Source: Alphaproteobacteria bacterium UBA3635 (lineage in GTDB: Bacteria; Pseudomonadota; Alphaproteobacteria; Rs-D84). From it: a stretch of 64,000 bases of DNA. The DNA lies in the NCBI GenBank assembly GCA_002373935.1, contig DFKW01000006.1, positions 3,149-67,148 on the forward strand. The letters are read 5' to 3'. Shown here one piece after another: positions 1 through 64,000 of the stretch (within the stretch, counting starts at the first letter, position 1; each line of letters begins with the position of its first letter). Both the position numbers and the translations under genes were made by a program. The notes beneath the pieces were generated by a model that had not been told where the DNA came from, ran no database searches, and worked only from the letters and a program-made list of their open reading frames with translations.

Positions 1-2633
1 AGGCAATTGAAAATACCGAAATAATTGCATCGCGTTGTGGATTTTTAGTTAATGTGCACGAAAAACCGTTGCTGCCAAAATTCGGTGACGATTTTGAAAC
101 CGAGTGCCAAATGTTGCGCGACAATACTATGCAGGGGCTGGCGGCGCGGATTGCCGAACACAATATCACCGACACCCAACCATATTATGACCAGGCGGAA
201 TTTGAATTAAATGTTATTATTGGCATGGGATTTCCGGGATATTTTTTAATCGTTGCCGATTATATTCAATGGTGTCGCAACAACGATATTTTAACCGGAC
301 CGGGGCGTGGTTCGGGTGCGGGTTCTATTGTGGCGTGGTGTTTGGGTATTACCCATGTTGATCCGTTGAAATATGGTTTGCTGTTTGAAAGATTTTTGAA
401 TCCTGACCGTATTTCTATGCCGGATTTCGATGTCGATTTTGAACCGACGGGTATTGAACGCGTGTTGGCATATATTTGCGACAAATATGGGCATGATTCT
501 GTATGTCGTATTATCACATTTGGCAGTTTACAGGCCCGTGGTGCAATTCGCGATATTGGACGTGTGTATGGAATACCCTATTCTAAATCCGACAGATTAT
601 CAAAACTGATTCCGGCGGACGCAAAAAAATTAAAAGATGCGGTTGATTCTTCACCCGAAATGCAGGCGGTATTGGCGGCGGATGCCGATATGGACAAGGT
701 TGTGCGTGTTGCCGAAGAATTAGAGGGTTCTATACGAAACCTGGGGCAACATGCATGTGGCGTTGTTATTGGCGACCGTCCAACAACGCAAATCGCACCG
801 GTGTATCGCGACCCATCAAACCCGTTACCATCCAGTCAATATGATGGACATTATCTAGAGGCAACGGGCCTGATTAAATTTGACTTTTTGGGGTTGGAAA
901 CATTGGTTGTGTTAAAGCATGCGGTTAAATTGATTCAACAAACGCGTGGTATTAATGTTGATTTAGACAAAATCCCAACCGATGATGATGTCACAATGAA
1001 GTTGTGGCAACGGGGCCTGACCGAGGGGATATTCCAATTCGATGCTCCGTTCGTTAAACAAACACTGCGAAAAATGCAACCGACCAGTTTTTTGGAAATA
1101 TCTGCATTGAACGCATTAAATCGACCGGGACCAATCGCGTTTATTCCGCAATTTATCGCCCGTATGCATGGCGAAGAAAAAATTGAATATGTTCATCCCA
1201 AGGCCGAACCAATATTAAAAGAATCGTATGGCATTATCGTGTATCAAGAACAGGTTATGTTATTGACACGGGCTCTCGCGAACTTTACCCGCGGTGAATC
1301 AGATACCGTGCGCAAGGCCATGGGTAAAAAGAAATTGGATTTATTGGCCAAATTAGAGGTCAAGTTCCTGAAGGGATGTGAAGAGCAAGGAACATTGGAC
1401 AATGCAACCGCCAAAGATTTGTGGGAAAAATTCAAAGAATTTGCAAAGTATGCGTTTAATAAATCGCACGCGATTGCGTATTCTATTGTTGCAAATCAAT
1501 GTGCGTATTTGAAAGCTCACTATACCCCGGAATTTATTGCCGCGGCAATGTCCAGTAATTTGAACGATACAGACCAATTGGCGTTGTTTGTTGACGATGC
1601 AAAATCTAATTTCGGTATTCAAATTGTTGCACCCGATATAAACGAAAGTGAATCTTTGTTCACGGTTAAAGGTGGCAAAATTATTTATGCGTTGGCGGCA
1701 ATCAAGGGTGTTGGAACGGCGGCAACGGACGCAATTATTGCCGAACGTAATGCAAATGGTAAATTCAAAAATTTAACAGATTTTGCCAAACGGTGTGCGC
1801 CAATTATAAATAAAAGAATCCTAGAGGCGTTTGCCCGCGTTGGCGTTTTGGATTCATTAGAGAAAAATCGTGCGGCGATATTTATGAACGCAGATATGAT
1901 TTTGTCTTATGCGTCAAAAAGTAAAGATAATGGCAATTTGTTGTCTTTGTTTGCAAACACAACCCAGGATGATGTTGTCGAAGACAGATTGCACAGCAAT
2001 TTGCCTAAAACAGAACCGTGGACATTTGCGCAACGACTGGATAATGAATTGTCTGCATTGGGTTTTTATATTTCGGCACATCCGTTGGATCAATATAAAA
2101 ATTTAATTGCACGTGAAAAATTAGTCACCAGCAGTTCGCTGGAAACCATCGGCGACAGAAAACCGGTGCGTATTGCCGCAAATGTTGGGTCTTTTTCACG
2201 GCGACGGACCAAAACCGGCAAAGAAATGATTACTATCGCGGCATCGGACAGTTTCGGCAATATTGATGCGGTGGCGTTTGGTGATGCGTCACTACAATTT
2301 GCAAATATTTTATCCAAAGAATCTTTGGTTTTAATTTCGGGTAAATCGTCAAATCGTGATGACCGAGTGTCGGTGTTTGTTGATTCAATAACCCCATTAT
2401 CACAATGGGTGGCGCAAATCGCAAAGAAAATCACATTGGATGTATGGAACGGCGATGTGTTGCCGGATTTAAAGAAAACTTTATCCGCCCTGGGCGGGGG
2501 TTCTACGCGGGTGGTATTAAACTTGCATGGGGCGGACAAAATTGCAACAATGGCATTGCCAGGCGGCGTCAATTTGGGCGAACATACGGCGTCTGATTTG
2601 GCGGCATTAGGGGTCAAGGTCCAGATAGAATAA
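1..2633 (+). CDS. dnaE: DNA polymerase III alpha subunit, C-terminal ~875 aa (5' end lies outside the window)
   Basis: The frame is open from base 3 and continuous with ORF 54..2633. Sequence is Pol III alpha-like (GRGSGAGS, IVYQEQVM, FNKSHAIAYS) with a C-terminal OB-fold-like region. Confidence 0.95.
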   Translation, partial: AIENTEIIASRCGFLVNVHEKPLLPKFGDDFETECQMLRDNTMQGLAARIAEHNITDTQPYYDQAEFELNVIIGMGFPGYFLIVADYIQWCRNNDILTGPGRGSGAGSIVAWCLGITHVDPLKYGLLFERFLNPDRISMPDFDVDFEPTGIERVLAYICDKYGHDSVCRIITFGSLQARGAIRDIGRVYGIPYSKSDRLSKLIPADAKKLKDAVDSSPEMQAVLAADADMDKVVRVAEELEGSIRNLGQHACGVVIGDRPTTQIAPVYRDPSNPLPSSQYDGHYLEATGLIKFDFLGLETLVVLKHAVKLIQQTRGINVDLDKIPTDDDVTMKLWQRGLTEGIFQFDAPFVKQTLRKMQPTSFLEISALNALNRPGPIAFIPQFIARMHGEEKIEYVHPKAEPILKESYGIIVYQEQVMLLTRALANFTRGESDTVRKAMGKKKLDLLAKLEVKFLKGCEEQGTLDNATAKDLWEKFKEFAKYAFNKSHAIAYSIVANQCAYLKAHYTPEFIAAAMSSNLNDTDQLALFVDDAKSNFGIQIVAPDINESESLFTVKGGKIIYALAAIKGVGTAATDAIIAERNANGKFKNLTDFAKRCAPIINKRILEAFARVGVLDSLEKNRAAIFMNADMILSYASKSKDNGNLLSLFANTTQDDVVEDRLHSNLPKTEPWTFAQRLDNELSALGFYISAHPLDQYKNLIAREKLVTSSSLETIGDRKPVRIAANVGSFSRRRTKTGKEMITIAASDSFGNIDAVAFGDASLQFANILSKESLVLISGKSSNRDDRVSVFVDSITPLSQWVAQIAKKITLDVWNGDVLPDLKKTLSALGGGSTRVVLNLHGADKIATMALPGGVNLGEHTASDLAALGVKVQIE

Positions 2634-3478
2634 TGAAACATATACCGGTTCTTATTAATGCAATTATGCGCGAATTGGGCGATATTCGCGGCCAACGTGT
2701 TTTGGATGCAACGTTTGGCGCGGGTGGATATACGCGTGCGTTTTTGGACGCCGGCGCATCGGTTGTTGCGTTTGATCGTGATCCAAATGTTGTGGCGGAT
2801 GCGGATGCGATAAAATCTGAATTTGGGTCGCGCTTTCGTTTTATTGCAAAACCGTTTTCGGCAATGCGTGAATTAAATGAAAAATTTGATGCGATTGTTT
2901 TTGATTTGGGTATTTCATCGATGCAGATTGATATTCCAACACGCGGTTTTTCTTTTCGGGCGGATGCACCATTGGATATGCGTATGTCGGGTGCGGGTCC
3001 AACGGCGGCGGATTTAATTGCAAACGCAACCGTTGCGGATTTGGCAAAAATTTTGCGCGATTATGGCGATGTGGCGCGTGCAAATGTTTTGGCGCGTGCG
3101 ATAATTAACGCAAAACCACAAACCACATTTGAATTAAAAAATCTGATTTATAATCCGCGGGATGTCGCCCCCGTATTCCAGGCGTTGCGTATTGCGGTGA
3201 ACGACGAAATGGGTGAGTTGCGACGGGCATTGTCGGTGGCACCGGAAATGTTAAATCCGGGTGGCAAATGTTTGGTGGTGACTTTCCATTCAATCGAAGA
3301 CAGAATTGTAAAAAACACTTTTCGCGATTTAACCACGGTACCCGGCAATCCACTGATACCTGTTGCCGCGGATGCACAATATAAATTAATTCGTGCGATA
3401 ACCCCTGATGAAAATGAAACAGAACAAAATCCGCGTTCACGGTCGGCACATTTGCGTGGCGTTCAAAAATCATATTGA
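2633..3478 (+). CDS. rsmH: 16S rRNA (cytosine1402-N4)-methyltransferase
   Basis: 281 aa with the MraW-type SAM motif DATFGAGGYT. The ATG overlaps the dnaE stop by 1 nt. Confidence 0.9.
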   Translation: MKHIPVLINAIMRELGDIRGQRVLDATFGAGGYTRAFLDAGASVVAFDRDPNVVADADAIKSEFGSRFRFIAKPFSAMRELNEKFDAIVFDLGISSMQIDIPTRGFSFRADAPLDMRMSGAGPTAADLIANATVADLAKILRDYGDVARANVLARAIINAKPQTTFELKNLIYNPRDVAPVFQALRIAVNDEMGELRRALSVAPEMLNPGGKCLVVTFHSIEDRIVKNTFRDLTTVPGNPLIPVAADAQYKLIRAITPDENETEQNPRSRSAHLRGVQKSY

Positions 3479-3525
3479 CCGGGGTGCGCAATTTAATGTA
3501 ATCTGAATACAAGACAAGGAAGAAA

Positions 3526-4020
3526 GTGATGAAAAAATTATTGGCATTTTTATTTAGTGCGGGCATAACATCGAATGCGTTGGCAAATCCGGCATGCGCG
3601 GTTTGCACGGTGGCAATTGGTGCGACATTAACAATTTCACGGCGTTTGGGCGTGTGCGACAATGCGGTTGCAATTTGGCTGGGTGCGTTTTTGGTGATAT
3701 TGGGTTATTGGGCAATTAAATGGTTTGATAAACGAAATTGGCACTTTTTCGGTCGCGATGTGGTTTTGATGTTGTTATCGTTTTCTATGATTGGCGGATT
3801 ATACATAAATCAATTGCATTACAGTCCGTGCTATTGGGTCTTGGACGCGTTTTTATTCTGGGCGATTATTGGTGGCGTGGTTTATGTTGTATCACAGAAA
3901 TTCTACGAGTTTATGAAACGGCGTAATAACAATCATGCGCACTTTCCTTTTGAAAAGGTTGTATTGGCGTTGGTGATGTTATTTATTGCCAGTTTCTTGG
4001 TATCAAAATTTGCAATGTAA
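3526..4020 (+). CDS. Polytopic membrane protein, unknown family
   Basis: 164 aa with a signal-like N-terminus and several hydrophobic segments. No family was recognised. Confidence 0.6.
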   Translation: MMKKLLAFLFSAGITSNALANPACAVCTVAIGATLTISRRLGVCDNAVAIWLGAFLVILGYWAIKWFDKRNWHFFGRDVVLMLLSFSMIGGLYINQLHYSPCYWVLDAFLFWAIIGGVVYVVSQKFYEFMKRRNNNHAHFPFEKVVLALVMLFIASFLVSKFAM

Positions 4021-4036
4021 ATAAAGGGATGATGAC

Positions 4037-4657
4037 ATGAAAAAAAATATGAAAAAATTGACAATGGAAGAAATGATTGAAAAGGTTGATGCCGCAAAAA
4101 AGGCAAACCCGTTGGATTTGTCGTCTGACCAGGATTTGTCGATTGCGTTGATGAATTTGATTTCATTGGAAGAACATTTCTTTTTCAGTGGTGCAAAAAC
4201 GAAAAAAACCGGATTTTACGATTTGTTAAATACGGTGCGTTCTATGCGCAAAGAATTGATGGAACGCATTGTTGATAAATCATCCGTCGAAGGTGGCGAG
4301 GTTTGGTGTATTTCAAAACATTTGCTGGCGGCGTCTATGCGTTTGATGGAGGTCGGAACCAAGGCATTGGGTGCCGGAAACAAACGCGACGCGGAACAAA
4401 TGTTTGAACGGGCATACGATTTATATTCCCTGTTTTGGGGATTAAATATGCACTTGATAGATTTGGATGGTGTGCATGAATCTGTGCCGGCGTTTTATGA
4501 TGGGGCGGTTGCGGCATGCAAGATGGATAACCCTAAAAAATCAGGTAAAACAAAAAATGCGGCGGTGACGACGACATCTGGGGCAACGGGTGACGAGTCA
4601 ACGGTAAAAAAACTTGGTAATTGGGTTAAACGCGCGGTCAATTGTTGTATCGAATAA
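4037..4657 (+). CDS. Hypothetical soluble protein, unknown family
   Basis: 206-aa ORF 16 nt after the previous gene, with a Lys-rich N-terminus and a C-terminus ending NCCIE. Confidence 0.55.
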   Translation: MKKNMKKLTMEEMIEKVDAAKKANPLDLSSDQDLSIALMNLISLEEHFFFSGAKTKKTGFYDLLNTVRSMRKELMERIVDKSSVEGGEVWCISKHLLAASMRLMEVGTKALGAGNKRDAEQMFERAYDLYSLFWGLNMHLIDLDGVHESVPAFYDGAVAACKMDNPKKSGKTKNAAVTTTSGATGDESTVKKLGNWVKRAVNCCIE

Positions 4658-4664
4658 AATACTG

Positions 4665-4694
4665 TTGATTTGGTTTTTCAAAAAATGGTATAAT
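4665..4694 (+). promoter_or_regulatory. Sigma-70-type promoter with extended -10
   Basis: TTGATT (4665-4670), 18-nt spacer, TGgTATAAT (-10 at 4689-4694). It lies directly upstream of the 796-aa gene. Confidence 0.55.
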
Positions 4695-4712
4695 AAACCC
4701 AAGAGAGAATGG

Positions 4713-7103
4713 ATGATTAAGCGTTTAAGATATGTTTTCTGTGGTTTGTTTATTGCGTCGATAACGGCGCCGGTGGCGTTTGGTGCCACGCCCGCCGCGC
4801 AACGTACGGCCGTGCCAACCGCGGCACGCGCATCGGGTGCGCCCGCCGCACAACGCACAAAATCGGCAACGACGCGCAATGCGCGTACGATTACAAAACG
4901 CGCGGTCGTCACCCCGAATCGGACGGCAACCACGGTAAATTCTATATCCAGGGCGGGTAATATTATCAGTGATGCCGGCAACGCGATTATTCATCGTGCT
5001 TTTGGCATTTCACGCAGTGCAAAACCGGTCGCAATTTCACGTACGGCCACGGGTACAAATACCGCACGTTCGGCGGCACGTGTTGGTGGTGCATCACGCG
5101 CACGCGCAACCGCGGTATTTAGCGATATTTCAAAATTGGGTGACGGGTATAATCAATGCCGCGATGCATATAATACATGTATGGATCAGTTCTGTGCCGG
5201 CGCAAACGAAACATATCGTCGTTGTTATTGCAGTAATACTTTCCATGATTTCCGCGATCGCGAGGATGCATTGGATGCGGCAACAACTTTATTGGCACAA
5301 TTTGAAAACAACAATTTGAACGCGGTTAATTTGTCGGCCGAAGAAGTAAATGCAATGTACACGGCAACGGCGGGCGAGCAAGCAATTAAAAATGACACAT
5401 CGGGCGCCGCGGAATTGTTAAGCAATATTGATGATTTGTTGTCTGGCAAGAAAAAGGCATCGGACACACAAAACAGTTTAACATCTTTGTCGGGATTGTC
5501 GGTTGATTTTTCGACCGATTTGGGCGACATTTGGGGAACAACATCGACATCATTGTTTGGCGACAATTCTGGGGCCGATTTATCAACCATGGACGGTGTG
5601 GAGTTATACAACAACGCACATAAACAATGTATGCAATTGGTTGGCGAAACATGCGATGCGGGCGCGGTTCGCAACATGGCAAAAAGTGCGTACAGCATTT
5701 TAATCACCCAGGATTGCAACGCATATCAAAAGAAAATTGATGCCAAGGCCGAACAGGTTAAATCGACGGTGCGCACGGCGGAAAAATACCTGCGCGAGGC
5801 ACGATTAGAAGAATATCGTTCACACAATTCGGCGGATGTGAATGCATGTTTGGACCGGGTCGAGGCCGCCCTGACCCAGCCAACGGCATGCGGTGCGGAT
5901 TATGTGAAATGTTTGGATTATTCGGGTGTATATATCAATTCTACATCAGGCGAGCCGATTTATTCCCCGCGTTTGTTCAAATTAAATGAATTGATTGTTT
6001 TGGACGGCACGTCTGCGGATGTGTTGGCACAAAACCCGCAATTTAATCAATTTTTGGATTCAAAACGCGTGTATGCGCGGACCGCATTGGAATCTTGTCG
6101 TGATTTGGCGGACACGGTTTGGGCGGAGTTTAAGCGCAACGCGTTGATTAAAATTTCCCAGGCCCAGGATGAAAAAATCGAAGAAGTGAAAATGTCTTGC
6201 GTTTCGACAATGAAGGATTGTTACGACACGCAAAGTGATGCGTTGAAAAGTTTTGACGACACAACGGCCCAGGCGTCCGGCGCATTGGCGGCCCGTGCAT
6301 CACGCGACATGTGCAGTGATAAAGTTTTGGCTTGCGCGGCGTTGTATGGTGACGAGGACGCTTGTCAAATTGATGCACGGACAAACAAGGTCACTGATAA
6401 AAACGGTAAAAAATGCGGATTGACATCTTTGCGTAACTTTGTTGATACGGTTGACGATGTTCGTATTGCCGAGGGTTGTGGCACGGCGGTTGAAAATTAT
6501 TTGAAACAAATTTGCACACCATCAACAGGCACCGAGGGATATCCGTGGAATTGCCGTTTGCGTGCATTTGGAAATTTGAACGCCAACCACAGTTGGTCAA
6601 GTTCTGCCCAAAATTCCGGCAAAGATTTGGTTAGTATGGTTATAAATTATGCAATCGATAATTGCGGTGTCGGAACAGATGGAAAACTTGAAACACGTTC
6701 GCAAAACGAGGTTGTTCAGCAATTAGAAACACTTCGCGAAGATTTGGGTGATTTGATTGGTGAAAAATGCGAGATGGCCGATGGTATTTGGGTCGATGCG
6801 GGCGACGATGATAACACAGGGTTGTCTGACGGAACAGTCATAGATAGTTTTTATAGTGTGAACTTTGGCAAAAGTCATACCCAGGCACAATCTGATTACG
6901 GCGTTGACACATGGGGTAAATGCATCAGAAACAGTGTCAAGGCGCGTTGCGATGCGGAAAACAAACGCACTGGAAATAACGGGTACGCAACATACGATGC
7001 ATCAACCGGACAATGCAATTTGACAATAGAATATTACAAATATCAATGCGAACAAGTGTTGGGTATTTGGACAGATGATAATAATTGTTATATAGAAAAG
7101 TAA
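4713..7103 (+). CDS. Large secreted Cys-rich protein, unknown family
   Basis: Start trimmed to MIKRLRYVFCGLFIASITAPVAFG (signal peptide). An Ala/Arg/Thr-rich low-complexity region is followed by roughly 28 Cys over ~650 aa. Confidence 0.75.
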   Translation: MIKRLRYVFCGLFIASITAPVAFGATPAAQRTAVPTAARASGAPAAQRTKSATTRNARTITKRAVVTPNRTATTVNSISRAGNIISDAGNAIIHRAFGISRSAKPVAISRTATGTNTARSAARVGGASRARATAVFSDISKLGDGYNQCRDAYNTCMDQFCAGANETYRRCYCSNTFHDFRDREDALDAATTLLAQFENNNLNAVNLSAEEVNAMYTATAGEQAIKNDTSGAAELLSNIDDLLSGKKKASDTQNSLTSLSGLSVDFSTDLGDIWGTTSTSLFGDNSGADLSTMDGVELYNNAHKQCMQLVGETCDAGAVRNMAKSAYSILITQDCNAYQKKIDAKAEQVKSTVRTAEKYLREARLEEYRSHNSADVNACLDRVEAALTQPTACGADYVKCLDYSGVYINSTSGEPIYSPRLFKLNELIVLDGTSADVLAQNPQFNQFLDSKRVYARTALESCRDLADTVWAEFKRNALIKISQAQDEKIEEVKMSCVSTMKDCYDTQSDALKSFDDTTAQASGALAARASRDMCSDKVLACAALYGDEDACQIDARTNKVTDKNGKKCGLTSLRNFVDTVDDVRIAEGCGTAVENYLKQICTPSTGTEGYPWNCRLRAFGNLNANHSWSSSAQNSGKDLVSMVINYAIDNCGVGTDGKLETRSQNEVVQQLETLREDLGDLIGEKCEMADGIWVDAGDDDNTGLSDGTVIDSFYSVNFGKSHTQAQSDYGVDTWGKCIRNSVKARCDAENKRTGNNGYATYDASTGQCNLTIEYYKYQCEQVLGIWTDDNNCYIEK

Positions 7104-7117
7104 AAGGTGTGGGTACG

Positions 7118-8089
7118 ATGAAAATTTTGTTTAAACAAATACATGTTTTTCTGTTTGGTTGTTTTGCATCGTTGCCAGCAATGGCTTATCATACTTTTTA
7201 TTCAAATTCCGCAGAAGAGTGTTATGTTGACACATCGCCAGATGATAGCGATGATTATTTTTGGTATTGTGGTCACCAAACGCAATCTTGTAGAAGCAAC
7301 GGCGAAAATAAAGATGATGGCCATACCTTTTTGTATCACGGAGATTATTTTTTGTGGCCTGATAAAAAAGCAACAAAAACAAACGAGAAAGTTGGTTTGT
7401 GGTCTGATGCTTCAGAACAAAAATACTGGTGTTGTGGTGGTACCAGTAGCAAATCAGGCAGATTTTATAAAGGTGATAATTGGATTACAAAGTTAGAAAC
7501 AATAACCGAAACATTACCGAACGGAAAGTGCACGTGGATTCGTAAAACCAATATTTGCGGACAAATAGATAACCCTGACGATAAATGTACCGCGGCAACT
7601 GGCGAATGCACAACAGGTTTTATATCGCATAACGGTAAATGTGTCGCGGCCTGCCCCGAAGGTCAGGCGTTTGCAAGTGCTACTTCGTCTGCATGTGTAG
7701 AGTGTGCATCGTCATCCACACAAGGAATTAGAAAAAACATTTGTATAAAATGCGAGGCAAACCAATTTTTTGATAAAACAACGTTATCTTGTATTGCGCG
7801 GTCCAGTAAATTGCAAGTTTCTGTTCAGGCATTTAATGATTGTTGGATGTGTGTCACACCGGGCGCAATGTATAATTGTATGAAAACAATATCAACCAGC
7901 GGGACTTTGAGTGACAATTTACAACAAGTTTGTTCTGTGGATGGTAAATCCGGCGATGCGTCTGTGTTTAGATTGCCCGAAACCGGATTTTTAAAATTTA
8001 TGCCCGCGACAACAGTGAACATTCGACAAATGCCGTCGTTGGCGGATTTCCAGGATGCCACGACTGTTTCAAAAATTCCACGCCGGTAA
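7118..8089 (+). CDS. Secreted Cys-rich protein with furin/EGF-like CxxC spacing
   Basis: Start trimmed to MKILFKQIHVFLFGCFASLPAMA (signal peptide). Repeated Cys patterns include CTAATGECTTG, CVAACPEG, CVECASS and CIKCEANQ. Confidence 0.7.
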   Translation: MKILFKQIHVFLFGCFASLPAMAYHTFYSNSAEECYVDTSPDDSDDYFWYCGHQTQSCRSNGENKDDGHTFLYHGDYFLWPDKKATKTNEKVGLWSDASEQKYWCCGGTSSKSGRFYKGDNWITKLETITETLPNGKCTWIRKTNICGQIDNPDDKCTAATGECTTGFISHNGKCVAACPEGQAFASATSSACVECASSSTQGIRKNICIKCEANQFFDKTTLSCIARSSKLQVSVQAFNDCWMCVTPGAMYNCMKTISTSGTLSDNLQQVCSVDGKSGDASVFRLPETGFLKFMPATTVNIRQMPSLADFQDATTVSKIPRR

Positions 8090-8096
8090 TACTTAT

Positions 8097-8129
8097 AAAA
8101 AAAATCCCGAATCTTTCGGGATTTTTTTT
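8097..8129. terminator. Bidirectional intrinsic terminator
   Basis: A-run, TCCCGA/TCGGGA stem (8105-8121) and T-run, between convergent genes. Confidence 0.8.
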
Positions 8130-8142
8130 ACAATATTTTTTA

Positions 8143-8601
8143 TTACAACATAATCGTGCCGTCGGGTTGTTGTTCGGTGACCGATACACGATCGCCCTGG
8201 TTCAATGCGGTTAAAATATCCATTACGATTGCACGTTGTTTGTCACTGGATAATTTCCAATACAAATTTATCAGGCGTAATGTTTCCGTTTTGCCCATTG
8301 GGTCATCTTCGCCCTGGTCCGATACGCGACGAGATTTTGTTGCCTTGGTTTCATCCGGCAAATTTCCCGGTAATCCACAAAAGAAAAACGATACAGGCGT
8401 GTCCAATGCGCGTCCGATTTGAAACAAACGCGATGCAGATATCCGGTTCGCCGCAGATTCATATTTTTGAATCTGTTGACACGATACGCCACACAAATCC
8501 CCCAAATCTTTCTGGGACAGGCCAAGCATACTGCGTCGTAATTGCATACGGTGACCAATATGATTATCAACACTGTTACGAATATATTGTTTTCCCGCCA
8601 T
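8143..8601 (-). CDS. XRE-family HTH transcriptional regulator
   Basis: 152 aa with HTH segment LRRSMLGLSQKDLGDLCGVSCQQIQKYESAANRISASRL. Confidence 0.85.
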   Translation of the reverse strand: MAGKQYIRNSVDNHIGHRMQLRRSMLGLSQKDLGDLCGVSCQQIQKYESAANRISASRLFQIGRALDTPVSFFFCGLPGNLPDETKATKSRRVSDQGEDDPMGKTETLRLINLYWKLSSDKQRAIVMDILTALNQGDRVSVTEQQPDGTIML

Positions 8602-8705
8602 AATTTCCTTCTTTGGTTAAATTTCATACTATTTATAATATTTTTTTGATTGTTTTGCAATAGAAAATACTTATAATTGTCGGGGTATTCTAAAGGAGAT
8701 TTTTC

Positions 8706-10181
8706 ATGAAAAAGCCATTAGTTTTGTGCATTATGGATGGGGTCGGAATAAATGAGTCGCGCGAACATAACGCGGTGGCAGAGGCAAATATGCCGTTTTT
8801 TAATTCTTTGTTGGAATCGTATCCACATTCAAAATTACGCGCGGATGGTGAATTTGTTGGGTTGCCGGATGGCCTCATGGGAAATTCCGAGGTTGGACAC
8901 ATAACAATTGGTTCGGGGCGCGTGGTGCGGCAATATTTACTGCGGTTCGCCCAAGAAAATTGGGACACTAATACAAAATTGCAAGATTTTATTTCATCTG
9001 TGCGCGATAAACACGGAATTGTGCATTTTGCGGGTTTGATGTCGTCGGGATGTGTGCATTCGAATATCAAAGACGAATTGACAATTATGAAATACATTTT
9101 AGACCGTGGTTTGCGCGTATGTATTCACTTTGTTGCCGATGGACGTGATGTGCCACCACAATCTGCGTTAGAATTTATTGATTTGATTGAATCTGAATTG
9201 TCACCATATTTTTCAGATAACCGTGCGTTTTGGGGGACTTTGTCGGGACGATATTACACAATGGACCGCAATCACAATATGGACCGAACCGAGGTGGCAT
9301 TTAATGCAATTGCGAACGGGCGCGCAGAATATTCTGTGCCAGATATTCGTGCGGCGTTGCGTGATGCGTATGCGCGTGGTGAAACAGACGAATTTATAAA
9401 ACCCATTGTAATACGCGCAACACCAATCACGGCAAATGATGGTTTTGTGTGGGGGAATTATCGTTCAGACCGGTCGCGGCAAATTGTTCGCGCGATGGCG
9501 CAATCGGATATCGGTGCAAAAATTTTGTGTTTTTCCCAATATGGCGAGGGCTTAAACGAGTTATGCCCCGCACTGATTGATGATGAAATACATGTAAATT
9601 CTTTGGGTGCGGTGTTGGCGGCCGCCGGGAAAACCCAGTTGCGTATTGCCGAAACAGAAAAATACAATCACGTCACATATTTCTTTGATATGGAATCAAA
9701 TGCAGAATTGGCGGGATGCAAAAAAATTTTAATTCCGTCACCAGATGTCGCAACATTTGATTTGAAACCGGAAATGTCGGCAATCGAGGTCACCGATACT
9801 TTGTTGACAGAATTACCAAATTTTGATGTGGTGATTTTGAATTGGGCAAATGGCGATATGGTGGGACATACGGGTGTGGAATCTGCGGCAATACGTGCCA
9901 TGGAATGTTTGGATGCGCAACTGGCGCGACTGGTGCCAAAGGTTTTAGAATTGGGTGGTGCAATACTTATTACCGCCGATCATGGTAATGCCGAGGAAAT
10001 GTGGGATTATAAAAATAATGTGCCCTGCACTTCGCATACAACAAATCCGGTGAACTTTATTATTGTGGGCCTGGGTGATGTGGTGGTCCGTGATGGCGGT
10101 TTGGCGGATATTGCGCCAACAATGCTGAAAATCTTGGGATTGCCAAAACCCGCGGACATGACCGGACATTCTTTGATATAA
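8706..10181 (+). CDS. gpmI: 2,3-bisphosphoglycerate-independent phosphoglycerate mutase
   Basis: 491 aa with an iPGM-like N-terminus (LCIMDGVGI) and metal-site region (ADHGNAE). Confidence 0.9.
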   Translation: MKKPLVLCIMDGVGINESREHNAVAEANMPFFNSLLESYPHSKLRADGEFVGLPDGLMGNSEVGHITIGSGRVVRQYLLRFAQENWDTNTKLQDFISSVRDKHGIVHFAGLMSSGCVHSNIKDELTIMKYILDRGLRVCIHFVADGRDVPPQSALEFIDLIESELSPYFSDNRAFWGTLSGRYYTMDRNHNMDRTEVAFNAIANGRAEYSVPDIRAALRDAYARGETDEFIKPIVIRATPITANDGFVWGNYRSDRSRQIVRAMAQSDIGAKILCFSQYGEGLNELCPALIDDEIHVNSLGAVLAAAGKTQLRIAETEKYNHVTYFFDMESNAELAGCKKILIPSPDVATFDLKPEMSAIEVTDTLLTELPNFDVVILNWANGDMVGHTGVESAAIRAMECLDAQLARLVPKVLELGGAILITADHGNAEEMWDYKNNVPCTSHTTNPVNFIIVGLGDVVVRDGGLADIAPTMLKILGLPKPADMTGHSLI

Positions 10182-10191
10182 GGGATTTGCA

Positions 10192-10716
10192 ATGATTATA
10201 AATAATGGTTTTGAAATAAGTAATGAAAAATTGCATTTTGCAACCCAGGTTATTGCCGAAATGCAAAACGAATTGCCTAAATATATTCATGATGGGCATG
10301 GACCTTTTTTGGCGGCGATTTATCATGATAAAAAACAGATTGCAAAATCTGCAAATTCTGTGGTTATGGACAATTGCAGCAATAATCATGCAGAGATGAA
10401 CGTTATCAGAGAGGTTCAAAACATTTTAAACTCTTATGATTTGTCATCGTTTGATTTAGATTTATATGTGACGGCAGAACCGTGTATGATGTGTTTGGGT
10501 GCAATTATGTGGTCTGGGGTAAAATCCGTGTTTTATGGTGTTCCATCAGATTCAGTTGAAAAAATCACCGGTTTTGACGAAGGTTTTAAACCAAACTGGT
10601 TCCGGAAATTTAATAAACGCGGAATTGCAGTATATGGTAATATAAAAACTGATTTAGGTGAAAATGTTTTGGCAGAGTATGTAAAAAGTGGCGAAATATA
10701 TAAACCTTACAGATAA
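10192..10716 (+). CDS. Cytidine/deoxycytidylate-deaminase-fold nucleoside deaminase
   Basis: HAEMN...PCMMCLGAIMWSG zinc-deaminase motifs. Substrate unknown. Confidence 0.75.
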   Translation: MIINNGFEISNEKLHFATQVIAEMQNELPKYIHDGHGPFLAAIYHDKKQIAKSANSVVMDNCSNNHAEMNVIREVQNILNSYDLSSFDLDLYVTAEPCMMCLGAIMWSGVKSVFYGVPSDSVEKITGFDEGFKPNWFRKFNKRGIAVYGNIKTDLGENVLAEYVKSGEIYKPYR

Positions 10717-10745
10717 AGAAGCCCCATCCACCAGGGCGGATTTTT

Positions 10746-11204
10746 TTATTTTATACCTTTTGATTTACGGCGGGATTTGAAAAAATCGCGTAATAATTCG
10801 GCGGACGCATCCGCGTATTCGGGCATTTGGCGGACGCATGGTTTCCACAGGTGTTTATCGGTTTCGAAAATGCGTGCGTTTGCGGTTATGCCCCCGCCCT
10901 TTGGGTCGGGTGCCGCGAAATAGATGTTTTTTATGCGCGCAAATGAAATCGCGGTCGCACACATCGCACACGGCTCCAGCGATATATAAATATCACAATC
11001 GTCCAAAAATTTTGTTCCCAGTTTACGACAGGCGTTATTTATCGCGACAATTTCGGCATGTAATGTTGGATTTTGATTTTTTTGCACACGATTTTCGCCA
11101 CGCGCAATAATTTTTCCATCACACACAATTACCGCGCCGATTGGAACATCGTCGTGATTCATCGCTTTGTTTGCCAAAATCATTGCTTGATTCATAAAAT
11201 CCAT
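10746..11204 (-). CDS. tadA: tRNA adenosine(34) deaminase
   Basis: 152 aa with HAEIVAI...PCAMCATAI motifs and TadA-like length. Confidence 0.85.
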   Translation of the reverse strand: MDFMNQAMILANKAMNHDDVPIGAVIVCDGKIIARGENRVQKNQNPTLHAEIVAINNACRKLGTKFLDDCDIYISLEPCAMCATAISFARIKNIYFAAPDPKGGGITANARIFETDKHLWKPCVRQMPEYADASAELLRDFFKSRRKSKGIK

Positions 11205-11221
11205 GTTGTATAGTTTAACAC

Positions 11222-11788
11222 ATGGATTCTAAATTGCAAATCTTTGAGGGTCGTTTTCATGGGCGAAAATTATTTCTGCCCACAGGTGCGCGTCCAACGC
11301 AAAACCGGGCACGACTTGCCGTATTTAATATGTTGCGCGAAATCGTAAATACTTGGGATAAATTTTCGGTTTGGGACGCTTTTGCGGGATCTGGGGCATT
11401 TGGTATTGAAATGATGTCGCGTTATCCAAATGCACGTGTTTATTTTTCAGATATATTGCCTGAATCTATCAAAATTGTTAACAAAAATTTAGAATTGGTA
11501 AAACCACATTTACAAGAATACCGGGTTCATCAAGCGGACGCTTTGGCTTTGTTGTGCGAAAACGGTTTTGGAAAAAATATTGATATTGCCTTTATTGATC
11601 CGCCCTATGACAATGCGAATTTAGGTATAAAATTTATGCAAGAATTTGGCAAAATCGCCAAAACTGGTGCTATTTTAATCTGGGAACAAGAGGCAGATAA
11701 ATCCGTCACCCCAGATGACGCAAATTGGGAAATTTTGCGCGACAGAAAATATGGCCGCGCACGGTTCTTGATTTTGCGTAAGTTTTAG
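11222..11788 (+). CDS. rsmD: 16S rRNA (guanine966-N2)-methyltransferase
   Basis: DAFAGSGAFGIE SAM motif and DPPY motif. Confidence 0.85.
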   Translation: MDSKLQIFEGRFHGRKLFLPTGARPTQNRARLAVFNMLREIVNTWDKFSVWDAFAGSGAFGIEMMSRYPNARVYFSDILPESIKIVNKNLELVKPHLQEYRVHQADALALLCENGFGKNIDIAFIDPPYDNANLGIKFMQEFGKIAKTGAILIWEQEADKSVTPDDANWEILRDRKYGRARFLILRKF

Positions 11789-11826
11789 TTATCATGTTTA
11801 CATATAATGAACGAAAAGGAAGTATT

Positions 11827-12312
11827 ATGAATCAACTTGTTATATCTGGAACAAACTATAGTATGCTACTTGACGTGAACTGGACGCGTGGCGATAATTT
11901 ATATCAGGTGGACTTTATATATCTGGATCCTTTTTGTAAACCAAGGGGGTTTGATAGTCAAATCTGTAATATACACGGCAATGATATACGAAATATTCAT
12001 ATAGGTGATATTGGTGAATATTTGACAGCACCACAATACAAAAAACCGACATGGAAACAAATTTTTCCCTATTGCGAACACAATATAGAATTAGCAACAC
12101 TGCTTGGCATAGGAAAACCAAATAAAGCAAGGGTTTTTGGTAATAAAATCGGTGAACAAACTATATCATTACGCGATACAGATATTGGATTTCAACGTGG
12201 TGATGATTTATTGATACAGATAGACAACGGTTATCAATACAAGCTTGTTCGCAATATAAATCAAGAATTGTTAAAGTATAAATTGCAACAACAAATGGCA
12301 AAAAGGTTATAA
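11827..12312 (+). CDS. Hypothetical protein (AT-rich gene)
   Basis: ORF 11794..12312 trimmed to MNQLVISG. No family recognised. Visibly more AT-rich than its neighbours. Confidence 0.5.
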   Translation: MNQLVISGTNYSMLLDVNWTRGDNLYQVDFIYLDPFCKPRGFDSQICNIHGNDIRNIHIGDIGEYLTAPQYKKPTWKQIFPYCEHNIELATLLGIGKPNKARVFGNKIGEQTISLRDTDIGFQRGDDLLIQIDNGYQYKLVRNINQELLKYKLQQQMAKRL

Positions 12313-12318
12313 AAATCC

Positions 12319-12347
12319 TTGCTTTTTCGTTAAATTTAGTTCATAAT
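12319..12347 (+). promoter_or_regulatory. Sigma-70-type promoter of rplY
   Basis: TTGCTT, 17-nt spacer, CATAAT, followed by an ~85-nt leader. Confidence 0.5.
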
Positions 12348-12435
12348 ACGCCCTGCACGACACCCTTGGAGGTTGTGCAAAGGTTAACAACCCCACTTCG
12401 CCGAGGCTATGTGGGGCAAGAAAAAGGACAAAAAA

Positions 12436-13053
12436 ATGGCAATTGAATTAAATGCAGAATTTCGTGAAGTTGCTGGCAAGGGGGCCGCACGTGCAATTCG
12501 TAAAAATCAAAATATCCCTGCAGTAATCTATGGTGAAAAAAAGGAACCAACCGCAATCGTGTTGAATATGCGCGATTTTGAAATGTTGTTGAAACAACCG
12601 TCTTTGCGGACAAAATTGTTCCAAATCAAAACACCAAAGGGAACAGAGGACGCTATGTTGATGGATATTCAATATCATCCGGTGTCTGATCGTGTTATTC
12701 ACGTTGATTTCAAACGCATCGATGTTAAATCGCCGGTCGCGGTCAGTGTGCCGTTGGAATTGGCAAATATGGAAACATCACGCGGTTTGAAAATGGGTGG
12801 CGTGTTGAACTTTGCGGTGCGTAAGGTTGCATTGCGTGGTTTGGTTCACGACATGCCGGAAAAAGTCGTTATTGATTTGACAGACCTGAATATCGGTGAT
12901 GTGGTTCACGGAACTGATTTGGTTTTGCCAAAAGGTATTGAATTGGGTCTGCACCAGGCAGAATTGGCGTTCGTCACAATCGGCGGTAAAATGCCAGATG
13001 AAACTGATAATAAACCTGCGGCAGCCGCAGCGGCAGCACCTGCGAAAAAATAA
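12436..13053 (+). CDS. rplY: Ribosomal protein L25 (Ctc form)
   Basis: Start at MAIELNAEFREVAGKGAARAIR. Ala-rich C-terminal tail. Confidence 0.9.
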   Translation: MAIELNAEFREVAGKGAARAIRKNQNIPAVIYGEKKEPTAIVLNMRDFEMLLKQPSLRTKLFQIKTPKGTEDAMLMDIQYHPVSDRVIHVDFKRIDVKSPVAVSVPLELANMETSRGLKMGGVLNFAVRKVALRGLVHDMPEKVVIDLTDLNIGDVVHGTDLVLPKGIELGLHQAELAFVTIGGKMPDETDNKPAAAAAAAPAKK

Positions 13054-13076
13054 TAAAAACAATATAATTTTGTTTT

Positions 13077-13105
13077 ACCGTCCATGTTTTTGGACGGTTT
13101 TTTTG
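13077..13105 (+). terminator. Intrinsic terminator
   Basis: ACCGTCCA/TGGACGGT stem plus T-run. Confidence 0.8.
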
Positions 13106-13161
13106 TTTGATTTAATTTTGTGTATATGTTATATTTCCTATTGAAATATAAAGGTTTTATT

Positions 13162-14058
13162 ATGAAGGGCTTGCGTCGATTTTTTGCTCATGTTATCGCA
13201 ACATTTATCCCATCAAAACGCGTGTCGCGTCGGGTAAAATCGTTGATTGAATATGGTGTGGTTCGCAAAATGCGTGAAAATCGCGATTTTAGAAAATCTG
13301 TGCGGGCACCGGCAAAATTCAAATACAACCTGGCGATTGTGGCAATTATGAAAAACGAAGGTCCCTATTTGGCCGAGTGGATTGAATTTCATAAATTGTT
13401 AGGGGTTGAAAAGTTTTACCTGTATGATAATGAAAGTTCTGACGATACACAAAAAATATTAAAGCCATATATCAAATCTGGGTTGGTGGATTATACTTTT
13501 TTCCCGGGCGAAAAGATGCAGTTGCCGGCGTACGAGGATTGTATTGCGCGTCACAAAAATGAAACTAAATGGCTGGCGGTGATTGATTTGGATGAATTTT
13601 TGGTGCCGGTAAAATATGAAAATATGACCGATTTTTTGGCAACTGTCCCGGAAAATGTCGCACAAATTATTATTCCGTGGGTGATTTTTGGTTCAAATGG
13701 GCACAAAAACAAACCCCAAGGATTAGTTATCGCCAATTACACTATGCGCGCGAAAAAGAACTGGTTATACAAGGCGATTGTCAATCCGCGTATGGTTATG
13801 CATATGGGATGTCACGAGCATGATGTGGCGGGCGCAACAAAAAGTGTGCGGATGTCGGTATGCCGCGTGCATCATTATCATTGTAAATCATGGCAAGAAT
13901 ATAAATTAAAAGCAATGCGTGGTGACGCGTGGGACGGTGCGGATGCCGGGGTTAAAAAATATCAAATGGATTGTTTCAAAAAACATGACCTGAACGATGT
14001 TTATGACGGGGCCGCATTGCGGTTTGCTAATCAAATCGATGGGATTTTAAACAAATAA
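13162..14058 (+). CDS. Glycosyltransferase family 92 (DUF23-like) protein
   Basis: YLAEWIEFHKLLGVEKFYLYDNESSD resembles the GT92 signature. Start trimmed to MKGLRRFF. Confidence 0.65.
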   Translation: MKGLRRFFAHVIATFIPSKRVSRRVKSLIEYGVVRKMRENRDFRKSVRAPAKFKYNLAIVAIMKNEGPYLAEWIEFHKLLGVEKFYLYDNESSDDTQKILKPYIKSGLVDYTFFPGEKMQLPAYEDCIARHKNETKWLAVIDLDEFLVPVKYENMTDFLATVPENVAQIIIPWVIFGSNGHKNKPQGLVIANYTMRAKKNWLYKAIVNPRMVMHMGCHEHDVAGATKSVRMSVCRVHHYHCKSWQEYKLKAMRGDAWDGADAGVKKYQMDCFKKHDLNDVYDGAALRFANQIDGILNK

Positions 14059-14075
14059 TTTTTTTGATTTTGCCT

Positions 14076-14103
14076 CTTGAAATTATATTTGTTGACCCTA
14101 TAT
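14076..14103 (+). promoter_or_regulatory. RpoH (sigma-32)-type heat-shock promoter of dnaK
   Basis: CTTGAAA, 13-nt spacer, CCCTATAT matches the sigma-32 consensus CTTGAA-N13/14-CCCCATNT. Confidence 0.7.
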
Positions 14104-14142
14104 CTGGGTTAGCAAATATTTTTCTTTAAGGAGGCATAAAAT

Positions 14143-16038
14143 ATGGCAAAAGTATTAGGTATCGATTTGGGAACGACAAATTCCGCAATGGCGTTTATGG
14201 ATGGAACAAATCCAAAAATCATCGAAAATTCCGAGGGTCAACGCACAACCCCGTCGGTTGTGGCACTGACACAAAACGGTGACCAATTGGTCGGTATCAC
14301 CGCAAAAAACCAGGCGGTGACAAATCCAGAAAACACTATTTATGAAATTAAACGTTTGATGGGCCTGCGTTATGACAGCCCGGCCGTCCGCGAAATCGCG
14401 GCGCGTGTTCCGTATAAAATTGTTGCCGGCGATAATGGCGACGCATGGGTTGAAATGGATGGTAAAAAATATGCTCCGTCCCAAATTTCGGCCATGATTT
14501 TGGCAAAACTGAAAAAAGATGCCGAAAATTATTTGGGCGAAACCGTGACGGATGCGGTTATTACCGTGCCGGCGTATTTCAATGATTCACAACGTCAGGC
14601 AACCAAAGATGCCGGTCGTATCGCGGGATTAAATGTGTTGCGTATTGTGAACGAACCAACCGCGGCGGCGTTGGCCTATGGTTTGGACAAAGATAAAAAC
14701 GGCACTATCGCGGTCTATGATTTGGGTGGTGGAACGTTCGATGTGTCCATTTTGGAAATCGTCGATGGCGTGTTCGAGGTTAAATCAACAAACGGTGATA
14801 CCGCATTGGGTGGGTCTGATTTCGATGCGCGCATTTTGAAATATTTGATTGATGAATTTAAAGCACAGACCGGTATTGATTTGTCCAATGATAAATTGGC
14901 GTTGCAAAGATTAAAAGAAGCCGCAGAAAAGGCAAAAATCGAATTGTCATCAAAAACATCTGCGGATATCAATTTGCCGTTCTTGACGGCCGATAGCACC
15001 GGTCCAAAACATTTCAACACAACATTGACCCGTGCAAAATTGGAATCTTTGGTTGACGATTTGATTCGCAAAACGATTGAACCGTGCGAAAAAGCGTTAA
15101 AAGATGCGGGTATTTCAAAATCTGACATCAATGAAGTGATTTTGGTTGGTGGTCAAACCCGTATGCCAAAAGTGGTCGAAACGGTTAAAGAATTCTTTGG
15201 TCGCGAACCGCACAAGGGCGTGAACCCGGACGAAGTGGTCGCCATGGGTGCCGCGATTCAAGGTGGTGTTTTAAAAGGCGATGTAAAAGATGTTTTGTTG
15301 TTGGATGTGACACCTTTGTCATTGGGTATTGAAACATTGGGTGGTGTGTTCACGCGTTTAATTGACCGCAACACAACAATTCCAACAAAAAAATCCCAGG
15401 TCTTTTCAACCGCCGAAGATAATCAATCGGCCGTGACAATTCGCGTATTCCAAGGCGAACGCGATATGGCCGCCGATAATAAATTGTTGGGTCAGTTTAA
15501 CCTGGAGGGTATCGCACCGGCACCACGTGGGATGCCACAAATCGAGGTGTCTTTTGATATTGACGCGAACGGTATCGTGCATGTGTCTGCGAAAGATAAA
15601 GGCACCGGCAAAGAACAGGCGATTTCGATTAAATCTGATGGGGGGCTGTCCGAAGACGAAATCAAACGCATGGTTGACGAGGCCGCAGCCAACGCCGACG
15701 CGGACAAGAAAAAACGCGAATTGGTCGAGGCGAAAAACCAAGGTGAAACCGCAGTATTTTCGATTGAAAAATCTTTGAAAGAACACGGTGACAAGATTTC
15801 TGCCGACGAAAAGAAAGCAATCGAAGATGCCAAGGATGCGTTGGCCGCAGAATTAAAGAAAGACGATGCGACGGTTGAATCAATCAAAGAAAAAACGGAC
15901 GCATTAACAGAAAAAGCCATGAAGTTAGGCGAAGCGGTGTATAAAGCCGCGCAAGCCGAACAACAGGCAAATGCAGGAAATTCTGAATCAGGTAATGACA
16001 ACAACACAACCGACGCAGATTTTTCTGAAAAGAAATAA
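14143..16038 (+). CDS. dnaK: Molecular chaperone DnaK (Hsp70)
   Basis: 631 aa with an unmistakable Hsp70 sequence ([17 protein letters not shown]). Confidence 0.98.
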
Positions 16039-16054
16039 TTTGTTTAGTTTGTTT

Positions 16055-16080
16055 AAAACCGCCCAATCGGGCGGTTTTTT
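16055..16080 (+). terminator. Intrinsic terminator (CCGCCCAATCGGGCGG type)
   Basis: AAAA-CCGCCC AATC GGGCGG-TTTTTT. Confidence 0.85.
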
Positions 16081-16137
16081 AATTGCTTTTTGGTTTTTTT
16101 ATGTTATAAAAAAAGAAAATAACAAGGAGTTAATTAT

Positions 16138-16734
16138 ATGGCAAATTACGAAGACGAAAATCACCAGTTTAGCACAATTCTCAGCATCGATGATAGTGGC
16201 GTATGGTTAGAAAATGACCTGTGGGGGAGATTTTTCACAAAACGGTTTGACGGTTCAATCTGTTGGGATGGTGAATGGCGTAAAAATCTGAAACCGGGCG
16301 ATGTGATTCCTGTATTACGTCAAAAACGCGGGAATACTTATGCATATATGACTGGGTTTGATTTGCATAAAGCGGAAGAAAAATTACGGGATTTTATCAA
16401 TCAAGAAAAACAAGATGCGGTTGTGACATCTGTGGTTCACCGTCACAACATCAATTCACCAAAAACTGAAATACTAGCATACAGCCCGGTATGGAAAGAA
16501 ATTTATTGTGAATCATACGGATTCGGTCAAACAGAAGTTCAACGTGGTGATATCGTCACATTTTCACGCGAACTGAACAAGAAAGGTTTGTATGAATATC
16601 ACATGCGCGAGAACAAAACAGCAGAAGAAATTAAAATGAAAGGCATTGCCCAGATATTAAAAGATTTTAACGAAGCTGAACGCGGCAGAATATTATTACT
16701 GAGCGATAGAATTAGATTGGGATTGGACAAATAA
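16138..16734 (+). CDS. Hypothetical protein
   Basis: 198-aa ORF with an AAGGAG RBS. No family recognised. Confidence 0.55.
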   Translation: MANYEDENHQFSTILSIDDSGVWLENDLWGRFFTKRFDGSICWDGEWRKNLKPGDVIPVLRQKRGNTYAYMTGFDLHKAEEKLRDFINQEKQDAVVTSVVHRHNINSPKTEILAYSPVWKEIYCESYGFGQTEVQRGDIVTFSRELNKKGLYEYHMRENKTAEEIKMKGIAQILKDFNEAERGRILLLSDRIRLGLDK

Positions 16735-16758
16735 AAATCGGGCGACATGCCCGGTTTT

Positions 16759-17841
16759 TTATTTTGTTTCACCGATATATATACCCATGTTATCCGCGGC
16801 AATCAATAACGGGTTATCATCATCAACCATAGCATTTGATATATTTAACCCGGTTATATTTGGGTCACGTTCCGGATGACCGGACGATACAACCGTATCC
16901 AGGCCAACCGTTGTTATTTCACCGTTTTGCAGTGCCGTCATCACATAAGTTTCGTTATTTTCAACTGCATCCAATGCGGCGTTCGCCATCGATATTGCCA
17001 ATATTCTGTCGTTTGGAGTTGTGCGCCCTGCCCGTTGAATATGTTCGGGAAACGCGGTTCGATTTGCAATTCCGGCGGCGGTGAGTTTACGCGAAATCAT
17101 TGTTGCGGCATCGCCCGAATGTCCACGCAGGCGGACACCTTCGGACACCATGATTATTCCGTAATCTGTTGGCGCGTTTTTAATATGCGTGACCAATTTG
17201 TCGATATCAAATTTTATTTCCGGTATTAAAATTGCCGTAGCACCACATGCCACCCCGGATGTTAATGCCAATGCGCCACTGTTGCGGCCCATGGATTGCA
17301 CAACAAACCAACGATGGTGACTGCGTGCGGTCAACATTAAATCATCGCAAAAACCGGTCAGTTGCGACACCGCCGTATCAAAACCAATCGTTCGGTCGGT
17401 TAACGGGATATCCATATCAATCGTTTTTGGAATACAAATCAGTTGCAAATCTGAATAAATGTCACGAGTATTCCACGCCAACGATATACTGCCGTTGCCA
17501 CCAATTAAAATCAGCGCGTCCAGTTTTGCCGCCGCCAAATTTTTCTTTAATTGTTTTGTGAACTGGGGCAATTTACCCGATTGCACGGCGCGTTCAAAAT
17601 TATTTGTCACGCCGACATTTCCATTACGCAGAATACTGCCCGCCACAGGCATTTGTTCGGGTGGCAATGTATCCGGGGTTATGCGTATCATGTTTGGTTC
17701 CGCGCCCACCAGGCCGTCCGTGCCATCCAATATACCGTATGTTGCCCAGCCGCGTTTCGCCGCACCAATTACAATACCATAAATCGCCGTATTTAATCCC
17801 GAACAATCGCCACCGGTCGTCATAATGCCTATTTTTTTCAT
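16759..17841 (-). CDS. pfk: 6-phosphofructokinase (ATP- or PPi-dependent not resolved)
   Basis: 360 aa with N-terminal TTGGDCSGLN, PfkA-family. Confidence 0.85.
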   Translation of the reverse strand: MKKIGIMTTGGDCSGLNTAIYGIVIGAAKRGWATYGILDGTDGLVGAEPNMIRITPDTLPPEQMPVAGSILRNGNVGVTNNFERAVQSGKLPQFTKQLKKNLAAAKLDALILIGGNGSISLAWNTRDIYSDLQLICIPKTIDMDIPLTDRTIGFDTAVSQLTGFCDDLMLTARSHHRWFVVQSMGRNSGALALTSGVACGATAILIPEIKFDIDKLVTHIKNAPTDYGIIMVSEGVRLRGHSGDAATMISRKLTAAGIANRTAFPEHIQRAGRTTPNDRILAISMANAALDAVENNETYVMTALQNGEITTVGLDTVVSSGHPERDPNITGLNISNAMVDDDNPLLIAADNMGIYIGETK

Positions 17842-17946
17842 ATTTTCTCCATTTATTTGATGCCTGTATTATACCACAAAAAGTTTGACAGCGGTATTGT
17901 TTTTGTGCTAAATTTTTGTTGTCATTTATTAAAAGGTTTAATTGTA

Positions 17947-19104
17947 ATGTCCAAACGCATGGGTCGAACAAAAAATTCTACGGACGATTTAATAGACGGC
18001 GCATTGGCGCAACAGCAAGATTGGCATGAACGGCGGCGGTCTTTTTCACGCGAATTTTTAACATCACTGAATATGTTTGCAAAACCAAACCCTGCACGGC
18101 CCGTTGTTGGTCGTCCGGCGGTAAAATCAACAAATACAAATGCAAACAATAACGCAACAAATGGCGCAACAAAAAACAAATCGGTATTGCGCGAATATTG
18201 GTTTCCTATTTTATGCGCGTTGATTGTTATTTTTGTGACAATTTGGGTTTTATTTTGTCACACAACAAATCGCGCGGTTGTGCGGCCTGTGCCAGAACCG
18301 ATTGTTCGCACGGTTAAACCCGCGCTAAATGCGCCCGCGTTTGATATTGTGCGTATTGGTGCGGATGGCAAAATTATTATTGCGGGTCGTTGGCGCCCAA
18401 ATACACGCGTATCTGTTTATACAAACAAAAAATTGGTTGCAACATTGATAACCGACGACAATGGCGAATTTGTCTATGCACCGATGCGTGCGTGGGATGC
18501 CGGGAATTACACGGTTTATTTAATGGATGTGGAAACAAAATTGAAATCAACGGATTCTGTGTTTATTTATGTGTCGGAACACGGCCCGGAAAATTCGGTA
18601 TCGTTGTTGATGACCCGTGACGGCAGTCGCGTTTTACAGGCCCCCAGCAATTTGCGCGACGGCGATTTGTCTGTTTCAAAGATTGATTATTTGGACAACG
18701 GGCGTTTGGTTATAACCGGGGATGGATTGCCGCGATTGCGTGTGTCCGCAATGTTAAATGACGAAATGTTGGGGACGGCACGCGTATCTGATTATAAACA
18801 TTTTGGGTTGGGTGCGGATGTTGGCGATTTAACCCCGGGCGATGAATATACTTTATCGGTTCGTATGCATGATGGCGACGGCAATATTATATCAACCATC
18901 ACGCATAAATTTATTATGCCAAAAATGACGGGCGACGATGACACATATTATACCGTTCGTCGTGGCGATTGTTTATGGATTATTGCACGGAACTTTATGC
19001 GGCGCGGAATTTTGTTCAGTGTGATTGCCGCACGCAACGGTATTCAAAACCCTGATTTAATTTTTCCAAAACAAAAGTTAAATATACCTGTTCAACCCAA
19101 ATAA
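17947..19104 (+). CDS. LysM peptidoglycan-binding membrane-anchored protein
   Basis: Start trimmed to MSKRMGRTKN. One TM segment and a C-terminal LysM (YYTVRRGDCLWIIARN...IFPKQKLNIP). Confidence 0.8.
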   Translation: MSKRMGRTKNSTDDLIDGALAQQQDWHERRRSFSREFLTSLNMFAKPNPARPVVGRPAVKSTNTNANNNATNGATKNKSVLREYWFPILCALIVIFVTIWVLFCHTTNRAVVRPVPEPIVRTVKPALNAPAFDIVRIGADGKIIIAGRWRPNTRVSVYTNKKLVATLITDDNGEFVYAPMRAWDAGNYTVYLMDVETKLKSTDSVFIYVSEHGPENSVSLLMTRDGSRVLQAPSNLRDGDLSVSKIDYLDNGRLVITGDGLPRLRVSAMLNDEMLGTARVSDYKHFGLGADVGDLTPGDEYTLSVRMHDGDGNIISTITHKFIMPKMTGDDDTYYTVRRGDCLWIIARNFMRRGILFSVIAARNGIQNPDLIFPKQKLNIPVQPK

Positions 19105-19120
19105 ACCAAAGGAGAGACGG

Positions 19121-19576
19121 ATGCCGATAAAAAAACACGTAATAGAAGTATATAAAAACTATAAAATTTATATCGTGTCCGGCATCCAACCCGCCATGTT
19201 CATCGCAGAAAAGGCCGACCCGTCCAAGGGCGCAACATTGGTTGATGACGATTTGGACAAATTAAAATCCAATATTGATAAAACATTGGATTATGCATTA
19301 AGCGTTCGCATAAATATTTGGGATGGGCCATTGCAAAGTCAAACAATTCAAAACCCGACAACCAAAATCAAATCTGTAAACGGATTGTTGAACGGATTTG
19401 CCATTGTTATTGAAAGCAAGTATGATTTGGATGTTGTTATCGAAATGGCGGAAAATTGCAAATTGCGCAAATCTAAAAAGCACGGGAAACATCGCAGTGC
19501 ACCATTAAATGTTTTACGGATTGTTTGTCGCAGCAACAGGATGGCCGTGCAAAATAACAAACAACACCAAAAATGA
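19121..19576 (+). CDS. Hypothetical protein
   Basis: 151-aa ORF with a GGAGAGA RBS. No family recognised. Confidence 0.5.
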   Translation: MPIKKHVIEVYKNYKIYIVSGIQPAMFIAEKADPSKGATLVDDDLDKLKSNIDKTLDYALSVRINIWDGPLQSQTIQNPTTKIKSVNGLLNGFAIVIESKYDLDVVIEMAENCKLRKSKKHGKHRSAPLNVLRIVCRSNRMAVQNNKQHQK

Positions 19577-19648
19577 TTGTTTTTGCGTTGACAATATGTT
19601 TTTCTATATTATGATGAACATATACACAACCCACAAACAAAAGGTTTT

Positions 19649-20533
19649 ATGATGAAGGGAATTTTACTGGCCGGAGGGAGTGGTTCCAGATTATATCCAT
19701 TGACAAAAACAATATCCAAACAATTATTGCCGGTGTATGACAAACCGATGATTTATTATCCTTTGTCAACATTGATGCATTTTGAAATTCGGGATATTTT
19801 GATTATATCAACACCAAACGATACACCTAATATCGAAAAATTATTGGGTAATGGGGAACAGTTGGGTATGAAAATATCATATAAAATCCAACCACAGCCC
19901 CGTGGCATTGCCCAGGCGTTTACCATTGGCGAACAATTTATCGGTGATAACAATGTGTGTCTGATATTGGGCGACAATATTTTCCATATGGATACCGAGT
20001 TTGCGGATTTTCAATCTGCGGTCAAAAAGAACCAAAACAATCGCGCAACAATTTTCGCATATCAAGTATCAGACCCAGAACGTTTCGGCGTGGTCGAATT
20101 TGATAAAAACAACCGTGCCATATCAATCGAAGAAAAACCGGCAAAACCAAAATCTAACTTTGCGTCGGTGGGTCTGTATTTTTATCCGTCGGATGTTGTG
20201 CAATATGCGCGCGATTTGAAACCGTCGGCACGCGGGGAATATGAAATCACGGATTTGAATAACATCTATCTGCGCCAGGGACGCATGTCGGTCGTGCCAA
20301 TGCATCGCGGAAATGTTTGGCTGGATGCGGGAACACCAAATTCGTTGATGGATTCGGGAAACTTTGTCCAAATGATAGAGGCACGCCAAGGTATCAAAAT
20401 TGCGTGTATCGAAGAAATCGCGTTTGCGCGTGGATTTATTGACGCCGCCCAAATGGCGCGGTTGATTGATAAAGCGCCGCGCGGTCAATATCGAACATAT
20501 TTGGAACGCGTATTGAACGAAAAAACAAGATAA
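19649..20533 (+). CDS. rfbA: Glucose-1-phosphate thymidylyltransferase
   Basis: GILLAGGSGSRLYPLT motif, 294 aa. Confidence 0.9.
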   Translation: MMKGILLAGGSGSRLYPLTKTISKQLLPVYDKPMIYYPLSTLMHFEIRDILIISTPNDTPNIEKLLGNGEQLGMKISYKIQPQPRGIAQAFTIGEQFIGDNNVCLILGDNIFHMDTEFADFQSAVKKNQNNRATIFAYQVSDPERFGVVEFDKNNRAISIEEKPAKPKSNFASVGLYFYPSDVVQYARDLKPSARGEYEITDLNNIYLRQGRMSVVPMHRGNVWLDAGTPNSLMDSGNFVQMIEARQGIKIACIEEIAFARGFIDAAQMARLIDKAPRGQYRTYLERVLNEKTR

Positions 20534-20658
20534 AATTACCGCCGTTTTGGCGGTTTTTATTTTAACCAAAGGAGATTATAAAAAATTTGACAAACGATAA
20601 ATTTCTGCAATAATTTTATTAAAACAAGGCCAATATTTTACCACCAAAGGGGGCAAAT

Positions 20659-20925
20659 ATGAACGACCAAAGAAAAAATGATTTTAACACATATTATCCC
20701 AGGACTTCGCGATTGGACGATGCGTGGGACGAATTGAAAAACCGCCTGGGGGTGTTGTTGTATCAATCAAAGCAAAACCACGATTTTGTAATGGCGGGGC
20801 AATTGGCAAAATTATTGGGCGCGATGTATAAAAACAAACCGACAAAACAATTACTGCGATCGATTGAGCAACGCATTGAAAAATTAGAAAAACAATTAAA
20901 CAGCACCCGACAAAAAACAAGATAA
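20659..20925 (+). CDS. Hypothetical small protein
   Basis: 88-aa ORF with a GGGGGC RBS-like sequence, followed by hairpin 20927-20945. Confidence 0.45.
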   Translation: MNDQRKNDFNTYYPRTSRLDDAWDELKNRLGVLLYQSKQNHDFVMAGQLAKLLGAMYKNKPTKQLLRSIEQRIEKLEKQLNSTRQKTR

Positions 20926-20952
20926 AAACCGGCATTACGCCGGTTGAATTTT

Positions 20953-20972
20953 TGGTGCGGGCGAAGGGAATC
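20953..20972 (-). repeat. 20-bp direct duplicate of the tRNA-Gly 3' end
   Basis: tggtgcgggcgaagggaatc is identical to 21052-21071. Confidence 0.9.
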
Positions 20973-21051
20973 CGTCACATAAATGTGCCGCGATAAAACC
21001 CTTTGCGCTAAATATATTTACCAATCGCGGCTCTGCGCCAGCAGAGACGGA

Positions 21052-21125
21052 TGGTGCGGGCGAAGGGAATCGAACCCTCGTCTAAAGCTTGGGAAGCTTT
21101 CGTGCTGCCATTATACCACGCCCGC
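21052..21125 (-). tRNA. tRNA-Gly (anticodon CCC)
   Basis: 74 nt. GCGGGCG/CGCCCGC acceptor stem, TTCGATT T-loop, anticodon loop TTCCCAA, encoded CCA. One mismatch in the D-stem. Confidence 0.9.
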
Positions 21126-21207
21126 AAATGTGCCCTTGTATTTTATAGTTCTATTTTTCTTTTGTCCAGGACAAAAATCTAGACAAATTTATATTTTGTT
21201 GTTTTGC

Positions 21208-21236
21208 TTGACTTTTGGACTTTCATGCACCATAAT
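21208..21236 (+). promoter_or_regulatory. Sigma-70-type promoter of the rpsP operon
   Basis: TTGACT, 17-nt spacer, CATAAT, followed by a ~135-nt hairpin-rich leader. Confidence 0.6.
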
Positions 21237-21378
21237 ATGCGGGCAATTCCCAAAGATTGCCATTTCAAACACCCTGTGTGCGGTATGCACAAGGAACATC
21301 CTCCGGCGAGTTTCGCCCTGGATGCCGGTTTTCTTTGTGAATAAAACCATATAAAAAATAATCTAAGGAGCAATAAGT

Positions 21379-21810
21379 ATGGCAACAGTTATTCGTTTGG
21401 CACGTTTCGGCGCAAAAAAACGCCCGTATTATCACATCGTTGTGACAGATTCGCGTAATGCACGCAATTCTGGCAATATTTTAGAGGTCGTTGGTAAATA
21501 TAACCCGATGTTGGCCAAAACAGACGAAAAACGCGTCGTGTTGAAAGTCGAAGAATTAAAAGCATGGTTGGCCAAGGGCGCAAAACCGTCTGACCGCGTG
21601 TATAAATTCATGGTGAACGCCGGTTTGGCAACCGCAAAACCTATCCCGACGCAAACAAAAAAGAATTTGCCGTCTGAAAAAACACAACAAAAGGCAAAAG
21701 ACAAAGCCGAAAAATTAGCCAAGTTGGCCGAAGAAAAAGCCGCAGCCGAAGCCGCAGCCAAAGAAGCCACCGAAAACACCGAAAACGCTGAAGTGGCGGA
21801 AAACGCATAA
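21379..21810 (+). CDS. rpsP: Ribosomal protein S16 with Lys/Ala/Glu-rich C-terminal extension
   Basis: MATVIRLARFGAKKRPYYHIVV. Confidence 0.95.
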   Translation: MATVIRLARFGAKKRPYYHIVVTDSRNARNSGNILEVVGKYNPMLAKTDEKRVVLKVEELKAWLAKGAKPSDRVYKFMVNAGLATAKPIPTQTKKNLPSEKTQQKAKDKAEKLAKLAEEKAAAEAAAKEATENTENAEVAENA

Positions 21811-21814
21811 TATT

Positions 21815-22054
21815 ATGGTAATGGAAAACACATCAAAATATTCGGATATTGAATTACGGCACGCATTAAGTGCCGTGTTCAAATCCGTATATTTCGTGAA
21901 CCGGCGCGCCAAGCATAAATTGAACGACAGTTATTTCTTGAATTTTTATGGATTGGTTGACTATGCACGGGCGAACAATATCGACGAAATGGATTATATT
22001 CGCAGTATTCGCGATGTGTTATTGACATATCCACAAACATATCCGGCACGATAA
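21815..22054 (+). CDS. Hypothetical small protein inside the rpsP operon
   Basis: 79-aa ORF tightly packed between rpsP and the next ORF. Confidence 0.45.
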   Translation: MVMENTSKYSDIELRHALSAVFKSVYFVNRRAKHKLNDSYFLNFYGLVDYARANNIDEMDYIRSIRDVLLTYPQTYPAR

Positions 22055-22260
22055 TGAGCAATATAAATTGTCCATATGATAATCAATACTGTTCGGACAA
22101 AGACCGGCGTTTTTCCCAATGGGCAAATATTGTGACGACATATACAATGCCACAACCAATCAACCCTGATGCATTTTCAGGATGCCCGAACGAGAAAACA
22201 TGCCCGCGGCATCCGTGCATTTTGACAAACAACAAGGTTGCAGGTCATGAACAAAGATAA
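22054..22260 (+). CDS. Hypothetical Cys-rich small protein
   Basis: 68-aa ORF with 5 Cys. Its start overlaps the previous stop and its end overlaps the rimM start. Confidence 0.4.
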   Translation: MSNINCPYDNQYCSDKDRRFSQWANIVTTYTMPQPINPDAFSGCPNEKTCPRHPCILTNNKVAGHEQR

Positions 22261-22714
22261 CAGAATTTTGGTTGGAAAAATTGTGGCCCCCCAGGGTATC
22301 CAGGGCGATGTGCGCGTTCAAACATACACCGCGAACCCAACGGATTTTGCAGAACTGCGCGTTTGGTCGGGAATTTTTGGTGTGGATGATTTCAAATTCA
22401 TCCGTGTGGTGCCAAATTCTGATGTTATTATTGCGCATGTGCGTGGGTATGAAGACCGGACGAGTGCCGAACATTTACGCGGAACACGTCTGTTTATAAA
22501 TCGCGATACATTGCCCGATGATGTGCATGATGGCGAATATTATCAAGCTGACTTGATTGGGTTCGATGTTGTACGTGGTGGTGAAAATTTGGGGACAATT
22601 GTGTGTTTTCAAAACTATGGTGCGGGCGATATAATTCAAACAGATGACGGCAATATGTATTCGTTTATTGGTGCCGTTGTTGATTTTGATAAAAAAATCA
22701 TCATGATAAAGTAG
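22247..22714 (+). CDS. rimM: 16S rRNA processing protein RimM
   Basis: VGKIVAPQGIQGDVRV N-terminus. Start trimmed to MNKDNRIL. Confidence 0.9.
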   Translation: MNKDNRILVGKIVAPQGIQGDVRVQTYTANPTDFAELRVWSGIFGVDDFKFIRVVPNSDVIIAHVRGYEDRTSAEHLRGTRLFINRDTLPDDVHDGEYYQADLIGFDVVRGGENLGTIVCFQNYGAGDIIQTDDGNMYSFIGAVVDFDKKIIMIK

Positions 22715-22727
22715 AGGTGTATCATAT

Positions 22728-22958
22728 ATGAAAAATTCAACCATGGTGGAGTTAGATGTGACACCAATATCATTTCAATGCTTTGATGCAAACGAATGCC
22801 CGGCAATTACGGTATTGAAAAACGAAATGCCGTCCGTAAAATTTGAAACATTACCGGATGGAACAACTGTTTCAAAATGCCCGGTGGCTGATTTTGCCCA
22901 GGCCCAAGAAAAAGTCCGCACGATATGTTTTGGTTGTCGCGCACGCGGGATTAGATAA
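22728..22958 (+). CDS. Hypothetical Cys-rich small protein
   Basis: 76-aa ORF between rimM and trmD. Cys pairs at CFDANEC and CFGC. Confidence 0.45.
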   Translation: MKNSTMVELDVTPISFQCFDANECPAITVLKNEMPSVKFETLPDGTTVSKCPVADFAQAQEKVRTICFGCRARGIR

Positions 22959-22975
22959 CAACAAAAAAGTAAAAA

Positions 22976-23662
22976 ATGCACTTTAACATATTGACCATTT
23001 TTCCAGATATGTTTCCGGGAACCCTGGGTGCGGGGGTGGTTGGGCGCGCATTTGATAAAAAAATATGGTCAATGGATGTTATAAATATTCGCGATTTTGC
23101 CATAAATAATTATGGCAGTGTTGACGACGAACAATTTGGTGGGGGAGCCGGTATGGTTATGCGACCGGATGTGTTGGGCGCGGCATTGGACTCGGTTAAA
23201 AACCCGGGTAAAATCATATACTTTTCGCCGCGCGGTGTGCCATTGACACAAAAATTGGTGCGCGAATTTGCGGCAGATAAAAATGCGATATATACCCTGC
23301 TCTGTGGTCGGTACGAAGGCATCGACGAACGCGTTTTGGACGAATATGACATTACCGAGGTTTCAATCGGCGATTACATTTTGTCCGGTGGCGAGGTTGC
23401 CGCGCAAGTTTTTGTTGACAGTTGCGTTCGCGTGATGGATAATGTGTTGCACGGTGGTAATGCATCCACCGAAAATGAAAGTTTCGAAATCGGGGGGTTG
23501 GAATGGCCATTATATACCCGCCCGTCAGTATGGCGTGGACGAAGCGTCCCAGAAGTCCTGCTGTCCGGTCACCATGGCAATATCGAACGGTGGCGGAAAC
23601 AACAATCGGACGACATAACACAACAAAGACGTCCGGATTTAATAAAGGAAAATAAAAAATGA
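22976..23662 (+). CDS. trmD: tRNA (guanine37-N1)-methyltransferase
   Basis: [16 protein letters not shown]-terminus, 228 aa. Confidence 0.95.
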
Positions 23663-24048
23663 GCATATTGAAAAAAATTGAAGAAAAACAAATTGCAAAA
23701 TTAAAAGGCGACAAAGTTATTCCAAACTTTAAGGCCGGTGACACGGTTCGTGTTCATGTAAAAATTAAAGATGGCGACAAATTCCGTATCCAAATGTTCG
23801 AAGGTGTCGTTATCGCACGCGATGGTGGCGATGGCAACAACGCATCGTTCACTGTGCGTCGCGAATCTTATGGTGTGGGTGTGGAACGCAAATTCCCATT
23901 ATATACACCGGCGATTGAAAAAATCGAAAAGGTTCGTATCGGTCGTGTTCGTCGTGCAAAATTGTTCTTTTTACGCAAATTGTCTGGTAAAAAGGCACGT
24001 ATTGTTGAAGATTTGGCGGCAACATCGGCCGAAAAATCTGCAAAATAA
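23659..24048 (+). CDS. rplS: Ribosomal protein L19
   Basis: [29 protein letters not shown]. Confidence 0.95.
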
Positions 24049-24155
24049 TTTGCGAAAAACACAAATAAAAAAAGCACCGCCCATGTTGCGCGGTGTTTTT
24101 TTTTATAAAATTTAATAATTTGACTTAGTGACAAGATAAATGTATCATTGTTGTT

Positions 24156-24518
24156 ATGAAACATTTATCCAGATTTTTTATTTTATTATTGGTGGTGTGT
24201 GGCGCAATGCCACAGTGCGCCGATGCATATATCGATCATAATGTTGCCGTTTTGCGCGTCCTGAACAAGGCCGCTGGCAAGGTGCAAACCGTGCGCGCAC
24301 CGGTTGGAAATACCGTTCAATACGACAAATTGACGATATTGGTTCGTGCGTGTAAGCAATCGGACCCGTTCGATGCAGAAAATCATTTCGCTTTTGTGGA
24401 AATTTTTAATTCGGCATCTGAACAAATTTATGGCGGATGGATGAACAGAAACGAGCCCGGACAAAACCCAATCGAAAGTCCGGATTGGGATATATGGCTG
24501 GGCGGATGCGAAGATTAA
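24156..24518 (+). CDS. DUF2155 domain protein (signal peptide)
   Basis: VLNKAAGKVQTVRAPVGNTVQYDKLTILVRAC resembles the alphaproteobacterial DUF2155 family. Confidence 0.7.
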   Translation: MKHLSRFFILLLVVCGAMPQCADAYIDHNVAVLRVLNKAAGKVQTVRAPVGNTVQYDKLTILVRACKQSDPFDAENHFAFVEIFNSASEQIYGGWMNRNEPGQNPIESPDWDIWLGGCED

Positions 24519-24534
24519 ATAATGGAGGGATAAC

Positions 24535-24867
24535 ATGAAAAAAATTTTGCGCAAAATTACAGATTTTTTCAAAAATAATTTCAAATTGATTATCGGTGTT
24601 GCGGTTCTGGTTTTGGCGGTTGCCGGGTTCTTTTTGATACAATCCAAAACAACTACATTGGAAAATGCCGATTTGAAAAAATGGACGGAAAGTTCCATAG
24701 AGGCAAAATTGTCCACGGTTCAAATTTTAACCGAAAATTCCCAGGATTCTGAATTGATTATGAAATGCGTTGATAAAATGTCAACTTTTAATGATTCTGG
24801 GGAATTTGCGGTGCGTGACGCGATTAAGTTGTGCAATATGGGTATTAAATTACAGGAAAACAATTAA
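24535..24867 (+). CDS. Hypothetical membrane-anchored protein
   Basis: 110 aa with one N-terminal TM segment. Confidence 0.5.
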   Translation: MKKILRKITDFFKNNFKLIIGVAVLVLAVAGFFLIQSKTTTLENADLKKWTESSIEAKLSTVQILTENSQDSELIMKCVDKMSTFNDSGEFAVRDAIKLCNMGIKLQENN

Positions 24868-24868
24868 A

Positions 24869-25999
24869 ATGATAAATGATGAAAAACTTATTCGTATAAA
24901 TATGGGCGCAATGTCAGGCGACACGGTGGCGGATGATGCCCACGCCACATTGTGTTTAGGTATTGAATCTTCGTGTGATGAAACATCGGCCGCGATTGTC
25001 GATTCAAACAGAAATATTTTATCGCATATAATTTACTCTCAAATTCCGGAACACCGAAAATACGGCGGTGTTGTGCCAGAGTTGGCGGCGCGTGCGCACA
25101 TTTTGGCGATTGACGATGTTATAAATCAAACATTGAATTTGGCGGGGAAAAGTATTTCCGATATTGATATTATCGCGGCGACGGCGGGCCCGGGATTGAT
25201 TGGCGGTGTGTTGGTCGGATGGATGGCGGCAACCGCGATTGCCCAGGCAACCCATAAGCCACTGGTTGCGGTAAATCATTTAGAGGGTCACGCATTGGTG
25301 CCACGTTTATCGGCGGCGGTGGCAAGCGGCACATGGAACAGCAATAGCGTCGAATTTCCTTATTTGCTGATGCTGGCATCGGGGGGACATTGTCAGATTT
25401 TATTGGTGCGTGGTGTTGGGCAATACGAATTGATTGGACAAACCATTGACGACAGCGCGGGCGAGGCATTTGATAAAATCGCCAAAATGTTGGGATTGGG
25501 ATATCCGGGCGGACCAATTATTGATAAACGCGCAAAATTGGGCGATGCGACACGATTCCATTTCCCGCGGCCATTATGCAATACACCGGGATGCGATTTT
25601 TCGTTTAGTGGTATAAAAACCGCGGCACGCGTGATGTTGGATAAAAACACCGAACCGGTAGATGATGCGTTTATAAATGATTTTTGTGCATCTTTCCAGG
25701 CGGCGGTTGTGGATTGCATTGTCAATCGTTTGGAACATGCGTTGGGAACGGATGCCGTAAAATCTGCGATGCCAAAAACACTGGTTGTGGCGGGCGGCGT
25801 TGCGAAAAACAGCGCGATACGCGCGGCCATGGAAAAATTGGCGGCGGAAAACGGCATGTTTTTTGCCGCCCCACCAATGAGTTTATGCACAGATAACGGC
25901 GCAATGATTGCATGGGCCGGCATTGAAAACTGGCGCGTGGGAAAAATTGTCACCGAACCTGTTGCGCCCCGCCCCAGATGGCCGTTGACCGAATTATAA
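24869..25999 (+). CDS. tsaD: tRNA N6-adenosine threonylcarbamoyltransferase
   Basis: GIESSCDETSAAIV motif. Start trimmed to the ATG just after the previous stop; the exact start is uncertain. Confidence 0.9.
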   Translation: MINDEKLIRINMGAMSGDTVADDAHATLCLGIESSCDETSAAIVDSNRNILSHIIYSQIPEHRKYGGVVPELAARAHILAIDDVINQTLNLAGKSISDIDIIAATAGPGLIGGVLVGWMAATAIAQATHKPLVAVNHLEGHALVPRLSAAVASGTWNSNSVEFPYLLMLASGGHCQILLVRGVGQYELIGQTIDDSAGEAFDKIAKMLGLGYPGGPIIDKRAKLGDATRFHFPRPLCNTPGCDFSFSGIKTAARVMLDKNTEPVDDAFINDFCASFQAAVVDCIVNRLEHALGTDAVKSAMPKTLVVAGGVAKNSAIRAAMEKLAAENGMFFAAPPMSLCTDNGAMIAWAGIENWRVGKIVTEPVAPRPRWPLTEL

Positions 26000-26008
26000 A
26001 GGTGCAAC

Positions 26009-26521
26009 ATGACCCCGGACAAAGAACTGTATTACGAACACGCAACGCGTAAATTGTTAAAGACAATCGATGCGATGAATTTGGGCAAATTGCCGTCGAT
26101 GCGTGCGAAAAATTTAATTTTGCTGTTTCGCGATTCTTTCAAATTACCAACGATTAAATACAAAACTTTTGAACATGAATTGGGAGACAGTTTGGCTTTT
26201 TTGAAATATGATTCTGATGGATTTTGTCGCGTGGCCAGTACCAATTTCGGCATTATGATGGGCGGCGCAGAACGATGGCAAATGATGTATATTGATGATG
26301 GATGGACATACGGCCCACATCATTTTTTAACACATATCCCAACCAAGACCATTTTGGATTTAACATACGACCAATATACAAATCACAATATTGAAATCCC
26401 GTATGATATTGCACATCCGATATCATATCAATTGGACACACCAAAAACCGACCCAGCCATGCGATTTGCGGCGGCCATGGGAATTGATTTAATCGGCGAA
26501 TTAAAAAAACAAAATGATTAA
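26009..26521 (+). CDS. Hypothetical protein
   Basis: 170-aa ORF. No family recognised. Confidence 0.5.
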   Translation: MTPDKELYYEHATRKLLKTIDAMNLGKLPSMRAKNLILLFRDSFKLPTIKYKTFEHELGDSLAFLKYDSDGFCRVASTNFGIMMGGAERWQMMYIDDGWTYGPHHFLTHIPTKTILDLTYDQYTNHNIEIPYDIAHPISYQLDTPKTDPAMRFAAAMGIDLIGELKKQND

Positions 26522-26524
26522 GAA

Positions 26525-27760
26525 ATGATTGAAAAACCCGAACCTTTTGTTAAACCAGATATGATTTTCAGTGTGTCTGATGCGTCGGCATTATTGAAAA
26601 ATGTGGTTGAAACCGCGTTCCCAGAAATTCGCGTGCGCGGCGAACTGTCGGGTATTACACGCGCAACATCGGGACATATTTATATGTCTATCAAAGATTC
26701 CGGCGCGGTGATAAATGCTATCATTTGGCGCAGTACGCCGGTGCCGTTCAAATTGGAAGAAGGGACAGAGGTTATAATTACCGGTAAATTTACAACCTAT
26801 CCGGCGCGCAGTAATTATCAATTGATTGTGAACAGTATTGAAATGGCGGGTGTCGGCGCAATATTAAAAATGTTAGAAATGCGCAAACAAAAATTGGCCG
26901 CCGAGGGGTTGTTTGACGCATCGCGCAAAAAACCGTTGCCTCGCCTGCCCCAACGAATTGGTGTCGTCACCAGTCCGACCGGTGCCGCGTTCCAAGATAT
27001 ACAAAACCGCTTGCGCGAACGATTTCCGGTGCATGTATTGTTATACCCGGCAACCGTCCAAGGGGAAACCGCCGCGCATGAGGTTGCCGCCGGCATTGAA
27101 TACTTTAACAAAATGAATAATGTCGATGTGATTATTGTTGCGCGTGGTGGTGGCGCATTGGAAGATTTATTGCCTTTCTCTGAAGAAATTGTTGTGCGTG
27201 CCGCCGCCGCAAGTCATATACCATTGATATCGGGTGTGGGACACGAGCCGGATTGGATGCTGATTGATTTTGCCGCCGATGTGCGCGCGCCAACGCCGAC
27301 GGGTGCCGCCGAAATGGTTGTGCCGACAAAGTTATCCCTGATTCAAGAATTAGACAATCTGTCGCATCGGTTGGACACGGTTTTCGCAACGCGTTTGGTC
27401 GGCATGCGTCAAAGGGTGGAAAATATTTCTGTGAAAAGTCCAAAACAAATTGTTATGGAGTGGACACAACGATTGGATGATGTCGGGCGCACAATTGGTT
27501 TGATTGTTTCAAACAAAATGGCCGTGGCGCGTCAAAAAATTGACACAGTTGCAAATATGCCGAATATTTTAACTAACAAAATGCACATGCTGAATCAAAG
27601 TATGCAACATGTTGGAAATATGCTGAACAGTTTGAGTTATAAAAATGTATTGCGGCGCGGATTTGCCATTGTGCGTGATGAAAACAATAAAATCATCAGT
27701 AATTCTGGTGGTGGCCGCCCGGCAACAATTGAATTTAACGATGGGGTAATAAAATTATGA
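26525..27760 (+). CDS. xseA: Exodeoxyribonuclease VII large subunit
   Basis: 411 aa with N-terminal OB-fold region FSVSDASALLKNVVETAFPEIRVRGELSG. Confidence 0.9.
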   Translation: MIEKPEPFVKPDMIFSVSDASALLKNVVETAFPEIRVRGELSGITRATSGHIYMSIKDSGAVINAIIWRSTPVPFKLEEGTEVIITGKFTTYPARSNYQLIVNSIEMAGVGAILKMLEMRKQKLAAEGLFDASRKKPLPRLPQRIGVVTSPTGAAFQDIQNRLRERFPVHVLLYPATVQGETAAHEVAAGIEYFNKMNNVDVIIVARGGGALEDLLPFSEEIVVRAAAASHIPLISGVGHEPDWMLIDFAADVRAPTPTGAAEMVVPTKLSLIQELDNLSHRLDTVFATRLVGMRQRVENISVKSPKQIVMEWTQRLDDVGRTIGLIVSNKMAVARQKIDTVANMPNILTNKMHMLNQSMQHVGNMLNSLSYKNVLRRGFAIVRDENNKIISNSGGGRPATIEFNDGVIKL

Positions 27761-28149
27761 TTTACACTGGATATTGGGCAAAAATAAAAGAATACGAACA
27801 ACAAAATTTGACCCCAGTTGGTATTTCCGGATGGTCGCCGGATGGGTATGCTGGCAAAACATACAAAAAACTGGCACCGAAATACGCGTGGTGGAAAGAG
27901 TGGCACGATAACAATTTATCTGAACAGTGGTATATAAACAAATATTTTGAAACCGTATTAAATAAACTGAATCCTCGCACGGTTGCGCAAGATCTGCAAC
28001 AAATGGGACAAAATGTTGTTTTATTGTGCTTTGAAACGCCCGATAAATTTTGCCACAGACATTTGGTTGCAACGTGGTTAAACGCATCCAAATTTGCAGA
28101 TGTTCGTGAATATATTTTAAAATCAAATCAAATGCAAATGAATCTGTAA
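27757..28149 (+). CDS. DUF488-like protein
   Basis: 130 aa with VVLLCFE..DKFCHRHLVATWL motif. ATGA overlap with the xseA stop. Confidence 0.6.
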   Translation: MIYTGYWAKIKEYEQQNLTPVGISGWSPDGYAGKTYKKLAPKYAWWKEWHDNNLSEQWYINKYFETVLNKLNPRTVAQDLQQMGQNVVLLCFETPDKFCHRHLVATWLNASKFADVREYILKSNQMQMNL

Positions 28150-28150
28150 A

Positions 28151-28174
28151 AAAACGCCCAATTGGGCGTTTTTT
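28151..28174. terminator. Intrinsic terminator (CGCCCAATTGGGCG type)
   Basis: AAAAA-CGCCC AATT GGGCG-TTTTTT. Confidence 0.85.
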
Positions 28175-28175
28175 A

Positions 28176-28210
28176 CAGTTTTCAGAGTACAGAGTGCAGA
28201 GTTCAATTAT
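28176..28210 (+). repeat. Tandem heptamer array (CAGAGTN x5)
   Basis: CAGTTTT CAGAGTA CAGAGTG CAGAGTT CAATTAT. Confidence 0.85.
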
Positions 28211-28238
28211 TGTGTCGGTCGTGGACCGACAACGTTAT

Positions 28239-28325
28239 TTATGTGTTTTGACGGCGGTCAATGCCAACCCACGGTGCAGCAATGCACACAGCAAATCCGG
28301 CGGAATTGATTAAAACAATAGACAT
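28239..28325 (-). pseudogene. Internally deleted, frameshifted remnant of the 72-aa XRE gene
   Basis: Aligns to both ends of 38794..39012 but lacks ~130 bp internally. A 28-codon stub remains behind an intact AGGAGG RBS. Confidence 0.8.
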
Positions 28326-28373
28326 CATCGAACCTCCTGTTTTTATTTATCACCGCCAGGATGGCGGATTCAC

Positions 28374-28445
28374 AACTGCCCCGTCACCCTGACGGGTGCC
28401 ACCCCTTCTTTTTGTGCTGGCGCACAGAAAAGACGGGGAATGTCC
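28374..28445. repeat. 72-nt two-hairpin module (copy 1 of 4)
   Basis: aactgcccc - variable hairpin - cacccc - invariant imperfect hairpin CCCCTTCTTTTTGTGC tggc GCACAGAAAAGACGGGG - aatgtcc. Confidence 0.85.
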
Positions 28446-28537
28446 AGAGATAAAAATCATAGTGCAACAACTGCACTCTGCCTGCGCCCCATAGCCCAAC
28501 GGGCGCCGGGGTGAACTTTGCACTCTGAACTTTGAAT

Positions 28538-28690
28538 AAAAAATACCGCGGAAAAAGCGCGGTTGGAGGCCAGAAAACTACTACAGAGTGTAGTGCCGCT
28601 TATTCAATATATTCGCGACCCTCCAACCAACTGGGTGGAGTTTTCTCTGTACAAGGTTTTTCTGGACCCACATTGGCAACACACCAATGC
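28538..28690 (-). ncRNA. Candidate structured RNA of ~150 nt (copy 1), unknown class
   Basis: Promoter TTGCAA-17-TAAAAT (28725-28697) and terminator ACCGCG/CGCGGT plus U-run (28563-28538). Helices covary with copy 2. Confidence 0.6.
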
Positions 28691-28726
28691 AGATATATTT
28701 TAACCGACAAAGTATAAATTTGCAAA

Positions 28727-30379
28727 TTATTTTATCAATGTTTTTGCGGTGGCGATGGATTCAGGTGTTATGTCGGCGCCACTGATTATGCGGGCGATTT
28801 CGTTCACACGTTCGTCACCCGTGATTTCCACAACAGATGTCGTTGTTTTGTCGCCGTCTGTTGATTTTGATATTTTATAATGACGGTCGGCAAAGCCCGC
28901 AACCTGGGCCGAGTGGGTTATAACAATTGATTGTGCATTTTGCGACAATTTATTCAAACGTGCACCAACCGCGGATGCGGTTGCGCCACTGATACCCGTA
29001 TCAATTTCATCAAACACAAATGTGTGTGCGTCCGCCCCGCCCGCCAAAACCACGCGCAGCGCCAACATAAAACGCGCCAATTCACCACCAGATGCCGATT
29101 TGTTCAATGGTGCAAATGGCATGCCGGGATTTGTTTTAATCATAAATACAACATCGTCCACACCGTTGGCGGTTGGGTTTGCGTTTGTAATTTCAACCAT
29201 AAAATCCGCAGACCCCAATTTCAAATCCGGCAATTCTGACAAAATACGTGTTCTGATTGCCGCAGATGCATCCGCCCGCATTTTGGATAATTTGTGTGCG
29301 GCATCATTGAATTGTTTTTTTGCGCCCGTCAATTCGTGTTGTAATTTTTGCAATTCGGCATCGGAATTATCGATTGCATTTAATGCCATTTCCATATCGC
29401 GTAATTTATTCGGTAATTCGTCCGGCAAAACACGATGTTTGCGTGCCAAACTGCGAATTGCAAACAGACGTTCCTCGACATCATCAATTGTGCCAATGTC
29501 CGGTGCGTCCGGTTTAATAGATTCCGCCACATCTGCAATATTTTGTGCAACATTATACAATGTATCGATTTGTTCCGCATACGGGTTTTCGCCATCGCCG
29601 TGCAACCGTTCCAAAATATGCGCAACATCGCAAACAAGTGAATCCAACGAATTCCCGTTCGGATTCAACGCATTTTGTGCATCGTTCAAAATTGCGGTAT
29701 TTTTTTCCGCGTTCATCATATTTGCACGAATTGTCGCCAATTCGGCTTCTTCGCCGGGTTTGACATTTAACGCACGCAATTCGGCAACATTGTGTTCCAA
29801 AAATTCGTGTTCAGATGCCGCGCGACTAACCAATTCTTGCAATTCAGATAACCGGGTTTCGATTGTGTGCATTGTGTTGTATGATTCACGGACAGATTTT
29901 TGCACATCTGTGAACCCTGCAATATTTAATGCGGCAAATGCGTCCAATGTTGGACGATGTGTTGCCGGGTTTAACAATGTATGATTTGCAAACTGACCAT
30001 GGATTTCAACCAATGCATCGCCAACCATTTTCAACACACGCACCGACACGGGTGTATCGTTTATCCATGCGCGACTTTTCCCGTCCGACGACAAAGTGCG
30101 ACGCAACACAACGGTATCATCCACATCCAGTCCATTTTCCATCAATATATTTTTAACATTATCAGACACAGATGTAAATTCCGCCGTGGACGCGCCCACA
30201 TCGCACCCGGCACGCACCAGGCCGGCATCACTGCGCGCACCCAATGCCAAAGACAATGCATCCATTAAAATACTTTTGCCCGCACCCGTTTCACCGGTTA
30301 AAACATTTAATCCACCACCGAATTCCAAATTCAGTTTTTCAATTAAAACTATATTAGAAATATTTAATGATGTCAGCAT
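28727..30379 (-). CDS. recN: DNA repair protein RecN
   Basis: 550 aa with N-terminal LTGETGAGKSILMDAL and an SMC-like coiled coil. Confidence 0.95.
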   Translation of the reverse strand: MLTSLNISNIVLIEKLNLEFGGGLNVLTGETGAGKSILMDALSLALGARSDAGLVRAGCDVGASTAEFTSVSDNVKNILMENGLDVDDTVVLRRTLSSDGKSRAWINDTPVSVRVLKMVGDALVEIHGQFANHTLLNPATHRPTLDAFAALNIAGFTDVQKSVRESYNTMHTIETRLSELQELVSRAASEHEFLEHNVAELRALNVKPGEEAELATIRANMMNAEKNTAILNDAQNALNPNGNSLDSLVCDVAHILERLHGDGENPYAEQIDTLYNVAQNIADVAESIKPDAPDIGTIDDVEERLFAIRSLARKHRVLPDELPNKLRDMEMALNAIDNSDAELQKLQHELTGAKKQFNDAAHKLSKMRADASAAIRTRILSELPDLKLGSADFMVEITNANPTANGVDDVVFMIKTNPGMPFAPLNKSASGGELARFMLALRVVLAGGADAHTFVFDEIDTGISGATASAVGARLNKLSQNAQSIVITHSAQVAGFADRHYKISKSTDGDKTTTSVVEITGDERVNEIARIISGADITPESIATAKTLIK

Positions 30380-30418
30380 GCCCGAATTATATTATATTTT
30401 TCCCAGATTTCAATTTTT

Positions 30419-30862
30419 TTATAACCGTTCTAAATGCCAATCGTGCAACCATAAAATATAACATGATATTTTATAATCAGCATAAATCTGCGCCAATAAT
30501 TTTTGATATTCGCGTAACTGTGCGATATATTTTGGACGATATTTTTGCGGGTCAATATCTGTTTTATAATCCAATATACGCACGGTTTTCGTTGCATCAT
30601 CCACAACCAATCGGTCAATGCGACGCGATATAAAACGACCATCGACAATGCCGGCAATGGGAACCTCGGCCCCAGAATTTTCACCGAAAAAAGATTGTAA
30701 TTCGGGACCGCCCGCCATAATTTTTTCAATCAATTCCGCATCGCCAATGGGATGTGGCGTAATCCGCACAAATTGCAATTTGGCATGCGTTGCAAAACCG
30801 TTGCGGGTTGCAAATTTTTCGGTGTCTTGGGTTTTTATAAACTCGTGTAATTTGGTTGTCAT
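30419..30862 (-). CDS. addA: AddA C-terminal RecB-family nuclease domain as a separate ORF
   Basis: 147 aa from MTTKLHEF, with RIDRLVVDD...ILDYKTD nuclease motifs. ATGA overlap with the upstream helicase ORF. Confidence 0.7.
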   Translation of the reverse strand: MTTKLHEFIKTQDTEKFATRNGFATHAKLQFVRITPHPIGDAELIEKIMAGGPELQSFFGENSGAEVPIAGIVDGRFISRRIDRLVVDDATKTVRILDYKTDIDPQKYRPKYIAQLREYQKLLAQIYADYKISCYILWLHDWHLERL

Positions 30863-33477
30863 GCGTGAACCTCGATATATTCTGATGCGTCGGGTATGGC
30901 ATAGATTTTTGAAAACACGCGCCACAGGTTTGCATACCACGACAACTCGTTCGCGTTTTTATACGGCGTAAAACCATAGATATACAATTCGTCGCGCGCA
31001 CGCGTCATTGCAACATACAATAATCTGAAATATTCGGCAATTTGCAAATCGCGCCGGGCGCATGTGGCGGTTTGCACAGATTCTGTTTTGGTTGTCCCCG
31101 ACGCACACCAAATCCATGGCGTGGGGTATTCGGGCGTGGTATCAACCGGCAAAGGCACAATATTTTCCGCATCCGGGGTACGCACCGTATCAATCAAAAA
31201 TACAACCGGGGATTCCAGTCCCTTGCTGCCATGGACAGTCACAATACGAACGCCCATTGCCGCATCCATATCACGTTTTATTTCCGCACCACCCGTGATA
31301 AACCATTTCAAAAACTCGCGCAATGTTCCGGTTTGCGTGCGTTCGTATGACAAACATATTGTCATAAACTCTTCCATCGGGTCGATAATTTGTTCGCCCA
31401 ATGCCGCAATCATTTTTTCACGATTGTCATCGCGTGATAAAACATATGTAAAAAATGAATATGGTGCCATTTTCGTCGATGCCGCCACAATTTCAGACAA
31501 CGCCTTAAATGCGATCGGGTTATATTCCGATAAAACGGCATAAATTGTGGTTGTCGCGCCATCGTCACGGGCATTTTTCTGATTTTTTTCATGACACAGG
31601 TTATAAATGTCGGATTCAGAAAAACGAAACAGCGGACTTTTTAACACACAACACAAAGAATAATCGTCGGTCACATCCAAACAAAACCGTGTCAAATTCA
31701 GTAAATCACGAATTGCGGCAAATGTCGGCAAAACAATACGGTCACTGCCCGCGACGGGGATGCCCATTTTTTTTAATTCCAGCACCAATGGCGCCATAAA
31801 CGGATGACGATTTTGCACCAAAACCATTATGTCCGCCGGCATATATTTGCCCAATGCCAGCACAGATTGTATTTTTTGTGCGATTTGTTTGACATAATCC
31901 GCCACGGTTGCATCCGTTTCGCCCCGTGCAACCAAACGATGCAAATAAACCAAACCGGGGTTTTTATCATGCGTTGCACGAAAACAGATGTGTGGCTGAT
32001 TTACAAATGCACTAATATTTTTAACCGTATCATCGTCAAAAAATGTATCCACCGCATGCAATATAGACGGCAACGAACGAAAGTTTTGCGCCAACGGAAT
32101 ATCACGAATTGTGCGATAATTGTTTTCAATTTGACGCGCAATATCATCACGCGAACGAATAAACGCAACCGGGTCGGCACCTTGGAATCCATAGATTGAT
32201 TGTTTTGTATCACCCACCACAAACAACGAACGCGGTAAATCAGACACATCACCATTGTCAAAAAAATCACCGGTCAGCATACGGATTATATCCCACTGGG
32301 CGGGGGATGTATCTTGGGCCTCGTCCACCAAAATGTGCGACAATGTCACATCCATTTGTGATAAAACCCATCCCATTGTTTTTGGGTCTGAAAATAATTT
32401 TCGCGTATATAAAATTAAATCAGAAAAATCCAACAAATTTCGCGCACGTTTTGTTTCCATATACCCACGCGCAAATGCCGCCGATAAATCAAACAGTGCG
32501 ATTGTGTCATCATATATTTTTTTATTTTCATTATACTCGTTTATTGCAAATACTCGCGATTGTTCCGCAACAAAATCAGGATTATTTGATACCGCAACAA
32601 TTTTGCCACCCGTTTTTGTTAAATATGCGGTTTTATATTCATCAAAATCAATTTCATTGTTTATATATTTTTGTGTTAAATCCGCAATCGTTTGCAGATA
32701 TTTTTTAGGTCCCCGGCTTGATTGCAACGCCCCCGCCATATCCAACAATTTTTGCAAGCGAGACACATCAATTTTAACATCCGGTGCATTTTTGATTTTT
32801 AAAAAATCTGCAATCGTTTCAGTAAAATATTCACGATATTTCGTGTGATTTGTCACCATAAAAAAATCTTGATACCCACGTTCCAGCATCCGCAACAAAT
32901 CATCGATTGCATATTCAGAAACACGTTCCACAATGCGCGAAAACGCGTTTTGTGTTGCCGCGTTTTTATCCGCCCGCAACATGTTATTAAAAACATCCCA
33001 CAACAATGCACGACCATCGGCATCAGATACCAATTTCCACGCCGGCGATATGCCCGCCTCGATCGGGAAACGACGTAAAATTTCCTCGCAAAAACCGTGG
33101 ATGGTTTTAACCTTTAACATATTAGGATTATCGATATATGTAAAAAATATTTCACGCGCATGCGCAATATCCGCATCAGACACCACCCGGTTTTGCGTGA
33201 CGCCATCCAATAATTCGCGCATATCATCATCGGACGCAGACGCCCATTGTTTCAATTTTTTTAATATACGGTTGCGCATTTCGCCCGCACCCGCATTTGT
33301 ATATGTCAAACACAAAATTCCGGTTTTTAACACATCGTGCGTACGAAACAAAATTCGCAACAAGCGCCCGGTTAAAACACTGGTTTTGCCGGTACCGGCG
33401 TTCGCCTGGACCCAGACATTTTCGGTCGGATTTGCGGCACAATCTTGTTCGGGTGAAAGTGTGGTCTTTTTTTCCAT
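30859..33477 (-). CDS. addA: AddA-type UvrD/Rep superfamily-1 helicase part
   Basis: 872 aa with Walker A ANAGTGKTSVL and UvrD-like motifs. Confidence 0.85.
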   Translation of the reverse strand: MEKKTTLSPEQDCAANPTENVWVQANAGTGKTSVLTGRLLRILFRTHDVLKTGILCLTYTNAGAGEMRNRILKKLKQWASASDDDMRELLDGVTQNRVVSDADIAHAREIFFTYIDNPNMLKVKTIHGFCEEILRRFPIEAGISPAWKLVSDADGRALLWDVFNNMLRADKNAATQNAFSRIVERVSEYAIDDLLRMLERGYQDFFMVTNHTKYREYFTETIADFLKIKNAPDVKIDVSRLQKLLDMAGALQSSRGPKKYLQTIADLTQKYINNEIDFDEYKTAYLTKTGGKIVAVSNNPDFVAEQSRVFAINEYNENKKIYDDTIALFDLSAAFARGYMETKRARNLLDFSDLILYTRKLFSDPKTMGWVLSQMDVTLSHILVDEAQDTSPAQWDIIRMLTGDFFDNGDVSDLPRSLFVVGDTKQSIYGFQGADPVAFIRSRDDIARQIENNYRTIRDIPLAQNFRSLPSILHAVDTFFDDDTVKNISAFVNQPHICFRATHDKNPGLVYLHRLVARGETDATVADYVKQIAQKIQSVLALGKYMPADIMVLVQNRHPFMAPLVLELKKMGIPVAGSDRIVLPTFAAIRDLLNLTRFCLDVTDDYSLCCVLKSPLFRFSESDIYNLCHEKNQKNARDDGATTTIYAVLSEYNPIAFKALSEIVAASTKMAPYSFFTYVLSRDDNREKMIAALGEQIIDPMEEFMTICLSYERTQTGTLREFLKWFITGGAEIKRDMDAAMGVRIVTVHGSKGLESPVVFLIDTVRTPDAENIVPLPVDTTPEYPTPWIWCASGTTKTESVQTATCARRDLQIAEYFRLLYVAMTRARDELYIYGFTPYKNANELSWYANLWRVFSKIYAIPDASEYIEVHA

Positions 33478-33567
33478 TTTGTTTAATTTATCGTCTTGCT
33501 TTCTGTGTTTTATTTTAGTATAAATTCAAATGCACTGCAAGGGTATAAACACACGGGGAGAAAAAAA

Positions 33568-35481
33568 ATGCCAGCCACGCAAATTTTATTGATTGTTTTG
33601 GGTTTTGTATCAACATTATTATTGATTGCATTGATTGTGTCTTTTTCAATTTCACGCAAATCTCAACACGTTATGGAATCTTTGTTAACCATTTTAACAC
33701 ATCCGGAACGCGTTCAAATTCGCGACGCGGCGCGCGTGTTAAACACCGTTTTGGCCGACGAAATTGCAAAAATTCACGCGGGTTTTCAAACACTGCAAGA
33801 AACATTACAAACCCAAATTGCCACCGCCGAAGATTTGCAACAACGACTGAGCAGTCAAAACGACGCATTGGTGAATACCGCGGATGACGCAACGAAAAAG
33901 GTTGCCAATATGTCGCAACGATTGGAAAATACTGTCGATGGATTGCAAAACATTGTTGATTCCGAAAATTGGAATTCGGTTGCGGTGTCTGCGGATAATT
34001 TTTCGACAAATATCGGTGAAATGTTGGCAAAAATCGACACAACAACATCTGATGTGAATACCCGGATTGATAATATACAAAATCAAATTACAAACTGGAT
34101 TGATGCGGGCGAAAAATTAAACGGTGAATTAAACACAAATTTCGAAAACAACACCAATCAAATGAAATCTTTGACCGATAACACAAATACTATGCGTGAT
34201 ACATTGGCCGATTTGAATAAATCTGTGGCGGACGGGTTCGACAATATAAAAACATCTGCCGCCGGATACGAGGATGTGTTGCGCACAAACGACAAATTCA
34301 TGAACGACCATTTGGTTAAATTAGACGCATACAGCAAAAATGCAAAAAAACAACTGGTGGCACAGGCAAACACATTGACCAATACCGCCAATGTCGTCGC
34401 CAGCCAGGTGCAATTGGCGGAATCATCAATCGACAAACAAACGCGCAAATTGACCGATGCGGTTGATGCATTGATGACATCTGCAACAACGACCGAGGCA
34501 TCTGTGCGCGGTGTATCAAATGAACTGTCGGGACTGACCAATCATTTCAATGGCGAAATCAAAGATTTTGCAACATCTGTGGTGTCCGAGATAAAAACCG
34601 TATCGGGCGTTGCAAATGTCACATTGGAAAACACAAAAACCGCCGCAAATGCGTTTTCGGAATCGGTCAAAACAATGGCGACGGGCGTGCGCGAAACACT
34701 GATTGAGATGAACACGGCACACACCCAACTGTCGGGTCAATCGCAAAATTTAATTAAATTGTCGGCGGACACAACCGCACAATTGCAACCGCTGTCTGAA
34801 TTGATTGAAAAGTATTATGCCGCCCTGCCCGATTTGTCACAATTATCAATTCAAACGAACGATAACCTGAACAAAATTGTGGCAAATATGGAAAAGAACA
34901 TTGCGCTGATAAAACAGGCGGTCGCAGATTCAACAACATCTGTTTCCGAATCCACAACAAAACTGGAAGATTTGGCCGGCGGGGCGCGTCAACAAATGAT
35001 TGATTTGATGTCTGATTATGCGCGCGCCGTGAACACATTGCAAACATTAAACAAACAAATGATGGTCGCACGCGCATCGGCACCAATGGATGCAATTAAA
35101 TCGGCCCCGATTGCCGCCGCCGCGGCCAGTGGTTCGGATTTTTTGGCAAATGTGGACTTCGGTAAACTGTATGAATTATCAATGGATTTAACCCAGGCAA
35201 TCGGTGCAGACATCCCCGATGTCGTGTGGAAAAAATATCATGCGGGCGATAAAACAATATTTTCAAAATGGCTGTCAAAAATGATGAGTGCGGCTGAAAA
35301 AAAGCAGATTCGTGATTTGTTAAAGAACGATACTATTTTCCGGTCCCAGGCATCACAGTTCGTGCGCGGTTTTGATAAAATTTTGGACGGCGCGGCGCAA
35401 ACCGATACACCGGATGCGGTAAAGTCAAAATTGTTAAAAACAGATTTGGGAAATATTTACACCCACCTGAAAGGAAAATAA
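33568..35481 (+). CDS. Membrane-anchored long coiled-coil protein, unknown family
   Basis: Start trimmed to MPATQILLIVLGFV (TM), RBS GGGGAG. About 600 aa rich in Asn/Thr/Gln/Leu with heptad character. Confidence 0.65.
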   Translation: MPATQILLIVLGFVSTLLLIALIVSFSISRKSQHVMESLLTILTHPERVQIRDAARVLNTVLADEIAKIHAGFQTLQETLQTQIATAEDLQQRLSSQNDALVNTADDATKKVANMSQRLENTVDGLQNIVDSENWNSVAVSADNFSTNIGEMLAKIDTTTSDVNTRIDNIQNQITNWIDAGEKLNGELNTNFENNTNQMKSLTDNTNTMRDTLADLNKSVADGFDNIKTSAAGYEDVLRTNDKFMNDHLVKLDAYSKNAKKQLVAQANTLTNTANVVASQVQLAESSIDKQTRKLTDAVDALMTSATTTEASVRGVSNELSGLTNHFNGEIKDFATSVVSEIKTVSGVANVTLENTKTAANAFSESVKTMATGVRETLIEMNTAHTQLSGQSQNLIKLSADTTAQLQPLSELIEKYYAALPDLSQLSIQTNDNLNKIVANMEKNIALIKQAVADSTTSVSESTTKLEDLAGGARQQMIDLMSDYARAVNTLQTLNKQMMVARASAPMDAIKSAPIAAAAASGSDFLANVDFGKLYELSMDLTQAIGADIPDVVWKKYHAGDKTIFSKWLSKMMSAAEKKQIRDLLKNDTIFRSQASQFVRGFDKILDGAAQTDTPDAVKSKLLKTDLGNIYTHLKGK

Positions 35482-35508
35482 AAAAACCGCCCAATCGGGC
35501 GTTTTTTT

Positions 35509-37587
35509 TTATTCTGCCAGGTTTCCAACCGACATCGTTATTCGGCGAATACCCGATGCCACAGATTTTTCTTTATTTATTTTGGCCCGGATAATTTCGC
35601 CGGTGTGATAAACATGCGTTCCACCACACAGTTCGCACGACACATCGCCCGCGGTAATCACACGCACGACATCACCATATTTTTCACCAAACAATGCCAT
35701 CGCACCACGCGCACGCGCCGCGTCAATCGACATTTCTTCGTGTTTAACATCCATATTTGCGGCAATCCAATCGTTCACCAATTTTTCAACAGCCGCTTTC
35801 TCGTCATCCGTCATTGCGCGCCCAAACGAAAAATCAAACCGCACAGAATCCGGTGCAACACGCGAACCACGTTGTTCCACATCCGTGTTCAAAACGCGCC
35901 GCAAAGCCGCCTGTAATAAATGTGTTGCCGTATGTGCGCGTGTGGTCTGATTGCGCACAATTGCGTTCACCACGGGCGTCACGATGTCGCCAACATTGAT
36001 TGTTTTTTGCACAGTACCTTTGTGAATAACAATGTTGTTGGCACGTGCGGCCTCGGTCACGGTGACCGCCGTATCCGCACCGATACGCAATTCACCGGTG
36101 TCGCCAACCTGGCCCCCTTGGGTGCCATAGAAATTTGTTTTATCTAATGCGATTTCAACATTGTCCCCGGGCACGGCCGAATCCACAAACTCACCATCAC
36201 GCAAAATCGCCAAAACCGTTGATTTCATATCCGCCACCGGTGCGTATTTTGTTGTATCATCGGTTGCCGGTAATTCGCCACGCGATTCCCATAAAATTTT
36301 TGTTCCACGCGTGTCGGCGCGACTGCGTTCTTTTTGTTCGCGCATCGCAGCGTTGAATCCATCAACATCCACAGACATACCACGGTCACGCAAAATCATT
36401 TGTGTTAAATCCAGTGGAAATCCATATGTGTCAAACAATTTGAACGCAACCGCGCCCGGCAAAGTTTTATTTTGCACATTTGGCAATTCAGATTCCAATA
36501 ATTTCATACCGCTTTGCAGCATGTCGCGAAACGCGTTTTCTTCGTTTTTAATTATTTCGACAACATGTTTTTCTTCGCGCGCCAATTCCGGATACGCCGC
36601 GCCCATTTCACGCACCAATGCGGGATACAGCGCACTGAGCAACGGGCCGTTATGTCCCAATAATTGTCCATGACGCATCGCACGGCGCAAAATACGACGG
36701 ATAACATACCCACGGTCGGTATTACTTGGTATCACGCCATCAGCGATGGCAAATCCCACCGCACGCAAATGGTCGGCAATAATTTTGAAAGACGGAGTAT
36801 TTTCCGCGTTGCGTGCCACATGCACGACATCCGATGTTGCGTCCATTAAATGTTGGAATAAATCGGTATCATAATTGTCGCGCACATTTTGTAATACCGC
36901 CGCCCACCGTTCCAAACCGGCACCGGTATCAACATTACATTTTGGCAAGTTTGTTAAATTCCCATTTGCATCGCGATTGTATTGCATAAATACATCGTTC
37001 CATATTTCGACATAGCGACCGCCATCTTCGTTTGTCGAACCCGGCAAACCGCCTGGCAAATCCGCCCCCATGTCATAGTGCATTTCGGTACATGGTCCAC
37101 ACGGGCCCGTATCCCCAGCCGACCACCAGTTATCTTTATCCAAACGGATTGCATCCTTGCCGGCAATCTTTTTCCAGAGTTTCGTTGCCTCGTCATCCGA
37201 TATATGTGTTGTGACAACAATACGATTTGGGTCCAATTTCAAAACATTGGTCAATAAATCCCATGACATTTTGATTGCTTCTTCTTTGAAGTAATCGCCA
37301 AACGACCAATTCCCCAGCATTTCAAAGAAAGTATGATGACGACCGTCAAAGCCAACCTCGTCCAAATCATTATGTTTGCCACCGGCGCGGATACATTTTT
37401 GCACATCGGCAACACGCGGATATGCAGGTACCGCGTTTCCCAAAAATATATTTTTCCACGGCACCATACCGGCAACCGTGAACAATAATGTCGGGTCATC
37501 CGGTATCAATGACGCAGACGGCACGATTTTATGTCCGTGTTGTTCAAAATAATTCAAAAACAATTTTCTGATTTCGTCGTAATTCAT
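35509..37587 (-). CDS. alaS: Alanine--tRNA ligase (short form, no C-Ala domain)
   Basis: 692 aa with catalytic and editing domains (HTATHLL, CGGTHV). It ends shortly after the editing domain. Confidence 0.9.
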   Translation of the reverse strand: MNYDEIRKLFLNYFEQHGHKIVPSASLIPDDPTLLFTVAGMVPWKNIFLGNAVPAYPRVADVQKCIRAGGKHNDLDEVGFDGRHHTFFEMLGNWSFGDYFKEEAIKMSWDLLTNVLKLDPNRIVVTTHISDDEATKLWKKIAGKDAIRLDKDNWWSAGDTGPCGPCTEMHYDMGADLPGGLPGSTNEDGGRYVEIWNDVFMQYNRDANGNLTNLPKCNVDTGAGLERWAAVLQNVRDNYDTDLFQHLMDATSDVVHVARNAENTPSFKIIADHLRAVGFAIADGVIPSNTDRGYVIRRILRRAMRHGQLLGHNGPLLSALYPALVREMGAAYPELAREEKHVVEIIKNEENAFRDMLQSGMKLLESELPNVQNKTLPGAVAFKLFDTYGFPLDLTQMILRDRGMSVDVDGFNAAMREQKERSRADTRGTKILWESRGELPATDDTTKYAPVADMKSTVLAILRDGEFVDSAVPGDNVEIALDKTNFYGTQGGQVGDTGELRIGADTAVTVTEAARANNIVIHKGTVQKTINVGDIVTPVVNAIVRNQTTRAHTATHLLQAALRRVLNTDVEQRGSRVAPDSVRFDFSFGRAMTDDEKAAVEKLVNDWIAANMDVKHEEMSIDAARARGAMALFGEKYGDVVRVITAGDVSCELCGGTHVYHTGEIIRAKINKEKSVASGIRRITMSVGNLAE

Positions 37588-37724
37588 AATTTATATCCTG
37601 TTTTTCGATTCCATAGCGCATTTTATAAACAAAGGTGGACATTTTCAATCATATTTTGAATTTTTTTATAAAACATACACCCAAATTTATGATATAATAA
37701 TTACGATTATCGTGAGGAACAAAT

Positions 37725-38240
37725 ATGAAGCCGACAATGATTTTTTCATTAGCAATGTTGACATTGGTTGCACTGATGGCGTCTTTTGATGTGCATTTGG
37801 GCAATATTGCGCCAACAATAAATGTTCCCGAAAAAATGTTGGGTGATGTTTTATACATATGTCCGGCGGCATCCAGTGGTTGGGATGCGGCGGCGGAAAT
37901 TTTGCGAACCATACAAACACCAATAACTATCGCGGTGTTTTTTGCGCTGACCATGTTATTGTTCACATGGGGTTGGGCATTGTATCAAAATTTATTAAAG
38001 GACAAATTTAACCGCAACATGTTTTTGAAACCGTGGGGATTTACCAAGTTGCTGTTTTGGGCGGTTGTGATATTGATGTTGGCAACAAATACACCGAATC
38101 ATTATCGTGTTGTGCATGTTCGTGGTGTTGTTGGAAATTTTGTTTTGTGCGAAAATAACACACCAAACCGGCCCGAGTGGCACGATGTTTTGGACGGTCG
38201 CTGGCCCAAGGCGGCATTATATAAAAATGTGACAAAATAA
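37725..38240 (+). CDS. Hypothetical membrane protein
   Basis: 171 aa with a signal/TM N-terminus and further hydrophobic segments. Confidence 0.55.
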   Translation: MKPTMIFSLAMLTLVALMASFDVHLGNIAPTINVPEKMLGDVLYICPAASSGWDAAAEILRTIQTPITIAVFFALTMLLFTWGWALYQNLLKDKFNRNMFLKPWGFTKLLFWAVVILMLATNTPNHYRVVHVRGVVGNFVLCENNTPNRPEWHDVLDGRWPKAALYKNVTK

Positions 38241-38303
38241 TCACTTATTTGTATATGTTAAATTGTGTGTGTCACAGAATCGCGGGAATTTTTCAATTTG
38301 CCC

Positions 38304-38332
38304 TTGACTTGAAATGCGGGATTCTCTATGAT
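38304..38332 (+). promoter_or_regulatory. Sigma-70-type promoter of hup
   Basis: TTGACT, 17-nt spacer, TATGAT, followed by a ~140-nt leader. Confidence 0.65.
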
Positions 38333-38478
38333 TCGGATGAACAGAACGAGCAATGTCCCTGGAATTAGCCGACCGCACGGATTGCGTAAAACAAAAACGG
38401 CGGAAAATGGGGCATGATTTCAGAGGCATTGCTCGGTGGACTGTTGTTTATAAATAAAACCTATGAAAGGAGAAACAT

Positions 38479-38751
38479 ATGAACAAACAACAATTGATTG
38501 AAGCAATCGCAAACGAAGTCGAAGTTACAAAAGCAACTGCTGCTTCTTGCTTGGATGCATTTATCAACACTGTTACCAAAGTTTTGAAAAAGAAAGGCGA
38601 AGTTCGCTTGGTTGGTTTTGGTACATTTACATCTGCAAAACGCAAAGCAACAACTGGCCGCAACCCACAAACTGGTGCTGCGATTAAGATTCCTGCGTCT
38701 GTTCAACCAAAATTCAAACCTGGTAAAGCTTTGAAAGATGCTTTGAACTAA
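38479..38751 (+). CDS. hup: Nucleoid protein HU
   Basis: 90 aa: MNKQQLIEAIA...GFGTF...RKATTGRNPQTG. Confidence 0.95.
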   Translation: MNKQQLIEAIANEVEVTKATAASCLDAFINTVTKVLKKKGEVRLVGFGTFTSAKRKATTGRNPQTGAAIKIPASVQPKFKPGKALKDALN

Positions 38752-38793
38752 AGAGCAATCGAAATCAAAAAAAACGCCCAATCGGGCGTTTTT

Positions 38794-39012
38794 TTATTTA
38801 TGTGTTTTGACGGCGGTCAATGCCAATCCACGATGCAGCAACGCGCAGAGCAAATCCGGCGGAATTGGTAATCGCCCAATTTCATACAGGTACAAATCGT
38901 GCGACGATATTTTCAAAATTTCCGCCACGGTGGCTTTATTCATATGCAATGATTTACGCGCCCGGCGCAGTTGTTGTCCATAGGCACGCGCATCAATTAA
39001 AACAATAGACAT
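38794..39012 (-). CDS. Small XRE-family HTH protein (72 aa)
   Basis: LRRARKSLHMNKATVAEILKISSHDLYLYEIGR HTH. RBS GGAGGAG. Terminator at 38775-38788. Confidence 0.75.
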   Translation of the reverse strand: MSIVLIDARAYGQQLRRARKSLHMNKATVAEILKISSHDLYLYEIGRLPIPPDLLCALLHRGLALTAVKTHK

Positions 39013-39222
39013 TTCTCTCCTCCATTTTTATTTATCACCGCCAGGATGGCGGATTCACAACTGCCCCGTCACCCTGACGGGTGCCACCCCTTCTTTTTGT
39101 GCTGGCGCACAGAAAAGACGGGGAATGTCCAGAGATAAAAATCATAGTGCAACAACTGCACTCTGCCTGCGCCCCATAGCCCAACGGGCGACGGGGTGAA
39201 CTTTGCACTCTGAACTTTGAAT
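39013..39222 (-). promoter_or_regulatory. Multi-hairpin 5' leader of the XRE gene, containing heptamer blocks and the 72-nt module (39059-39130)
   Basis: Successive hairpins: CCCC..GCCC gtt GGGC..GGGG, AGTGCA/TGCACT, the module hairpins, and CCGCCA/TGGCGG. About 165 nt is identical to 28341-28505. Confidence 0.6.
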
Positions 39223-39375
39223 AAAAAATACCGCGGGAAAAGCGCGGTTGGAGGCAAGAAAAACTACCATAGAGTGTAGCGTCGCTTATTCGAATATTCA
39301 CGACCCTCCAACCAACTGGGTGGAGTTTTCTCTATGCAAGGGTTTTCTTGTCCCACATTGGCAACACACCAATGC
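39223..39375 (-). ncRNA. Candidate structured RNA of ~150 nt (copy 2), unknown class; possibly a cis-acting attenuator
   Basis: Lies between promoter 39410-39382 and terminator 39248-39223. Three helices are supported by compensatory or wobble changes against copy 1. Confidence 0.6.
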
Positions 39376-39381
39376 AGACAT

Positions 39382-39410
39382 ATTTTAACCGATAAAATAT
39401 GATTTTGCAA
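39382..39410 (-). promoter_or_regulatory. Sigma-70-type promoter of the candidate RNA
   Basis: TTGCAA (39410-39405), 17-nt spacer, TAAAAT (39387-39382). Confidence 0.65.
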
Positions 39411-39464
39411 ATTATTATTAATAATTCATTATATGAAAAAAACCGCCCGATTGGGCGGTTTTGG

Positions 39465-40448
39465 TTAAAACCATTTCCATGGTTGAAATACACTTAACAG
39501 ACTCATCGCGGTACGGCGGTCGGCGTATGTATGACCACAACGCGGACACACCAAGAACGGCGCGATTACGGCCTTGTACTTTTTGTATATCAACGACCAG
39601 ATGTATAATCCCGCCGCCCATGCCGCAATCACCAATCCCCACGCGACATAGTTAAAATAACTGTTCACGGTGCGGGTCAAAATTTGCACCACGCCCAGGT
39701 CGGATTTTTCCAAATCGTTATAGATTTTGACACCAACGGGCCAACTGGACGGACGCCATGGATACACGTGTTTGATTCCATAATCGGTCAATAATGTTGT
39801 CCCCAGCCCGCCGGATGCCTTGTCCAATTCTTTTTTGATTGCGGCATCGATGATTTTATCAACCTCTATCTGGGTCAGTTTTGTCAATTCGCTTTGCACT
39901 TTGTCCAATTGTTTGTTCACCATGGCGGCGGTATCGTCCACACGTGCGATACCCTTGTTTGCCTGGGCAATGCCAGAGTCGGCTTTGTCAACGACTTTGT
40001 CCACGGCATCGGTTTTAACACCAAACATATTCGCCAGACCCGTCAATTTTTTAACACTGCCCGTGGTTTGGGATGCCTTGGCCGTGGTATCTTTTGCTTT
40101 GGCCGTGGTGTCCGTCACTTTATCAACCGCACCCTGGGCCAATTTAACCTTGTCAATTGCCATTGCAACCGGTTTTTCCAGGTTGATTGCATCCTTGATC
40201 CCCGACAGCAGGCGCGCGTATTGTTCCTGGATATTTCTTTGCAGGTCAAAGAACATCGACACGACCATTGATTTTTTTATCGGACCCGCGTAATGATGTT
40301 TTACATATAATGGAAAACTGAATACAAATGCCAACCAAATAACCGATACAATCGCAAATGTGCGTTTTGCACCCTTTATCACAGACGGTTTTTTTGCAAC
40401 GGTTTTTGCACCGTGCATATCGATAACTTCAACTTCTTTTTTTGCCAT
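39465..40448 (-). CDS. Membrane protein with central coiled-coil/repeat region, unknown family
   Basis: 327 aa with TM segments near both ends, a Lys/Asp/Thr/Ala-rich centre and C-terminal CPRCGH. Confidence 0.65.
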   Translation of the reverse strand: MAKKEVEVIDMHGAKTVAKKPSVIKGAKRTFAIVSVIWLAFVFSFPLYVKHHYAGPIKKSMVVSMFFDLQRNIQEQYARLLSGIKDAINLEKPVAMAIDKVKLAQGAVDKVTDTTAKAKDTTAKASQTTGSVKKLTGLANMFGVKTDAVDKVVDKADSGIAQANKGIARVDDTAAMVNKQLDKVQSELTKLTQIEVDKIIDAAIKKELDKASGGLGTTLLTDYGIKHVYPWRPSSWPVGVKIYNDLEKSDLGVVQILTRTVNSYFNYVAWGLVIAAWAAGLYIWSLIYKKYKAVIAPFLVCPRCGHTYADRRTAMSLLSVFQPWKWF

Positions 40449-40506
40449 AATAAAATCTCCTTTATGGAGATTTTATTAAATTATGACATTTGGATTCAAG
40501 AAGTTT

Positions 40507-40818
40507 TTATTTCGTTTGTTCATAAAACCGTTCTATCAATTCTTGGTTCAAATCAAAAACAAGTTGTTTGGTTTTATCGGCACGATTTATTTCGACAATA
40601 TTTTTTACCGTTGCATAAAAAGTTTCCGCATCCGATTTGTTGTTTTGAAACGCATGAACCTCACGCGTGGCAATGGCATCGTAATTGTTTGTGTTGCCTT
40701 GGCGCAGGCATGCCAAAGTATAAACTAACGCGGTTTTGTTCGCGGTGTTTTTAGACACCGCCAAATAAATCTTTTCATCCATATTTAATGTTAAATTTGG
40801 TTTAATTATTTGTGTCAT
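40507..40818 (-). CDS. Hypothetical protein
   Basis: 103 aa from MTQIIKPNL. ATGA overlap with the tgt stop. Confidence 0.5.
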   Translation of the reverse strand: MTQIIKPNLTLNMDEKIYLAVSKNTANKTALVYTLACLRQGNTNNYDAIATREVHAFQNNKSDAETFYATVKNIVEINRADKTKQLVFDLNQELIERFYEQTK

Positions 40819-41942
40819 TTTGTTTCTCCTGTATATTTTTTTATAAATTCTGATTTGAATTCGGCAAAGCGGCCCTGCTCTATACTGTTGCGGATGTCGC
40901 GCATTAAATCCTGGTAAAACCATAAATTGTGTTGGGTCAATAATGTCGCGCCCAAAACTTCATTACATTTAATCAGGTGATGCAAATACGCACGCGATAA
41001 CTTGCACGCCGGGCAACCGCATTTACCGTCCAATGGTGACGGGTCATCCCGGAAGCGCGCATTACGCATATTCATTGTGCCGTGACGGGTGAAGGCCTGG
41101 GCCGTGCGGCCGGCGCGTGTTGGCATAACACAATCAAACATATCGACACCGCGTTCAACCGCACCCAATATATCCAGTGGCGTTCCAACACCCATTAAAT
41201 AACGCGGTTTATCGGTTGGCAAATGCGGTGTTGTTGTTGCAATCATATTGAACATTACTTCTTGACTTTCACCCACCGCGAGTCCCCCAATCGCATATCC
41301 GTCAAAACCAATTTCGGTAAGTTCGCGCGCCGATTTTTCACGCAAGTCCGGGAAATCGGCACCTTGGACAATGCCGAAAATGCCATAACCGTCGCGGTCG
41401 ATAAAGACATCTTTACTGCGGCGCGCCCATTCGGTCACCATATCGACATTTTTTTCCGCACGCGCACGCGTTGTGGGCAATTTCAAACACTCGTCCAATA
41501 CCATTGTAATATTAGAATCCAGTTGATGTTGAATATGAACAGAATCTTCGGGGCGCATAAAATGTTTCACACCGCCGTCAATGTGTGATGTGAATTCAAC
41601 ACCATCGGCGCGCATTTTAACCAGGTTAGACAGCGACATAACCTGGAATCCACCGGAATCTGTTAAAATTGGTCCCGTCCAACCACTGAACCGGTGCAGT
41701 CCACCCATTTGTTCCACCAAATCACCACCCGGACGCATCATTAAATGATATGTATTGCCCAAAATTACCTGGGTTCCGGTGGCGGCAACCTGGTCCATGG
41801 TAAGTGCCTTGACCGTGGCGGCGGTTCCCACCGCCATAAATGCGGGCGTTTCAAAATCGCCATGCGCCGTATGCACGCGTCCACGACGCGCGGTGCCATC
41901 TGTTTTAATCAAATCAAATTTTAACGACATGTTTCCATCCAC
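40815..41942 (-). CDS. tgt: Queuine tRNA-ribosyltransferase
   Basis: LKFDLIKTDGTARRGRVHTAHGDFETPAFMAVGT. The start may be 41930 (MSLKF). Confidence 0.95.
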   Translation of the reverse strand: MDGNMSLKFDLIKTDGTARRGRVHTAHGDFETPAFMAVGTAATVKALTMDQVAATGTQVILGNTYHLMMRPGGDLVEQMGGLHRFSGWTGPILTDSGGFQVMSLSNLVKMRADGVEFTSHIDGGVKHFMRPEDSVHIQHQLDSNITMVLDECLKLPTTRARAEKNVDMVTEWARRSKDVFIDRDGYGIFGIVQGADFPDLREKSARELTEIGFDGYAIGGLAVGESQEVMFNMIATTTPHLPTDKPRYLMGVGTPLDILGAVERGVDMFDCVMPTRAGRTAQAFTRHGTMNMRNARFRDDPSPLDGKCGCPACKLSRAYLHHLIKCNEVLGATLLTQHNLWFYQDLMRDIRNSIEQGRFAEFKSEFIKKYTGETK

Positions 41943-42343
41943 CTTTCAATAAAAAAATGTTGATATGGCGCTTTTATACCATAGTATGCGCGCATAATCC
42001 CAACCGCAAAAATTAAAAGTCGTTTCACATTAAGCGGGATACCTGGGGCATCAATAAATTGTTCAAAAAATGTAGCTTTATAATCCAAAAAATATTTATT
42101 CTTGTGTGTTTCACGTGTATAACTATCTTGTTTCCAAAATATGTCCCTGATATTATTTTGTGAGTTTTTAGAAATATTGTTTTCTATCCATTGAATATCA
42201 GATTCATAAAATCCATCAAAGCCAAAATCAAGTCCACATTTGTACGCATGCGAGGATAAGATGTTGCCGATACGTCGTTCTATGTTTGGACAATCAACGC
42301 GACCATGTATTGAATCAATTGGATATTTTTTATCTTTTATCAT
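41921..42343 (-). CDS. Hypothetical protein (AT-rich)
   Basis: 140-aa ORF. No family recognised. Confidence 0.5.
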   Translation of the reverse strand: MIKDKKYPIDSIHGRVDCPNIERRIGNILSSHAYKCGLDFGFDGFYESDIQWIENNISKNSQNNIRDIFWKQDSYTRETHKNKYFLDYKATFFEQFIDAPGIPLNVKRLLIFAVGIMRAYYGIKAPYQHFFIERWMETCR

Positions 42344-42351
42344 GTGCGTCC

Positions 42352-43623
42352 TTATTTAAAATTATCAATCCAAATTTTATGCAAATCAATATCGCCGTAT
42401 TCGGCACCAAATGTCATAATTGACATCGGCCCCGCAAAAAATCCATTTGAACATTTTATTACTTCGTCGGCAGTAATAGATTTATCAAAATCTTGAACTG
42501 TTTTTAAATCATACAATTTACCAAAATCCGTATAATGACCAATTAAAACATCACAACGGCGCGTTGCAGATTCCAAGAAATCCGCATCAACCAATTTATG
42601 AATATTATAAAATCGCGACACAATCGGTTGTGTTATTTTATCGGTGTTATACACCCGATATGCCGTTTTTGCAATTAATGCAACCGCGCGTTCCAGATTT
42701 TCCGGGCTGGTTTCGGTATCTATGCCGTGCACGCCCCAATATTCATTACCGTATCCCGCCATACCAATACCATATATCAAACCGTTTTGTTGGCGGACAA
42801 CCTCACCCAGTTCTTGGATTAAATATTTATGAAATTTGGATTCTGCCAAATTATCACGAATGTTTTCATAAGTATCCGGACGAATATAGGGAAATAAAAT
42901 ATTTAACCATACGTTTTTCAAACCGGGGTCTGGTAAAAATTTATCACATGGTGTATATTTTAATTCCGTATTTTTTGTCACATCGTGTGTTGGTAAAAAA
43001 GCAAATAATTTTTCCAAATTTTGCAACAATGTATCCGGGTTATCTATACGTCCAGATATGCCAATCACACAATTTTTGGCCGACAAACGCTGGTGCAACC
43101 AATTTATCATTTGTGTGCGCGTAAATGATTTAATATTTTCATTTGTTCCCAATGTCCGGAACGCGGAAAAACCCAACAAATTCGTATGGATAAAATCACT
43201 AAATCTGCGTTTGTTATTGCCTTGGCCACGACGCAATTCATCCAATATAACATTACGTTCGATTTCTATTTTATCTTGGTCAAACAAAGAATTTTCTAAT
43301 ACATCTGCAAAAACAGTCAGCAATTTATCCATATTTTCGGCAATAATGCGACCATAAATTTGTAAAGACATATTTGATGTTGATGCATTGAATGTTCCAC
43401 CCATATTTTCAACATAATCTTTTAATTCTTTGCGGGTTGGAAATTTTTTTGTTCCTTTCATCAACATATGTTCGCAAAAATGTGTAATACCATAGACGTC
43501 AGGCGTTTCGTCGCGCGAACCGGTTGCAAAACGAATTTTGACACTAACCGTTTCCAAATCCATCGGGTCCAAAATCACGGTCACACCATTTGATAATTTA
43601 TGTAATGTTGGATTAAATTGCAT
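42352..43623 (-). CDS. M16-family (pitrilysin/insulinase-like) zinc peptidase
   Basis: HFCEH inverted zinc motif. Start trimmed to MQFNPTLHKL; it overlaps the queA 3' end. Confidence 0.8.
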   Translation of the reverse strand: MQFNPTLHKLSNGVTVILDPMDLETVSVKIRFATGSRDETPDVYGITHFCEHMLMKGTKKFPTRKELKDYVENMGGTFNASTSNMSLQIYGRIIAENMDKLLTVFADVLENSLFDQDKIEIERNVILDELRRGQGNNKRRFSDFIHTNLLGFSAFRTLGTNENIKSFTRTQMINWLHQRLSAKNCVIGISGRIDNPDTLLQNLEKLFAFLPTHDVTKNTELKYTPCDKFLPDPGLKNVWLNILFPYIRPDTYENIRDNLAESKFHKYLIQELGEVVRQQNGLIYGIGMAGYGNEYWGVHGIDTETSPENLERAVALIAKTAYRVYNTDKITQPIVSRFYNIHKLVDADFLESATRRCDVLIGHYTDFGKLYDLKTVQDFDKSITADEVIKCSNGFFAGPMSIMTFGAEYGDIDLHKIWIDNFK

Positions 43624-44677
43624 TTTTATCATCCTTTTTGAACAACAAACAACAATCGCCATAACTGAAAAATCTGTATTTTTCGGCGACGGCATGGGCA
43701 TATGCAGATTTCATCTCGGAAAGCCCCGCGAACGCCGATACCAACATAAATAATGTCGATTTTGGCAGATGAAAATTTGTCAGCAAAACATCCACCGCAC
43801 CAAATTTATACCCCGGTGTGATAAAGATATTTGTATTATCACAGATTGGAACAACACGCGTACCCGTGCCGGATTCACGCGCACGTATTGCCGCACTTTC
43901 CAATGTTCGCATTGATGTTGTGCCAACCGCAATTACGCGCGCGGCATTGTTTATAATGTCCGCCTGAATGGGCGTGATACAGCACCACTCAGAGTGCATT
44001 TTGTGTTCATCTAAGTTTTCTGTTTTTACCGGCATCCATGTGCCCGCGCCGACATGCAAAGTGATTTTTACAATTTTCGCACCACGGTTTTCAATTTCAC
44101 GCATCAGTTCGTCTGTAAAGTGCAATCCCGCCGTTGGTGCCGCCATTGACCCCAGTGGTTCGGCATACACCGTTTGATATCTGTCGCGGTCGGCAGGCTC
44201 GTTATCGCGTTTCATATATGGTGGCAATGGCATTTTCCCCACATTATTCAGCACATCAAAAACATTATCGCAGTCAAAATGCAACAACAGGCCGCTTTCG
44301 TCATCTTTATCCAGCACCCGAATTTTTGTGCCGTCGTCCATGGTAAGTGTATCGCCAATGTTTATTTTATTAAACTTTTTGCACAATCCCCACCAATCGT
44401 GGTCATTGACCGATGTGTGTAAAGTGATTTCTTGGTCGCCCGCCACCCGTCCCTGCACAGCAGGGCCGCGGGCATTAAAACGTGCCGGAATCACGCGGGA
44501 ATTATTAAAAACAACCACATCGCCCGGACGCAGATATTCCAAAAAATCCCGGATATGTTTGTCAGCAACCCCGCCACCATCAACAACCAACATGCGTGAG
44601 GCATCGCGGCGTTCAAGAGGGTGTGACGCAATCAATTCGGCGGGCAATTCAAAATCAAAATCCGATGTATGCAGCAT
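43613..44677 (-). CDS. queA: S-adenosylmethionine:tRNA ribosyltransferase-isomerase
   Basis: Start trimmed to MLHTSDFDFELPAELIASHP. Confidence 0.92.
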   Translation of the reverse strand: MLHTSDFDFELPAELIASHPLERRDASRMLVVDGGGVADKHIRDFLEYLRPGDVVVFNNSRVIPARFNARGPAVQGRVAGDQEITLHTSVNDHDWWGLCKKFNKINIGDTLTMDDGTKIRVLDKDDESGLLLHFDCDNVFDVLNNVGKMPLPPYMKRDNEPADRDRYQTVYAEPLGSMAAPTAGLHFTDELMREIENRGAKIVKITLHVGAGTWMPVKTENLDEHKMHSEWCCITPIQADIINNAARVIAVGTTSMRTLESAAIRARESGTGTRVVPICDNTNIFITPGYKFGAVDVLLTNFHLPKSTLFMLVSAFAGLSEMKSAYAHAVAEKYRFFSYGDCCLLFKKDDKNAI

Positions 44678-45579
44678 TATTTTTTGAACTCCAACCCCTG
44701 GTCGGTGTAGTTTTCCGCCATTTCTTCCCAATTTTCCTCTGTACGCACAAATAAATGCAGGCGCGCGTTTACGCCCCATTGATTTTGGATATCGTGACGG
44801 GCCTCGGTTCCAATTTTCTTTAATTGTTCACCACCGCGGCCGATGACTATTTTTTTATGCGCGTCAGACGCCACAACAATTTTTTGATATATATCTAAAA
44901 CACCATCTGCATCCACATCAACTTTCTCGGTCACGACATTGATATGATACGGTAATTCGGCGTGAATATATTTATAAATCTTTTCACGGGTCAATTCCGC
45001 CAAATACAGGTTGTCCGGCACATCCACCGCGTCCGCCGCATCAAACAAATATGGGGACGCCGGCATCGCCGCCGCCAATGCGTTTAACATTTCATTTATT
45101 CCGTCATTTTTTAGTGCGGAAATCATAAATATTTCATTGAAATTGGCCAAAGATGTCAATTCTGCAACCATTGGCAATAATTTCGATTTTGATATCGCGT
45201 CAACCTTGTTTAATGCAACAAACAGGTTTTTATGGTTCTTGATTTTTTCAATCAATCCACGGATTGTGTCGGTCACACCGTGTGTCGCATCAACCAACAA
45301 TAACACCGCGTCCGCATCGCCAAATGCATCCATCGCGGCACCAACCATCGCCCGGTCCAGGCGGCGTTTTGCTTTGAATACGCCCGGGGTATCAACAAAA
45401 ATCAATTGACGGTCCCCCACCATTTTCACCGCGCGCAGATTTGTTCGCGTGGTTTGAACCTTGTGCGATACGATTGAAACCTTGCGCCCCATAATTTGGT
45501 TTATCAGGGTGCTTTTCCCGGCGTTTGTCGGGCCCAAAATTGCAATAAATCCAGAATATGTATTTGTCATGAGATACAC
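44677..45579 (-). CDS. era: GTPase Era
   Basis: GFIAILGPTNAGKSTLIN G1 motif and a C-terminal KH domain. Confidence 0.93.
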   Translation of the reverse strand: MYLMTNTYSGFIAILGPTNAGKSTLINQIMGRKVSIVSHKVQTTRTNLRAVKMVGDRQLIFVDTPGVFKAKRRLDRAMVGAAMDAFGDADAVLLLVDATHGVTDTIRGLIEKIKNHKNLFVALNKVDAISKSKLLPMVAELTSLANFNEIFMISALKNDGINEMLNALAAAMPASPYLFDAADAVDVPDNLYLAELTREKIYKYIHAELPYHINVVTEKVDVDADGVLDIYQKIVVASDAHKKIVIGRGGEQLKKIGTEARHDIQNQWGVNARLHLFVRTEENWEEMAENYTDQGLEFKK

Positions 45580-45677
45580 AATAGCACACCAATTTCAAAA
45601 GGCAATAAAAAACCTTGCAAAAATAATATATTATGGCAAAATTTGCCCGAGAGAGAGCAACACAAAGGACAAACATA

Positions 45678-46208
45678 ATGTCGAACTCTTTCACATTTGA
45701 TGACAAGTGGAATATCCGCTTTATGCAACAGGCGCAAATAATTTCTACGTGGTCCAAAGACCCCAGTACGCGCGTTGGCTGTATCATCGTGTCCCCTGAC
45801 CGCTTTGTTTTATCCGAAGGTTATAACGGTTTTCCACACGGCATTGCCGATACATACGAGAGATTACATGACCGCGCATTAAAATATCCGCGCGTTGTGC
45901 ATGCGGAAACAAATGCAATTGTTAATGCGGGTCGAAATGGCGCAAAAATCGATGGCGGTATTTTGTTTGTGACCGCGCCCCCTTGCCCAACATGCGCAAA
46001 AATGATTGTCCAGGCCGGTATTCGTGAAATTTTATATATTGATTTAGACAAAACAAAAAAGATTCCGGGTTGGCGCGATGAATTAAATATTTCTTTTGAT
46101 ATGTTCGATGAGGTTGGCATCCCGAACATGGCAATCCCAAGAAAACACCTGTTCACCAAGGCCCAGTTGGACGCAATTAGAAACAAACAAATGATGAACA
46201 CAAAATAA
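45678..46208 (+). CDS. dCMP deaminase (ComEB-like)
   Basis: Start at MSNSFTFDDKW with RBS AAAGGA. VHAETNAI...PCPTCAKMIVQAGI motifs. Confidence 0.85.
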   Translation: MSNSFTFDDKWNIRFMQQAQIISTWSKDPSTRVGCIIVSPDRFVLSEGYNGFPHGIADTYERLHDRALKYPRVVHAETNAIVNAGRNGAKIDGGILFVTAPPCPTCAKMIVQAGIREILYIDLDKTKKIPGWRDELNISFDMFDEVGIPNMAIPRKHLFTKAQLDAIRNKQMMNTK

Positions 46209-46239
46209 AAACACCCCGGGGTTCCGGGGATTTTTTTTA

Positions 46240-46959
46240 TTATTTATCTAATTTTTTTGTCCATTGGTTATCGGGGTAATTTTTACGCAACATATCGGCA
46301 TAACCGCGGCTTTGCTCTGGCAGGCCGATTGCCGTATAACATTGGGTTAAACGATACAGTGCCTCGGGTACCATGACGGTTTCGGATGCGGTCTGCACAA
46401 CCGATTGCAATTTTGTAATTGCCGATGTCCAATTTTCGCGTTTCATATCGGTACGCGCAGAATACATAACCTTGCCCGCGATATAGTTTTTCAAGATATT
46501 GATTTTGTTTTCGGCATTTTTCGCATATTCAGATGAAGGGAATCTTTCGCGCAGTTGTTCAAATTGCTGTAATGCAAATACGGACATACCCGGTTCACGA
46601 CGAACATCGCTGACCTGGCGATAATAGCACATTCCGCGCAGATATAAAATATATGGCGCGTCCCGGTGACCGGGGTGAAAACGCATAAATCTGTCGGTTG
46701 CAATCAATGCCCCCGAAAAATCGTCATCCATATACCGTGAATATGCCGCCATAACCAGCGCATCGGGTGCATACGGGTCGGTCGAGTGTTCAGATTCCGC
46801 GGTCATGAATAAATCCGCGGCCGTCTCGTAATCGCCATCGTTAAAATTTTCATACGCATCCGCATAGATTTCCGCCATTGACCGTTCGGGCGCAACATCC
46901 GCACCACCACAACCCGCCAACAATACCGTCGCGACAGTTAAAAATACAAATTTTTTCAT
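46240..46959 (-). CDS. bamD: Outer membrane protein assembly factor BamD
   Basis: Lipobox LLAGC and a TPR-like YfiO sequence. Confidence 0.85.
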   Translation of the reverse strand: MKKFVFLTVATVLLAGCGGADVAPERSMAEIYADAYENFNDGDYETAADLFMTAESEHSTDPYAPDALVMAAYSRYMDDDFSGALIATDRFMRFHPGHRDAPYILYLRGMCYYRQVSDVRREPGMSVFALQQFEQLRERFPSSEYAKNAENKINILKNYIAGKVMYSARTDMKRENWTSAITKLQSVVQTASETVMVPEALYRLTQCYTAIGLPEQSRGYADMLRKNYPDNQWTKKLDK

Positions 46960-47034
46960 ACTTGAATTCCTTTACGCAATCACAGTATAATATATTTGTT
47001 CAAAATAAAAGAAGTTTTTTATAAAGGAATTTCG

Positions 47035-48495
47035 ATGAAATTGGGGCGGAATATTTTCGGCGTCGGTGCAATGACCGGCATCAGTCGTATTTTCGGATTT
47101 GTACGCGATATGCTGATTGCGCGCGTATTGGGTGCGGGACGATTGTCTGATATTTTCTTGGCGGCGTTCAAATTACCGAACCTGTTTCGCGACCTGCTGG
47201 GCGAAGGGGCCCTGTCCGCGATATTTATACCGATGTTTGCCGATTCCCGGCGCGACAAAAATTTCGCCAACAATGTGTTTTCTTGGTTGGTTGTAGTGTT
47301 ATTGGCTATAACGATTATATTTGAAATATTTATGCCGGCATTTATCACGATTTTGGCACCGGGCTTTGCATCAGACCCCGGAAAATTGGAAATGACAACC
47401 GTTATTTCGCGCATAATGTTTTGGTATGTTATTTTTATCTGTGCGGCGGCATTTTTATCGGCGGTGTTAAATGCGTTCTCGCGTTTTATATTGGCGGCAT
47501 TTATGCCGGTGATGTTAAACATAATGTTGATATGCGCATTACTGATGTCGGCATTTTATGCACCGACAACGGTTTTATACATTATGGCAATAACCGTTGT
47601 GGCATCGGGCGTTATCCAGTGCGCCGTATTATGGGGACGCATTCGGGCGGGTAATTTCGGGCTGCGTTTAATAATACCAAAATGGAACGATAAAATTAAA
47701 TCTATGCTGAAACGATTTGGGGTCAGTATTATCGGCAGTGGTTTTTATCAAATCACCATTATCGTCGGCACCTTGGTCGCCAGTTTTCAGTCCGGCGCGG
47801 TATCGTGGCTGTATTACGCGGACAGAATTGTTCAATTACCGTTTGCGATGATTGGTTTGGCGGTCGGCACGGTATTGATGTCATCTATATCAAACGCAAT
47901 TGCCGAAAAGAATATGCGCAGTGTTTATATCCAGCAAAACGCGTCTATGCGGCGGTCGTTGATGTTGATTATACCGTGCATGGCGGGATTATTCGTGTTG
48001 GCGGAACCGATTATTAAAAATCTGTTTCAATACGGCGCATGGACGGCACAATCAACCCACGCGGTGGCGGTGGCAATTATGATTCAGTGCCTGGTGTTGC
48101 CCGCCATGTTGACTAGTCAGATTTACAGTAAAACCCTCTATGCGTCCCAGGATGTCAAAACACCCGTTAAAACCAGTATCACATCATTGGCGGTGGCGAC
48201 GGTGTTGTATGTCGCGCTGTTTTACCATTTGGGCTATTTGGCGATTCCGGTTGGGGTTGTTGTGTCGGGATATGTTAAAAATATACTGCTTGCGCGCGCA
48301 TGCCGCCGTCGCAATTTAATCAAAATCGACGGTCGCACAATTCGCGCCACAATCGGATTTACCGTGTGGTCTGGTGCGCTGGGCGCGGCGTTGTGGTTTG
48401 CACCGGTGGATGGGTTGATTTCGTTATGTGTTGCGATTGGTGTGTTTGGGGTGCTGTATTTGCCGGTGGCATATTTGATTGATAAACGCGCATAA
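47035..48495 (+). CDS. murJ: Lipid II flippase MurJ
   Basis: Start trimmed to MKLGRNIF. GISRIFGFVRDMLIARVLGAG. Polytopic. Confidence 0.9.
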   Translation: MKLGRNIFGVGAMTGISRIFGFVRDMLIARVLGAGRLSDIFLAAFKLPNLFRDLLGEGALSAIFIPMFADSRRDKNFANNVFSWLVVVLLAITIIFEIFMPAFITILAPGFASDPGKLEMTTVISRIMFWYVIFICAAAFLSAVLNAFSRFILAAFMPVMLNIMLICALLMSAFYAPTTVLYIMAITVVASGVIQCAVLWGRIRAGNFGLRLIIPKWNDKIKSMLKRFGVSIIGSGFYQITIIVGTLVASFQSGAVSWLYYADRIVQLPFAMIGLAVGTVLMSSISNAIAEKNMRSVYIQQNASMRRSLMLIIPCMAGLFVLAEPIIKNLFQYGAWTAQSTHAVAVAIMIQCLVLPAMLTSQIYSKTLYASQDVKTPVKTSITSLAVATVLYVALFYHLGYLAIPVGVVVSGYVKNILLARACRRRNLIKIDGRTIRATIGFTVWSGALGAALWFAPVDGLISLCVAIGVFGVLYLPVAYLIDKRA

Positions 48496-48599
48496 AAAAG
48501 TTGAAACGACACTAAATTTATGATAAAATAACTCTCGAGAATGTAGGGAGTTTCCAAAAATTTTACTCCCTTTAACATACGCTAAAAGGAGAAACAAAA

Positions 48600-49478
48600 A
48601 TGAAAAAATTAGTGTCTTTATCGGCTTTGGTCGCGGTATTGGCGGGTTGCGCCATGGGCGGCAACGATGCCAGTATGTACGGTTCGGAATCTTTGGCCGA
48701 AGAAGATTTGGCGGCGGCAGAATTGAACGATTCGTATTTGATGGCGGCGGCACCGAAATATTACATCGGTAACGCGTACAAGGTTGACGATGTTCAATAC
48801 ATCCCGTCCGAGGATTTAACATATAATCAAACCGGTATCGCGGGAATTATTCCGGCGGAATTAAACGGTCAAAAGACAACTAATGGCGAGGTTTTTGACG
48901 CATCGCAAATGGTCGCAACCAGCAAGACATTACCATTGCCGACAATCGCACGTGTCACTAATTTAAGCAACGGTGAATCGGTTGTTGTTCGTGTAAATAA
49001 TCGTGGTCCATTTGTGAACACTCGTATTATGGATTTGTCACCGGCGGCGGCACAAAAGATTGGTATGAATTCCCAAGCAAAAGTCCAGGTCCAGGTTTTA
49101 ACCGAACAATCTATGGCGGTTAAAAATGCAACAATTGGCGTGACAACACCGGACGCAACGGTCACCGACACATCGGTCACCGTCACACCGGTTGCCGAAC
49201 CCGTCCCACAACCACAACCGGCACCGGTTGCGACAACGGGCGATTACACAATTCAGTTGGCGGCATTTTATGCCCAAGACAGTGCGGACGCCATGGCGCA
49301 ACGCATGAAAACATACGGTGACGCGGTCGTTGTTAACGAGGGCGGCATGTATAAAGTTCGCATTGTGAATTTGGATGCCACACGCGCACGCAGTGTTATA
49401 AACGCCCTGCGCACGAACGAAGGGATGGCACCAGGATTGTTGAAAAACGGTCGCTGGGTCAATGCCGACAGCATTTAA
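48600..49478 (+). CDS. rlpA: Septal ring lytic transglycosylase RlpA with SPOR domain
   Basis: Lipobox LAGC, DPBB region (TTNGEVFD...VRVNNRGPF) and a C-terminal SPOR domain. Confidence 0.88.
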   Translation: MKKLVSLSALVAVLAGCAMGGNDASMYGSESLAEEDLAAAELNDSYLMAAAPKYYIGNAYKVDDVQYIPSEDLTYNQTGIAGIIPAELNGQKTTNGEVFDASQMVATSKTLPLPTIARVTNLSNGESVVVRVNNRGPFVNTRIMDLSPAAAQKIGMNSQAKVQVQVLTEQSMAVKNATIGVTTPDATVTDTSVTVTPVAEPVPQPQPAPVATTGDYTIQLAAFYAQDSADAMAQRMKTYGDAVVVNEGGMYKVRIVNLDATRARSVINALRTNEGMAPGLLKNGRWVNADSI

Positions 49479-49525
49479 TATAATTGTTTCTTCTAAAAAA
49501 ATCCGCCCGTTTGGGCGGTTTTTTT

Positions 49526-49560
49526 CAGTGTTCAAAGTGCAGAGTTCAGAGTGCAGTTGA
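49526..49560 (+). repeat. Tandem heptamer array (x5)
   Basis: CAGTGTT CAAAGTG CAGAGTT CAGAGTG CAGTTGA, immediately after the rlpA terminator (49503-49525). Confidence 0.85.
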
Positions 49561-49580
49561 TGAATAATTATTATTTCGGA

Positions 49581-49686
49581 CATTTCCCGTCGCCAATTTT
49601 TACCGAAGCAACGCGAGGATTAAAAATTGAGCATCGCGCCGAATTCCGCCACATAAAAAACACCACGATTTCTCGTGGTGTTTTTT
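49581..49686 (+). ncRNA. Candidate short RNA (~105 nt) ending at a bidirectional terminator
   Basis: Possible promoter TTCAGA-18-TATTAT (49545-49574), internal hairpin CGCGA/TCGCG, and terminator CACCACGA/TCGTGGTG plus T-run (49661-49686). Confidence 0.3.
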
Positions 49687-49786
49687 GATTTTATCTGGCA
49701 AGGCCTTTTTCTGATTGGGAGTTGGTTTCGGGGCCACCAAATAAAATCAAAACTCTAAGTTCCTTTTCCCCAGTGGAGAGGAACTT

Positions 49787-51247
49787 TTACTCCACCACCG
49801 GACCGGCGGTAAAAGTCCCGGTGCCTGCATTGGTATAAAATCTATCGTTGACCAAATCATACATTCCCAACACACCGTCGCTGTTGCGTTTTACAGGAAT
49901 CATATTGCGAACCAAAATGTCATTTTCGTAAATGCTAAATTCGTATACTTGCACTTTATTATTGGTGCTCTCTATCGACGGTCGCCATCTCTGAAAGATA
50001 TAAAAAGGTCGATTATCTGTATCTGGAATCGTTGCATTATTAGTCAATTTCACATCACCGTTCACAGAAAATTCTGTTGCAGATAACGATAATTTGTTTT
50101 TTTCTAGCATATTAACATTCTCTGCATGAAGCCACGTTCCAGCTGGGTCGAATTTGATTTCGGCAGTACTATCGTCCAAAGAATTTATAACAAGTAAAGC
50201 ATCACTAGAAACGCCTGTTGTTCCACGTCCTGAACCAACAATATTTACATTACCCGCACCAGAGTCAACTTTCGCGACAATTTCTATACGTGTTTTTGAT
50301 GTTGGAGAATAATTCGTGTTTATGTAAGCGTTCCCATCAGAACGCAAATATTCCAACTCTGTATAACCCTCGGGCAGGCAATGCGCACTGCTGCAAATCT
50401 CGTACCAATGCGGAACGCCACTCGCATCTTCGACCAACAGGCATTTCTTGCCGGCGGGGCATTTTTCATTGTCGTCAGCAATGTCGTTTGGGCGGGTTTG
50501 TTTGCCCGATTGCAAAGTCGCGATACTCGCCGCCTGAGATATCGTGTTTGACACGACCGTATTCACCGTCGCAACCGCCGCCGCCAACCGTGAGTTCAAA
50601 TCACTAAACTGTGTTTCCACATATTTTGTCGTGGCAATTTTGATTTCTGCAATCGGTCCGGCAATAAACGAACCCGAACCGGCATTGGTATAGAACTGCC
50701 CACCAACCGTATCATACATCCCAATCGCAGAATCACTGTTCCGTTTCGCAGGGATAAAGTTTCCGATTACGCGCCCAGCAGAATCTTTTGCAACAAAATT
50801 ATAAACCTTCTCTTTTGACGGATAGTTGCCACCAACAACCGCGAACAAACCAAAACCAGTATTATTGTGATAGCTGCCTAATGAGTGTTCGTTTTCCAAA
50901 TTTTCGTTAACATATAGCTTTGATTTGCTACCACTAATTACTAATTTTGCATTATAAATTGTGTTTAATGTTACAGTTGTTCTGCCACGGCTCATATTCC
51001 ACCAATATAAGTCACTATCTATACCCATTTGTGCATCAGAACCCCAACCATTCATTTGATACGCGCCAAATAAGCCTGAATACGATAAACGTATTTCAAA
51101 TGATGAGCCGTCTGTACCAAAAATCCCTGTATCAATATATTGGGTTCCTGTACTTTCGATGTATTCCAACTCCGTATACCCCGCCGGCAGCGCCCACGAT
51201 GGAATTGTGAATAATAACCCCAACATCGCACATAAAAGTTTTTTCAT
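49787..51247 (-). CDS. Secreted protein with two lectin/tail-fibre-like repeat domains
   Basis: Start trimmed to MKKLLCAMLGLLFTIPSWA (signal peptide). Internal duplication: LPAGYTELEYIESTGTQYIDTG...FYTNAGSGSFIAGP versus LPEGYTELEYLRSDGNAYINT...FYTNAGTGTFTAGP. Confidence 0.75.
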   Translation of the reverse strand: MKKLLCAMLGLLFTIPSWALPAGYTELEYIESTGTQYIDTGIFGTDGSSFEIRLSYSGLFGAYQMNGWGSDAQMGIDSDLYWWNMSRGRTTVTLNTIYNAKLVISGSKSKLYVNENLENEHSLGSYHNNTGFGLFAVVGGNYPSKEKVYNFVAKDSAGRVIGNFIPAKRNSDSAIGMYDTVGGQFYTNAGSGSFIAGPIAEIKIATTKYVETQFSDLNSRLAAAVATVNTVVSNTISQAASIATLQSGKQTRPNDIADDNEKCPAGKKCLLVEDASGVPHWYEICSSAHCLPEGYTELEYLRSDGNAYINTNYSPTSKTRIEIVAKVDSGAGNVNIVGSGRGTTGVSSDALLVINSLDDSTAEIKFDPAGTWLHAENVNMLEKNKLSLSATEFSVNGDVKLTNNATIPDTDNRPFYIFQRWRPSIESTNNKVQVYEFSIYENDILVRNMIPVKRNSDGVLGMYDLVNDRFYTNAGTGTFTAGPVVE

Positions 51248-51650
51248 TTCTTTCTCCCCGTTCTTTTGGTTCTGCGTTTTTTTGTGAAAAATTTTCACAA
51301 AAAAAGCGCCATCAACAGGAAGATGCGCGGCAGGGGTGTTAGAAAAATCAGTACAACAATGACCCCATATGCATTACTGCATACGGCACCCACGCCAAAC
51401 CGTAAACGGGTCGATAGCGGGTTTTTTATACAGGGGTAAAATTCACATTTCTATATGGTGAAAAAAATTTTTCCTAAAAATTCCAACACCGAAATAAAAA
51501 TGTCGGTGCAAAATATGACGGCAACAAACACAGCCCCGCCGAATCGAATCGGGCGAGCATGGGAGAGTTACGATGCAAATCTTGCACCGGTTGTACTGGA
51601 CTTTTCTAAGGTCCTTGTCCGAAATCAACTCCCTGGTGATTTCTGATGTC

Positions 51651-51680
51651 ATTATAGAAAATGGAATTTATTTATTGCAA
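51651..51680 (-). promoter_or_regulatory. Near-consensus sigma-70 promoter reading toward the lectin-like gene
   Basis: TTGCAA (51680-51675), 18-nt spacer, TATAAT (51656-51651), about 400 nt upstream of the start codon. Confidence 0.6.
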
Positions 51681-51691
51681 GAATATTTTTG

Positions 51692-51862
51692 AACTGCCCC
51701 ACCGGCTACGCCGGTCCCCCCCCTTCTTTTTGTGCTGGCGCACAGAAAAGACGGGGAATATCCAGAGTCGGAGGTGCAATAAAATTTTTGAACTGCCCCG
51801 TCCCGCTTTCGCGGTCCACCCCTTCTTTTTGTGCTGGCGCACAGAAAAGACGGGGAATATCC
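51692..51862. repeat. Two tandem copies of the 72-nt two-hairpin module (51692-51763, 51791-51862; 99-nt period)
   Basis: Same consensus as 28374-28445 and 39059-39130. The first hairpin differs in each copy but stays paired. Confidence 0.9.
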
Positions 51863-51883
51863 GATAATAAATAATTATTTTCT

Positions 51884-51918
51884 ATAACTGAACTCTGCAC
51901 TCTGAAAACTGAAAACTA
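51884..51918 (-). repeat. Tandem heptamer array (x5)
   Basis: Read on the minus strand: TAGTTTT CAGTTTT CAGAGTG CAGAGTT CAGTTAT. It abuts the ligA terminator (51921-51935). Confidence 0.85.
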
Positions 51919-51936
51919 AAAATAATCCCGACGGGA

Positions 51937-53952
<2,016 letters not shown>

Positions 53953-54047
53953 TTAATGATGTGACGCGCGCACGCAATAAAAAACTTGCAAAATATTACG
54001 AAAAATGCTTACAATTAAATCATAAATCTTACAAAAGGAAAGAAAAC

Positions 54048-54494
54048 ATGGCAGGCAGTATAAATAAAGTTATCTTGGTCGGTAATGTCGGACAAGAGCC
54101 GCAAATCCGTCAAATGAACAATGGACAAAAGGTCGCAAGTTTTTCTCTTGCTACATCTGACCGGTGGCGCGACAGAACATCGGGCGAACAAAAAGAACAA
54201 ACCGAATGGCATCGTGTCGTCGTGTTTCAACCGGGACTGGTTGATGTCGTCGAACGCATGGTACAAAAAGGAACAAAATTATATATCGAGGGCGCGTTAC
54301 GCACACGCAAATGGCAAAATCAGGCCGGTGCGGACCAATACACAACCGAGGTCACATTGAATCCTTTTGGTGGGCAAATGGTCATTTTAAGTGGTGCCAA
54401 GTCCGTTGATGGTTCAATGCCTGATGCGGCGCCGGCGCAAAAGCACGAAGAAATTTCTGTGGGCGATTTGGCGGGCGATGAAATTCCGTTCTAG
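54048..54494 (+). CDS. ssb: Single-stranded DNA-binding protein
   Basis: Start at MAGSINKVILVGNVG. C-terminal acidic tip DEIPF. Confidence 0.93.
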   Translation: MAGSINKVILVGNVGQEPQIRQMNNGQKVASFSLATSDRWRDRTSGEQKEQTEWHRVVVFQPGLVDVVERMVQKGTKLYIEGALRTRKWQNQAGADQYTTEVTLNPFGGQMVILSGAKSVDGSMPDAAPAQKHEEISVGDLAGDEIPF

Positions 54495-54558
54495 GGTAAA
54501 AAATAAATGTTCCCTGCCCCATGGGATAAATGGGGCTTTTTTAATTTGGTGAAAAAAA

Positions 54559-54915
54559 ATGAAACAGTTGACCGATAAAGATATTGCAGATATGGCTGGT
54601 GCCGATTTCATGCCGGATGCGGCGGGGGTGACGGCTGTGCGACGGGAATTACATTTATCGCGGCGCATACCCCATGACGCGCCGGTGGCGGAACATATTG
54701 TACTGGATTTTCACAACCACACCGAAGAAGATGCATGGCATATGATTATGACCGCGGCGCAATCAGGCGCGCGAACGGCGACCGTTATCACGGGTGCCAG
54801 TGGCATATTAAAAATCAAATTCCAAAACTGGGTGCGGGACAGTTTGTTGACCCCTTATGTCATCGAATGCGTGCCATTAAACAACGGCAGTTTTCATGTC
54901 AAATTTAGAAAGTAA
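54559..54915 (+). CDS. Smr domain protein
   Basis: 118 aa: LDFHNHTEEDAWHMI...VITGASG. Confidence 0.7.
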   Translation: MKQLTDKDIADMAGADFMPDAAGVTAVRRELHLSRRIPHDAPVAEHIVLDFHNHTEEDAWHMIMTAAQSGARTATVITGASGILKIKFQNWVRDSLLTPYVIECVPLNNGSFHVKFRK

Positions 54916-54969
54916 TTGTTTGCATTGTTGTTTCATATTTACTATGATTGATTTCAAAGGAAAATAATT

Positions 54970-56403
54970 ATGTCATTGAAAGTTTATAATGTTTTAACCA
55001 GAACTAAACAAGATTTCGTGCCGTTGACCCCGGGGGTTGTTAAAATGTACGCGTGTGGGATTACTGTGTCGGGGGATGCGCATGTGGGACATGCATATCA
55101 ATCGGTGGTGTTTGATGTGATAACACGGTATCTGCGCTATTTGGGGTATGATGTGAAATATGTGCGGAACTATACCGATGTGGACGATAAAATTATCGCA
55201 AATGCGGCACGCGCCGGTATTGACCCAATCGCCTTTGCCGAAAAATACATGCATCAGACCGATGCCGAAATGGACGCGTTGGGAAATGCGCACCCAACAA
55301 TTATGGCGCGCGCAACCGAGTGCATTGATGATATAATCAATTTTGTGCAACGGCTGATTGATTCAAATCATGCGTATGTGTCCCCGTTTGGCGATGTGTA
55401 TTTCAAATTGGACAGTTTCCCGTTCTATGGCAAATTGTCGCATATTAAAACCGATAAAAATGATTCTGGGGTGCGCAAAGATACCGAACCGGGAAAACAA
55501 AATGATTTGGATTTCGCGTTGTGGAAATCGGCAAAGCCCGGCGAAATTGCGTGGAAATCGCCGTGGGGCATGGGACGGCCGGGATGGCATATTGAATGCA
55601 GCGCGATGAATTTGAAATACCTTGGCGAACAAATTGATATTCATGGCGGTGGGCGCGATTTGATTTTTCCACATCATGAAAATGAAATTACGCAATCTGA
55701 ATCTTTGACCGGAAAACAGTTCGCAAAATACTGGATTCATTGTGGATTGGTGAAAATCAATGGCCAGAAAATGAGTAAATCTTTGGGCAACGGTATTTTA
55801 TTAAAAGATGTTTTGGCAAAATACGATGCGGATACAATCCGGTTTGCGTTGTTGCGCAATACATACGCCGCAGATATTGATATCACAGATAACCTGATGC
55901 CGGAATCGCGGCGACATGTTTATAAAATGTATTCAACCCTGGCGGCGTTACGCGGGCGCGATTTTTCGGGGGCGGATGTCGCAAAAACTGACGAAAAAAT
56001 TGCGGAAATTCGGGACGCATTTGAACATGCAATGGATGATAACTTTAATACGTTAGAGGTTATCGCGGCGGCGTTTGGTTGGTTTAATTTTATCAATACT
56101 GAAATGGCGAAAAAATCCACAGAATATGATTTGGCGCGCATTGCCGATAAAATCCGCGAATTATTCGGTGTGTTAAATATATTGCAACATGACCCGGTGG
56201 AATACATCGATAATATCAAATCTGGTGTATTAAAACAAAATGGTTTAAGTGCGGCCGATATTGACGCGTATATATCTGAACGCGCGGTGGCAAAGCAAAA
56301 CAAAGATTGGGCGATGGCGGATAAAATCCGTGCGGAATTGCTGGCAAAAAATATTGTGCTGCACGACGGGCCGGATGGCACAACGTGGGATGTGAATTTA
56401 TAA
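54970..56403 (+). CDS. cysS: Cysteine--tRNA ligase
   Basis: HVGHA (HIGH-type) and KMSKS motifs. Confidence 0.95.
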   Translation: MSLKVYNVLTRTKQDFVPLTPGVVKMYACGITVSGDAHVGHAYQSVVFDVITRYLRYLGYDVKYVRNYTDVDDKIIANAARAGIDPIAFAEKYMHQTDAEMDALGNAHPTIMARATECIDDIINFVQRLIDSNHAYVSPFGDVYFKLDSFPFYGKLSHIKTDKNDSGVRKDTEPGKQNDLDFALWKSAKPGEIAWKSPWGMGRPGWHIECSAMNLKYLGEQIDIHGGGRDLIFPHHENEITQSESLTGKQFAKYWIHCGLVKINGQKMSKSLGNGILLKDVLAKYDADTIRFALLRNTYAADIDITDNLMPESRRHVYKMYSTLAALRGRDFSGADVAKTDEKIAEIRDAFEHAMDDNFNTLEVIAAAFGWFNFINTEMAKKSTEYDLARIADKIRELFGVLNILQHDPVEYIDNIKSGVLKQNGLSAADIDAYISERAVAKQNKDWAMADKIRAELLAKNIVLHDGPDGTTWDVNL

Positions 56404-56419
56404 TGCGGGGCATGACAAT

Positions 56420-57346
56420 ATGAAAAAAACAAAAACCGTGTATGACCATATTAGATCAAACAATATCAAAACCGCGATTTTGGTGATGATGTTTCCAATA
56501 TCTTTTATCGCGTTGGTGTTTTTGTTTTGCTGGATTATTATGCCGGCGGGGGATGCGTTGAACACCACAATCCAGGTTGCAATTCCGACATTTATCGTGT
56601 GCATGGTGTGGATGGTTATATCGTGGGCGTTTGGTGATTCTATGATGATGTCGGCGGCGGGTGCACAACAGATTAGTGATGATGATGCGGCGCACAAAAA
56701 AATATTTCGTTTGGTTGAAAATGTTGCGTTGGCGGCGGGGTTGCCAACACCACGGGTTTATATTATTCCCGACGACGGATTAAACGCGTTTGCCACGGGG
56801 CGCACGCCCGCAGACGCGTCGGTTGCGTTGACGCGCGGAATTATCAACAAATTAAACGATGATGAATTACAGGGTGTTATTGCGCACGAAATGTCACACA
56901 TTGGAAATCGCGATATACGATTGGATATGTTGCTGATTACGGGTGTTGGGGTCACGGTGTTTGCGGCGGACATTTTATCACGCATGGTGATATATGGTGG
57001 TAATTCGCGTGACGATAATGGTAAAAATAATACGGCGATGGTGATGCTGATGGTGTGGTTGGCGTTCACGGTGTTTAATGTTATTGTATCACCGTTATTG
57101 CAACTGGCGGTATCGCGCAAGCGCGAATTTGCGGCGGACGCATGTGGCGCACAAATCACGCGCAACCCACGGGCATTGGCATCGGCACTGCGCAAGATTT
57201 CGGGGCATGCGGATGTAAAATCATTGGCAAACTCGCGGTCTATGGCGATTGCGTGTATTGCCGAGCCGCGCAAAGCATTTATGTCTGATTTGTTTTCAAC
57301 CCATCCATCCACAGACGAACGGATTCGGCGGTTGGAATCAATGTGA
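56420..57346 (+). CDS. htpX: M48-family zinc protease HtpX
   Basis: HEMSHIGNRD motif and TM segments. Confidence 0.9.
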   Translation: MKKTKTVYDHIRSNNIKTAILVMMFPISFIALVFLFCWIIMPAGDALNTTIQVAIPTFIVCMVWMVISWAFGDSMMMSAAGAQQISDDDAAHKKIFRLVENVALAAGLPTPRVYIIPDDGLNAFATGRTPADASVALTRGIINKLNDDELQGVIAHEMSHIGNRDIRLDMLLITGVGVTVFAADILSRMVIYGGNSRDDNGKNNTAMVMLMVWLAFTVFNVIVSPLLQLAVSRKREFAADACGAQITRNPRALASALRKISGHADVKSLANSRSMAIACIAEPRKAFMSDLFSTHPSTDERIRRLESM

Positions 57347-57360
57347 TAATAATTTACCGA

Positions 57361-57389
57361 TTGATTTTTTATTAAATTTGTGATATAAT
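57361..57389 (+). promoter_or_regulatory. Consensus extended -10 sigma-70 promoter
   Basis: TTGATT, 17-nt spacer ending in TGa, TATAAT. Confidence 0.6.
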
Positions 57390-57399
57390 GATTTCATCA

Positions 57400-57427
57400 A
57401 CCGGGCGGAATCCGCCCGGTTTTTTTT
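57400..57427 (+). terminator. Intrinsic terminator T1
   Basis: ACCGGGCGG aat CCGCCCGGT plus 7 T, beginning only ~5 nt after the predicted transcription start. Confidence 0.8.
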
Positions 57428-57469
57428 ATTTTGCCCCACAATGCCAGGGCATTGTGGGGGGATGCCCCC

Positions 57470-57495
57470 CGCCCCTGTGGTGTGGGGCGTTTTTT
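57470..57495 (+). terminator. Intrinsic terminator/attenuator T3
   Basis: CGCCCC/GGGGCG stem plus T-run. It is preceded by an 11-bp hairpin (57434-57459) whose G-run can alternatively pair with C-run 57465-57470. Confidence 0.65.
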
Positions 57496-57515
57496 ATGAA
57501 AAAAAAGGAGTTTTT

Positions 57516-58394
57516 ATGAAAAAAGTATCATACATTGGAAACGGCAAAATCCGAGAGTTTTATTTCAATTTCCCATATTATGAAAATTCTAATATTGTTG
57601 TCACCATGAATGGCGCGGCGGCAACAGGGATAGAAGTTATTGGAAATCAGGGCGGATTGGATGCCGATTTTCCATTTATTGGTGGTCGCGTGGTATTTGA
57701 TACCGCGCCGCGCGATACAGACACAATTACCATTGCGCGCGTGCTGCCTTTGTCCCGGGTGGTGGACTATCAACAAATGGTGCGGATTGACCCGCATACA
57801 TTAAATATGGACATAAATTATATCAAAGAAATCATTGATGATTTATCAGACGAGATTCACGAAATGGCGGAACATTCCAAACCAGACGAGATTCGCGAAA
57901 TGTTGGAAAAAATTGATGCGTTAAACGCCCGCATTGATACATTGGGAAACATCAGCGACATCCGTGATAATATTGCGACGAACACCGACGATATCGCAAC
58001 AAATACGGGCGATATTGCAACAAACCGGGATGACATTGCCGCATTAGACACACGCACAGACGGCATAATTGATTATGTTGTGGCGTCCCAATCCCCCACG
58101 GCAGAAAACAATTACACATGGTATCGTAAATACAAATCCGGCTGGGTTGAACAAGGGGGAATATATGTGGGGACCTCACAATCGACAAACATTGCATTAC
58201 CGTTTCAAATGACGAACAGTAATTATACCATACTATCTTTGGGTGATAATAACAGTGGTATCGCAGGTTCTTATACCATGGTTGATGGGAACTCCCAAAC
58301 ACAAAATGGATTTAAATTGATAGTCAATTTTGCAGGCACACAACCCACAACCAAGAAAGCCAGATGGTATGTTTGTGGTTTTGCACAATCGTAA
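57516..58394 (+). CDS. Phage tail-fibre-like protein (orphan)
   Basis: Start at MKKVSYIGNG with RBS AGGAG. Heptad-like IATNTxD repeats and a gp53-like C-terminal domain ending RWYVCGFA. Confidence 0.7.
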   Translation: MKKVSYIGNGKIREFYFNFPYYENSNIVVTMNGAAATGIEVIGNQGGLDADFPFIGGRVVFDTAPRDTDTITIARVLPLSRVVDYQQMVRIDPHTLNMDINYIKEIIDDLSDEIHEMAEHSKPDEIREMLEKIDALNARIDTLGNISDIRDNIATNTDDIATNTGDIATNRDDIAALDTRTDGIIDYVVASQSPTAENNYTWYRKYKSGWVEQGGIYVGTSQSTNIALPFQMTNSNYTILSLGDNNSGIAGSYTMVDGNSQTQNGFKLIVNFAGTQPTTKKARWYVCGFAQS

Positions 58395-58484
58395 AGTGTA
58401 TTTTTACAAAAACATAAACAACATGAAATGTTTTATACTATGTGATTTTATATAAACAGACCGACAAAGGTCGGTCTGTTAAAT

Positions 58485-59519
58485 TTATTTTTTACAAAAT
58501 AATTTACGAACGGTGTAAATAATTCCAAAAATAAAATAATATATGATTGAAAAAATTTCACTGAACCAATAAAAAAATCGTTTGATTGGCATTTTGAAAG
58601 CACGCCAATGAACAGCCAAATGTTTTAACGGAGCATCTTGTGGTGATTTTGGAATTTCGAAATCTTTATCACAATATCGTTGATAATTGTGCATAAAAAC
58701 ATCGTGCGTTATTATCCCTCTAGTTTTATATTCGTCTGCCAATGCCCTGTTATGCTTGTCAGATGAGATATCAGCTTCATTGAAACCGACAAATACAAAA
58801 TTGTTAGTCAACACATGTTTTGATAAATCTATAATTTCATCACTTAAATCTGTCCAATCATACATTTTAACATTTTTAATGTGTCGCCGAACCCATGAAA
58901 GACAAAAATATTGTTCTGGCGTGTATCTAAAGGTGCAATCTGTATAAGACACTAAATTTGGATATTTATATTTAAAATTTGCCAAATCGGACGCAGGCAT
59001 TAAATCTGTATCCACAAAATAATCAATTAAATCCGTGGTTAAACCAAAAAACCAAAAATCTGATGGATGAAATGGTATTGGTAAACCATTATAACTGGAA
59101 CACTCTCGCGAACATACAGTTGGTATAATCACGCGATGTGTAAAAAAAGAATATTTTTTATCGCGTTTTGGAAACGTATCAAAATATTTTAAAAAACCTT
59201 GACCTGTTAAAAAGAAATCTGTGCGTAATTTTAATGCATATTTTCGTGTCGCTTTTTTTAAGCCGCCCTGGGTTGATACCAGTTGACGATTAACATTGTT
59301 ATTTATGTTCCAAACAAAACTTTGTTTTTTTCCACCAGGATCTTTATTTAACACCAATTTATCATAATCTAAACCGGTAACATCGGTACCATCCCAGGTT
59401 GATAAAATTATTTCCGCCCCCGGCAAATGTTTGCGGATGGATTTTAAACATTTTGGAGTTAAATTTTTATCAACCGCCCCCTGGACAACGACAGAAATAT
59501 CTTGTGGATTTATTTTCAT
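58485..59519 (-). CDS. WavE-like lipopolysaccharide/glycan biosynthesis protein
   Basis: Start trimmed to MKINPQDISVVVQG (ATGA overlap with the upstream gene). ILSTWDG motif. Confidence 0.5.
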   Translation of the reverse strand: MKINPQDISVVVQGAVDKNLTPKCLKSIRKHLPGAEIILSTWDGTDVTGLDYDKLVLNKDPGGKKQSFVWNINNNVNRQLVSTQGGLKKATRKYALKLRTDFFLTGQGFLKYFDTFPKRDKKYSFFTHRVIIPTVCSRECSSYNGLPIPFHPSDFWFFGLTTDLIDYFVDTDLMPASDLANFKYKYPNLVSYTDCTFRYTPEQYFCLSWVRRHIKNVKMYDWTDLSDEIIDLSKHVLTNNFVFVGFNEADISSDKHNRALADEYKTRGIITHDVFMHNYQRYCDKDFEIPKSPQDAPLKHLAVHWRAFKMPIKRFFYWFSEIFSIIYYFIFGIIYTVRKLFCKK

Positions 59520-60340
59520 TTTTTTCCCCTTAGCCAATAAAAGTGCAGTATTTTGTATATTTTTGAATGGTGTTTTTTCTGGATTGTGACAGGATATTGT
59601 TTTACATTTTCCCAATCAGAACTATATGCAAAACAAATTTCTACAGGAATTATACCAGCATTAATTTCATTAGAAGTATAAACGGATACAATATTCAAAA
59701 AATGTTTTTCCGCATATGCCTTGCTGATATTGCAATTTACTTGAATATATTTATCAATTACATTAGGTTTGCCGAAAAACAAAATATCAGAAACGCGTGA
59801 AATAATAAGACGAACATTTGTATTTGCATCACCATATAATCCGGCAAAAAATCTGCATTTGTTCAAATCAAGATTCATTAATTTGGCCTCAGACAGTGTT
59901 TTTTGTATCTCTAACGGATTGAACAAAGCGACATCCGGACGTGTCACAATAACAATATCATATTTTGTTCCTGTTTCTGTTTCATATTTTTTTCTTAAAT
60001 TATTAACTTCATTCATACTGTGAAACATATATCGCATTCCATTCAAACTGCCGGATTTATTATCAACCTTAGATTTTATAATTATTTCTGATTTTAATTT
60101 TTGGTGTTCTATTTTAATAGCTTTTGGATGATAAAAATCGTTAATCAATTGCTTATGATAATCGGTCAACACACCCTCTATATCATGTTTGTTGTCCCAA
60201 CTTTTTGTATGCGAATCCAGTTCATCCCACGTATGCATAAAAACATCGCAATCATATTTATCCAACAGGTTCGCCTTTAAATACGGTGCACAATATTCAA
60301 ATGTTCGTAAATGTCCAAATAATAACACGGCTATTTTCAT
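59516..60340 (-). CDS. Glycan-cluster protein of unknown family
   Basis: Start trimmed to MKIAVLLFGHLRTF with a GAGG RBS. AT-rich. Confidence 0.5.
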   Translation of the reverse strand: MKIAVLLFGHLRTFEYCAPYLKANLLDKYDCDVFMHTWDELDSHTKSWDNKHDIEGVLTDYHKQLINDFYHPKAIKIEHQKLKSEIIIKSKVDNKSGSLNGMRYMFHSMNEVNNLRKKYETETGTKYDIVIVTRPDVALFNPLEIQKTLSEAKLMNLDLNKCRFFAGLYGDANTNVRLIISRVSDILFFGKPNVIDKYIQVNCNISKAYAEKHFLNIVSVYTSNEINAGIIPVEICFAYSSDWENVKQYPVTIQKKHHSKIYKILHFYWLRGKK

Positions 60341-60341
60341 A

Positions 60342-61712
60342 TTAAACCTCGGCATTATTCATGATAAAATCTTTGATTTTTGTTGAAGAAATGGTTTTTG
60401 TATATGGAAAATAAATCACATCTACACCAATTTTTTTTAATTCTTGTTCGTATTTTTTCCACCGTGGGTTGCCACACCAATCATCACCGGAAAATAATTT
60501 ATCATAATGATATCTTTCCCAGGCGGCAACTTTGTCTAAATCATCTTGGACAACAACCTGGTCAACATATTTAATTTGTCGTAATATTTCCATACGTTCA
60601 TCCAGTGTTGCCAAAGGCGATTTATTTTTTGTCGCCTGTATCAACTCGTCTGTCGTCACACCAACAATCAAATAGTCGCAGTTTTCTTTGGCGCGTTTTA
60701 ATAAATTCAAATGACCAATATGAAAAACATCAAATGCCCCGGCAGTATAACCGATAATCATTTTTTTATTATTATTTTGTAATGAGTGTGAATAAGACCA
60801 TTCGCTAAACATATGATGAGCATCCCCAACATCATGTGGCAATCGCCAAATATTTCCATATTGGCGTTCTAAATATTCATATACATGATTTGGCGCATAA
60901 AAATAATCATCACAAAAATATATTTTTCGTAATGGGAATATAACATCTTTACTATATACACGCATAAATTTTGATGGTATTTGTTCTATGCCAAAAATTA
61001 TACTGTTACCATCTGTTGCATTATAGTTTTTTGTATATTTCCGAATTATTTTAGATATTTTTTGTTTTATTTTTATATCATGTATTTCACAATCTTCATT
61101 TTCAACATCTAATGCTAAAATTTCATTTTTCATATTTTGTTTTTGTTCTTGATATTCATTCCAAATATCAAAAATTTTATTATGATTATTTATATCTATA
61201 TAATCATAAACAAATAAATCAATATTAATTTTGGGATTGTGTTTATTTATAAATTTTTTCATTTGGTATGCCATTCCATCATATTTTCTGATGCCATAAC
61301 AATCAATAATTGCAAAATCTTCGTTTTGCTTAAGAAACTCTTCTAATTTTTTACAATCTACGCGCATCATACCACAATCTGCATCGTCATCCCATGGAAT
61401 AAAACCACCATGTCGTATTGCACCAAGCAAACTGCCACCCTGTAACCAAAACTGGATATTGTTTTTAATGCATATACTTTTTAAATCTTTTAATAAATTT
61501 AGTGTGGGTATTTGTATATCTGTTATATCTTTTCTTGTTGGGGACATCATATACAATAACGCTCGTTCTGATATGTCGGCTCTTTGTATTATGTAATCCA
61601 TTTTGTTTAATAAATTTTTATATTGCAAAAACTCTTCTTCGTATAATTTACGAAAATATTTTTTTGCTTTTCCACACATAATGTGAGATAAAAATCTATA
61701 AAATTGTTTCAT
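60342..61712 (-). CDS. LicD-family phosphotransferase fused to a cytidylyltransferase (TagD-like) domain
   Basis: N-terminal PWDDDADCGMM LicD motif. C-terminal GYTAGAFDVFHIGHLNLL (HxGH) domain. Confidence 0.7.
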   Translation of the reverse strand: MKQFYRFLSHIMCGKAKKYFRKLYEEEFLQYKNLLNKMDYIIQRADISERALLYMMSPTRKDITDIQIPTLNLLKDLKSICIKNNIQFWLQGGSLLGAIRHGGFIPWDDDADCGMMRVDCKKLEEFLKQNEDFAIIDCYGIRKYDGMAYQMKKFINKHNPKINIDLFVYDYIDINNHNKIFDIWNEYQEQKQNMKNEILALDVENEDCEIHDIKIKQKISKIIRKYTKNYNATDGNSIIFGIEQIPSKFMRVYSKDVIFPLRKIYFCDDYFYAPNHVYEYLERQYGNIWRLPHDVGDAHHMFSEWSYSHSLQNNNKKMIIGYTAGAFDVFHIGHLNLLKRAKENCDYLIVGVTTDELIQATKNKSPLATLDERMEILRQIKYVDQVVVQDDLDKVAAWERYHYDKLFSGDDWCGNPRWKKYEQELKKIGVDVIYFPYTKTISSTKIKDFIMNNAEV

Positions 61713-61716
61713 TTCC

Positions 61717-62055
61717 TTATCTTTGGTTTATTTCGCCGATGTATTTATCATTATTTGCGCCGGGAATTTTTACAACAACGTTGGTTGTGCCATTTTCCAG
61801 GCATTCAAAATCTGTCGCCTCGCCCGGTTCCATTACAATTATGTCGCCCGCGCCATATTCAATATTATTCATTTTTACACGACCAGATATGATAACCGTG
61901 TATTCTGTCGCGATTTTATGATAATGTTTTTCTTCGTAATCACCACGCGCGTATGTTTTAACGGCAACCTCGACATCATTTGTTTTTAACAATGACGGAT
62001 TAAAGTTTCCGATAAACCATCCCTTGGTCATGTCGTTTAATTTTGCAACTTTCAT
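61717..62055 (-). CDS. Cupin domain protein
   Basis: 112 aa: EEKHYHKIATEYTVIISGRV...GDIIVMEPGE. Confidence 0.6.
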   Translation of the reverse strand: MKVAKLNDMTKGWFIGNFNPSLLKTNDVEVAVKTYARGDYEEKHYHKIATEYTVIISGRVKMNNIEYGAGDIIVMEPGEATDFECLENGTTNVVVKIPGANNDKYIGEINQR

Positions 62056-62072
62056 AAAAATTCCTTTTTATC

Positions 62073-62708
62073 TTAGCGTCCTGCGCGTTCGATTTCAGCG
62101 ATTCTGGATTTTATGTTGTTGTATGTCACATCGTCGACCGTGCCAACACGGAACAAATGACCGCCAGACGCAATCGCCGCCGCAATACCGTTTTTATTAT
62201 CTTCACAAATTAAACATTCATCGGGTTGCAACCCCATGCGCTTCATCGCGGTTTGATATATTTCCGGGTCAGGTTTGGATTTTTTAACATCTTGGTTAGA
62301 CAATATAAATTCAAAATACTGCATCAAATTTGCACGACCAATCATTAATTCAATCGTGCTACGTATAGAATTTGAACCAACCGCCATGCGATACCCATCG
62401 GCCTTTAAGTGCGACAAAGCATATTCATGAATTGGGCGTGGTTTGCATAATTGTTTTGCAATTTCGACCGTGTATTCTTGTTTCTTTTGATTTATGATGT
62501 CATGCAACGATGCCGGCAGACCTTTGTCCGCTGTCAACTTATTCAATTTCACCCGTGTCGGCAGACCATCATATGTTGTTAAATGTTCTTGTCGGGTGAT
62601 TGTGTATCCATATTCCGCCAACGCACGATTTAACGCATCGTAATGCCATTCTTTGGCATCAATCAAAACGCCGTCCATATCAAATAAAATTGCCTTAATT
62701 TTTGTCAT
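62073..62708 (-). CDS. HAD-superfamily hydrolase (phosphatase/phosphomutase-like)
   Basis: ILFDMDGVLID motif I, 211 aa. Confidence 0.8.
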   Translation of the reverse strand: MTKIKAILFDMDGVLIDAKEWHYDALNRALAEYGYTITRQEHLTTYDGLPTRVKLNKLTADKGLPASLHDIINQKKQEYTVEIAKQLCKPRPIHEYALSHLKADGYRMAVGSNSIRSTIELMIGRANLMQYFEFILSNQDVKKSKPDPEIYQTAMKRMGLQPDECLICEDNKNGIAAAIASGGHLFRVGTVDDVTYNNIKSRIAEIERAGR

Positions 62709-63324
62709 AAAAATACCCTTTTGCTGTCAATGGTTTATCCGTGCAGAGCATTAAATTGTTTGATTCAAATGCCCCAAGTTTTTTTACATTCTCCCACTGA
62801 AATGATGTATCGCGTTTGTGCAAATCAGATGACACAATACACACACTTTTATTTTTGTTGATTAAATTCTGAATATCAGAACCAGCCCACCAATCGGAAT
62901 AAAAACTGTCCAACCAAACGCCCGATGCACGGTCCAGCAAAACAGGTGTCGGTAATATATCACTGAACCCGGTGAATACATTTAGCCCCGCATCCATTTG
63001 AACAACCATATCGGGTATCGACATATCAAATGTGAAATAATTTGTATGATTATATTTTGCCAATAATTCTTGTATCCGGGCCGCCTGGCCATCGGCCTTG
63101 ATATTCAATGCCAACGGCAGATTCCGCCCATCCATTATTTGCAAAACTTCCTCGAATGTTATTTCATCGCCATGTGGCATATCGTGAGAAATCACAATTT
63201 TTCCACAAATATCACGCAAATCTGTTTCGGTGCCAAAACCGGCATCAAAACTGTGCACAAATGCGGCGCGCGTATTGCGTTCGTTTGGTGTTTTCCACAA
63301 ACCACGGTGAGATAAAATTATCAT
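62695..63324 (-). CDS. Glycerophosphodiester phosphodiesterase-like protein
   Basis: N-terminal ILSHRG and GTETDLR motifs. Confidence 0.6.
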   Translation of the reverse strand: MIILSHRGLWKTPNERNTRAAFVHSFDAGFGTETDLRDICGKIVISHDMPHGDEITFEEVLQIMDGRNLPLALNIKADGQAARIQELLAKYNHTNYFTFDMSIPDMVVQMDAGLNVFTGFSDILPTPVLLDRASGVWLDSFYSDWWAGSDIQNLINKNKSVCIVSSDLHKRDTSFQWENVKKLGAFESNNLMLCTDKPLTAKGYFYDKN

Positions 63325-64000
63325 TTTTGCTTACCTTTTAAAAATTGCGATACAGGATGCGCCAAGAAAAATTCTAAATCACTGGGGATGCCCAAACCAT
63401 ACATGCCGTCATATTCACGACCAATCGGATAGATTCCAATCTTGCGACCCGCACGAATTAAATAGTTATATGCCGGACATGTATAAAACTCACCGTTCAC
63501 ACGAACATCTTCGGCAATCATTTTTTCAGCCGCCCAAACCAAATCGGAACCGCGTTTAAAGTTAAATATTCCGACAGTTGCATCCGGAGATATAACTTTC
63601 TTTTCTGCGGTTTCTGTGACCAATCCGTTTTCATCTGTTTTTGCGTATGACCATTTTGGAGAATCAGATTTCATTGTCATAATCATGCCATCCAAATTAC
63701 GCGAATTCATCGCGTCCAAATATTCGTTGATGTCAAAATCAATAAATTGGTCAGAATTCGCATTCATCAACGGTTCATCATTATTAAAAAACTTTTTCGC
63801 CAACAACGCGGTACATACCTGGCCCTGGGTAATGCCGTTGATACCAATAACCTCGACATTTTTGGCATACGATTTTAATTTTGGAATCAAATCGTATTGT
63901 TCAATGTGTGCCTGTTGACAAACATAAATAAACCGATGTTCGCATTTTGGCGTCAAATTATCGGTCACAACCTTTATCATTGGGACGCCGTGAACCGGAA
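63321..64000 (-). CDS. Sugar-phosphate nucleotidyltransferase-like protein (5' end outside the window)
   Basis: The frame stays open to the window edge (…PVHGVPMIKVV). Confidence 0.6.
   Translation of the reverse strand, partial: PVHGVPMIKVVTDNLTPKCEHRFIYVCQQAHIEQYDLIPKLKSYAKNVEVIGINGITQGQVCTALLAKKFFNNDEPLMNANSDQFIDFDINEYLDAMNSRNLDGMIMTMKSDSPKWSYAKTDENGLVTETAEKKVISPDATVGIFNFKRGSDLVWAAEKMIAEDVRVNGEFYTCPAYNYLIRAGRKIGIYPIGREYDGMYGLGIPSDLEFFLAHPVSQFLKGKQK

Follow-up and report, generated by a model that had tools for sequence, protein, structure and literature searches.

Two paralogous leader RNA cassettes share a near-identical mosaic of terminator-associated repeats in an uncultured rumen/gut alphaproteobacterium

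A small regulatory cassette, made up of a promoter, a structured 5' leader of ~156 nt with an intrinsic terminator, a ribosome-binding site (RBS), and a gene for a 72-aa XRE-type helix-turn-helix (HTH) protein, occurs twice in the window (the whole 64-kb stretch of DNA analysed here), and its two diverged copies share a central non-coding block that is almost free of differences. Judged from orthologous loci of related strains, this block is not part of the cassette but a young mosaic of dispersed terminator-associated mini-repeats. One account of the whole region is probably correct, in which a leader cassette lost part of its HTH gene by deletion in copy 1 and a block of terminator-associated repeats was copied between the two paralogues. 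A non-coding block can be perfectly conserved between diverged paralogues without being functional, and population comparison, by exposing the block as young repetitive DNA, corrects a tempting inference.

Two cassette copies, one with a dead HTH gene

The first-pass annotation had placed copy 1 between a DUF488 gene (27757-28149, + strand) and recN (28727-30379, − strand), which is correct, and all its coordinates and claims for this site hold. The elements of the two copies are as follows.

28148-28174, no strand: bidirectional intrinsic terminator common to DUF488 (+) and the cassette (−), a member of terminator repeat family D3, 96% identical to the copy-2 terminator
28235-28308, − strand: 3' remnant of the HTH ORF of copy 1, out of frame, 93.2% identical to 38794-38867 of copy 2
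28242-28328, − strand: frameshifted stub ORF of copy 1, 27 codons, or 28 counting from an upstream in-frame ATG, with the deletion junction between 28308 and 28309
28334-28339, − strand: AGGAGG RBS of the dead ORF, intact in the sequence
28538-28563, − strand: leader intrinsic terminator of copy 1, hairpin 28545-28563 plus T-run
28539-28694, − strand: leader RNA of copy 1, intact, all helices retained (CM R1, 173.2 bits, E = 5e-44)
28697-28725, − strand: sigma-70-type promoter of copy 1, TTGCAA-17-TAAAAT, kept in all HTH-type loci
38794-39012, − strand: XRE-type HTH gene of copy 2, intact, 72 aa, HTH_31 match below cutoff, same protein on other contigs
39224-39379, − strand: leader RNA of copy 2 (CM R1, 161.1 bits), with its promoter at 39382-39410

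Pairwise alignment segment by segment upheld the mosaic divergence that had been proposed, the flanks being 83-93% identical whereas the central tract has no mismatch. The promoter and 5' part of the RNA (28731-28609) are 91.1% identical between copies, with 11 mismatches, and the 3' part of the RNA (28607-28578) is 83% identical; the next segment (28577-28341) reaches 98.7%, with three mismatches at 28571, 28552, and 28506. Positions 28341-28505 equal 39026-39190 base for base, exactly the 165-nt identity claimed, and the wider interval 28341-28551 contains a single mismatch in 211 nt, as against 7-17% divergence in the flanks. Beyond the block, the RBS regions of the two copies are not alignable, both ORFs begin with the same 17 nt, and ~60 nt (28175-28234) are confined to copy 1.

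Copy 1 had been described as having lost its HTH gene while keeping the promoter, the leader RNA, and the terminator, and both the sequence and the CM score bear this out. The deletion, estimated at ~130 bp, is exactly 128 bp long (copy-2 positions 38868-38995), has AATT microhomology at its junction, and leaves a stub that translates as MSIVLINSAGFAVCIAAPWVGIDRRQNT followed by a stop. L036, with flanks that are 98% identical, has this junction (TTTTAATCAATTCC) too. The recN locus of copy 1 would be the ancestral cassette position, where the deletion between AATT repeats killed the HTH gene in this strain lineage with the leader still intact; the HTH protein would now be supplied by copy 2, at the HU locus. 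This copy-2 protein scores below the Pfam cutoffs (HTH_31, 23.1 bits for a cutoff of 27; HTH_19, 20.0 for a cutoff of 30.2), and six of ten relatives carry precomputed PF13560 matches. Searches with it of solved structures and NCBIfam gave nothing informative, and a PHROG search returned regulator matches only, all weak. A phage origin was rejected on account of these weak matches and of the leader, which was not found in viral contigs.

The central block and the terminator-associated repeats

The block is built of several small elements, relatives of which occur behind other terminators in the window.

28341-28531, − strand: inserted mosaic repeat block of copy 1, missing from orthologous loci L003, L010, and L034
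28353-28367: CCGCC hairpin in the copy-1 block
28364-28458: GC-rich module of ~95 nt in the copy-1 block, core hairpin 28408-28432, matched by the module HMM
28461-28477: terminator-like hairpin in the copy-1 block
28478-28511: 34-nt submodule in the copy-1 block
28511-28532: inner heptamer array in the copy-1 block
39026-39216, − strand: mosaic block of copy 2, same as copy 1, missing from HU-locus orthologues L005-L009, L090, L092, and L094
28179-28206, + strand: outer heptamer array (TTTTCAG AGTACAG AGTGCAG AGTTCAA), copy 1 only, after the DUF488 terminator
28213-28231, + strand: hairpin TGTCGGTCGTGGACCGACA, copy 1 only, part of a terminator-associated repeat
51681-51915, + strand: third repeat locus, with tandem GC-rich modules (51681-51780 and 51781-51877) and an inverted heptamer array (51884-51915), adjoining the ligA terminator

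Orthologous loci with a leader and an intact HTH gene but no block exist at both the recN locus (L003, L010, L034) and the HU locus (L005-L009, L090, L092, L094), where they read ...GCGGTATTTTTTATTCAAAAATGGAGG...ATG. Since the terminator runs straight into the RBS in these related strains, the block is an insertion. Where the recN locus does carry a block, its combination of repeats differs among L035, L036, and L038-L041. A reading as a MITE was rejected for want of terminal inverted repeats and of a target-site duplication: the block ends (GTTCAGAG..., ...GGTGATAAAT) form no mutual inverted repeats, and an ambiguous AAA is the only possible duplication.

One of the two readings offered by the first-pass annotation had selection acting on the block as an RNA/DNA module. 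Kept together with the cassette, such a module could serve, for instance, as a further regulatory domain added to the leader and held identical by purifying selection. The 165 nt free of substitutions despite differing flanks, and the stable hairpins that the block forms, would fit such a module, but the comparison of strains and loci makes it very improbable. Most orthologous cassettes with an intact HTH gene have no block, the makeup of the block varies wherever it is found, and the same sub-elements occur at unrelated terminators, at loci without any cassette. Moreover, the strongly constrained leader itself differs by 9% between copies, and selection would not erase all synonymous-like variation.

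The dispersal of these elements is evident within the window, which contains four modules and five heptamer arrays, all of them intergenic. The module core has four exact copies against 0 expected, and heptamer pairs give 10 matches against 0.15 expected. A strict-pattern module scan of the genome contigs returned four loci, and modules lie away from any cassette in rumen MAGs; in MAG RUG13827 they are on three contigs. Each of the 22 distinct heptamer arrays begins immediately 3' of a terminator T-run or hairpin, modules and arrays combine in an order and number that vary by locus and strain, and the repeats always stand just downstream of intrinsic terminators, in the window as in the rumen MAGs. 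The same holds for the additional outer array and hairpin that had been attributed to copy 1: they are indeed present only there, but they constitute a terminator repeat attached to the DUF488 terminator and do not belong to the cassette. This outer array has three strict units in this window and in L043 and two in L036, and hairpins of other sequence occupy the site equivalent to 28213-28231 in L034, L035, and L038.

Intergenic mosaic repeat families are familiar from other bacteria, such as REP/BIME in E. coli, NIME/dRS3 and Correia in Neisseria, RIME in Rhizobium, and BOX in pneumococcus. Like REP/BIME, NIME, RIME, and BOX, the repeats described here are short, non-coding, multicopy hairpin modules that are strictly extragenic, often near terminators, and assembled in strain-variable mosaic combinations. 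They differ in that no sequence resemblance was recognised by eye and in Rfam scans, in their tandem heptamer arrays of variable length, (AGTKCAR)n, which always start from a terminator T-run or hairpin, and in their host, an uncultured rumen/gut alphaproteobacterial lineage. No transposase was identified in the stretches examined. With these heptamer arrays and GC-rich modules, the question of how small repeats reach terminators becomes tractable.

Why the block is nearly identical in both copies

The 165-nt identity is not an obvious assembly artefact. The source organism is uncultured, repeats of ~200 nt can mislead short-read assemblers, and one contig (L004) stops exactly at the SNP that separates the two copies, all of which could suggest a repeat mis-threaded during metagenome assembly. 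Contigs of other assemblies nevertheless match the window exactly, with L002 and L037 on one scaffold, L096 in a second assembly, and L004 in a third, so that copy 2 and its block are the same in three assemblies and copy 1 is the same in L037. Given also that the two junctions of each block are attached to copy-specific flank variants, and that block variants at the recN locus are found in five further assemblies, we give mis-threading hardly any credence.

The annotation had proposed selection or gene conversion as the cause of the pattern, and of these only the second remains plausible, as the same P3 alleles of the leader recur, from one genome to another, at both the recN and the HU locus. 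Because strains differ in the composition of the block, the fact that both copies carry the same one points to recent copying, most likely by gene conversion between the paralogues, and not to selection. The single mismatch in 211 nt between copies compares with ~2% divergence between strains. A further precedent for exchange between the loci is the L036 leader, which is only 90% identical to that of copy 1 despite flanks that are 98% identical. Both signs looked for in a test for gene conversion, a near-identical tract within diverged homologous flanks and shared P3 alleles, are present, with the caveat of sharp tract ends. The block would thus have been copied very recently between the loci, most likely through gene conversion, with the homologous flanks (leader and ORF) as primers. 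Concerted evolution by gene conversion between dispersed paralogues is exemplified by tufA/tufB and rRNA operons, which likewise have near-identical tracts within diverged paralogous flanks, and here leader alleles are common to both loci; unlike in those systems, the tract nearly coincides with a non-homologous insertion, and typical conversion tracts are longer and have less sharp bounds. For the HU locus, the age of the block is known solely from its identity to copy 1, because the closest relative available for the HU locus is ~89% identical.

The sharp boundaries bear on a different route, in which the same composite repeat inserted independently behind the two identical leader terminators by a terminator-targeting, transposition-like process, without recombination between copies. 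The identical tract ends within ~5 nt of the block edge facing the RBS and within ~20 nt of the edge facing the leader, more sharply than homologous gene conversion would give, which fits a discrete insertion event. Arrays and modules always directly follow intrinsic terminators and read away from them, and the same succession of heptamers, AT-rich linker or hairpin, and module starting with GGACATTCCCC recurs at unrelated terminators (window positions 49529 and 51901; L030 and L074); in L090, a GC-rich module is flanked by two terminator copies, resembling a target duplication. We nonetheless regard independent insertion as rather unlikely. The block ends have neither terminal inverted repeats nor a clear target-site duplication, no transposase accompanies them, and the exact composite, including the 34-nt submodule and 3' hairpin that are absent in L035, L036, and L038, stands at both paralogous sites, whereas the mosaic differs at every other site. 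One exact composite at two paralogous sites points to homology-driven transfer, which is the route we favour.

The leader RNA as a candidate two-state regulator

The leader lies upstream of every HTH homologue, and in rumen and gut metagenomes its family is found in front of XRE-type HTH genes and of many genes for secreted proteins. Each of the 58 family members is followed directly by a same-strand ORF, whose start codon usually lies ~20-40 nt further on. In a CM alignment of these 58 leaders, 97.6% of cells are paired and double compensatory changes affect 26 of the 39 pairs; the covariation score is 0.532 versus 0.173 (0 of 500 shuffles), with slid controls at 0.05-0.07. The arms of the hypervariable helix P3 were not alignable by MAFFT/RNAalifold, and their complementarity was tested with arms anchored to P2: the mean longest stem is 7.21 with the cognate partner and 4.26 with non-cognate ones (0 of 2000 permutations). 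The small hairpin P6 occurs as CUAC/GUAG, CAAU/AUUG, and CUAU/AUAG. The leader terminator consists of a 6-bp GC-rich stem followed by a T-run, with GC-to-AU covariation in both directions at the innermost stem pair, beside the loop.

These features suggest a cis-acting switch between two folds. The OFF fold would comprise P1, P2, P3, P4, P5, and the terminator, and it is the predicted minimum-energy fold in all seven leaders tested. In the putative ON fold, invariant GGUUGGAGG would pair with invariant CCUCCAACC, which overlaps the 5' arm of the terminator, forming a candidate antiterminator that encloses P5 and P6; expression of the HTH gene would then depend on read-through of the terminator. 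GGUUGGAGG and CCUCCAACC are perfectly complementary, and since they are invariant no covariation is possible for this 2:3 antiterminator pairing, which the metagenome search pattern also imposed. Forcing the ON fold costs a predicted 5-15 kcal/mol in stability relative to the OFF fold. P3 and P6 are mutually exclusive, because the 3' arm of P3 doubles as the P6 loop, and this exclusivity is consistent with two predicted folds.

Structured 5' leaders acting through a terminator and an antiterminator are known as riboswitch expression platforms and as protein- or tRNA-dependent attenuators, for instance the trp, pyr, and T-box leaders. The leader described here resembles them in being a structured sense-strand element directly 5' of an ORF with an intrinsic terminator, in having a segment with two predicted pairing partners, one within the sensor fold and the other in the terminator's 5' arm, and in its two mutually exclusive helices, both of which covary. 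It departs from known attenuators and riboswitches by its hypervariable P3 and by the downstream genes, which are small XRE-type regulators and secreted or surface proteins, not metabolic genes. It also matches no Rfam family: Rfam 15 (4227 families), applied at gathering threshold to the whole window, identified one tRNA and nothing for the leader RNA or the block, and at E<=10 over 38700-39500 there were terminator-like chance matches only. Nothing relevant was found in the literature on conserved leader motifs and rumen RNA motifs.

Other identities for the RNA fit less well. A leader peptide was rejected because short ORFs within the leader are, by inspection, not conserved. A diversity-generating retroelement, a retron, a type I/III toxin-antitoxin system, and an IS200/605 omega-RNA were likewise rejected, as neither a reverse transcriptase nor a toxin or transposase lies nearby, the substitutions are not limited to adenines, and the RNA is always a sense-strand leader. 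The RNA might instead be an independent trans-acting sRNA gene that merely has the HTH gene downstream, copy 1 having been kept because the sRNA is its functional product. With a strong terminator at the end of its default fold, the RNA should accumulate as a transcript of ~155 nt, and it carries an invariant CCUCC anti-Shine-Dalgarno-like motif. Moreover, despite the dead ORF, the copy-1 leader is free of decay and shares 97.4% identity with the leader of L038, where the HTH gene downstream is intact. This last point carries little information, however, because the deletion is young (strains ~2% apart), and the invariable position of the 58 family members 5' of a same-strand ORF leaves no space for a second promoter: in block-free alleles, the T-run is separated from the start codon by ~18-25 nt, with the RBS ~10 nt past the run, and most of the 58 family members are similarly spaced. 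Alphaproteobacterial sRNAs with CCUCC anti-Shine-Dalgarno motifs, the cuckoo / alpha-r14 / CcsR family, are also multi-copy, with the motif conserved, but the leader has a single CCUCC beside the terminator of a cis element and not in the hairpin loops of a trans-acting sRNA; the Rfam models of that family were not among the E<=10 matches of 38700-39500. We therefore judge an sRNA gene improbable.

The cis-acting leader may, as a tentative and broader proposal, be an undescribed class of two-state riboregulator, working as a riboswitch or acted on by a dedicated antiterminator (which could be the co-regulated XRE protein itself), that controls a regulon of secreted and surface proteins together with its own regulator in uncultured rumen/gut Alphaproteobacteria, while the repeats would represent a new type of element that installs itself specifically behind intrinsic terminators, the one in the leader included. 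A well-supported leader RNA family without Rfam match, placed before genes for XRE regulators and surface proteins in a lineage that only metagenomes have revealed, makes a concrete candidate for a new class of regulatory RNA, through which the control of surface proteins in these gut bacteria might become accessible. Several distant members of the family have weaker T-runs.

Anatomy of the two leader-HTH cassettes

The two cassettes represent ordinary genome evolution, namely a pseudogenised paralogue and recently copied repetitive DNA. The observation in the first-pass annotation is confirmed, and its interpretation was right only in part. Two features have neither an Rfam match nor a literature parallel in our searches: a well-supported leader RNA family and terminator-associated mosaic repeats.

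28176-28731 (-): copy 1, recN locus, HTH gene dead
28725-28697 (-): copy 1 promoter, TTGCAA-17-TAAAAT
28563-28545 (-): copy 1 leader terminator
28341-28531 (-): copy 1 block, between leader terminator and RBS
38794-39410 (-): copy 2, HU locus, XRE-type HTH gene intact
39026-39216 (-): copy 2 block

Alignment of the copies on the minus strand bore out all that had been said of their anatomy. Copy 1 lies between the DUF488 and RecN genes, as claimed, and a consensus scan recovered its retained promoter and terminator. Its identity to copy 2 is 91.1% over the promoter and 5′ part of the RNA (28731-28609), 83% over the RNA 3′ part (28607-28578) and 98.7% over 28577-28341, with three mismatches (28571, 28552, and 28506); the stretch claimed as base-for-base identical is exactly so over 165 nt (28341-28505 and 39026-39190). 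The RBS regions are unalignable (copy 1 CAGGAGGTTCGATG, copy 2 TGGAGGAGAGAA), the two copies do not differ in the first 17 nt of the ORF, and its last 73 nt are 93.2% identical. The internal ORF deletion, put earlier at about 130 bp, corresponds to 128 bp of copy 2 (38868-38995) absent from copy 1 between 28308 and 28309, a junction flanked by AATT repeats, and copy 1 retains a frameshifted stub (translation MSIVLINSAGFAVCIAAPWVGIDRRQNT, then stop). The copy 2 ORF encodes an intact 72-aa protein with HTH_31 and HTH_19 matches, both sub-threshold. Divergence is indeed mosaic, these paralogous cassettes differing by 7-17% outside the block versus one difference in 211 nt across it.

Structure and distribution of the leader RNA

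The leader RNA lies directly upstream of every HTH homologue, and a metagenome pattern scan found 45 leader loci, mostly in rumen samples. RNAalifold on 20 unique sequences recovered helices P1, P2, P4, and P5, the small hairpin P6, and the terminator. In an alignment of 58 members made with R1, the covariance model of the leader, 97.6% of cells are paired, compensatory double changes occur in 26 of 39 pairs, and the covariation score is 0.532 versus 0.173 in shuffles (0/500) and 0.05-0.07 in slid controls, figures in which the structure is favoured since the alignment was fitted to the model. P2 has more than 10 distinct complementary allele pairs, and P6 also covaries (CUAC/GUAG, CAAU/AUUG, and CUAU/AUAG). 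Helix P3 is hypervariable, with its 5′ arm after P2 and its 3′ arm forming the P6 loop; the mean longest stem is 7.21 for cognate versus 4.26 for non-cognate arms (0/2000 permutations). The gap between the 3′ arms of P3 and P6 is only 0-1 nt, so that, from pseudoknot geometry, the two helices are predicted to be mutually exclusive.

GGUUGGAGG, the P4 3′ arm, and CCUCCAACC, which overlaps the terminator 5′ arm, are both invariant and perfectly complementary to each other. When this pairing is forced, P5 and P6 form inside the resulting fold, which costs 5-15 kcal/mol relative to the minimum-energy fold, the latter being the P1-P5 structure with the terminator in all seven leaders tested. We infer an OFF/ON leader mechanism: in the most economical reading, OFF would be the default state, with termination and CCUCC free to mask the GGAGG RBS, and an effector would induce the ON state.

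XRE-type HTH genes follow the leader at L045, L049, L051, L052, L055, L058, L076, L077, L080, and L084 (handles of contigs or loci from other assemblies, strains, MAGs, and metagenomes), and at about 20 other loci it precedes signal-peptide protein genes. Listeria-Bacteroides repeat domains occur in four of the ten signal-peptide proteins tested; the remaining six have no Pfam match. Contig L074 carries leaders of both the HTH type and the signal-peptide-protein type, which places the two in a single lineage; all that is known of this lineage comes from MAGs, labelled Alphaproteobacteria bacterium or uncultured proteobacterium. Nothing comparable to the leader was found in Rfam, in viral contigs, or in the literature searched. 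On L074, which carries a surface-protein-type leader at 1900-2053, an HTH-type leader at 3504-3663 has non-pairing P3 arms of different alleles and is followed by repeat modules without an HTH gene, probably another decayed cassette. At the pheT locus L015:1956-2216, a second HTH gene, of 86 aa and lacking a leader, lies just upstream of the leader-HTH cassette.

A strain-variable insertion between terminator and RBS

Tracing the exact HTH protein, together with its relatives, led to other contigs, and population variants of both loci were then collected via the identical DUF488 and HU proteins.

Variants of the recN and HU loci
recN locus, L003, L010, L034: leader and intact HTH, no block; terminator joined directly to RBS (...GCGGTATTTTTTATTCAAAAATGGAGG...)
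recN locus, L035: block of GC-rich module and second module only
recN locus, L038-L041: heptamers, hairpin, module, and second module; HTH intact
recN locus, L036: 128-bp HTH deletion as in the window; different block, ~120 nt inserted within the module hairpin
recN locus, L042: cassette wholly absent
HU locus, L005-L009, L090, L092, L094: cassette present, block absent
HU locus, more distant relatives: cassette absent

The block-free alleles at both loci and the differently composed ones at the recN locus indicate that the terminator-RBS spacer is a hot spot holding a strain-variable mosaic, and that the block is dispensable. Purifying selection on the block, the earlier idea of selection on a central RNA/DNA module, is excluded by the orthologues that do without it. 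In L042, whose flanks are 95% identical to the window, the recN stop is directly followed by the shared terminator and the cassette is missing; the cassette is thus polymorphic for presence or absence, and its absence there is probably a secondary loss. Surface-protein-type leaders (L070, L053, L061, L073, and L063) carry GC-rich insertions of 120-210 nt between terminator and RBS, which makes this position a hot spot for the leader family as a whole.

The window contains four copies of the GC-rich ~95-nt module of the block (28364-28458), all with the same 25-nt core hairpin; an HMM detected additional copies. The two tandem modules at 51681-51877 are 65-79% identical overall, the differences in their first hairpin being compensatory. 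A genome scan also hit the module core in two rumen MAGs (four contigs in all), where it sits within intergenic mosaics unrelated to the cassette.

Heptamer arrays, (AGTKCAR)n
Window: 28179-28206, 28511-28532, 39196-39216, 49529-49556, 51884-51915
Outside the window: L011, L017, L018, L030-L032, L036, L074, L080

Such arrays are strongly over-represented (10 matches observed, 0.15 expected), and all 22 distinct arrays collected lie next to an intrinsic terminator: they start within a few bases of its T-run or hairpin (0-17 nt after it, the first units often degenerate, TTTTCAG) and are oriented away from the terminator. An AT-rich linker or hairpin follows, then modules or a promoter. The inner array of the block is placed in the same manner after the leader's own terminator. 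The extra outer sequence (~60 nt, 28175-28234), with its array and hairpin, is private to copy 1 as claimed; it is attached to the DUF488 terminator and is not part of the cassette. Strict unit number varies among close strains (three in the window and L043, two in L036); L017 has two units versus four in L018. In architecture, the repeats of the block are one family of mosaic intergenic repeats, of the same kind as REP/BIME, NIME, RIME, or BOX elements; neither terminal inverted repeats, a clear target duplication, nor a transposase was seen with them.

Whole intergenic islands are bracketed by pairs of inverted heptamer arrays. One of them (49529-51947) holds two GC-rich modules, a gene for a 503-aa signal-peptide protein without a Pfam match (49787-51298, -), and upstream of it a different leader-like region of ~200 nt (~51440-51690, -). 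This region, which has a terminator-like hairpin and a promoter close to consensus (TTGCAA-17-TATAAT), is conserved at the rumen MAG locus L030. In L090, two copies of one terminator (AAAAAAACGCCCGATTGGGCGTTTT ... AAAAAAACGCCCGATTGGGCGTTTTTT) flank a GC-rich module 3′ of the HTH gene; the arrangement looks as if the hairpin had been duplicated by the insertion and may be a clue to module spread. Intrinsic terminators with a near-identical hairpin, CCGCCC-AATC/GTTT-GGGCGG, form their own repeat family across the window (16046-16080, 20526-20560, 35474-35508, 38761-38795, 39430-39464, and 49490-49524).

Identity of the two blocks and status of copy 1

In their flanks, L036 is 98% identical to the window strain, L038 91-95%, and L034 and L035 87-90%. 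The 98% value for L036, the single difference across the block, and the one exact composite common to both copies, including a 34-nt submodule and 3′ hairpin absent from L035, L036, and L038, indicate that the block was copied as a unit after the window strain and L036 had diverged. Exchange between the loci is independently documented by P3 alleles: TGCATAGAG occurs at the HU locus (copy 2, L094) and the recN locus (L003), as does TAAATAAGCTAAA (HU locus of L005-L009 and L090, recN locus of L036). These shared alleles, together with an L036 leader only 90% identical to that of copy 1 despite the 98% flanks, lead us to favour the gene conversion between paralogous copies suggested earlier. The ends of the identical tract are sharp, however, lying within ~5 nt of the block towards the RBS and within ~20 nt of it towards the leader, which is also compatible with a discrete terminator-targeted insertion. 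Selection could explain part of this sharpness, because a longer tract from copy 1 would bring the lethal deletion into copy 2.

Judging from its presence in species with an HTH only 61% identical, the recN-locus cassette is ancient, and the 128-bp deletion, common only to the window strain and L036, is young. The copy 1 leader keeps every helix and, with 173 bits, is the top scorer against the model. It shares 97.4% identity with the L038 leader upstream of an intact gene; its P2 and P3 differences from copy 2 are compensatory. Because the deletion is recent, this intactness is not yet proof of independent RNA function. In a check for assembly artefacts, copy 2 is matched exactly by contigs from three assemblies (L002, L096, and L004) and copy 1 by one contig (L037), and the deletion junction and block variants were found again in further assemblies.

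Follow-up and report, generated by a model that had tools for sequence, protein, structure and literature searches.

What kind of element lies on the minus strand between hup and a membrane-protein gene, where a promoter, a structured RNA, a terminator and a long series of hairpins precede a gene of only 72 codons, and why does this arrangement occur twice in the window, that is, in the whole 64-kb stretch of DNA analysed here? An earlier note, which had placed the locus correctly between these two genes, read the roughly 370 nt in front of the small gene as one structured RNA, undescribed so far and possibly part of a mobile module.

Architecture of the duplicated locus

Both copies of the RNA locus are encoded on the minus strand, copy A at 39224-39376 and copy B at 28539-28691. 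A covariance model built here (R1) scores them with 133 and 138 bits, respectively, whereas the next best site in the window reaches 17 bits. The duplication is thus far beyond chance, and the R1 scan detected no further copies of the RNA in the 64 kb. The conserved unit, which is genuine, consists of a promoter, a structured RNA of about 150 nt, an intrinsic terminator and a small XRE gene; the genomes of at least four related MAG species contain two to three such units each.

In copy A, a consensus scan locates the predicted promoter at 39382-39410, with the -35 box TTGCAA (39405-39410) and the -10 box TAAAAT (39382-39387) separated by a 17-nt spacer, as the earlier note had described. The RNA itself (type A; E 2e-30 with R1) extends from the predicted start to the U-run of the terminator. 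Folding yields z-scores of -3.0 (copy A) and -4.2 (copy B), in line with the structured RNA of about 150 nt that had been proposed. At its 5' end, the hairpin P1 (GCAUUGG-UGUGUUG-CCAAUGU, 39355-39375) shows double compensatory changes in seven of eight pairs across the family. It is followed by hairpin P2a (GGG..CCC, 39340-39354), the loop of which is the a1 box CAAGAAAA (39343-39350), laid out as the a1 site of phage P1 and forming the 5' arm of a long-range helix, PK1. The adjoining b1 box (CAUAGAG, 39330-39336) is the 5' arm of the hypervariable helix P3. Box 1 (CUCCACC, 39319-39325) forms hairpin P4 with box 2 (GGUUGGAGGG, 39304-39313). Box 2 has a second potential partner in box 3, since in the RNAalifold consensus it is the 5' strand of the closing helix of the core, and it aligns to the outer helix of the Rfam sRNA-Xcc1 model.

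The core harbours two hairpins. P5 (39281-39304), with the conserved loop GAAUAU..GAAUAAG, covaries in four of five pairs, and P6 (39263-39280; CUA/UAG) alternates by covariation between CUA/UAG and CAAUU/AAUUG within the family. The loop of P6 carries b' (CUCUAUG, 39268-39274), the 3' arm of P3, while the junction before box 3 contains a' (UUUUCUUG, 39255-39262), the 3' arm of PK1, positioned as a' in the C4 RNA of phage P1. Box 3 (CCUCCAACC, 39246-39254) provides the 3' strand of the closing helix, and its last three nucleotides are the first three of the stem of the intrinsic terminator (ACCGCG-CUUUUCC-CGCGGU plus U-run, 39221-39248), which is located where it had been predicted. The same is true of the Shine-Dalgarno (SD) sequence GGAGGAG (39017-39023) and the 72-aa XRE-type HTH gene that it precedes (38794-39012). 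A bidirectional terminator at 38767-38794 is common to the XRE locus and hup.

Copy B, which the earlier note had placed at 28235-28731, is present and its RNA is intact, but the XRE reading frame is a pseudogene (28235-28328), of which a 128-nt internal deletion and a frameshift leave 29 amino acids. Alignment with copy A assigns its predicted promoter to 28697-28725 (-35 box 28720-28725, -10 box 28697-28702). Compared with copy A, the RNA of copy B displays compensatory changes in PK1, P3 and P5.

A repeat mosaic separates the terminator from the XRE gene

The stretch between terminator and SD sequence of copy A (39025-39220, minus strand, about 198 nt) lies outside the conserved unit and is a mosaic of dispersed repeats; its counterpart in copy B (28340-28537, minus strand) is 99.5% identical. 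All hairpins that had been listed for the approximately 200 nt after the terminator can be found, namely heptamer blocks (39197-39219), a nested CCCC hairpin (39172-39196), a terminator-like AGTGCA hairpin (39146-39162), a 72-nt module of two hairpins (39059-39134) and a CCGCCA hairpin (39038-39052). However, the mosaic is missing between terminator and SD sequence in most related loci (L001, L003, L006, L008-L013 and others). Pieces of it recur in the window at 51692-51898 and 49522-49591, as well as in L007, L010 (inverted), L030, L032 and L046, so that the dispersed copies typical of MITE/REP-like repeats are at hand. An Rfam scan of 51150-51960 returned nothing meaningful. As in REP/MITE-like repeats, the elements are short, hairpin-rich, dispersed between genes, often next to terminators, arranged in tandem and found in either orientation. 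Judged by its sequence, the stretch is a lineage-specific insertion of such repeats.

Taking some 370 nt as one structured RNA accordingly conflated two things, as about 198-210 nt of it belong to the insertion; for annotation the lesson is that a striking multi-hairpin 'leader' can be repeat debris. In hairpin 2 of the 72-nt module, the copies differ by covarying changes (CACCC/GGGUG, CCGC/GCGG, ACCGGC/GCCGGU), which may point to a function of the element itself. Since the insertion includes the terminator-like hairpin at 39146-39162, control of the XRE gene in the window by read-through is uncertain. As to the suggested mobile module, mobility is not demonstrable, and the copies reside in the chromosome at sites of conserved synteny, following recN, infC, pnp, hup and an OmpA-like gene.

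A family of covarying RNAs with two alternative folds

The search of relatives, which the earlier note had called for, recovered about 50 distinct members of the RNA family from uncultured rumen and gut Alphaproteobacteria, with conserved helices and strong covariation. Type A members are located upstream of small XRE genes and type B members upstream of genes for secreted Cys-rich proteins, and the predicted promoter is kept upstream of every type A member. In the family alignment 95.6% of the cells are paired, compared to 81.7% in shuffles. The covariation score of 0.431 stands against 0.178 in shuffled alignments (reached by 0 of 500) and 0.05-0.10 in slid controls.

The two long-range helices are conserved in pairing rather than in sequence. 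PK1 occurs in 14 distinct arm variants, and at least seven contiguous pairs are kept in 50 of 51 sequences (7.8 contiguous pairs within a locus versus 4.2 between loci). Likewise, the P3 duplex amounts to -9.4 kcal/mol within and -4.4 kcal/mol between loci. The arms of P3 are 0.6 identical, whereas the remainder of the RNA is 0.8-0.9 identical, and in two paralogues of one genome identity drops from 0.92 outside to 0.48 inside these arms.

The fold of minimum free energy calculated for the single sequences of both copies contains PK1, P3, P4 and the terminator. The RNAalifold consensus, in contrast, pairs box 2 with box 3 in a 9-bp closing helix around P5 and P6. When box 3 of copy A has just been transcribed, the two folds are only 1.8 kcal/mol apart, and PK1 and P3 could form in either of them as pseudoknots. 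In one divergent member, and in this one only (L046, 1837-2053), boxes 1, 2 and 3 are changed together to CUCCUGA, GUCAGGAGGG and CCUCCUGACC. The invariance of boxes 2 and 3 in the metagenome set is a product of the search pattern used; the loci free of this bias are the protein-ascertained L005-L015 together with L046 and L189-L193.

Several candidates were discarded. A weak R1 match (L038, 397-571) turned out to be a terminator together with the last part of a coding region, and pattern matches on six high-GC or unrelated contigs (L016, L029, L036, L057, L059, L060) are due to chance, none of the six being matched by R1. Leader peptides or other small reading frames within the RNA were rejected, the ATG of copy A being ATA in copy B. 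Nor is the reading frame behind the SD-like GGAGGG conserved, and the P5 stem shows covariation at the RNA level. Finally, the palindrome of boxes 1 and 2 was ruled out as a DNA operator, because the spacing between the boxes varies from 3 to 13 nt.

Downstream genes

The 72-aa protein matches the Pfam family HTH_31 with 23.1 bits, below the cut-off of 27, and profile searches against Pfam, NCBIfam and PDB returned generic HTH matches only, all of them sub-threshold. An AF2 model (pLDDT 76) displays an XRE-like fold with four helices, the XRE class being defined by a five-helix HTH. Its best Foldseek matches are XRE regulators, ClgR, C.AhdI, HipB and Aca2 (TM 0.65-0.74, E >= 0.01). The question raised earlier, whether RNA and protein occur together, can be answered for type A leaders, of which the XRE gene is the recurrent partner. 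Proteins encoded downstream of type B leaders gave a marginal match to the Listeria-Bacteroides repeat of Pfam in 4 of 10 cases and nothing else.

In 17 loci, the distance from the U-run to the ATG is 14-23 nt, which leaves no space for a separate promoter of the XRE gene. The SD region is conserved regardless of the recognition arms of the locus. The -35 region of type A promoters is situated in a short palindrome, ATTTGCAAAT. As -35 boxes of the TTGCA type are also present at type B promoters, this palindrome may be merely the -35 box.

Proposed mechanism and alternative explanations

On balance, we lean towards reading the RNA as a domesticated chromosomal relative of the c4/CI-type RNAs that works as a self-addressed transcription attenuator in cis. 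The 5' arm of the terminator overlaps the alternative helix, and the reading frame follows directly downstream with no room for a promoter. The 3' half would represent a c4-like core whose recognition elements, b' and a', lie in a hairpin loop and in the junction, respectively; the 5' half would supply a1 and b1, which in the transcript would pair with a' and b' as PK1 and P3. Pairing of box 2 with box 1 would leave box 3 free, the terminator would form, and a short RNA of about 150 nt would be released with the gene switched off. Pairing of box 2 with box 3 would instead generate the c4-like fold, in which the terminator stem of copy A would lose three of its six pairs, allowing transcription to continue into the XRE gene. 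A locus-specific address would be provided by the hypervariable b1/b' helix, which may restrict accumulated short RNA to nascent transcripts of its own locus, comparable to P4 CI and IsrK. The balance might be tipped by the dose of the RNA, by the XRE protein or by another factor.

Complementarity that is specific for the locus was found upstream of the core, with -18.3 kcal/mol within and -12.0 kcal/mol between loci (p = 1e-22). It is absent from the 130 nt downstream, where the corresponding values are -14.8 and -14.6 kcal/mol (p = 0.59), and no a2/b2 targets were found near the SD sequence of the XRE gene. These data bear on a stand-alone antisense sRNA of the c4/sRNA-Xcc1 kind, whose functional product would be the terminated or processed RNA of about 150 nt and which would repress unlinked mRNAs with a2/b2-like sites in trans, the XRE gene being a mere neighbour. 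Such an sRNA would fit the strong predicted promoter and terminator, the hypervariable recognition arms and the base pairing by which related RNAs act. Moreover, the RNA is intact beside a dead XRE gene in copy B, L007 and L015, suggesting that it may have a role independent of the downstream gene. We nevertheless consider the explanation unlikely, since the 64-kb window contains no second site matching the arms of either copy, the arms are already satisfied in cis by a1 and b1, a promoter serving the downstream gene alone would not fit into the 17 loci, and box 1 and the terminator overlap would be left without a role. A small-molecule riboswitch, in which a conserved pseudoknotted aptamer for a metabolite or second messenger controls a terminator/antiterminator platform, would account for the complexity and covariation of the fold, for its two pseudoknot-like helices, for the overlap of the terminator with an alternative helix, for the constant position of the RNA in 5' leaders, and for downstream regulators and surface proteins resembling the regulons of signalling riboswitches. 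However, two of the main helices are hypervariable addresses instead of parts of a conserved pocket, the best-conserved architecture is the one common to antisense RNAs that use RNA-RNA pairing, and the regulated genes offer no metabolic clue, which makes a riboswitch very improbable.

The leader could also be under autoregulatory control by a protein, either the 72-aa XRE protein or a different factor, that recognises the RNA of the leader or the corresponding DNA. The HTH protein Aca2 binds both DNA and its own mRNA and thus sets a precedent. Aca2 and controller C-proteins are among the structural neighbours of the XRE model, the XRE gene recurs with type A leaders even in the divergent L017, L023, L048 and L049, the conserved internal loop of P5 could be a protein site, and the type A -35 region falls within ATTTGCAAAT. 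Type B leaders, however, have no linked XRE gene, the variable spacing of boxes 1 and 2 argues against a DNA operator, and the palindrome may be just the -35 box, so that control by a protein appears improbable.

Within the attenuator reading, a bolder version is conceivable, which we regard as rather doubtful: a phage-immunity RNA would have been domesticated into a set of chromosomal, mutually orthogonal, self-addressed riboregulators at multiple loci, the hypervariable b1/b' helix of each admitting feedback on termination in trans by the terminated RNA of the respective locus, to the exclusion of those of paralogues. If true, control would depend on RNA dose and be locus-specific, possibly bistable or mutually exclusive, and the genes under control would, in uncultured Alphaproteobacteria of gut and rumen, encode a family of secreted Cys-rich surface proteins as well as small XRE regulators. 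Naturally orthogonal pairs of RNA addresses would also be of interest for synthetic regulation.

Comparison with known systems

A scan of the whole window at Rfam gathering thresholds detected only tRNA-Gly, and no family above threshold on the RNA of about 150 nt. A permissive scan (E <= 10) of 38700-39500 yielded only terminator-driven noise, and nothing relevant was found in the literature on RF32 ncRNAs and XRE-linked riboswitch candidates. The claim of an undescribed RNA therefore holds in so far as no Rfam family matches at threshold, but has to be qualified by a remote relationship to sRNA-Xcc1 and the c4/CI class.

sRNA-Xcc1 (RF02221), an sRNA of 88 nt, is known from Xanthomonas campestris; it occurs in integron cassettes, where symE lies downstream, and in prophages, where antirepressor genes do. 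Its Rfam model scores the best member of the family, L048, with 33 bits (E 2.5e-4; gathering cut-off 53), whereas bona fide viral sRNA-Xcc1 loci reach 56-86 bits with the same model. R1, in turn, assigns 17-31 bits to the viral loci, in the region from box 2 to box 3. This reciprocal sub-threshold similarity in the 3' half suggests that the window RNA is a remote relative of sRNA-Xcc1. Both possess a 9-bp closing helix (GNYNGGRGG/CCYCCNRNC) around two hairpins, a conserved A/U-rich loop in hairpin 1, a variable loop in hairpin 2 and a variable UUUnnAG junction before the 3' strand. sRNA-Xcc1 is present in multiple copies per genome (PMC12189769, PMC8780938), as is the window family. Moreover, viral sRNA-Xcc1 loci resemble the window RNA in having two variable elements complementary to boxes about 100 nt upstream.

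Differences are found mainly around this core. Mapping placed the 5' end of sRNA-Xcc1 at the start of the 88-nt RNA (PMC2996969), a position that the Rfam model aligns to the closing helix. In the window, by contrast, the only promoter-like site lies about 65 nt upstream of box 2, placing a1 and b1 within the same predicted transcript. In viral sRNA-Xcc1 loci the complementarity is locus-specific both upstream and downstream, with a second target copy at the SD sequence of the next gene (p = 0.005), which the window family lacks. Instead, the closing helix of the window family is fused to an intrinsic terminator, and box 1 occurs consistently; by eye, box 1 is present in some viral loci and missing in others. 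Window family members accompany chromosomal XRE and secreted-protein genes, sRNA-Xcc1 symE and antirepressor genes. Phage contig L197 carries the exact P5 motif of the window family in a core upstream of an antirepressor gene, in the canonical order a1, b1, terminator, core, a2, b2/SD and antirepressor gene.

In the C4/c4-a1b1 RNAs of phages P1 and P7 (RF01695, RF03163; clan CL00128), as in the window RNA, the promoter is followed by two hairpins, the second of which displays a1 in its loop, and then by b1, a spacer and the core. The P1 annotation names a1, b1, C4, a2 and b2, and C4 folds with the topology of the window core, in which a closing helix is combined with two hairpins, the second exposing b' in its loop, and a' occupies the 3' junction. 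As in the C4 class, a1 and b1 of the window family lie upstream, are complementary to a' and b', and present a1 in a hairpin loop. The recognition boxes of P1/P7 C4 are, like those of the window, short and variable, and reportedly set heteroimmunity in P1/P7. No sequence similarity is detectable, however: Rfam gave no match on the window (thresholds 45 bits for RF01695 and 46.7 bits for RF03163, for which P1 itself scores 68.8 and 51 bits), and common descent with C4 is inferred from topology alone, as R1 has no match to P1 C4. C4 is cut from a precursor by RNase P. In P1, a2/b2 cover the ribosome-binding site of icd, whereas the window family is devoid of a2/b2; and P1/P7 C4 regulates prophage antirepressors, whereas the window family adjoins chromosomal XRE and secreted-protein genes.

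In Rfam, sRNA-Xcc1 has no clan and is separate from the C4/c4-a1b1 clan. The comparison would link these two with a previously unrecognised RNA family of Alphaproteobacteria. If right, the design of a phage immunity RNA has been re-used outside prophages, a built-in terminator replacing the downstream target and turning an antisense repressor into a cis leader, and such leaders control small regulators and a paralogous secreted-protein family in host-associated bacteria. It would follow from the bolder version of the attenuator reading that sRNA-Xcc1 is an immunity RNA of the c4 type, directed at a1b1/a2b2 targets; for sRNA-Xcc1, locus-specific a/b pairing at the SD sequence of antirepressor or symE-type genes is a suggested mechanism.

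As in leaders of the riboswitch/attenuator type, the window RNA contains helices that exclude each other, and one of them overlaps an intrinsic terminator immediately ahead of a reading frame; unlike in these, no ligand or leader peptide is evident, and the window fold is shared with antisense RNAs. In phage P4, the CI RNA pairs with seqA and seqC, causing premature transcription termination, and in Gifsy-1 the short terminated form of IsrK targets, in trans, the read-through isoform from the same locus and controls translation there (PMC4825925). P4 differs from the window family by the additional downstream seqC and by largely other terminators. Compared on the basis of the literature, P4 CI and IsrK (a seqA homologue) resemble the window in that a leader-derived RNA pairs with a complementary upstream box of the same transcription unit, and by this analogy they may represent the closest mechanistic precedent for a self-addressed attenuator.

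Composition of the locus

The observation reported in the earlier note is real: every sequence element listed there is present on the minus strand. A promoter (TTGCAA-17-TAAAAT, 39410-39382) is followed by an RNA of ~150 nt (39224-39376), an intrinsic terminator (ACCGCG/CGCGGU plus U-run, 39248-39221), a hairpin stretch of about 200 nt between the terminator and the XRE gene, and finally GGAGGAG and the ATG of a 72-aa open reading frame (38794-39012). The second copy that had been announced was found ~10.7 kb away (RNA at 28539-28691, minus strand). It is not a full duplicate: its open reading frame is frameshifted and has lost 128 nt internally. Compared with shuffled sequences, the RNA folds better in both copies (z = -3.0 for A, -4.2 for B). 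The RNA parts of both copies are ~91% identical, with compensatory changes in three helices, and the 198-nt hairpin stretches are 99.5% identical. A covariance model built from the RNA family described below (R1) detects only these two copies in the window, with 133 and 138 bits, the next-best match scoring 17 bits.

The 72-aa product is a divergent HTH protein of the Cro/C1 type. Its match to Pfam HTH_31 stays below threshold, the best PDB profile match has an E-value of 0.02, and clustering of such proteins gives only 10 clusters, which all come from MAGs of Alphaproteobacteria. Structural neighbours of the AF2 model (pLDDT 76) are XRE regulators, ClgR, C.AhdI, HipB and Aca2. The protein may autoregulate the leader, or may be no more than the product that the switch controls.

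Inserted hairpin stretch and dispersed repeats

The multi-hairpin leader of ~210 nt, previously regarded as part of the unit, is rather a repeat insertion. The gap between U-run and ATG measures 14-23 nt in 17 loci compared with 207-209 nt in the window, and the additional sequence (39025-39220) forms a mosaic of repeats, pieces of which recur in the comparison loci L007, L010 (inverted, downstream of the XRE gene), L030, L032 and L046. Since the leader is an insertion and the gap is short in relatives, the unit to be explained comprises promoter, RNA, terminator and XRE gene.

One component of the mosaic, a two-hairpin module of ~72-108 nt, is located once inside each XRE leader (39059-39166 and 28374-28481) and, as a tandem pair, at 51692-51799 and 51791-51898 (minus strand). 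Hairpin 1 is constant across the copies, while hairpin 2 varies in sequence with its pairing kept (CACCC/GGGUG, CCGC/GCGG, ACCGGC/GCCGGU), and the CCCCGUC/GACGGGG flanks could close a three-way junction. The module, which gave no match in Rfam, may be a structured element of its own. The heptamer blocks of the mosaic form arrays of 3-5 units (CAGAGTK, CAAAGTK, CAGTTTT) at 39197-39219, 28176-28204 (inverted), 49522-49549 and 51888-51920, and outside the window in L006, L008, L009, L011 and L046. Situated in either orientation immediately 3' of intrinsic terminators or just upstream of type A promoters (see below), they might be an array bound by a protein or mark where the repeat element ends.

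Two further features of the window were recorded. An intergenic stretch of ~390 nt (51300-51690, minus strand) upstream of a gene for a 503-aa protein (49787-51298) contains GC-rich hairpins as well as a promoter close to the consensus (TTGCAA-N17-TATAAT); it matches no Rfam family and could be a further leader or sRNA. The gene for tRNA-Gly(CCC) lies at 21052-21125 (minus strand), and an exact repeat of its 3'-terminal 20 nt (21052-21071) is found at a distance of 99 nt (20953-20972); elements that integrate at tRNA genes leave duplications of this kind.

Members of the RNA family

The module of RNA and XRE gene is conserved and, in line with the earlier note, lacks a clean Rfam match, the window locus itself giving none. 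The identical 72-aa protein is also encoded on other contigs, and a protein-guided scan revealed 11 loci, 2-3 in each genome, from four species of rumen MAGs that carry the label 'uncultured proteobacterium'. A metagenome search with a pattern of two conserved boxes retrieved 45 stretches, comprising 39 true members and 6 chance matches. Family members score 104-158 bits with R1. Type A members are located upstream of small XRE genes, some of them rather divergent (L017, L023, L024, L048, L049). Compared with these, type B members have one additional hairpin and precede genes for cysteine-rich signal-peptide proteins of 110-460 aa, several of which display a marginal Listeria-Bacteroides repeat and several a common C-terminal motif, YCWC..W..C..C. 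Close relatives of the window organism contain type A as well as type B members.

The secreted proteins with the C-terminal motif (..YCWC..W[VL][FY]..C..C..C..) form a family of their own (L026, L025, L028, L033, L039, L046:2075-3460, L053, L058), for which Pfam yields no domain other than the marginal repeat; each gene is preceded by its own leader RNA of type B.

The loci are on the chromosome and, in synteny between species, follow recN, infC, pnp, hup or an OmpA-like gene; in L046, hup and the gene of a 171-aa membrane protein are in synteny with the window. Mobility of the module, as formerly proposed, is not demonstrable.

RNA structure and alternative folds

At its 5' end the RNA forms a hairpin, P1, with double changes in 7 of 8 pairs. 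P2a (GGG/CCC) closes the loop with the 5' arm of PK1; in the A3 alignment a single sequence displays a double change, at one pair, and GAGG/CCUC variants were seen by eye. The long-range helix PK1 occurs in 14 arm variants, with at least 7 contiguous pairs in 50 of 51 sequences (7.8 pairs within a locus versus 4.2 across loci). P3, a second long-range helix of 7-10 bp, differs in sequence at nearly every locus, its duplex reaching -9.4 kcal/mol within and -4.4 kcal/mol across loci. P4 is formed by box 1 (CUCCAMC) and box 2 (GUUGGAG), and the hairpin P5, with the conserved loop GAAUAU..GAAUAAG, shows covariation in 4 of 5 pairs. P6 (CUA/UAG or CAAUU/AAUUG) carries the 3' arm of P3 in its loop, and the intrinsic terminator completes the structure. 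In the MAFFT alignment 95.6% of cells are paired versus 81.7% in shuffles, and the covariation score is 0.431 versus 0.178 in shuffles (reached by 0 of 500), slid controls giving 0.05-0.10.

The helix between the 5' box b1 and its core partner b' (P3) is hypervariable, with an identity of about 0.6 versus 0.8-0.9 elsewhere in the RNA. In two paralogues of one genome the identity is 0.48 inside and 0.92 outside the arms, and the b arms differ between all within-genome paralogues compared.

Two folds are predicted. The single-sequence MFE fold contains PK1, P3, P4, P5 and the terminator, whereas in the RNAalifold fold box 2 (GGUUGGAGG) pairs with box 3 (CCUCCAACC), enclosing P5 and P6 and, by its overlap with the terminator, leaving the latter just 3 bp. 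For copy A with box 3 just transcribed, the folds are 1.8 kcal/mol apart, counting nested pairs only. That boxes 2 and 3 do not vary among the metagenome members is a consequence of the search pattern. In the divergent member L046:1837-2053, which was found with the model, boxes 1-3 are jointly changed to CUCCUGA, GUCAGGAGGG and CCUCCUGACC; this concerted change, seen in one sequence, supports both pairings, box 1 with box 2 and box 2 with box 3.

Proposed mechanism

We infer that the RNA attenuates transcription in cis, box 2 pairing with either box 1 or box 3; there is no space for a second promoter. Pairing with box 1 would allow the terminator to form, giving the short RNA and a silent gene, while pairing with box 3 would give a c4-like fold and read-through. 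The closest precedents are the P4 CI RNA, where pairing with upstream seqA and downstream seqC causes premature termination, and the seqA homologue IsrK, of which the short, terminated RNA targets its own read-through isoform in trans (PMC4825925).

RNA and gene evidently decay independently. In copy B, L007 (premature stop) and L015 (truncated) the XRE gene is dead and the RNA beside it intact; conversely, L014 combines an intact XRE gene with an internal deletion of the RNA, and P3 is degraded in L013 and L021. This separate decay cautions against a purely cis view. Module turnover also includes a locus that has lost the gene (L046:3507-3663) and, besides L013 and L021, a P3 without pairing in L046.

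Trans recognition matters in P1/P7 heteroimmunity. The hypervariable b1/b' address suggests that it matters here too, which points to locus-specific feedback that the short RNA would exert on its own locus.

Relationship to sRNA-Xcc1 and phage C4 RNAs

The earlier suggestion of an undescribed module does not fully hold, as remote relatives are identifiable in sRNA-Xcc1 and the c4/CI class. L048, a type A member, matches sRNA-Xcc1 (RF02221) over a stretch that begins with box 2 and ends with box 3, with 33 bits, below the cut-off of 53 (E = 2.5e-4 in a 221-nt search). Viral contigs were retrieved with the Rfam consensus of sRNA-Xcc1, and Rfam calls all six viral loci scanned sRNA-Xcc1 (56-86 bits); R1 matches such elements at 17-31 bits over the same core. 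Bona fide loci occur among L062-L179 (e.g. L066, L072, L102, L151) and at L197:5460-5710.

In the viral loci two variable elements are complementary to boxes on both sides. The upstream site, ~100 nt away, consists of a hairpin loop with the first box, the second box and a terminator; the downstream boxes adjoin the SD of the next gene. This complementarity is locus-specific (p = 2e-9 upstream, p = 0.005 downstream). Several of the following genes appear by eye to encode antirepressors of the Bro-N/KilA-N type, and one of these loci matches a region that carries the annotation 'anti-repressor' in Stenotrophomonas phage Smp131 and Xylella phage Xfas53. The order agrees with the annotation of phage P1 (promoter, a1, b1, C4 RNA, a2, b2, icd-ant). 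The function of sRNA-Xcc1 has so far been described only as 'trans-acting, HrpG/HrpX-controlled'; the arrangement suggests that in prophages it may work by the a1b1/a2b2 logic of P1 c4.

The P1 C4 RNA has the same topology, in which a closing helix surrounds hairpin 1 and hairpin 2, b' occupies the loop of hairpin 2 and a' lies in the junction, and on this topology we base the inferred relation of the window RNA to C4. In Rfam, C4 and c4-a1b1 belong to clan CL00128, whereas sRNA-Xcc1 is in no clan. The phage contig L197 bridges the window family and the phage families: its P5 motif is exactly that of the window family, its closing helix is nearly identical (R1 score 40 bits), and its parts follow the canonical order a1, b1, terminator, CAUUGG hairpin (compare type A P1), core, a2, b2, with b2 overlapping the SD of a 392-aa antirepressor-type gene, Bro-N-like by eye.

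The window family differs from the phage systems in several respects. Upstream complementarity is locus-specific (-18.3 versus -12.0 kcal/mol across loci, p = 1e-22), whereas downstream complementarity is not (-14.8 versus -14.6 kcal/mol, p = 0.59), and a2/b2 are lacking. The a1/b1 domain and the core are predicted to share one short transcript, the closing helix and an intrinsic terminator are fused, box 2 has a competing partner in box 1, the b1/b' helix is hypervariable, and the loci are chromosomal and syntenic. The window RNA is best filed with the c4/CI/sRNA-Xcc1 kind, as a new variant, rather than in a current Rfam family.

Follow-up and report, generated by a model that had tools for sequence, protein, structure and literature searches.

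The catalogued RNA closest to the one described here is sRNA-Xcc1 (Rfam RF02221), an RNA associated with integrons and prophages in Xanthomonas, Xylella, and further Proteobacteria; it is cited in the literature as a trans-acting sRNA, and its mechanism is poorly defined there. It appears on Northern blots as an 88-nt RNA beginning at its outer helix (PMC2996969), is present in several copies per genome (PMC12189769), and lies upstream of and co-oriented with symE (bioRxiv 10.1101/2025.06.18.660453) or an ORF6N gene (bioRxiv 10.1101/2020.03.17.996009). In the Rfam consensus alignment, its core is a 9-bp G-rich:C-rich outer helix (GgCcGGggG / CccCCgGcC) around two hairpins, the first opened by AAUA and closed by UAA, and is followed by ACC and a U-run.

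Other regulators share parts of the design reported below. In transcriptional ON-riboswitches such as ZTP/pfl and fluoride/crcB, the gene is preceded by a conserved structured domain, an intrinsic terminator takes its 5′ arm from the 3′ strand of a long-range helix, the U-run and the gene start are a few tens of nt apart, and tandem arrangements occur. The trp-type leader attenuators follow a logic of four segments with alternative pairings 1:2, 2:3, and 3:4. C4 antisense RNA and isrK (RF01695, RF01394), found in P1-like prophage immunity regions, possess an outer helix, two hairpins, and ACC, and lie upstream of the gene they control, whose transcript they share. C4 of the phage P1 immI region carries short complementary boxes both upstream and downstream of its core. 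ANTAR elements are tandem hexaloop hairpins, and RAT is a ~29-nt hairpin overlapping a terminator. The c-di-GMP-I (GEMM) riboswitches occur in several copies per genome, before surface/secreted proteins and regulators.

The window analysed here, a 64,000-nt stretch of contig DFKW01000006.1 from Alphaproteobacteria bacterium UBA3635, contains two repeated sequences that, as judged from sequence comparison, are copies of a folded RNA of ~150 bases that precedes genes in uncultured bacteria of the gut and rumen. Each copy is probably a cis-acting 5′ leader RNA that would set transcription past an intrinsic terminator into the following gene; we regard it as most likely a cis-acting transcription attenuator, and possibly a riboswitch with a candidate effector. 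Copy 2 extends on the minus strand from approximately the transcription start to the terminator U-run (39223..39375) and is matched by our covariance model R1 at 39224-39377 (100 bits, E=8e-26). Copy 1 occupies 28538..28690 of the same strand (R1 match 28539-28692, 106.6 bits). No further copies were detected in the window with R1, a 19.6-bit match at 28021-28175 (+) being noise. The minimum free energy (MFE) folds of copy 2 (-52.6 kcal/mol, z=-3.75) and copy 1 (-55.9 kcal/mol, z=-4.11) both hold three helices A, B, and C, a local hairpin, and the terminator.

A preliminary description of this DNA had recognised these helices and their associated boxes on the minus strand, and we recovered all of them at the positions given below. 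It had also proposed compensatory changes between the copies, which our comparison bears out. Inside the RNA we count 13 substitutions and 2 indels between the copies; 8 of the 13 substitutions fall in helices, where no pair is broken and three double changes are compensated. In 200,000 simulations, each placing 13 random substitutions on the copy-2 fold, at least three compensated double changes had a probability of 1.1e-4 and the absence of any broken pair one of 9e-5. The strand assignment holds as well: promoter and terminator occur at the RNA copies on the minus strand only, G-U pairs are common across the family, and R1 scores 100-182 bits on the RNA strand vs at most 24 bits on the opposite one.

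We retrieved ~75 homologues from uncultured Alphaproteobacteria of the gut and rumen, which show strong covariation in a 5′ hairpin (P1), in helices A, B, and C, and in the intrinsic terminator. Two sequence-only MAFFT alignments gave 96.4% and 91.8% of cells paired and covariation values of 0.471 and 0.401, vs ~0.16 for shuffles, none of 500 of which reached as high. The covariance-model alignment of 66 members gave 96.4% of cells paired and a covariation of 0.563, the values for shuffles and for slid partners being 0.164 and at most 0.082, respectively. Sixty of these 66 members were retrieved by patterns demanding the 5′ box and the G-box, and mostly the 3′ box too, so the invariance of the boxes discussed below is partly built in; pattern-free evidence on them comes from two extra copies and five XRE-linked lineages.

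The RNA opens with the P1 hairpin (GCAUUGG-UGUGUUG-CCAAUGU, 39355..39375; 28690-28670 in copy 1), which has double changes in all 8 pairs and 99% of cells paired. Its GUGUU loop, absent from the preliminary description, is conserved across the family. Helix A joins CAAGAAAA (39350-39343) to UUUUCUUG (39262-39255) in copy 2, and CCAGAAAA (28665-28658) to UUUUCUGG (28577-28570) in copy 1; all five model pairs show double changes (e.g., AU28/CG24/GC12) and 99.4% of cells are paired. Its 5′ strand lies in the loop of a further hairpin, PG (39340..39354), formed by GGG (39354-39352) and CCC (39342-39340), which together with helix A is predicted to form an H-type pseudoknot. Pair 29:43 of alignment A5, within PG, is GC in 46 members, GU in 9, and AU in 7, with none unpaired, and the stem variants are matched: GAGG with CCU(C), GGAG with CUUC/CUCC, and UAGG with CCUA. 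This hairpin is missing from the preliminary description. In the MFE fold, helix A is extended by pairing of GGGG with CCUC of the 3′ box; we set this extension aside as probably secondary, because GGAG variants break it and are compensated in the local GGG:CCC hairpin.

Helix B pairs CAUAGAG (39330..39336) with CUCUAUG (39274-39268) in copy 2, and UACAGAG (28651-28645) with CUCUGUA (28588-28582) in copy 1. It has double changes in all 7 model pairs, which rank highest for mutual information in the alignment as a whole, and passes a duplex test of own against cross partners (p<1e-4). Helix C, which we call P4 (39281..39304; 28619-28595), is GUCGU/GCGAC in copy 2 and GUCGC/GCGGC in copy 1. Its stem covaries (GC57/CG4/UA4 and CG21/UA20/UG16) around a conserved internal loop, GAAUA/AAUAA, and its tip carries an extra hairpin in some relatives. 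The last element of this region, P5 (CUAC...GUAG, 39264..39279; 28593-28578), is also new relative to the preliminary description. The 3′ strand of helix B makes up the loop of P5; 92.8% of the P5 cells are paired, and one pair is AU37/UA22/CG2. In constrained folds P5 arises together with the G-box:3′ box helix, and it would sterically exclude the full helix B.

Of special interest are three short boxes. The 5′ box, CUCCACCC (39318..39325; 28640-28633), pairs locally with the G-box, GGUUGGAGG (39305..39313; 28628-28620), in a hairpin, P3. The G-box can alternatively pair with the 3′ box, CCUCCAACC (39246..39254; 28569-28561), as previously suggested, and this pairing is retained in 594 of 594 cells of the 66 aligned members, two of its positions showing double changes (UA61/CG3/UG2 and GC64/AU1/UG1). 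Two copies found by the covariance model and not by sequence pattern, the second copies at L015 and L055, carry the changed boxes GGUUGGAGA/UCUCCAACC and GGUUGGAGU/GCUCCAACC, respectively. The variable 3′ box column also covaries with the 3′ arm of the terminator (AU61/GU3/GC2). The CG/GC variant at this shared position is found in three copies on one contig and may be a single event. By comparison, the 5′ box drifts: its position 6 varies between A, G, C, and U without compensation, leaving 10 non-pairs, and in XRE-linked relatives retrieved independently of the patterns it is worn to CUCCAAAC or CUCCAACA.

The intrinsic terminator identified by our scan (39221..39248) consists of the hairpin ACCGCG-CUUUUCC-CGCGGU (39248-39230; 28563-28545 in copy 1) followed by AUUUUUUAU. 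In copy 2 it overlaps the 3′ box by 3 nt, and across the family the G-box:3′ box helix and the terminator stem have 3-5 nt in common; a terminator whose 5′ arm begins inside the 3′ box is found in 61 of 62 homologues, and 96.3% of the cells of its stem are paired in the model alignment, with covariation. The RNA thus combines a G+C-rich hairpin and U-run with an alternative helix using the terminator 5′ arm, as in intrinsic-terminator attenuators, and a conserved, covarying structured 5′ UTR domain with an overlapping expression platform, as in riboswitches. This pairing pattern supports the anti-antiterminator/antiterminator/terminator geometry put forward in the preliminary description, being the signature expected of such a design.

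Both copies are preceded by a promoter detected by consensus scan. That of copy 2 (39382..39410, minus strand) has a -35 TTGCAA (39410-39405), a 17-nt spacer, and a -10 TAAAAT (39387-39382); that of copy 1 (28697..28725) has the same hexamers, at 28725-28720 and 28702-28697, with the same spacing. Among 69 distinct upstream regions of the family, 67 have a TANNNT ending ~4-5 nt ahead of model position 1, before P1; in 53 there is a TTG at -35 spacing as well. At 51 of 63 loci, a co-oriented ORF preceded by a Shine-Dalgarno (SD) sequence begins at most 120 nt from the RNA 3′ end (about 20-60 nt past the terminator), a distance that leaves no room for a separate gene promoter.

Downstream of copy 2 lies a gene for a 72-aa XRE-type helix-turn-helix protein (38794..39012, minus strand), which has sub-threshold Pfam matches to HTH_31 (23.1 bits, cut-off 27) and HTH_19 (20 bits, cut-off 30.2) and homologues annotated as helix-turn-helix regulators in metagenome-assembled genomes of Alphaproteobacteria. 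The earlier view of this gene as the one behind the RNA agrees with the finding that the leader lies directly upstream of the XRE gene at all 10 loci fetched by protein identity alone. In the window, terminator and gene are separated by a repeat-rich insertion (39025..39220) of heptamer repeats and a ATTCCCCGTCTTTTCTGTGCGCCAGCAC element. The insertion is missing from a syntenic relative (L001), its core occurs four times in the window, and on this comparison it is not part of the ancestral leader. The XRE gene downstream of copy 1 (28239..28325, minus strand) is decayed: its translation and its alignment with copy 2 and L001 show that the start codon is retained and that a deletion of ~126-128 nt removes the helix-turn-helix and shifts the frame, leaving a 28-codon remnant. 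The RNA of copy 1 is intact though its gene is dead, a hint that the RNA may function without the downstream ORF. Elsewhere in the family, the downstream genes encode XRE helix-turn-helix regulators, an EcoRI-type methylase, a beta-flower protein, and many signal-peptide, Cys-rich, or LRR proteins. They are heterogeneous and indicate no particular ligand. The leader is found in several copies per genome or contig, and at L015 two complete leaders stand in tandem ahead of one gene.

At the gathering score, Rfam 15 returned one tRNA from the whole window and only tRNAs from 16 homologue loci, and a permissive search of the window locus gave only noise around the terminator of the upstream gene. 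At threshold, the leader belongs to no catalogued Rfam family. The nearest is sRNA-Xcc1, with 31.9, 37.0, and 35.6 bits in L006, L045, and L043, respectively, below the gathering score of 53; the window copies gave no match at E<=10. In these three relatives all 87 positions of the RF02221 model align, over a stretch that begins at the G-box and ends slightly beyond the 3′ box. P4 and P5 lie within the G-box:3′ box helix as the two hairpins of sRNA-Xcc1 lie within its outer helix; the AAUA and UAA of the first hairpin, the following ACC, and the U-run are shared, and both RNAs precede a co-oriented gene and have several copies per genome. Unlike the ~88-nt sRNA-Xcc1, however, the leader begins 70-100 nt further upstream, and the -10 element 4-5 nt before P1 is 60-100 nt upstream of the G-box in 67 of 69 regions, although the leader may be processed to a shorter RNA. 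It adds P1, the PG/A pseudoknot, helix B, a hairpin P2, the competing 5′ box, and a separate terminator hairpin. The box sequences differ as well (GGUUGGAGG vs GGCCGGGGG in sRNA-Xcc1), as do the taxa, which are uncultured gut Alphaproteobacteria for the leader and beta- and gamma-Proteobacteria for sRNA-Xcc1. A BLAST search of plasmids and phages with the RF02221 Rfam consensus found nothing, and a GGCCGGGGG...CCCCCGGCC pattern gave 114 viral loci, with RF02221 in 0 of the 20 scanned with Rfam and an R1 match in 0 of 80. The three-box pattern itself had 0 matches in viral contigs and so does not point to an origin in phages; the 1-kb locus had no BLAST match in phage records (distant mode) or complete E. 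coli genomes (near mode). The leader is absent from the first 200 supplementary files of a human-microbiome structured-RNA survey (PMC8040213), and a literature search by box sequences returned irrelevant matches only.

The leader shares with ZTP/pfl and fluoride/crcB the arrangement of domain, long-range helix, terminator, and gene, yet matches none of the known classes in sequence or structure, precedes a heterogeneous regulon of regulators, secreted proteins, and a methyltransferase instead of a metabolic pathway, and has a dedicated third competitor, the 5′ box. Neither C4 nor isrK matched significantly (17.7 bits for isrK, on the wrong strand); unlike C4, the leader has an SD-like internal box that pairs within the RNA, and a built-in intrinsic terminator in place of Rho-dependent polarity. 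The likeness to GEMM riboswitches is one of functional analogy only, the fold being unrelated and a second-messenger ligand of the leader being conjectural. An ANTAR or RAT antiterminator was rejected on inspection of the alignment, which has a long-range 9-bp antiterminator and a local hairpin with a variable 4-nt loop.

The mechanism that we propose is a competition between four segments, numbered 1 for the 5′ box, 2 for the G-box, 3 for the 3′ box, and 4 for the terminator 3′ arm. In the OFF state, 1:2 would form the local hairpin, helices A and B would close the core, and segment 3, left free, would pair with 4 in the terminator, releasing an RNA of ~150 nt. In the ON state, 2:3 would form the 9-bp antiterminator around P4 and P5, helix B would be undone, and the (A)ACC of segment 3 would be kept from the terminator, so that RNA polymerase reads into the gene. 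The conserved 5′ domain, with the GUGUU loop of P1, the PG/A pseudoknot, helix B, and the internal loop of P4, would be the sensor and would bind a candidate effector (small molecule, protein, or RNA) that biases the choice of fold. In the window, copy 2 would control the XRE-type regulator gene, and copy 1 would have lost its gene and kept the RNA. Support for two states comes from P5 and helix B, which both covary yet exclude each other; we infer that the states alternate in vivo in the direction given, that an effector exists, and that the 5′ structured domain senses it. For a copy 2 transcript ending before the terminator 3′ arm, the nested folds are nearly isoenergetic (-43.7 vs -42.4 kcal/mol). 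Typical relatives favour the OFF fold over the nested ON fold by ~15 kcal/mol, so that kinetic control or a strong effector would be required for switching.

The preliminary description had also compared the CCUCC boxes with the seeds of trans-acting sRNAs. An RNA acting mainly in trans, or diffusing like C4 although encoded in cis, would be the terminated 150-nt product, its CCUCC(AACC) boxes pairing with SD regions, possibly that of the next gene, and its G-box masking the seed. We find this unlikely as the main role, because the RNA is so tightly coupled to its downstream gene: a trans-acting sRNA would have no fixed link to a neighbouring ORF, and a purely trans role explains neither the linkage found at 51 of 63 and 10 of 10 loci nor the three-way covariation with the terminator arm. 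The leader does have its own promoter and an efficient-looking terminator, hence a discrete RNA, and the intact copy 1 without a gene, the several copies per genome or contig, and the sub-threshold match to sRNA-Xcc1 in the same register in three relatives all fit such a role; yet tandem leaders ahead of one gene are typical of cis regulators, and no predicted conformer leaves either C-rich box unpaired. Downstream ribosome-binding sites pair better with CCUCCAACC than controls do (-8.3 vs -5.4 kcal/mol), but CCUCC is the anti-SD of 16S rRNA, so this result means only that the SDs are strong, and the extended UUGG match is not clearly enriched (7/62 vs 10/246). For masking of the downstream ribosome-binding site by anti-SD pairing, which we set aside, the stronger complementarity is indistinguishable from a plain strong SD. 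Cis and trans roles are nonetheless compatible with each other.

The two conformers might instead be one static pseudoknotted fold, with helix A stacked on the G-box:3′ box helix and PG on A, acting as a constitutive 5′ UTR element (for stability, processing, as a protein platform, or as a ribozyme) with a terminator that attenuates at a fixed level. The G-box:3′ box helix could coexist with helix A in this way, the two being topologically compatible if long connecting loops span the stack, and the many invariant unpaired nucleotides and two pseudoknot-type interactions recall ribozymes and other complex folded RNAs. We hold this reading to be improbable, since the G-box:3′ box helix, once formed, takes 3-5 nt of the terminator stem and would leave a universally conserved terminator useless; moreover, helix B and P5 are mutually exclusive but both covary, and the conserved 5′ box would be partnerless. 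Most improbable of all is ribosome-mediated attenuation of the trp type, in which translation of a leader peptide across segment 1 chooses between 2:3 and 3:4. The four-segment geometry is that of the trp leader and in many members P1 ends with an AUG, but an AUG-initiated frame is open across the 5′ box in at most 26 of 65 members, with the three frames alike, no SD stands in front, and hairpins of variable length (P2, the P4 insert) break any frame. We rejected this mechanism for want of a conserved frame in the 65 members. With no leader peptide, a factor other than the translating ribosome would have to direct the choice of segments in the attenuator that we prefer.

It is possible, though we advance it tentatively, that the leader represents a previously unrecognised riboswitch class, with a sensor domain grafted onto an sRNA-Xcc1-like core, binding a small molecule or second messenger and co-ordinating a regulon of surface/secreted proteins, XRE regulators, and a DNA methyltransferase in uncultured, host-associated Alphaproteobacteria. 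Were this so, sRNA-Xcc1 could be the expression-platform remnant of a cis-regulator and not a classical trans sRNA, a testable alternative reading of an RNA annotated in many plant-pathogen, prophage, and integron sequences. Covariation backs the ON as well as the OFF conformer, something seldom seen in expression platforms, and the design, a terminator with one complementary box present three times, has the simplicity needed for direct tests and reuse in synthetic biology. The secreted or surface proteins and small regulators encoded downstream suggest control of host interaction. If our interpretation is correct, Candidatus Enterousia and related gut and rumen Alphaproteobacteria, a group without cultured members and with almost no known regulation, would possess a well-supported orphan regulatory RNA.

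The two copies of the leader RNA in the window (28538..28690 and 39223..39375, minus strand) had been described from sequence alone as sharing three helices, A, B and C, whose compensatory changes suggested a terminator/antiterminator switch. On re-reading both copies on the minus strand, we found all segment coordinates of this preliminary description to be correct. Helix A pairs 39350-39343 with 39262-39255 in copy 2 and 28665-28658 with 28577-28570 in copy 1; helix B is CAUAGAG/CUCUAUG in copy 2 and UACAGAG/CUCUGUA in copy 1, and helix C is GUCGU/GCGAC and GUCGC/GCGGC, respectively. Copy 2 holds the 5' box CUCCACCC (39325-39318), the G-box GGUUGGAGG (39313-39305) and the 3' box CCUCCAACC (39254-39246); a sigma-70-type promoter (TTGCAA, 17 nt, TAAAAT; 39410-39382) lies 5' of the RNA, and an intrinsic terminator (39248-39230) plus a U-run forms its 3' end, all on the minus strand. 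The minimum free energy structures (RNAfold) of both copies contain the three helices, the local hairpin and the terminator (-52.6 kcal/mol, z-score -3.75 for copy 2; -55.9 kcal/mol, z-score -4.11 for copy 1). Within the RNA, 13 substitutions and two indels separate the copies. Eight of these substitutions fall in helices, with compensated double changes at three pairs and no pair disrupted. Either outcome has a simulated chance of ~1e-4, and the compensatory changes between the copies are confirmed. Divergence is very uneven between 28345-28690 and 39030-39375: the ~110-nt RNA core carries 13 substitutions and the next ~265 nt, comprising the 3' box, terminator, repeat insertion and gene start, only two differences. 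This suggests that either the 3' part underwent gene conversion or the helices accumulated compensatory changes unusually fast.

The window is chromosomal (recN, alaS, tgt and xseA are present; G+C ~44%), and its sole Rfam match is one tRNA gene (21055-21125, minus strand, 63.2 bits). Both RNAs lie in a duplicated segment (28235-28731 and 38794-39416), copy 1 directly downstream of recN. Downstream of copy 2, across an insertion, lies a 72-aa XRE-type helix-turn-helix gene (38794-39012, minus strand). Behind copy 1, a ~126-128-nt deletion took out the helix-turn-helix and shifted the frame, leaving a pseudogene that keeps its start codon (28239-28325, minus strand). RNA copy 1 remains fully intact and scores above copy 2 with R1, our covariance model of the leader RNA (106.6 vs 100 bits). 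The insertion, ~190 nt and repeat-rich, separates the leader terminator from the XRE start codon (39025-39220 and 28340-28535, minus strand) and is missing from a syntenic relative (L001). The core of the insertion consists of ATTCCCCGTCTTTTCTGTGCGCCAGCAC and then AAAAAGAAGGGG-hairpin-GGGGCAGTT. The window contains four instances, all minus-strand, with the other two at 51732-51759 and 51831-51858; the element lacks an Rfam match and resembles those of MITE or REP type. Heptamer runs (TTCAGAG, TGCAGAG or TTCAAAG) were observed immediately 3' of intrinsic terminators at 28181-28205 (plus), 28512-28536 (minus), 39197-39221 (minus), 49524-49555 (plus) and 51889-51906 (minus), with 10 pattern matches vs 0.06 expected.

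Homologues were collected by several routes. Scanning species-representative genomes with a pattern for the local hairpin yielded 22 loci, 16 of them true homologues, from Candidatus Enterousia, Rickettsiales-labelled and other Alphaproteobacteria MAGs, and rumen MAGs labelled uncultured proteobacterium. A three-box pattern with one free position per box gave 52 loci in metagenomes (49 true) and none in viral contigs. Searching with R1 added copies lacking the pattern, namely one degenerate copy, the second of two complete leaders in tandem at locus L015 (5641-5814 and 6029-6200, minus strand, 215 nt apart, with one HTH gene behind them), and a divergently oriented leader at locus L055, where leaders at 893-1065 (minus) and 1158-1346 (plus) are transcribed divergently from a common intergenic region. 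As a pattern-free control, we retrieved contigs of XRE-protein homologues via exact protein identity, and the RNA was immediately 5' of the XRE gene in 10/10 loci (91-112 bits).

The helices named in the preliminary description covary in these homologues. In two MAFFT alignments, built from sequence with no structure fitting, they are paired in 96.4% and 91.8% of cells, with covariation of 0.471 and 0.401 vs ~0.16 for column shuffles (0/500 as high) and <=0.11 for slid partners; in the model-based alignment of 66 members, 96.4% of cells are paired and covariation is 0.563. The highest-ranking pairs in an all-against-all mutual-information scan were 18 pairs belonging to helices B, A and P1. 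From 5' to 3', the leader comprises P1, PG, A, B, P2, an A-rich linker, the 5' box, the G-box, P4, P5, the 3' strand of A, the 3' box and the terminator. P1 is a hairpin of 8-9 bp with a conserved GUGUU loop. PG is a GGG(G):CCC(N) hairpin (GC to AU in seven members, none unpaired); its loop consists of the helix A 5' strand, and an H-type pseudoknot results. P2 is an optional hairpin missing in the window's subfamily, and P3 is the local hairpin of 5' box and G-box. P4, corresponding to helix C, has a conserved GAAUA/AAUAA internal loop and in some members an inserted tip hairpin, and P5 is a hairpin of 4-5 bp with the 3' strand of helix B as its loop. One candidate long-range pair joins columns 32 and 177 of the homologue alignment A5 (UA in 40 members, CG in 12; conserved G:C neighbour 31:178), at the GGGG-U-GU junction and the C-A-C junction 5' of P5. 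The pair, absent from the window copies, could be either a tertiary contact or an artefact of phylogeny.

The G-box pairs with the 3' box, which overlaps the terminator 5' arm as originally proposed. This helix is paired in 594/594 cells, in a sample drawn mostly with patterns containing the boxes, and the terminator 5' arm starts 3-5 nt inside the 3' box in 61/62 members. Position 3 is UA61/CG3/UG2 and position 9 is GC64/AU1/UG1, some compensatory variants being restricted to single contigs; the AU and UG copies were found with R1, not by pattern. Covariation of the variable 3' box column extends to the terminator 3' arm (AU61/GU3/GC2), so that a single nucleotide appears selected for pairing with two partners. 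The 5' box, by contrast, varies at position 6 (A, G, C or U, uncompensated, with 10 non-pairs), and in XRE-linked pattern-free relatives it reads CUCCAUCC, CUCCAAAC or CUCCAACA, with G-box and 3' box intact. Helix B and P5 both covary, and from the pseudoknot geometry we infer that helix B and P5 are mutually exclusive in their full forms, because 0-1 nt separates the B 3' strand from the P5 3' arm. In constrained folds, P5 accompanies the G-box:3' box helix. For transcripts ending before the terminator 3' arm, the nested OFF and antiterminator folds have predicted energies of -43.7 and -42.4 kcal/mol in copy 2, -47.0 and -42.5 in copy 1, and -54.8 and -40.0 in a typical relative (L006).

Taken together, pairing, covariation, terminator overlap, constrained folds and energies support two predicted conformers. 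OFF would combine PG/A, B, P3 and the terminator, and ON the antiterminator with P4 and P5. The same segments may instead build a static pseudoknot, with helix A stacked on the antiterminator, in place of alternating folds. Judged on evidence that is computational throughout, the finding itself is real, and its initial interpretation is largely right.

At threshold, the leader RNA matched no Rfam 15 family, whether in the window or across 16 homologue loci that were scanned at gathering. The best permissive match was sRNA-Xcc1 (RF02221), found in three relatives (31.9, 37.0 and 35.6 bits; threshold 53) and not in the window copies; in all three, the full model aligns from the G-box to slightly beyond the 3' box. 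Its consensus structure matches the antiterminator conformer: a 9-bp G-rich:C-rich helix enclosing two hairpins. In X. campestris, sRNA-Xcc1 has a length of 88 nt (PMC2996969), and Xylella carries multiple copies (PMC12189769). Integron cassettes have it 5' of symE and in the same orientation (bioRxiv 10.1101/2025.06.18.660453), and APSE phages have it 5' of an ORF6N gene (bioRxiv 10.1101/2020.03.17.996009). Given the common core and the sub-threshold full-model matches, our family is probably a distant 5'-extended relative of sRNA-Xcc1 rather than a member, as compared via the Rfam model and consensus.

A -10-like hexamer ends 4-5 nt 5' of P1 in 67/69 distinct upstream regions, 53 of which also have TTG at -35 spacing. 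Among the 63 loci with enough flank, 51 have a co-oriented ORF with a strong SD starting <=120 nt past the RNA 3' end, usually ~25-30 nt, a gap leaving no room for a second promoter. Downstream products include XRE regulators, an EcoRI-type adenine methylase, a beta-flower protein and many signal-peptide, Cys-rich or leucine-rich-repeat proteins. The EcoRI-type methyltransferase gene, 5' of which the leader lies at two loci, L038 and L052 (Pfam PF13651, E=3e-116 for L052), is an unusual target beside XRE regulators and secreted proteins. The homologues share no conserved leader peptide. The persistence of an intact copy 1 without its gene, and the multiple copies per contig, leave room for an additional role in trans; promoter, gene linkage, lack of a conserved leader peptide and the tandem L015 leaders fit a cis-acting attenuator or riboswitch-like leader.

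Follow-up and report, generated by a model that had tools for sequence, protein, structure and literature searches.

The 2.39-kb segment between ligA and rlpA in a Candidatus Enterousia genome is probably a variable surface-gene unit accompanied by two separate copies of a dispersed repeat, not one element with two ends. A preliminary description of the locus had proposed cargo cassettes that share terminal motifs and are targeted to terminators; the insertion, the shared motif and the linkage to terminators all stand, but the two arms do not behave as the termini of one cassette, and the view of the segment as a transposon that ends in terminal inverted repeats should be dropped. Candidatus Enterousia and the order Rs-D84 comprise uncultured gut bacteria with genomes below 1 Mb (PMC12306168), and the source genome is reduced to ~0.85 Mb. 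The stretch of 64 kb analysed here (the window) was compared with the conspecific strains L111, L113 and L107, the sister species L046 and the related species L020, L003, L050 and L114, all of the comparison sequences coming from MAGs or metagenomes, whose contigs are broken at repeats and may also be chimeric. The anatomy of the segment, its polymorphisms between strains, the covariation in its structures and the association of the repeats with terminators are documented below.

Anatomy of the ligA-rlpA segment

Read from the ligA side, the segment is preceded by a bidirectional terminator (51918..51944), which is 97% identical in L111 and absent in L046, and opens with the right arm (51864..51918, minus strand), composed of a heptamer array (H; 51888-51918) and an AT spacer. 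Two copies of a module, M, follow in tandem with a period of 99 nt, a distal one (51792..51863, minus strand) and a promoter-proximal one with two hairpins (51693..51764, minus strand). Behind them lie a sigma-70-type promoter (TTGCAA-18 nt-TATAAT; 51651..51680, minus strand), a structured leader RNA (51299..51648, minus strand) that ends in a terminator-like hairpin and then a T-run, in the manner of an attenuator, and the gene for a secreted protein of 486 amino acids (P486; 49787..51247, minus strand). The gene is followed by a 3'UTR stem-loop (49683..49752, minus strand), found by an inverted-repeat search and kept in L046 and L111, and is terminated by an inner bidirectional intrinsic terminator (49654..49687). 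The terminator sequence is fully kept in L111 (100%) and at 87% in L046, where one change in the stem is compensatory, and the flank alignment identifies this terminator as the positional homologue of the single terminator at empty sites.

The left arm is part of a 157-nt strain-specific insertion (49496..49652, plus strand), which comprises the terminator hairpin T2 (49503-49518), an H array that begins 0 nt after the terminator tail (49526..49560, plus strand), an AT spacer and the 5' end of M (GGACATTTCCCGTC), which is joined to the initial ~50 nt of another block, X (49577..49641, plus strand). The X fragment shares 96% identity with X in L096 and 86% with X in L107. The 486-aa reading frame, the ~400-nt leader and the two modules reported earlier were all found, together with the promoter at 51680-51651, while a separate short terminated RNA proposed at 49593-49690 resolves into the X fragment and the gene's own bidirectional terminator.

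The inverted arms and their position behind terminators

The arms do form imperfect inverted repeats of ~70 bp, as had been claimed: 49526-49592 and the reverse complement of 51848-51918 align with 55 of 72 columns identical, and a repeat search returns a gap-free inverted core of 28 nt with 93% complementarity (49522-49549 and 51888-51915). Each arm has the five heptamers described, slightly less regular than the CAGNNNN pattern given for them, with CAGTGTT, CAAAGTG, CAGAGTT, CAGAGTG and CAGTTGA on the left and TAGTTTT, CAGTTTT, CAGAGTG, CAGAGTT and CAGTTAT on the right. The AT-rich spacer in both arms and the A/T-rich terminator tails that both adjoin could suggest a chance product of low-complexity sequence beside terminators, and end similarity no better than chance had been named in advance as grounds for abandoning the cassette proposal. 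The global alignment score of 33 far exceeds the maxima of 7 in 2000 shuffles and of 12 in 5000 random window segments. Together with the count of a 17-mer of the motif, found 10 times where 0.03 are expected, these controls refute a chance origin; the motif is also kept in other genomes and metagenomes, and the probability left to chance is negligible.

Both arms abut terminators, with hairpins at 49503-49518 and 51918-51944, in agreement with the preliminary description. All five H arrays in the window start 0-1 nt past a terminator tail (p about 1.5e-10), and about 16 of 25 H arrays lie directly behind one. The hairpins that flank the segment are unrelated in sequence, and the idea of a target-site duplication that consists of a terminator hairpin was rejected.

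Occupied and empty sites in related genomes

The gap between ligA and rlpA is empty in L020, L003, L050 and L114, where it measures 65-80 bp and holds one shared terminator; since it is empty in four related species, the gene segment is an insertion, as had been proposed. The site is occupied in L046, L111, L113 and the window strain. L111 is 98.6% identical to the window in rlpA and 97% in ligA at the nucleotide level and carries at this site a different paralog, whose protein is 39% identical to P486 in amino acids. Around this paralog, the 3'UTR and terminator are 100% identical across 119 nt, and the region of the leader, promoter and signal peptide is 92.6% identical. The closest relative of P486 in the L111 strain, P0002 (63%), is encoded at another locus, beside lgt. 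From this identity profile we infer that the reading frame has probably been exchanged by recombination; the differing reading frames may also reflect rapid diversifying selection or differential paralog loss.

Neither arm is present at these positions in L111. The left arm is missing as one clean 157-nt block in both L111 and L113, the right-arm H array is missing at its position in L111 and L046, and the H array that L111 has is reversed and adjoins the promoter, with none beside the ligA terminator. The junction of the left unit, with CTA on one side and ATAAAAAAC on the other, falls within the A-tract of the inner terminator; the flanks of the insertion, AAAAAA(A)/ATAAAAAA, are not distinguishable from this A-tract, and the polymorphism could equally come from a deletion between A-tracts. 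In L046, everything from the promoter through the leader and the gene to the 3'UTR and terminator is present, and H arrays are absent.

A single mobile cassette with terminal inverted repeats of ~70 bp, served by a recombinase in trans and targeted beside terminators, would account for the significance of the inverted repeat, for the empty sites in four relatives, for the strict adjacency of H arrays to terminators and for inverted H pairs elsewhere that hold variable content, in both compact and cargo-bearing forms. It is nevertheless quite improbable. The same two ends do not accompany the cargo at this site in L046, L111 and L113, which have the cassette without these arms, an outcome that the preliminary description had itself listed as contrary to its proposal. 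The left arm alone corresponds to the 157-nt indel, its own terminator hairpin included, and runs on into an X fragment typical of XRE loci, not into the cassette. Furthermore, the repeat family of the arms is also found without cargo, the flank comparison revealed no target-site duplication bracketing the 2.39-kb unit, a feature for which a check had been suggested, and the window yielded no recombinase.

The last point had been stated before and is borne out by Pfam searches of the 66 window ORFs, which identified no recombinase or transposase; Y1_Tnp (RAYT) likewise had no match in the window. With no transposase or recombinase identified, mobility of the repeats is deduced from indels only. 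The M core had no match among IMG/VR viral contigs, and the right arm with the modules had no blastn match in plasmids or phages, so that a phage or plasmid origin is unsupported. Two further classes of elements were considered and rejected. Integron cassettes consist of promoterless ORFs and attC sites with RYYYAAC...GTTRRRY cores, arranged in arrays beside intI; here the modules end in CCCCGTC/GACGGGG, the ORF is served by a promoter of its own, the elements lie scattered and the window yielded no integrase. As for a diversity-generating retroelement, there is neither a repeat shared between the leader or the intergenic region and the ORF nor a reverse transcriptase in the window.

A dispersed family of modular repeats

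The end motif recurs at the other loci named in the preliminary description (28176-28206, 28514-28534 and 39199-39219). The 64 kb contain five H arrays and, counting one partial copy, five copies of M, with the 41-nt M core at 28405, 39090, 51723 and 51822; M is also present in 21 metagenome contigs, and L084, a further scaffold from the same sample, has additional copies. The repeat is laid out as a terminator tail followed by tandem heptamers of the form CARAGTK (H), then an AT spacer with CARTTGATG at its end, then M, a sequence of about 72-100 nt that is bounded by CCCCGTC/GACGGGG, forms two hairpins (folding z-scores of -1.0 to -3.6) and is found combined with a shorter M variant (CCCCTTCTTT...AAAGAAGGGG), with X and with the module blk, whose flanks are CA/CA. 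Among 13 variants of M hairpin 1, tabulated by folding each one (MAFFT gave no structural register), 11 hold an apical stem of 4-5 bp, made up of seven different sequences.

A second unit between inverted H arrays, of 358 bp, is located at the recN locus (28176..28534) and holds a degenerate XRE remnant, M (28374-28446, minus strand) and blk (28480-28511, minus strand). Compared with the conspecific L107, it differs in the presence or absence of blk and of X and in the number of heptamers (4 vs 3). Upstream of a gene for a 72-aa XRE-like protein (38794-39012), H (39199-39219), blk (39165-39196) and M (39059-39131) follow one another on the minus strand (39059..39219). X is a block of 116 nt that sits inside M in L107 and beside an XRE gene in L096. 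Compact units are found in other contigs, an H-AT-M-AT'-H' unit of ~220 bp in L087 and inverted-H units of ~300 bp in L103 and L083 and ~105 bp in L101. The sequence enclosed by inverted H arrays ranges from 105 bp to 2.4 kb. The repeats are homogeneous inside a lineage and divergent between lineages. The heptamer motif is confined to arrays, and an uptake-signal sequence was rejected on these grounds.

H and M, with the smaller X and blk, make up a dispersed mosaic repeat family of the MITE/BOX/REP-like kind. As in MITEs, they are short, non-coding and multicopy, inverted repeats bound the compact unit and insertion polymorphism separates close relatives; the Pfam search of the 66 window ORFs found no parent element or transposase with the same ends. 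As in REP/BIME elements, extragenic GC-rich imperfect palindromes occur in mosaic combinations.

H and M, which often lie just upstream of promoters, might instead be mainly functional cis-elements kept by selection, serving as operator- or UP-like arrays, post-terminator insulators or transcribed structured 5' modules for a regulon to which the XRE-like regulators and the surface lectins would belong. In the window, the promoters that drive the XRE gene and P486 each have M directly upstream and in the same direction, an arrangement repeated in L084, L089 and L094; promoter-like hexamers occur in the H/AT region (TTCAGA-18-TATTAT), the M hairpins are maintained by covariation and the motif co-occurs with a gene for an HTH protein. 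This role is unlikely, given that M is found behind genes too and in either orientation with respect to the nearest promoter, that conspecific strains differ in the presence of units while the neighbouring genes are unchanged, that the sister species has no H/M units, and that the modules are nested and truncated, as junk insertions would be.

The surface-protein family and its leader RNA

P486 matches no family in Pfam or PHROGs. Its AlphaFold model (mean pLDDT 77, with the C-terminal domain mostly >90) comprises a signal peptide, a LamG/ConA-like jelly roll, a long helix with a Cys-containing linker and a second jelly roll, and the best Foldseek matches are laminin LG4-5, neurexin LNS, V. 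cholerae sialidase and ConA-like phage proteins (E of 1e-7 to 2e-13). By its predicted jelly-roll beta-sandwich fold, P486 belongs to the LamG/concanavalin A-like lectin superfamily, with a putative function in carbohydrate binding. The protein family numbers 2106 matches, with several paralogs per genome, and the paralogs have the look of complete genes, each provided with a promoter and a leader, and not of silent donor cassettes.

The promoter and the start of the leader are also found in L083, L084, L090, L094, L100, L046 and L111. The leader, about 340-400 nt in length, has no match to an Rfam family; Rfam searches of the whole window at gathering thresholds and of the interval 49400-52000 at E-value thresholds returned just one tRNA and terminator-driven sub-threshold matches. 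RNAalifold, applied to the leaders of 8 loci, predicts 76 pairs; compensatory changes occur in 23 of these. The loop of the 3'UTR stem-loop (49717-49731) is complementary to the 5' leader (51619-51633); across loci, arm 1 of this 15-nt pair is almost invariant, and arm 2 is variable without compensation.

Phase variation, in which a DNA invertase would flip the gene or the leader at the H arrays or at these 15-nt arms, could make use of the two nested inverted-repeat pairs around the gene. An H array does lie upstream of the promoter in opposite orientation in L111, and in a more distant relative, L085, a gene for a Hin-type resolvase/invertase adjoins a paralog. Still, all 8 leaders are collinear with the promoter, all contigs with the exact locus have it in one orientation and no invertase was detected in the window, observations on which an inverton was rejected. 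A flip from H to H would, moreover, carry the promoter and the gene together and so would not switch expression, leaving this explanation very improbable indeed.

Proposed mechanism and significance

Under the preferred reading, in which a variable gene unit and two repeat copies have separate histories, the core is an expression unit of ~2.0 kb (51680 to 49654, minus strand), consisting of a strong sigma-70 promoter, an attenuator-ended leader of ~340 nt, a ribosome-binding site, the gene for a protein with two LamG/ConA-like domains, the 3'UTR stem-loop and the bidirectional terminator. This unit fills the ligA/rlpA gap in some lineages of Ca. Enterousia and is absent from others. Within one species, the body of the reading frame would be swapped while the conserved edges stay, through homologous recombination or gene conversion, with either the many paralogs or the DNA of other strains as partners. 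Homology may be supplied at the 5' side by the conserved promoter, leader and signal peptide, internally by the conserved linker and at the 3' side by the 3'UTR and terminator.

The two repeat copies would have been acquired independently and face each other across the core unit, the right one forming the region upstream of the promoter and the left one being a 157-nt insertion in the A-tract of the gene's terminator. The family itself is modular and nested, with X inside M and blk inside H, and forms compact palindromic H-M-H' units, its hairpins being kept through compensatory changes. An enzyme whose gene lies outside the window may have mobilized the repeats in trans, or they may have spread by illegitimate recombination mediated by hairpins or A/T tracts. 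It is possible, if somewhat doubtful, that the H-AT-M units are undescribed foldback-type non-autonomous elements with heptamer-array ends that home to terminator A/T tracts and, together with the leader and 3'UTR as "handles", drive the shuffling and re-targeting of the hypervariable LamG-lectin family of these reduced-genome gut Alphaproteobacteria, with the enzyme encoded elsewhere in the ~0.85-Mb genome.

Even at less than 1 Mb, this genome keeps a very large family of secreted lectin-like proteins that is changing fast and in which a conserved structured leader RNA drives every member, and its intergenic space is populated by lineage-specific mosaic repeats that differ between strains. 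The locus offers a concrete, testable case of recombination-based surface variation in a host-associated symbiont, and the heptamer arrays flush with terminators may point to an undescribed insertion mechanism. The repeats also account for contig breaks in the MAGs of this group and are usable as strain markers.

Comparison with known systems

The pneumococcal BOX elements (boxA-boxB(n)-boxC), considered together with RUP and SPRITE, resemble the repeats described here in several respects: they are short non-coding sequences of intergenic regions with a restricted species range, are built of modules whose internal units vary in number, are rich in secondary structure, differ in presence between strains and lack a transposase of their own (PMC3049150). 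The variable unit of BOX is the internal 45-nt boxB, whereas here a 7-nt tandem array forms the inverted end, the elements are flush with terminator tails and two hairpins with covarying apices make up the core module; the sequences are not similar. BrickBuilt, a MITE of Porphyromonas gingivalis that contains a minisatellite and has promoter activity, is likewise intergenic and MITE-like, with short tandem repeats of variable copy number and promoter-like sequences, but its 23-nt tandem units are framed by a small "leader" and "tail", and its inverted ends are short (PMC4596501). The heptamers form long inverted arms here and the centre is a hairpin module, in a different host phylum and without sequence similarity.

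REP, BIME and REPIN elements are mobilized by RAYT transposases. Like M, they are GC-rich extragenic hairpins that occur in mosaics, often behind genes and near terminators, with stems held by compensatory change and with homogeneity in a genome (for a review of these elements, see PMC3184786). M is larger than REP (about 72-100 nt, two hairpins), the window has no RAYT and the heptamer arrays are without a REP counterpart. The eukaryotic foldback (FB) transposons have long inverted termini made of short tandem repeats in variable number. As in the inverted H pairs, their central region ranges from nothing to several kb of cargo; FB elements are eukaryotic and have a different enzymology, and the likeness is one of architecture only.

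The closest parallels to the gene unit are the msp2/p44 loci of Anaplasma and pilE/pilS of Neisseria, variable surface-protein loci driven by gene conversion. In these systems, as at the ligA-rlpA site, conserved 5' and 3' flanks surround a hypervariable central coding region that belongs to a large paralog family and is radically different between otherwise near-identical genomes, whereas the paralogs here seem to be complete genes and the variation is known from comparison between strains.

A lectin-like gene inserted between ligA and rlpA

On the basis of LigA-based loci, the window was assigned to Candidatus Enterousia in the alphaproteobacterial order Rs-D84, a group of gut bacteria whose genomes measure ~0.75-1.0 Mb (PMC12306168). 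In four related species (L020, LigA 92%; L003, LigA 83%; L050, LigA 84%; L114, RlpA 89%), murJ-rlpA and ligA are convergent and separated by a gap of only 65-80 bp that holds a single shared bidirectional terminator. An occupied form of the site is present in the window, L046 (LigA 92%) and the conspecific MAGs L111 (KS318-84, rlpA 98.6% at the nucleotide level) and L113 (RlpA 98%). Relative to part of the genus, the segment that carries the gene is thus a genuine insertion, as the preliminary description had claimed.

Facing repeats around the gene

The same description had portrayed the insertion as one ~2.3-kb mobile cassette with ~70-bp terminal inverted repeats. The imperfect repeat is confirmed: the left arm (49526-49592) and the reverse complement of the right arm (51848-51918) are identical in 55 of 72 alignment columns, with a global score of 33 where the highest control scores were 7 (2000 shuffles) and 12 (5000 random window segments), and include a gap-free core of 28 nt (93%; 49522-49549 and 51888-51915). 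Each arm comprises a heptamer array (H) of ~5 CARAGTK-type units, an AT-rich spacer opening with CAGTTGATG or CAGTTATAG, and CGGAYATTYCCCGTC. Both arms abut terminators, starting 0-1 nt past the T-tail of an intrinsic terminator, and the same placement is found for all five H arrays of the window (p ~1.5e-10). Enclosed between the arms are a promoter (TTGCAA-18-TATAAT, 51680-51651), a leader of ~350 nt and the 486-aa ORF (49787-51247), all on the minus strand, and an inner bidirectional terminator (49654-49687). Heptamers also recur at 28176-28206, 28514-28534 and 39199-39219, the core of the two-hairpin ~72-nt module (M) is present at 51723 and 51822 with further copies at 28405 and 39090, and no recombinase was detected by Pfam among the 66 window ORFs, all in agreement with the earlier observations.

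Evidence against the arms as cassette termini

The occupied site of L046 has the promoter, the leader, a divergent paralog, the 3'UTR stem-loop and the inner terminator in common with the window, the last being 87% identical, about the same level as the flanking genes, and carries neither H arrays nor a separate ligA terminator. L111 is 100% identical to the window over the 3'UTR and terminator (49653-49771) and 92.6% over the promoter, leader and signal-peptide region (51159-51690), and the left arm is missing from it entirely as a single clean block. This block is a 157-nt insertion in the window (49496-49652, between CTA and ATAAAAAAC), missing in both L111 and L113, with its insertion point within the A-tract of the inner terminator. 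Within it are a terminator hairpin of its own (49503-49518), an H array, the AT spacer, the initial 15 nt of M and ~50 nt of a 116-nt module (X), which is otherwise seen within M copies that lie upstream of XRE-type genes (L107, L096). At the ligA end of the site, L111 retains the ligA terminator and lacks the neighbouring H array; its H array is reversed and lies immediately upstream of the promoter, beside a hairpin, with other modules within ~400 nt. A search for a target-site duplication around the 2.39-kb segment found none. The occupied sites without these arms, the 157-nt indel and the lack of a target-site duplication argue against the arms being termini of one mobile cassette, and indicate that the inverted repeat probably arose by the chance facing of two separately acquired copies of one repeat. 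The described structure is real but its unifying interpretation was mistaken: rather than a transposon delimited by terminal inverted repeats, the locus is a hypervariable lectin-gene site with copies of a lineage-specific mosaic repeat around it.

A mosaic repeat family

In another scaffold of the same sample (L084), a 701-aa paralog is flanked on both sides by the same modules, in either orientation. The order runs terminator-H-AT-M-promoter-leader, followed by an H array carrying a 32-nt insert (blk), a copy of M and a shorter M variant (CCCCTTCTTT...AAAGAAGGGG), and finally an inverted AT-H adjoining a terminator. In L087, a compact palindromic H-AT-M-AT'-H' unit of ~220 bp lies between two genes; the span enclosed by inverted H pairs ranges from ~105 bp to 2.4 kb, and a hairpin with a T-run directly precedes ~16 of 25 H arrays. 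A scan with the M core pattern matched 21 metagenome contigs and 0 viral contigs. The M consensus is GGAYATT-CCCCGTCTTTTCT-(apical stem-loop)-AAAAAGAAGGGG-(second stem-loop)-GACGGGGCAGTT. The 4-5-bp apical stem of hairpin 1 is kept in 11 of 13 variants through seven different sequences (GCGC/GCGC, GTGC/GCAC, TGC/GCA, GCCC/GGGC, AGCC/GGCT, ACCC/GGGT and CGC/GCG), and hairpin 2 varies in the same manner. One apex is common to the window copies and a different one to another lineage, a pattern consistent with a repeat that recently spread, or was homogenised, within a genome.

The recN-side unit differs between the window and the conspecific L107 in three respects: blk is present in the window, inserted at CA|CA within the H array; X (116 nt, placed within M directly behind CCCCGTC) is missing from the window; and there are four heptamers versus three. 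The blk hairpin block (CCCCGNCGCCCGTTGGGCTATGGGGCGCAGGC; window 28480-28511 and 39165-39196; L084 3597-3628 and 6884-6915; also L096 and L097) always lies within an H array, between ...TTCA and CAGAGT..., and is absent from the orthologous array of L107; it has the look of a small nested insertion. Such properties are those of a MITE/BOX/REP-like mosaic repeat; as far as could be found, the family and its terminator-flush placement are undescribed in this uncultured group.

Two copies of a putative small RNA of ~170 nt, 90% identical, are encoded on the minus strand (28540-28715 and 39225-39400). Each has a TTGCAA-17-TAAAAT promoter and a terminator of its own, and precedes H-blk-M and an XRE-like gene. 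Homologs were found in L107, L103, L096 and L110 and, more weakly, in L019, L023 and L041; no Rfam family matched. The XRE-like gene at 38794-39012 (minus strand) encodes a 72-aa HTH protein (HTH_31 E=9e-5, below the Pfam cut-off), and 28239-28328 (minus strand), at the other locus, is an internally deleted and frameshifted remnant of the same gene. The DUF488 gene (27757-28149), which borders region 28150-28727, shares 4 nt with the end of xseA. L108 (RecN 90%) lacks the DUF488 gene, the H unit and the small RNA gene (28540-28715), and its recN-xseA gap is 62 bp (L108 4653-4715).

A structured leader RNA

Downstream of a near-consensus promoter, the leader is conserved in eight loci (window 51299-51648, minus strand; L111 8682-9030; L083 3405-3745; L084 3193-3549; L090 2251-2598; L094 1574-1908; L100 3263-3605; L046 10113-10470). 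RNAalifold predicted 76 pairs in the ~340-nt alignment, 23 of them with compensatory changes, in a fold that contains a long-range helix and closes with a terminator-like hairpin and a T-run. The leader matches no Rfam family, is undescribed in this group as far as could be found, and may serve the lectin-like gene family as a new cis-regulatory leader or as an sRNA. Near its 5' end, a 15-nt segment (GGGAGTTGATTTCGG, 51619-51633) has its complement in the 3'UTR stem-loop, within the loop (49717-49731). Across most loci the complementary partner is found ~345 nt downstream, just past the attenuator and not past the ORF (L083 3420/3765; also L090, L094 and L100), whereas in the window, L046 (10133/12039) and L111 it lies past the ORF, in the 3'UTR hairpin loop. 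The two segments show no covariation; the complementarity may serve RNA pairing or as a recombination handle. A perfect 14-nt palindrome (TTTTTTTGTGAAAA T TTTTCACAAAAAAA, 51277-51305), kept in L111, lies between the attenuator and the ribosome-binding site.

The 486-aa protein and its variation

The protein is predicted to have a signal peptide and two jelly-roll domains with a long helix and Cys-containing linker between them (mean pLDDT 77; C-terminal domain mostly >90). Foldseek matched laminin LG4-5, neurexin LNS and Vibrio cholerae sialidase and, among viral models, ConA-like/LamG phage proteins (best 28% identity over 196 residues). The family has 2106 hits, several paralogs per genome and no Pfam model. 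The conspecific protein P0018, at the same ligA-rlpA site in L111, is only 39% identical to the window protein; the signal peptide, the LPxGYTELEYI motif, the linker and the C-terminal tail are kept, and the jelly-roll cores are unalignable. The nearest relative in that strain is P0002 (63%), at a different locus adjoining lgt. The 39% identity despite flanks at 97-100% points to recombination at conserved edges, with the ORF body between them swapped, although diversifying selection or differential paralog loss may also have produced such divergence. A lead to a trans-acting recombinase is offered by the more distant relative L085, where a Hin-type resolvase/invertase gene adjoins one lectin-like paralog (312-959, minus strand, and 1165-2721, plus strand) and a XerC/D-type integrase gene adjoins another (12082-12993, minus strand).

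Elsewhere in the window, a 191-aa dCMP/cytidine deaminase-family gene (45633-46208, plus strand) stands in place of the 241-aa DCD-family (PF22769) gene of L111 (2887-3612), an apparent non-orthologous replacement amid otherwise syntenic DNA; two further deaminase-like genes are present at 10192-10716 and 10746-11204. Four successive ORFs of 164, 206, 829 and 334 aa without Pfam matches (3526-8089, plus strand) adjoin a divergently oriented 152-aa HTH_3 (XRE) gene (8143-8601, minus strand).

Comparison with known systems

No transposase, clear target-site duplication or silent donor cassettes were found, and neither the arms nor the locus are established members of a specific family. Functionally and structurally, the arms are akin to pneumococcal BOX elements (PMC3049150), the BrickBuilt MITE (PMC4596501) and REP/BIME mosaics. 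In architecture, with tandem-repeat inverted ends and a variable centre, they resemble eukaryotic foldback elements. Taken as a whole, the lectin-gene locus is reminiscent of variable surface-protein loci driven by recombination.
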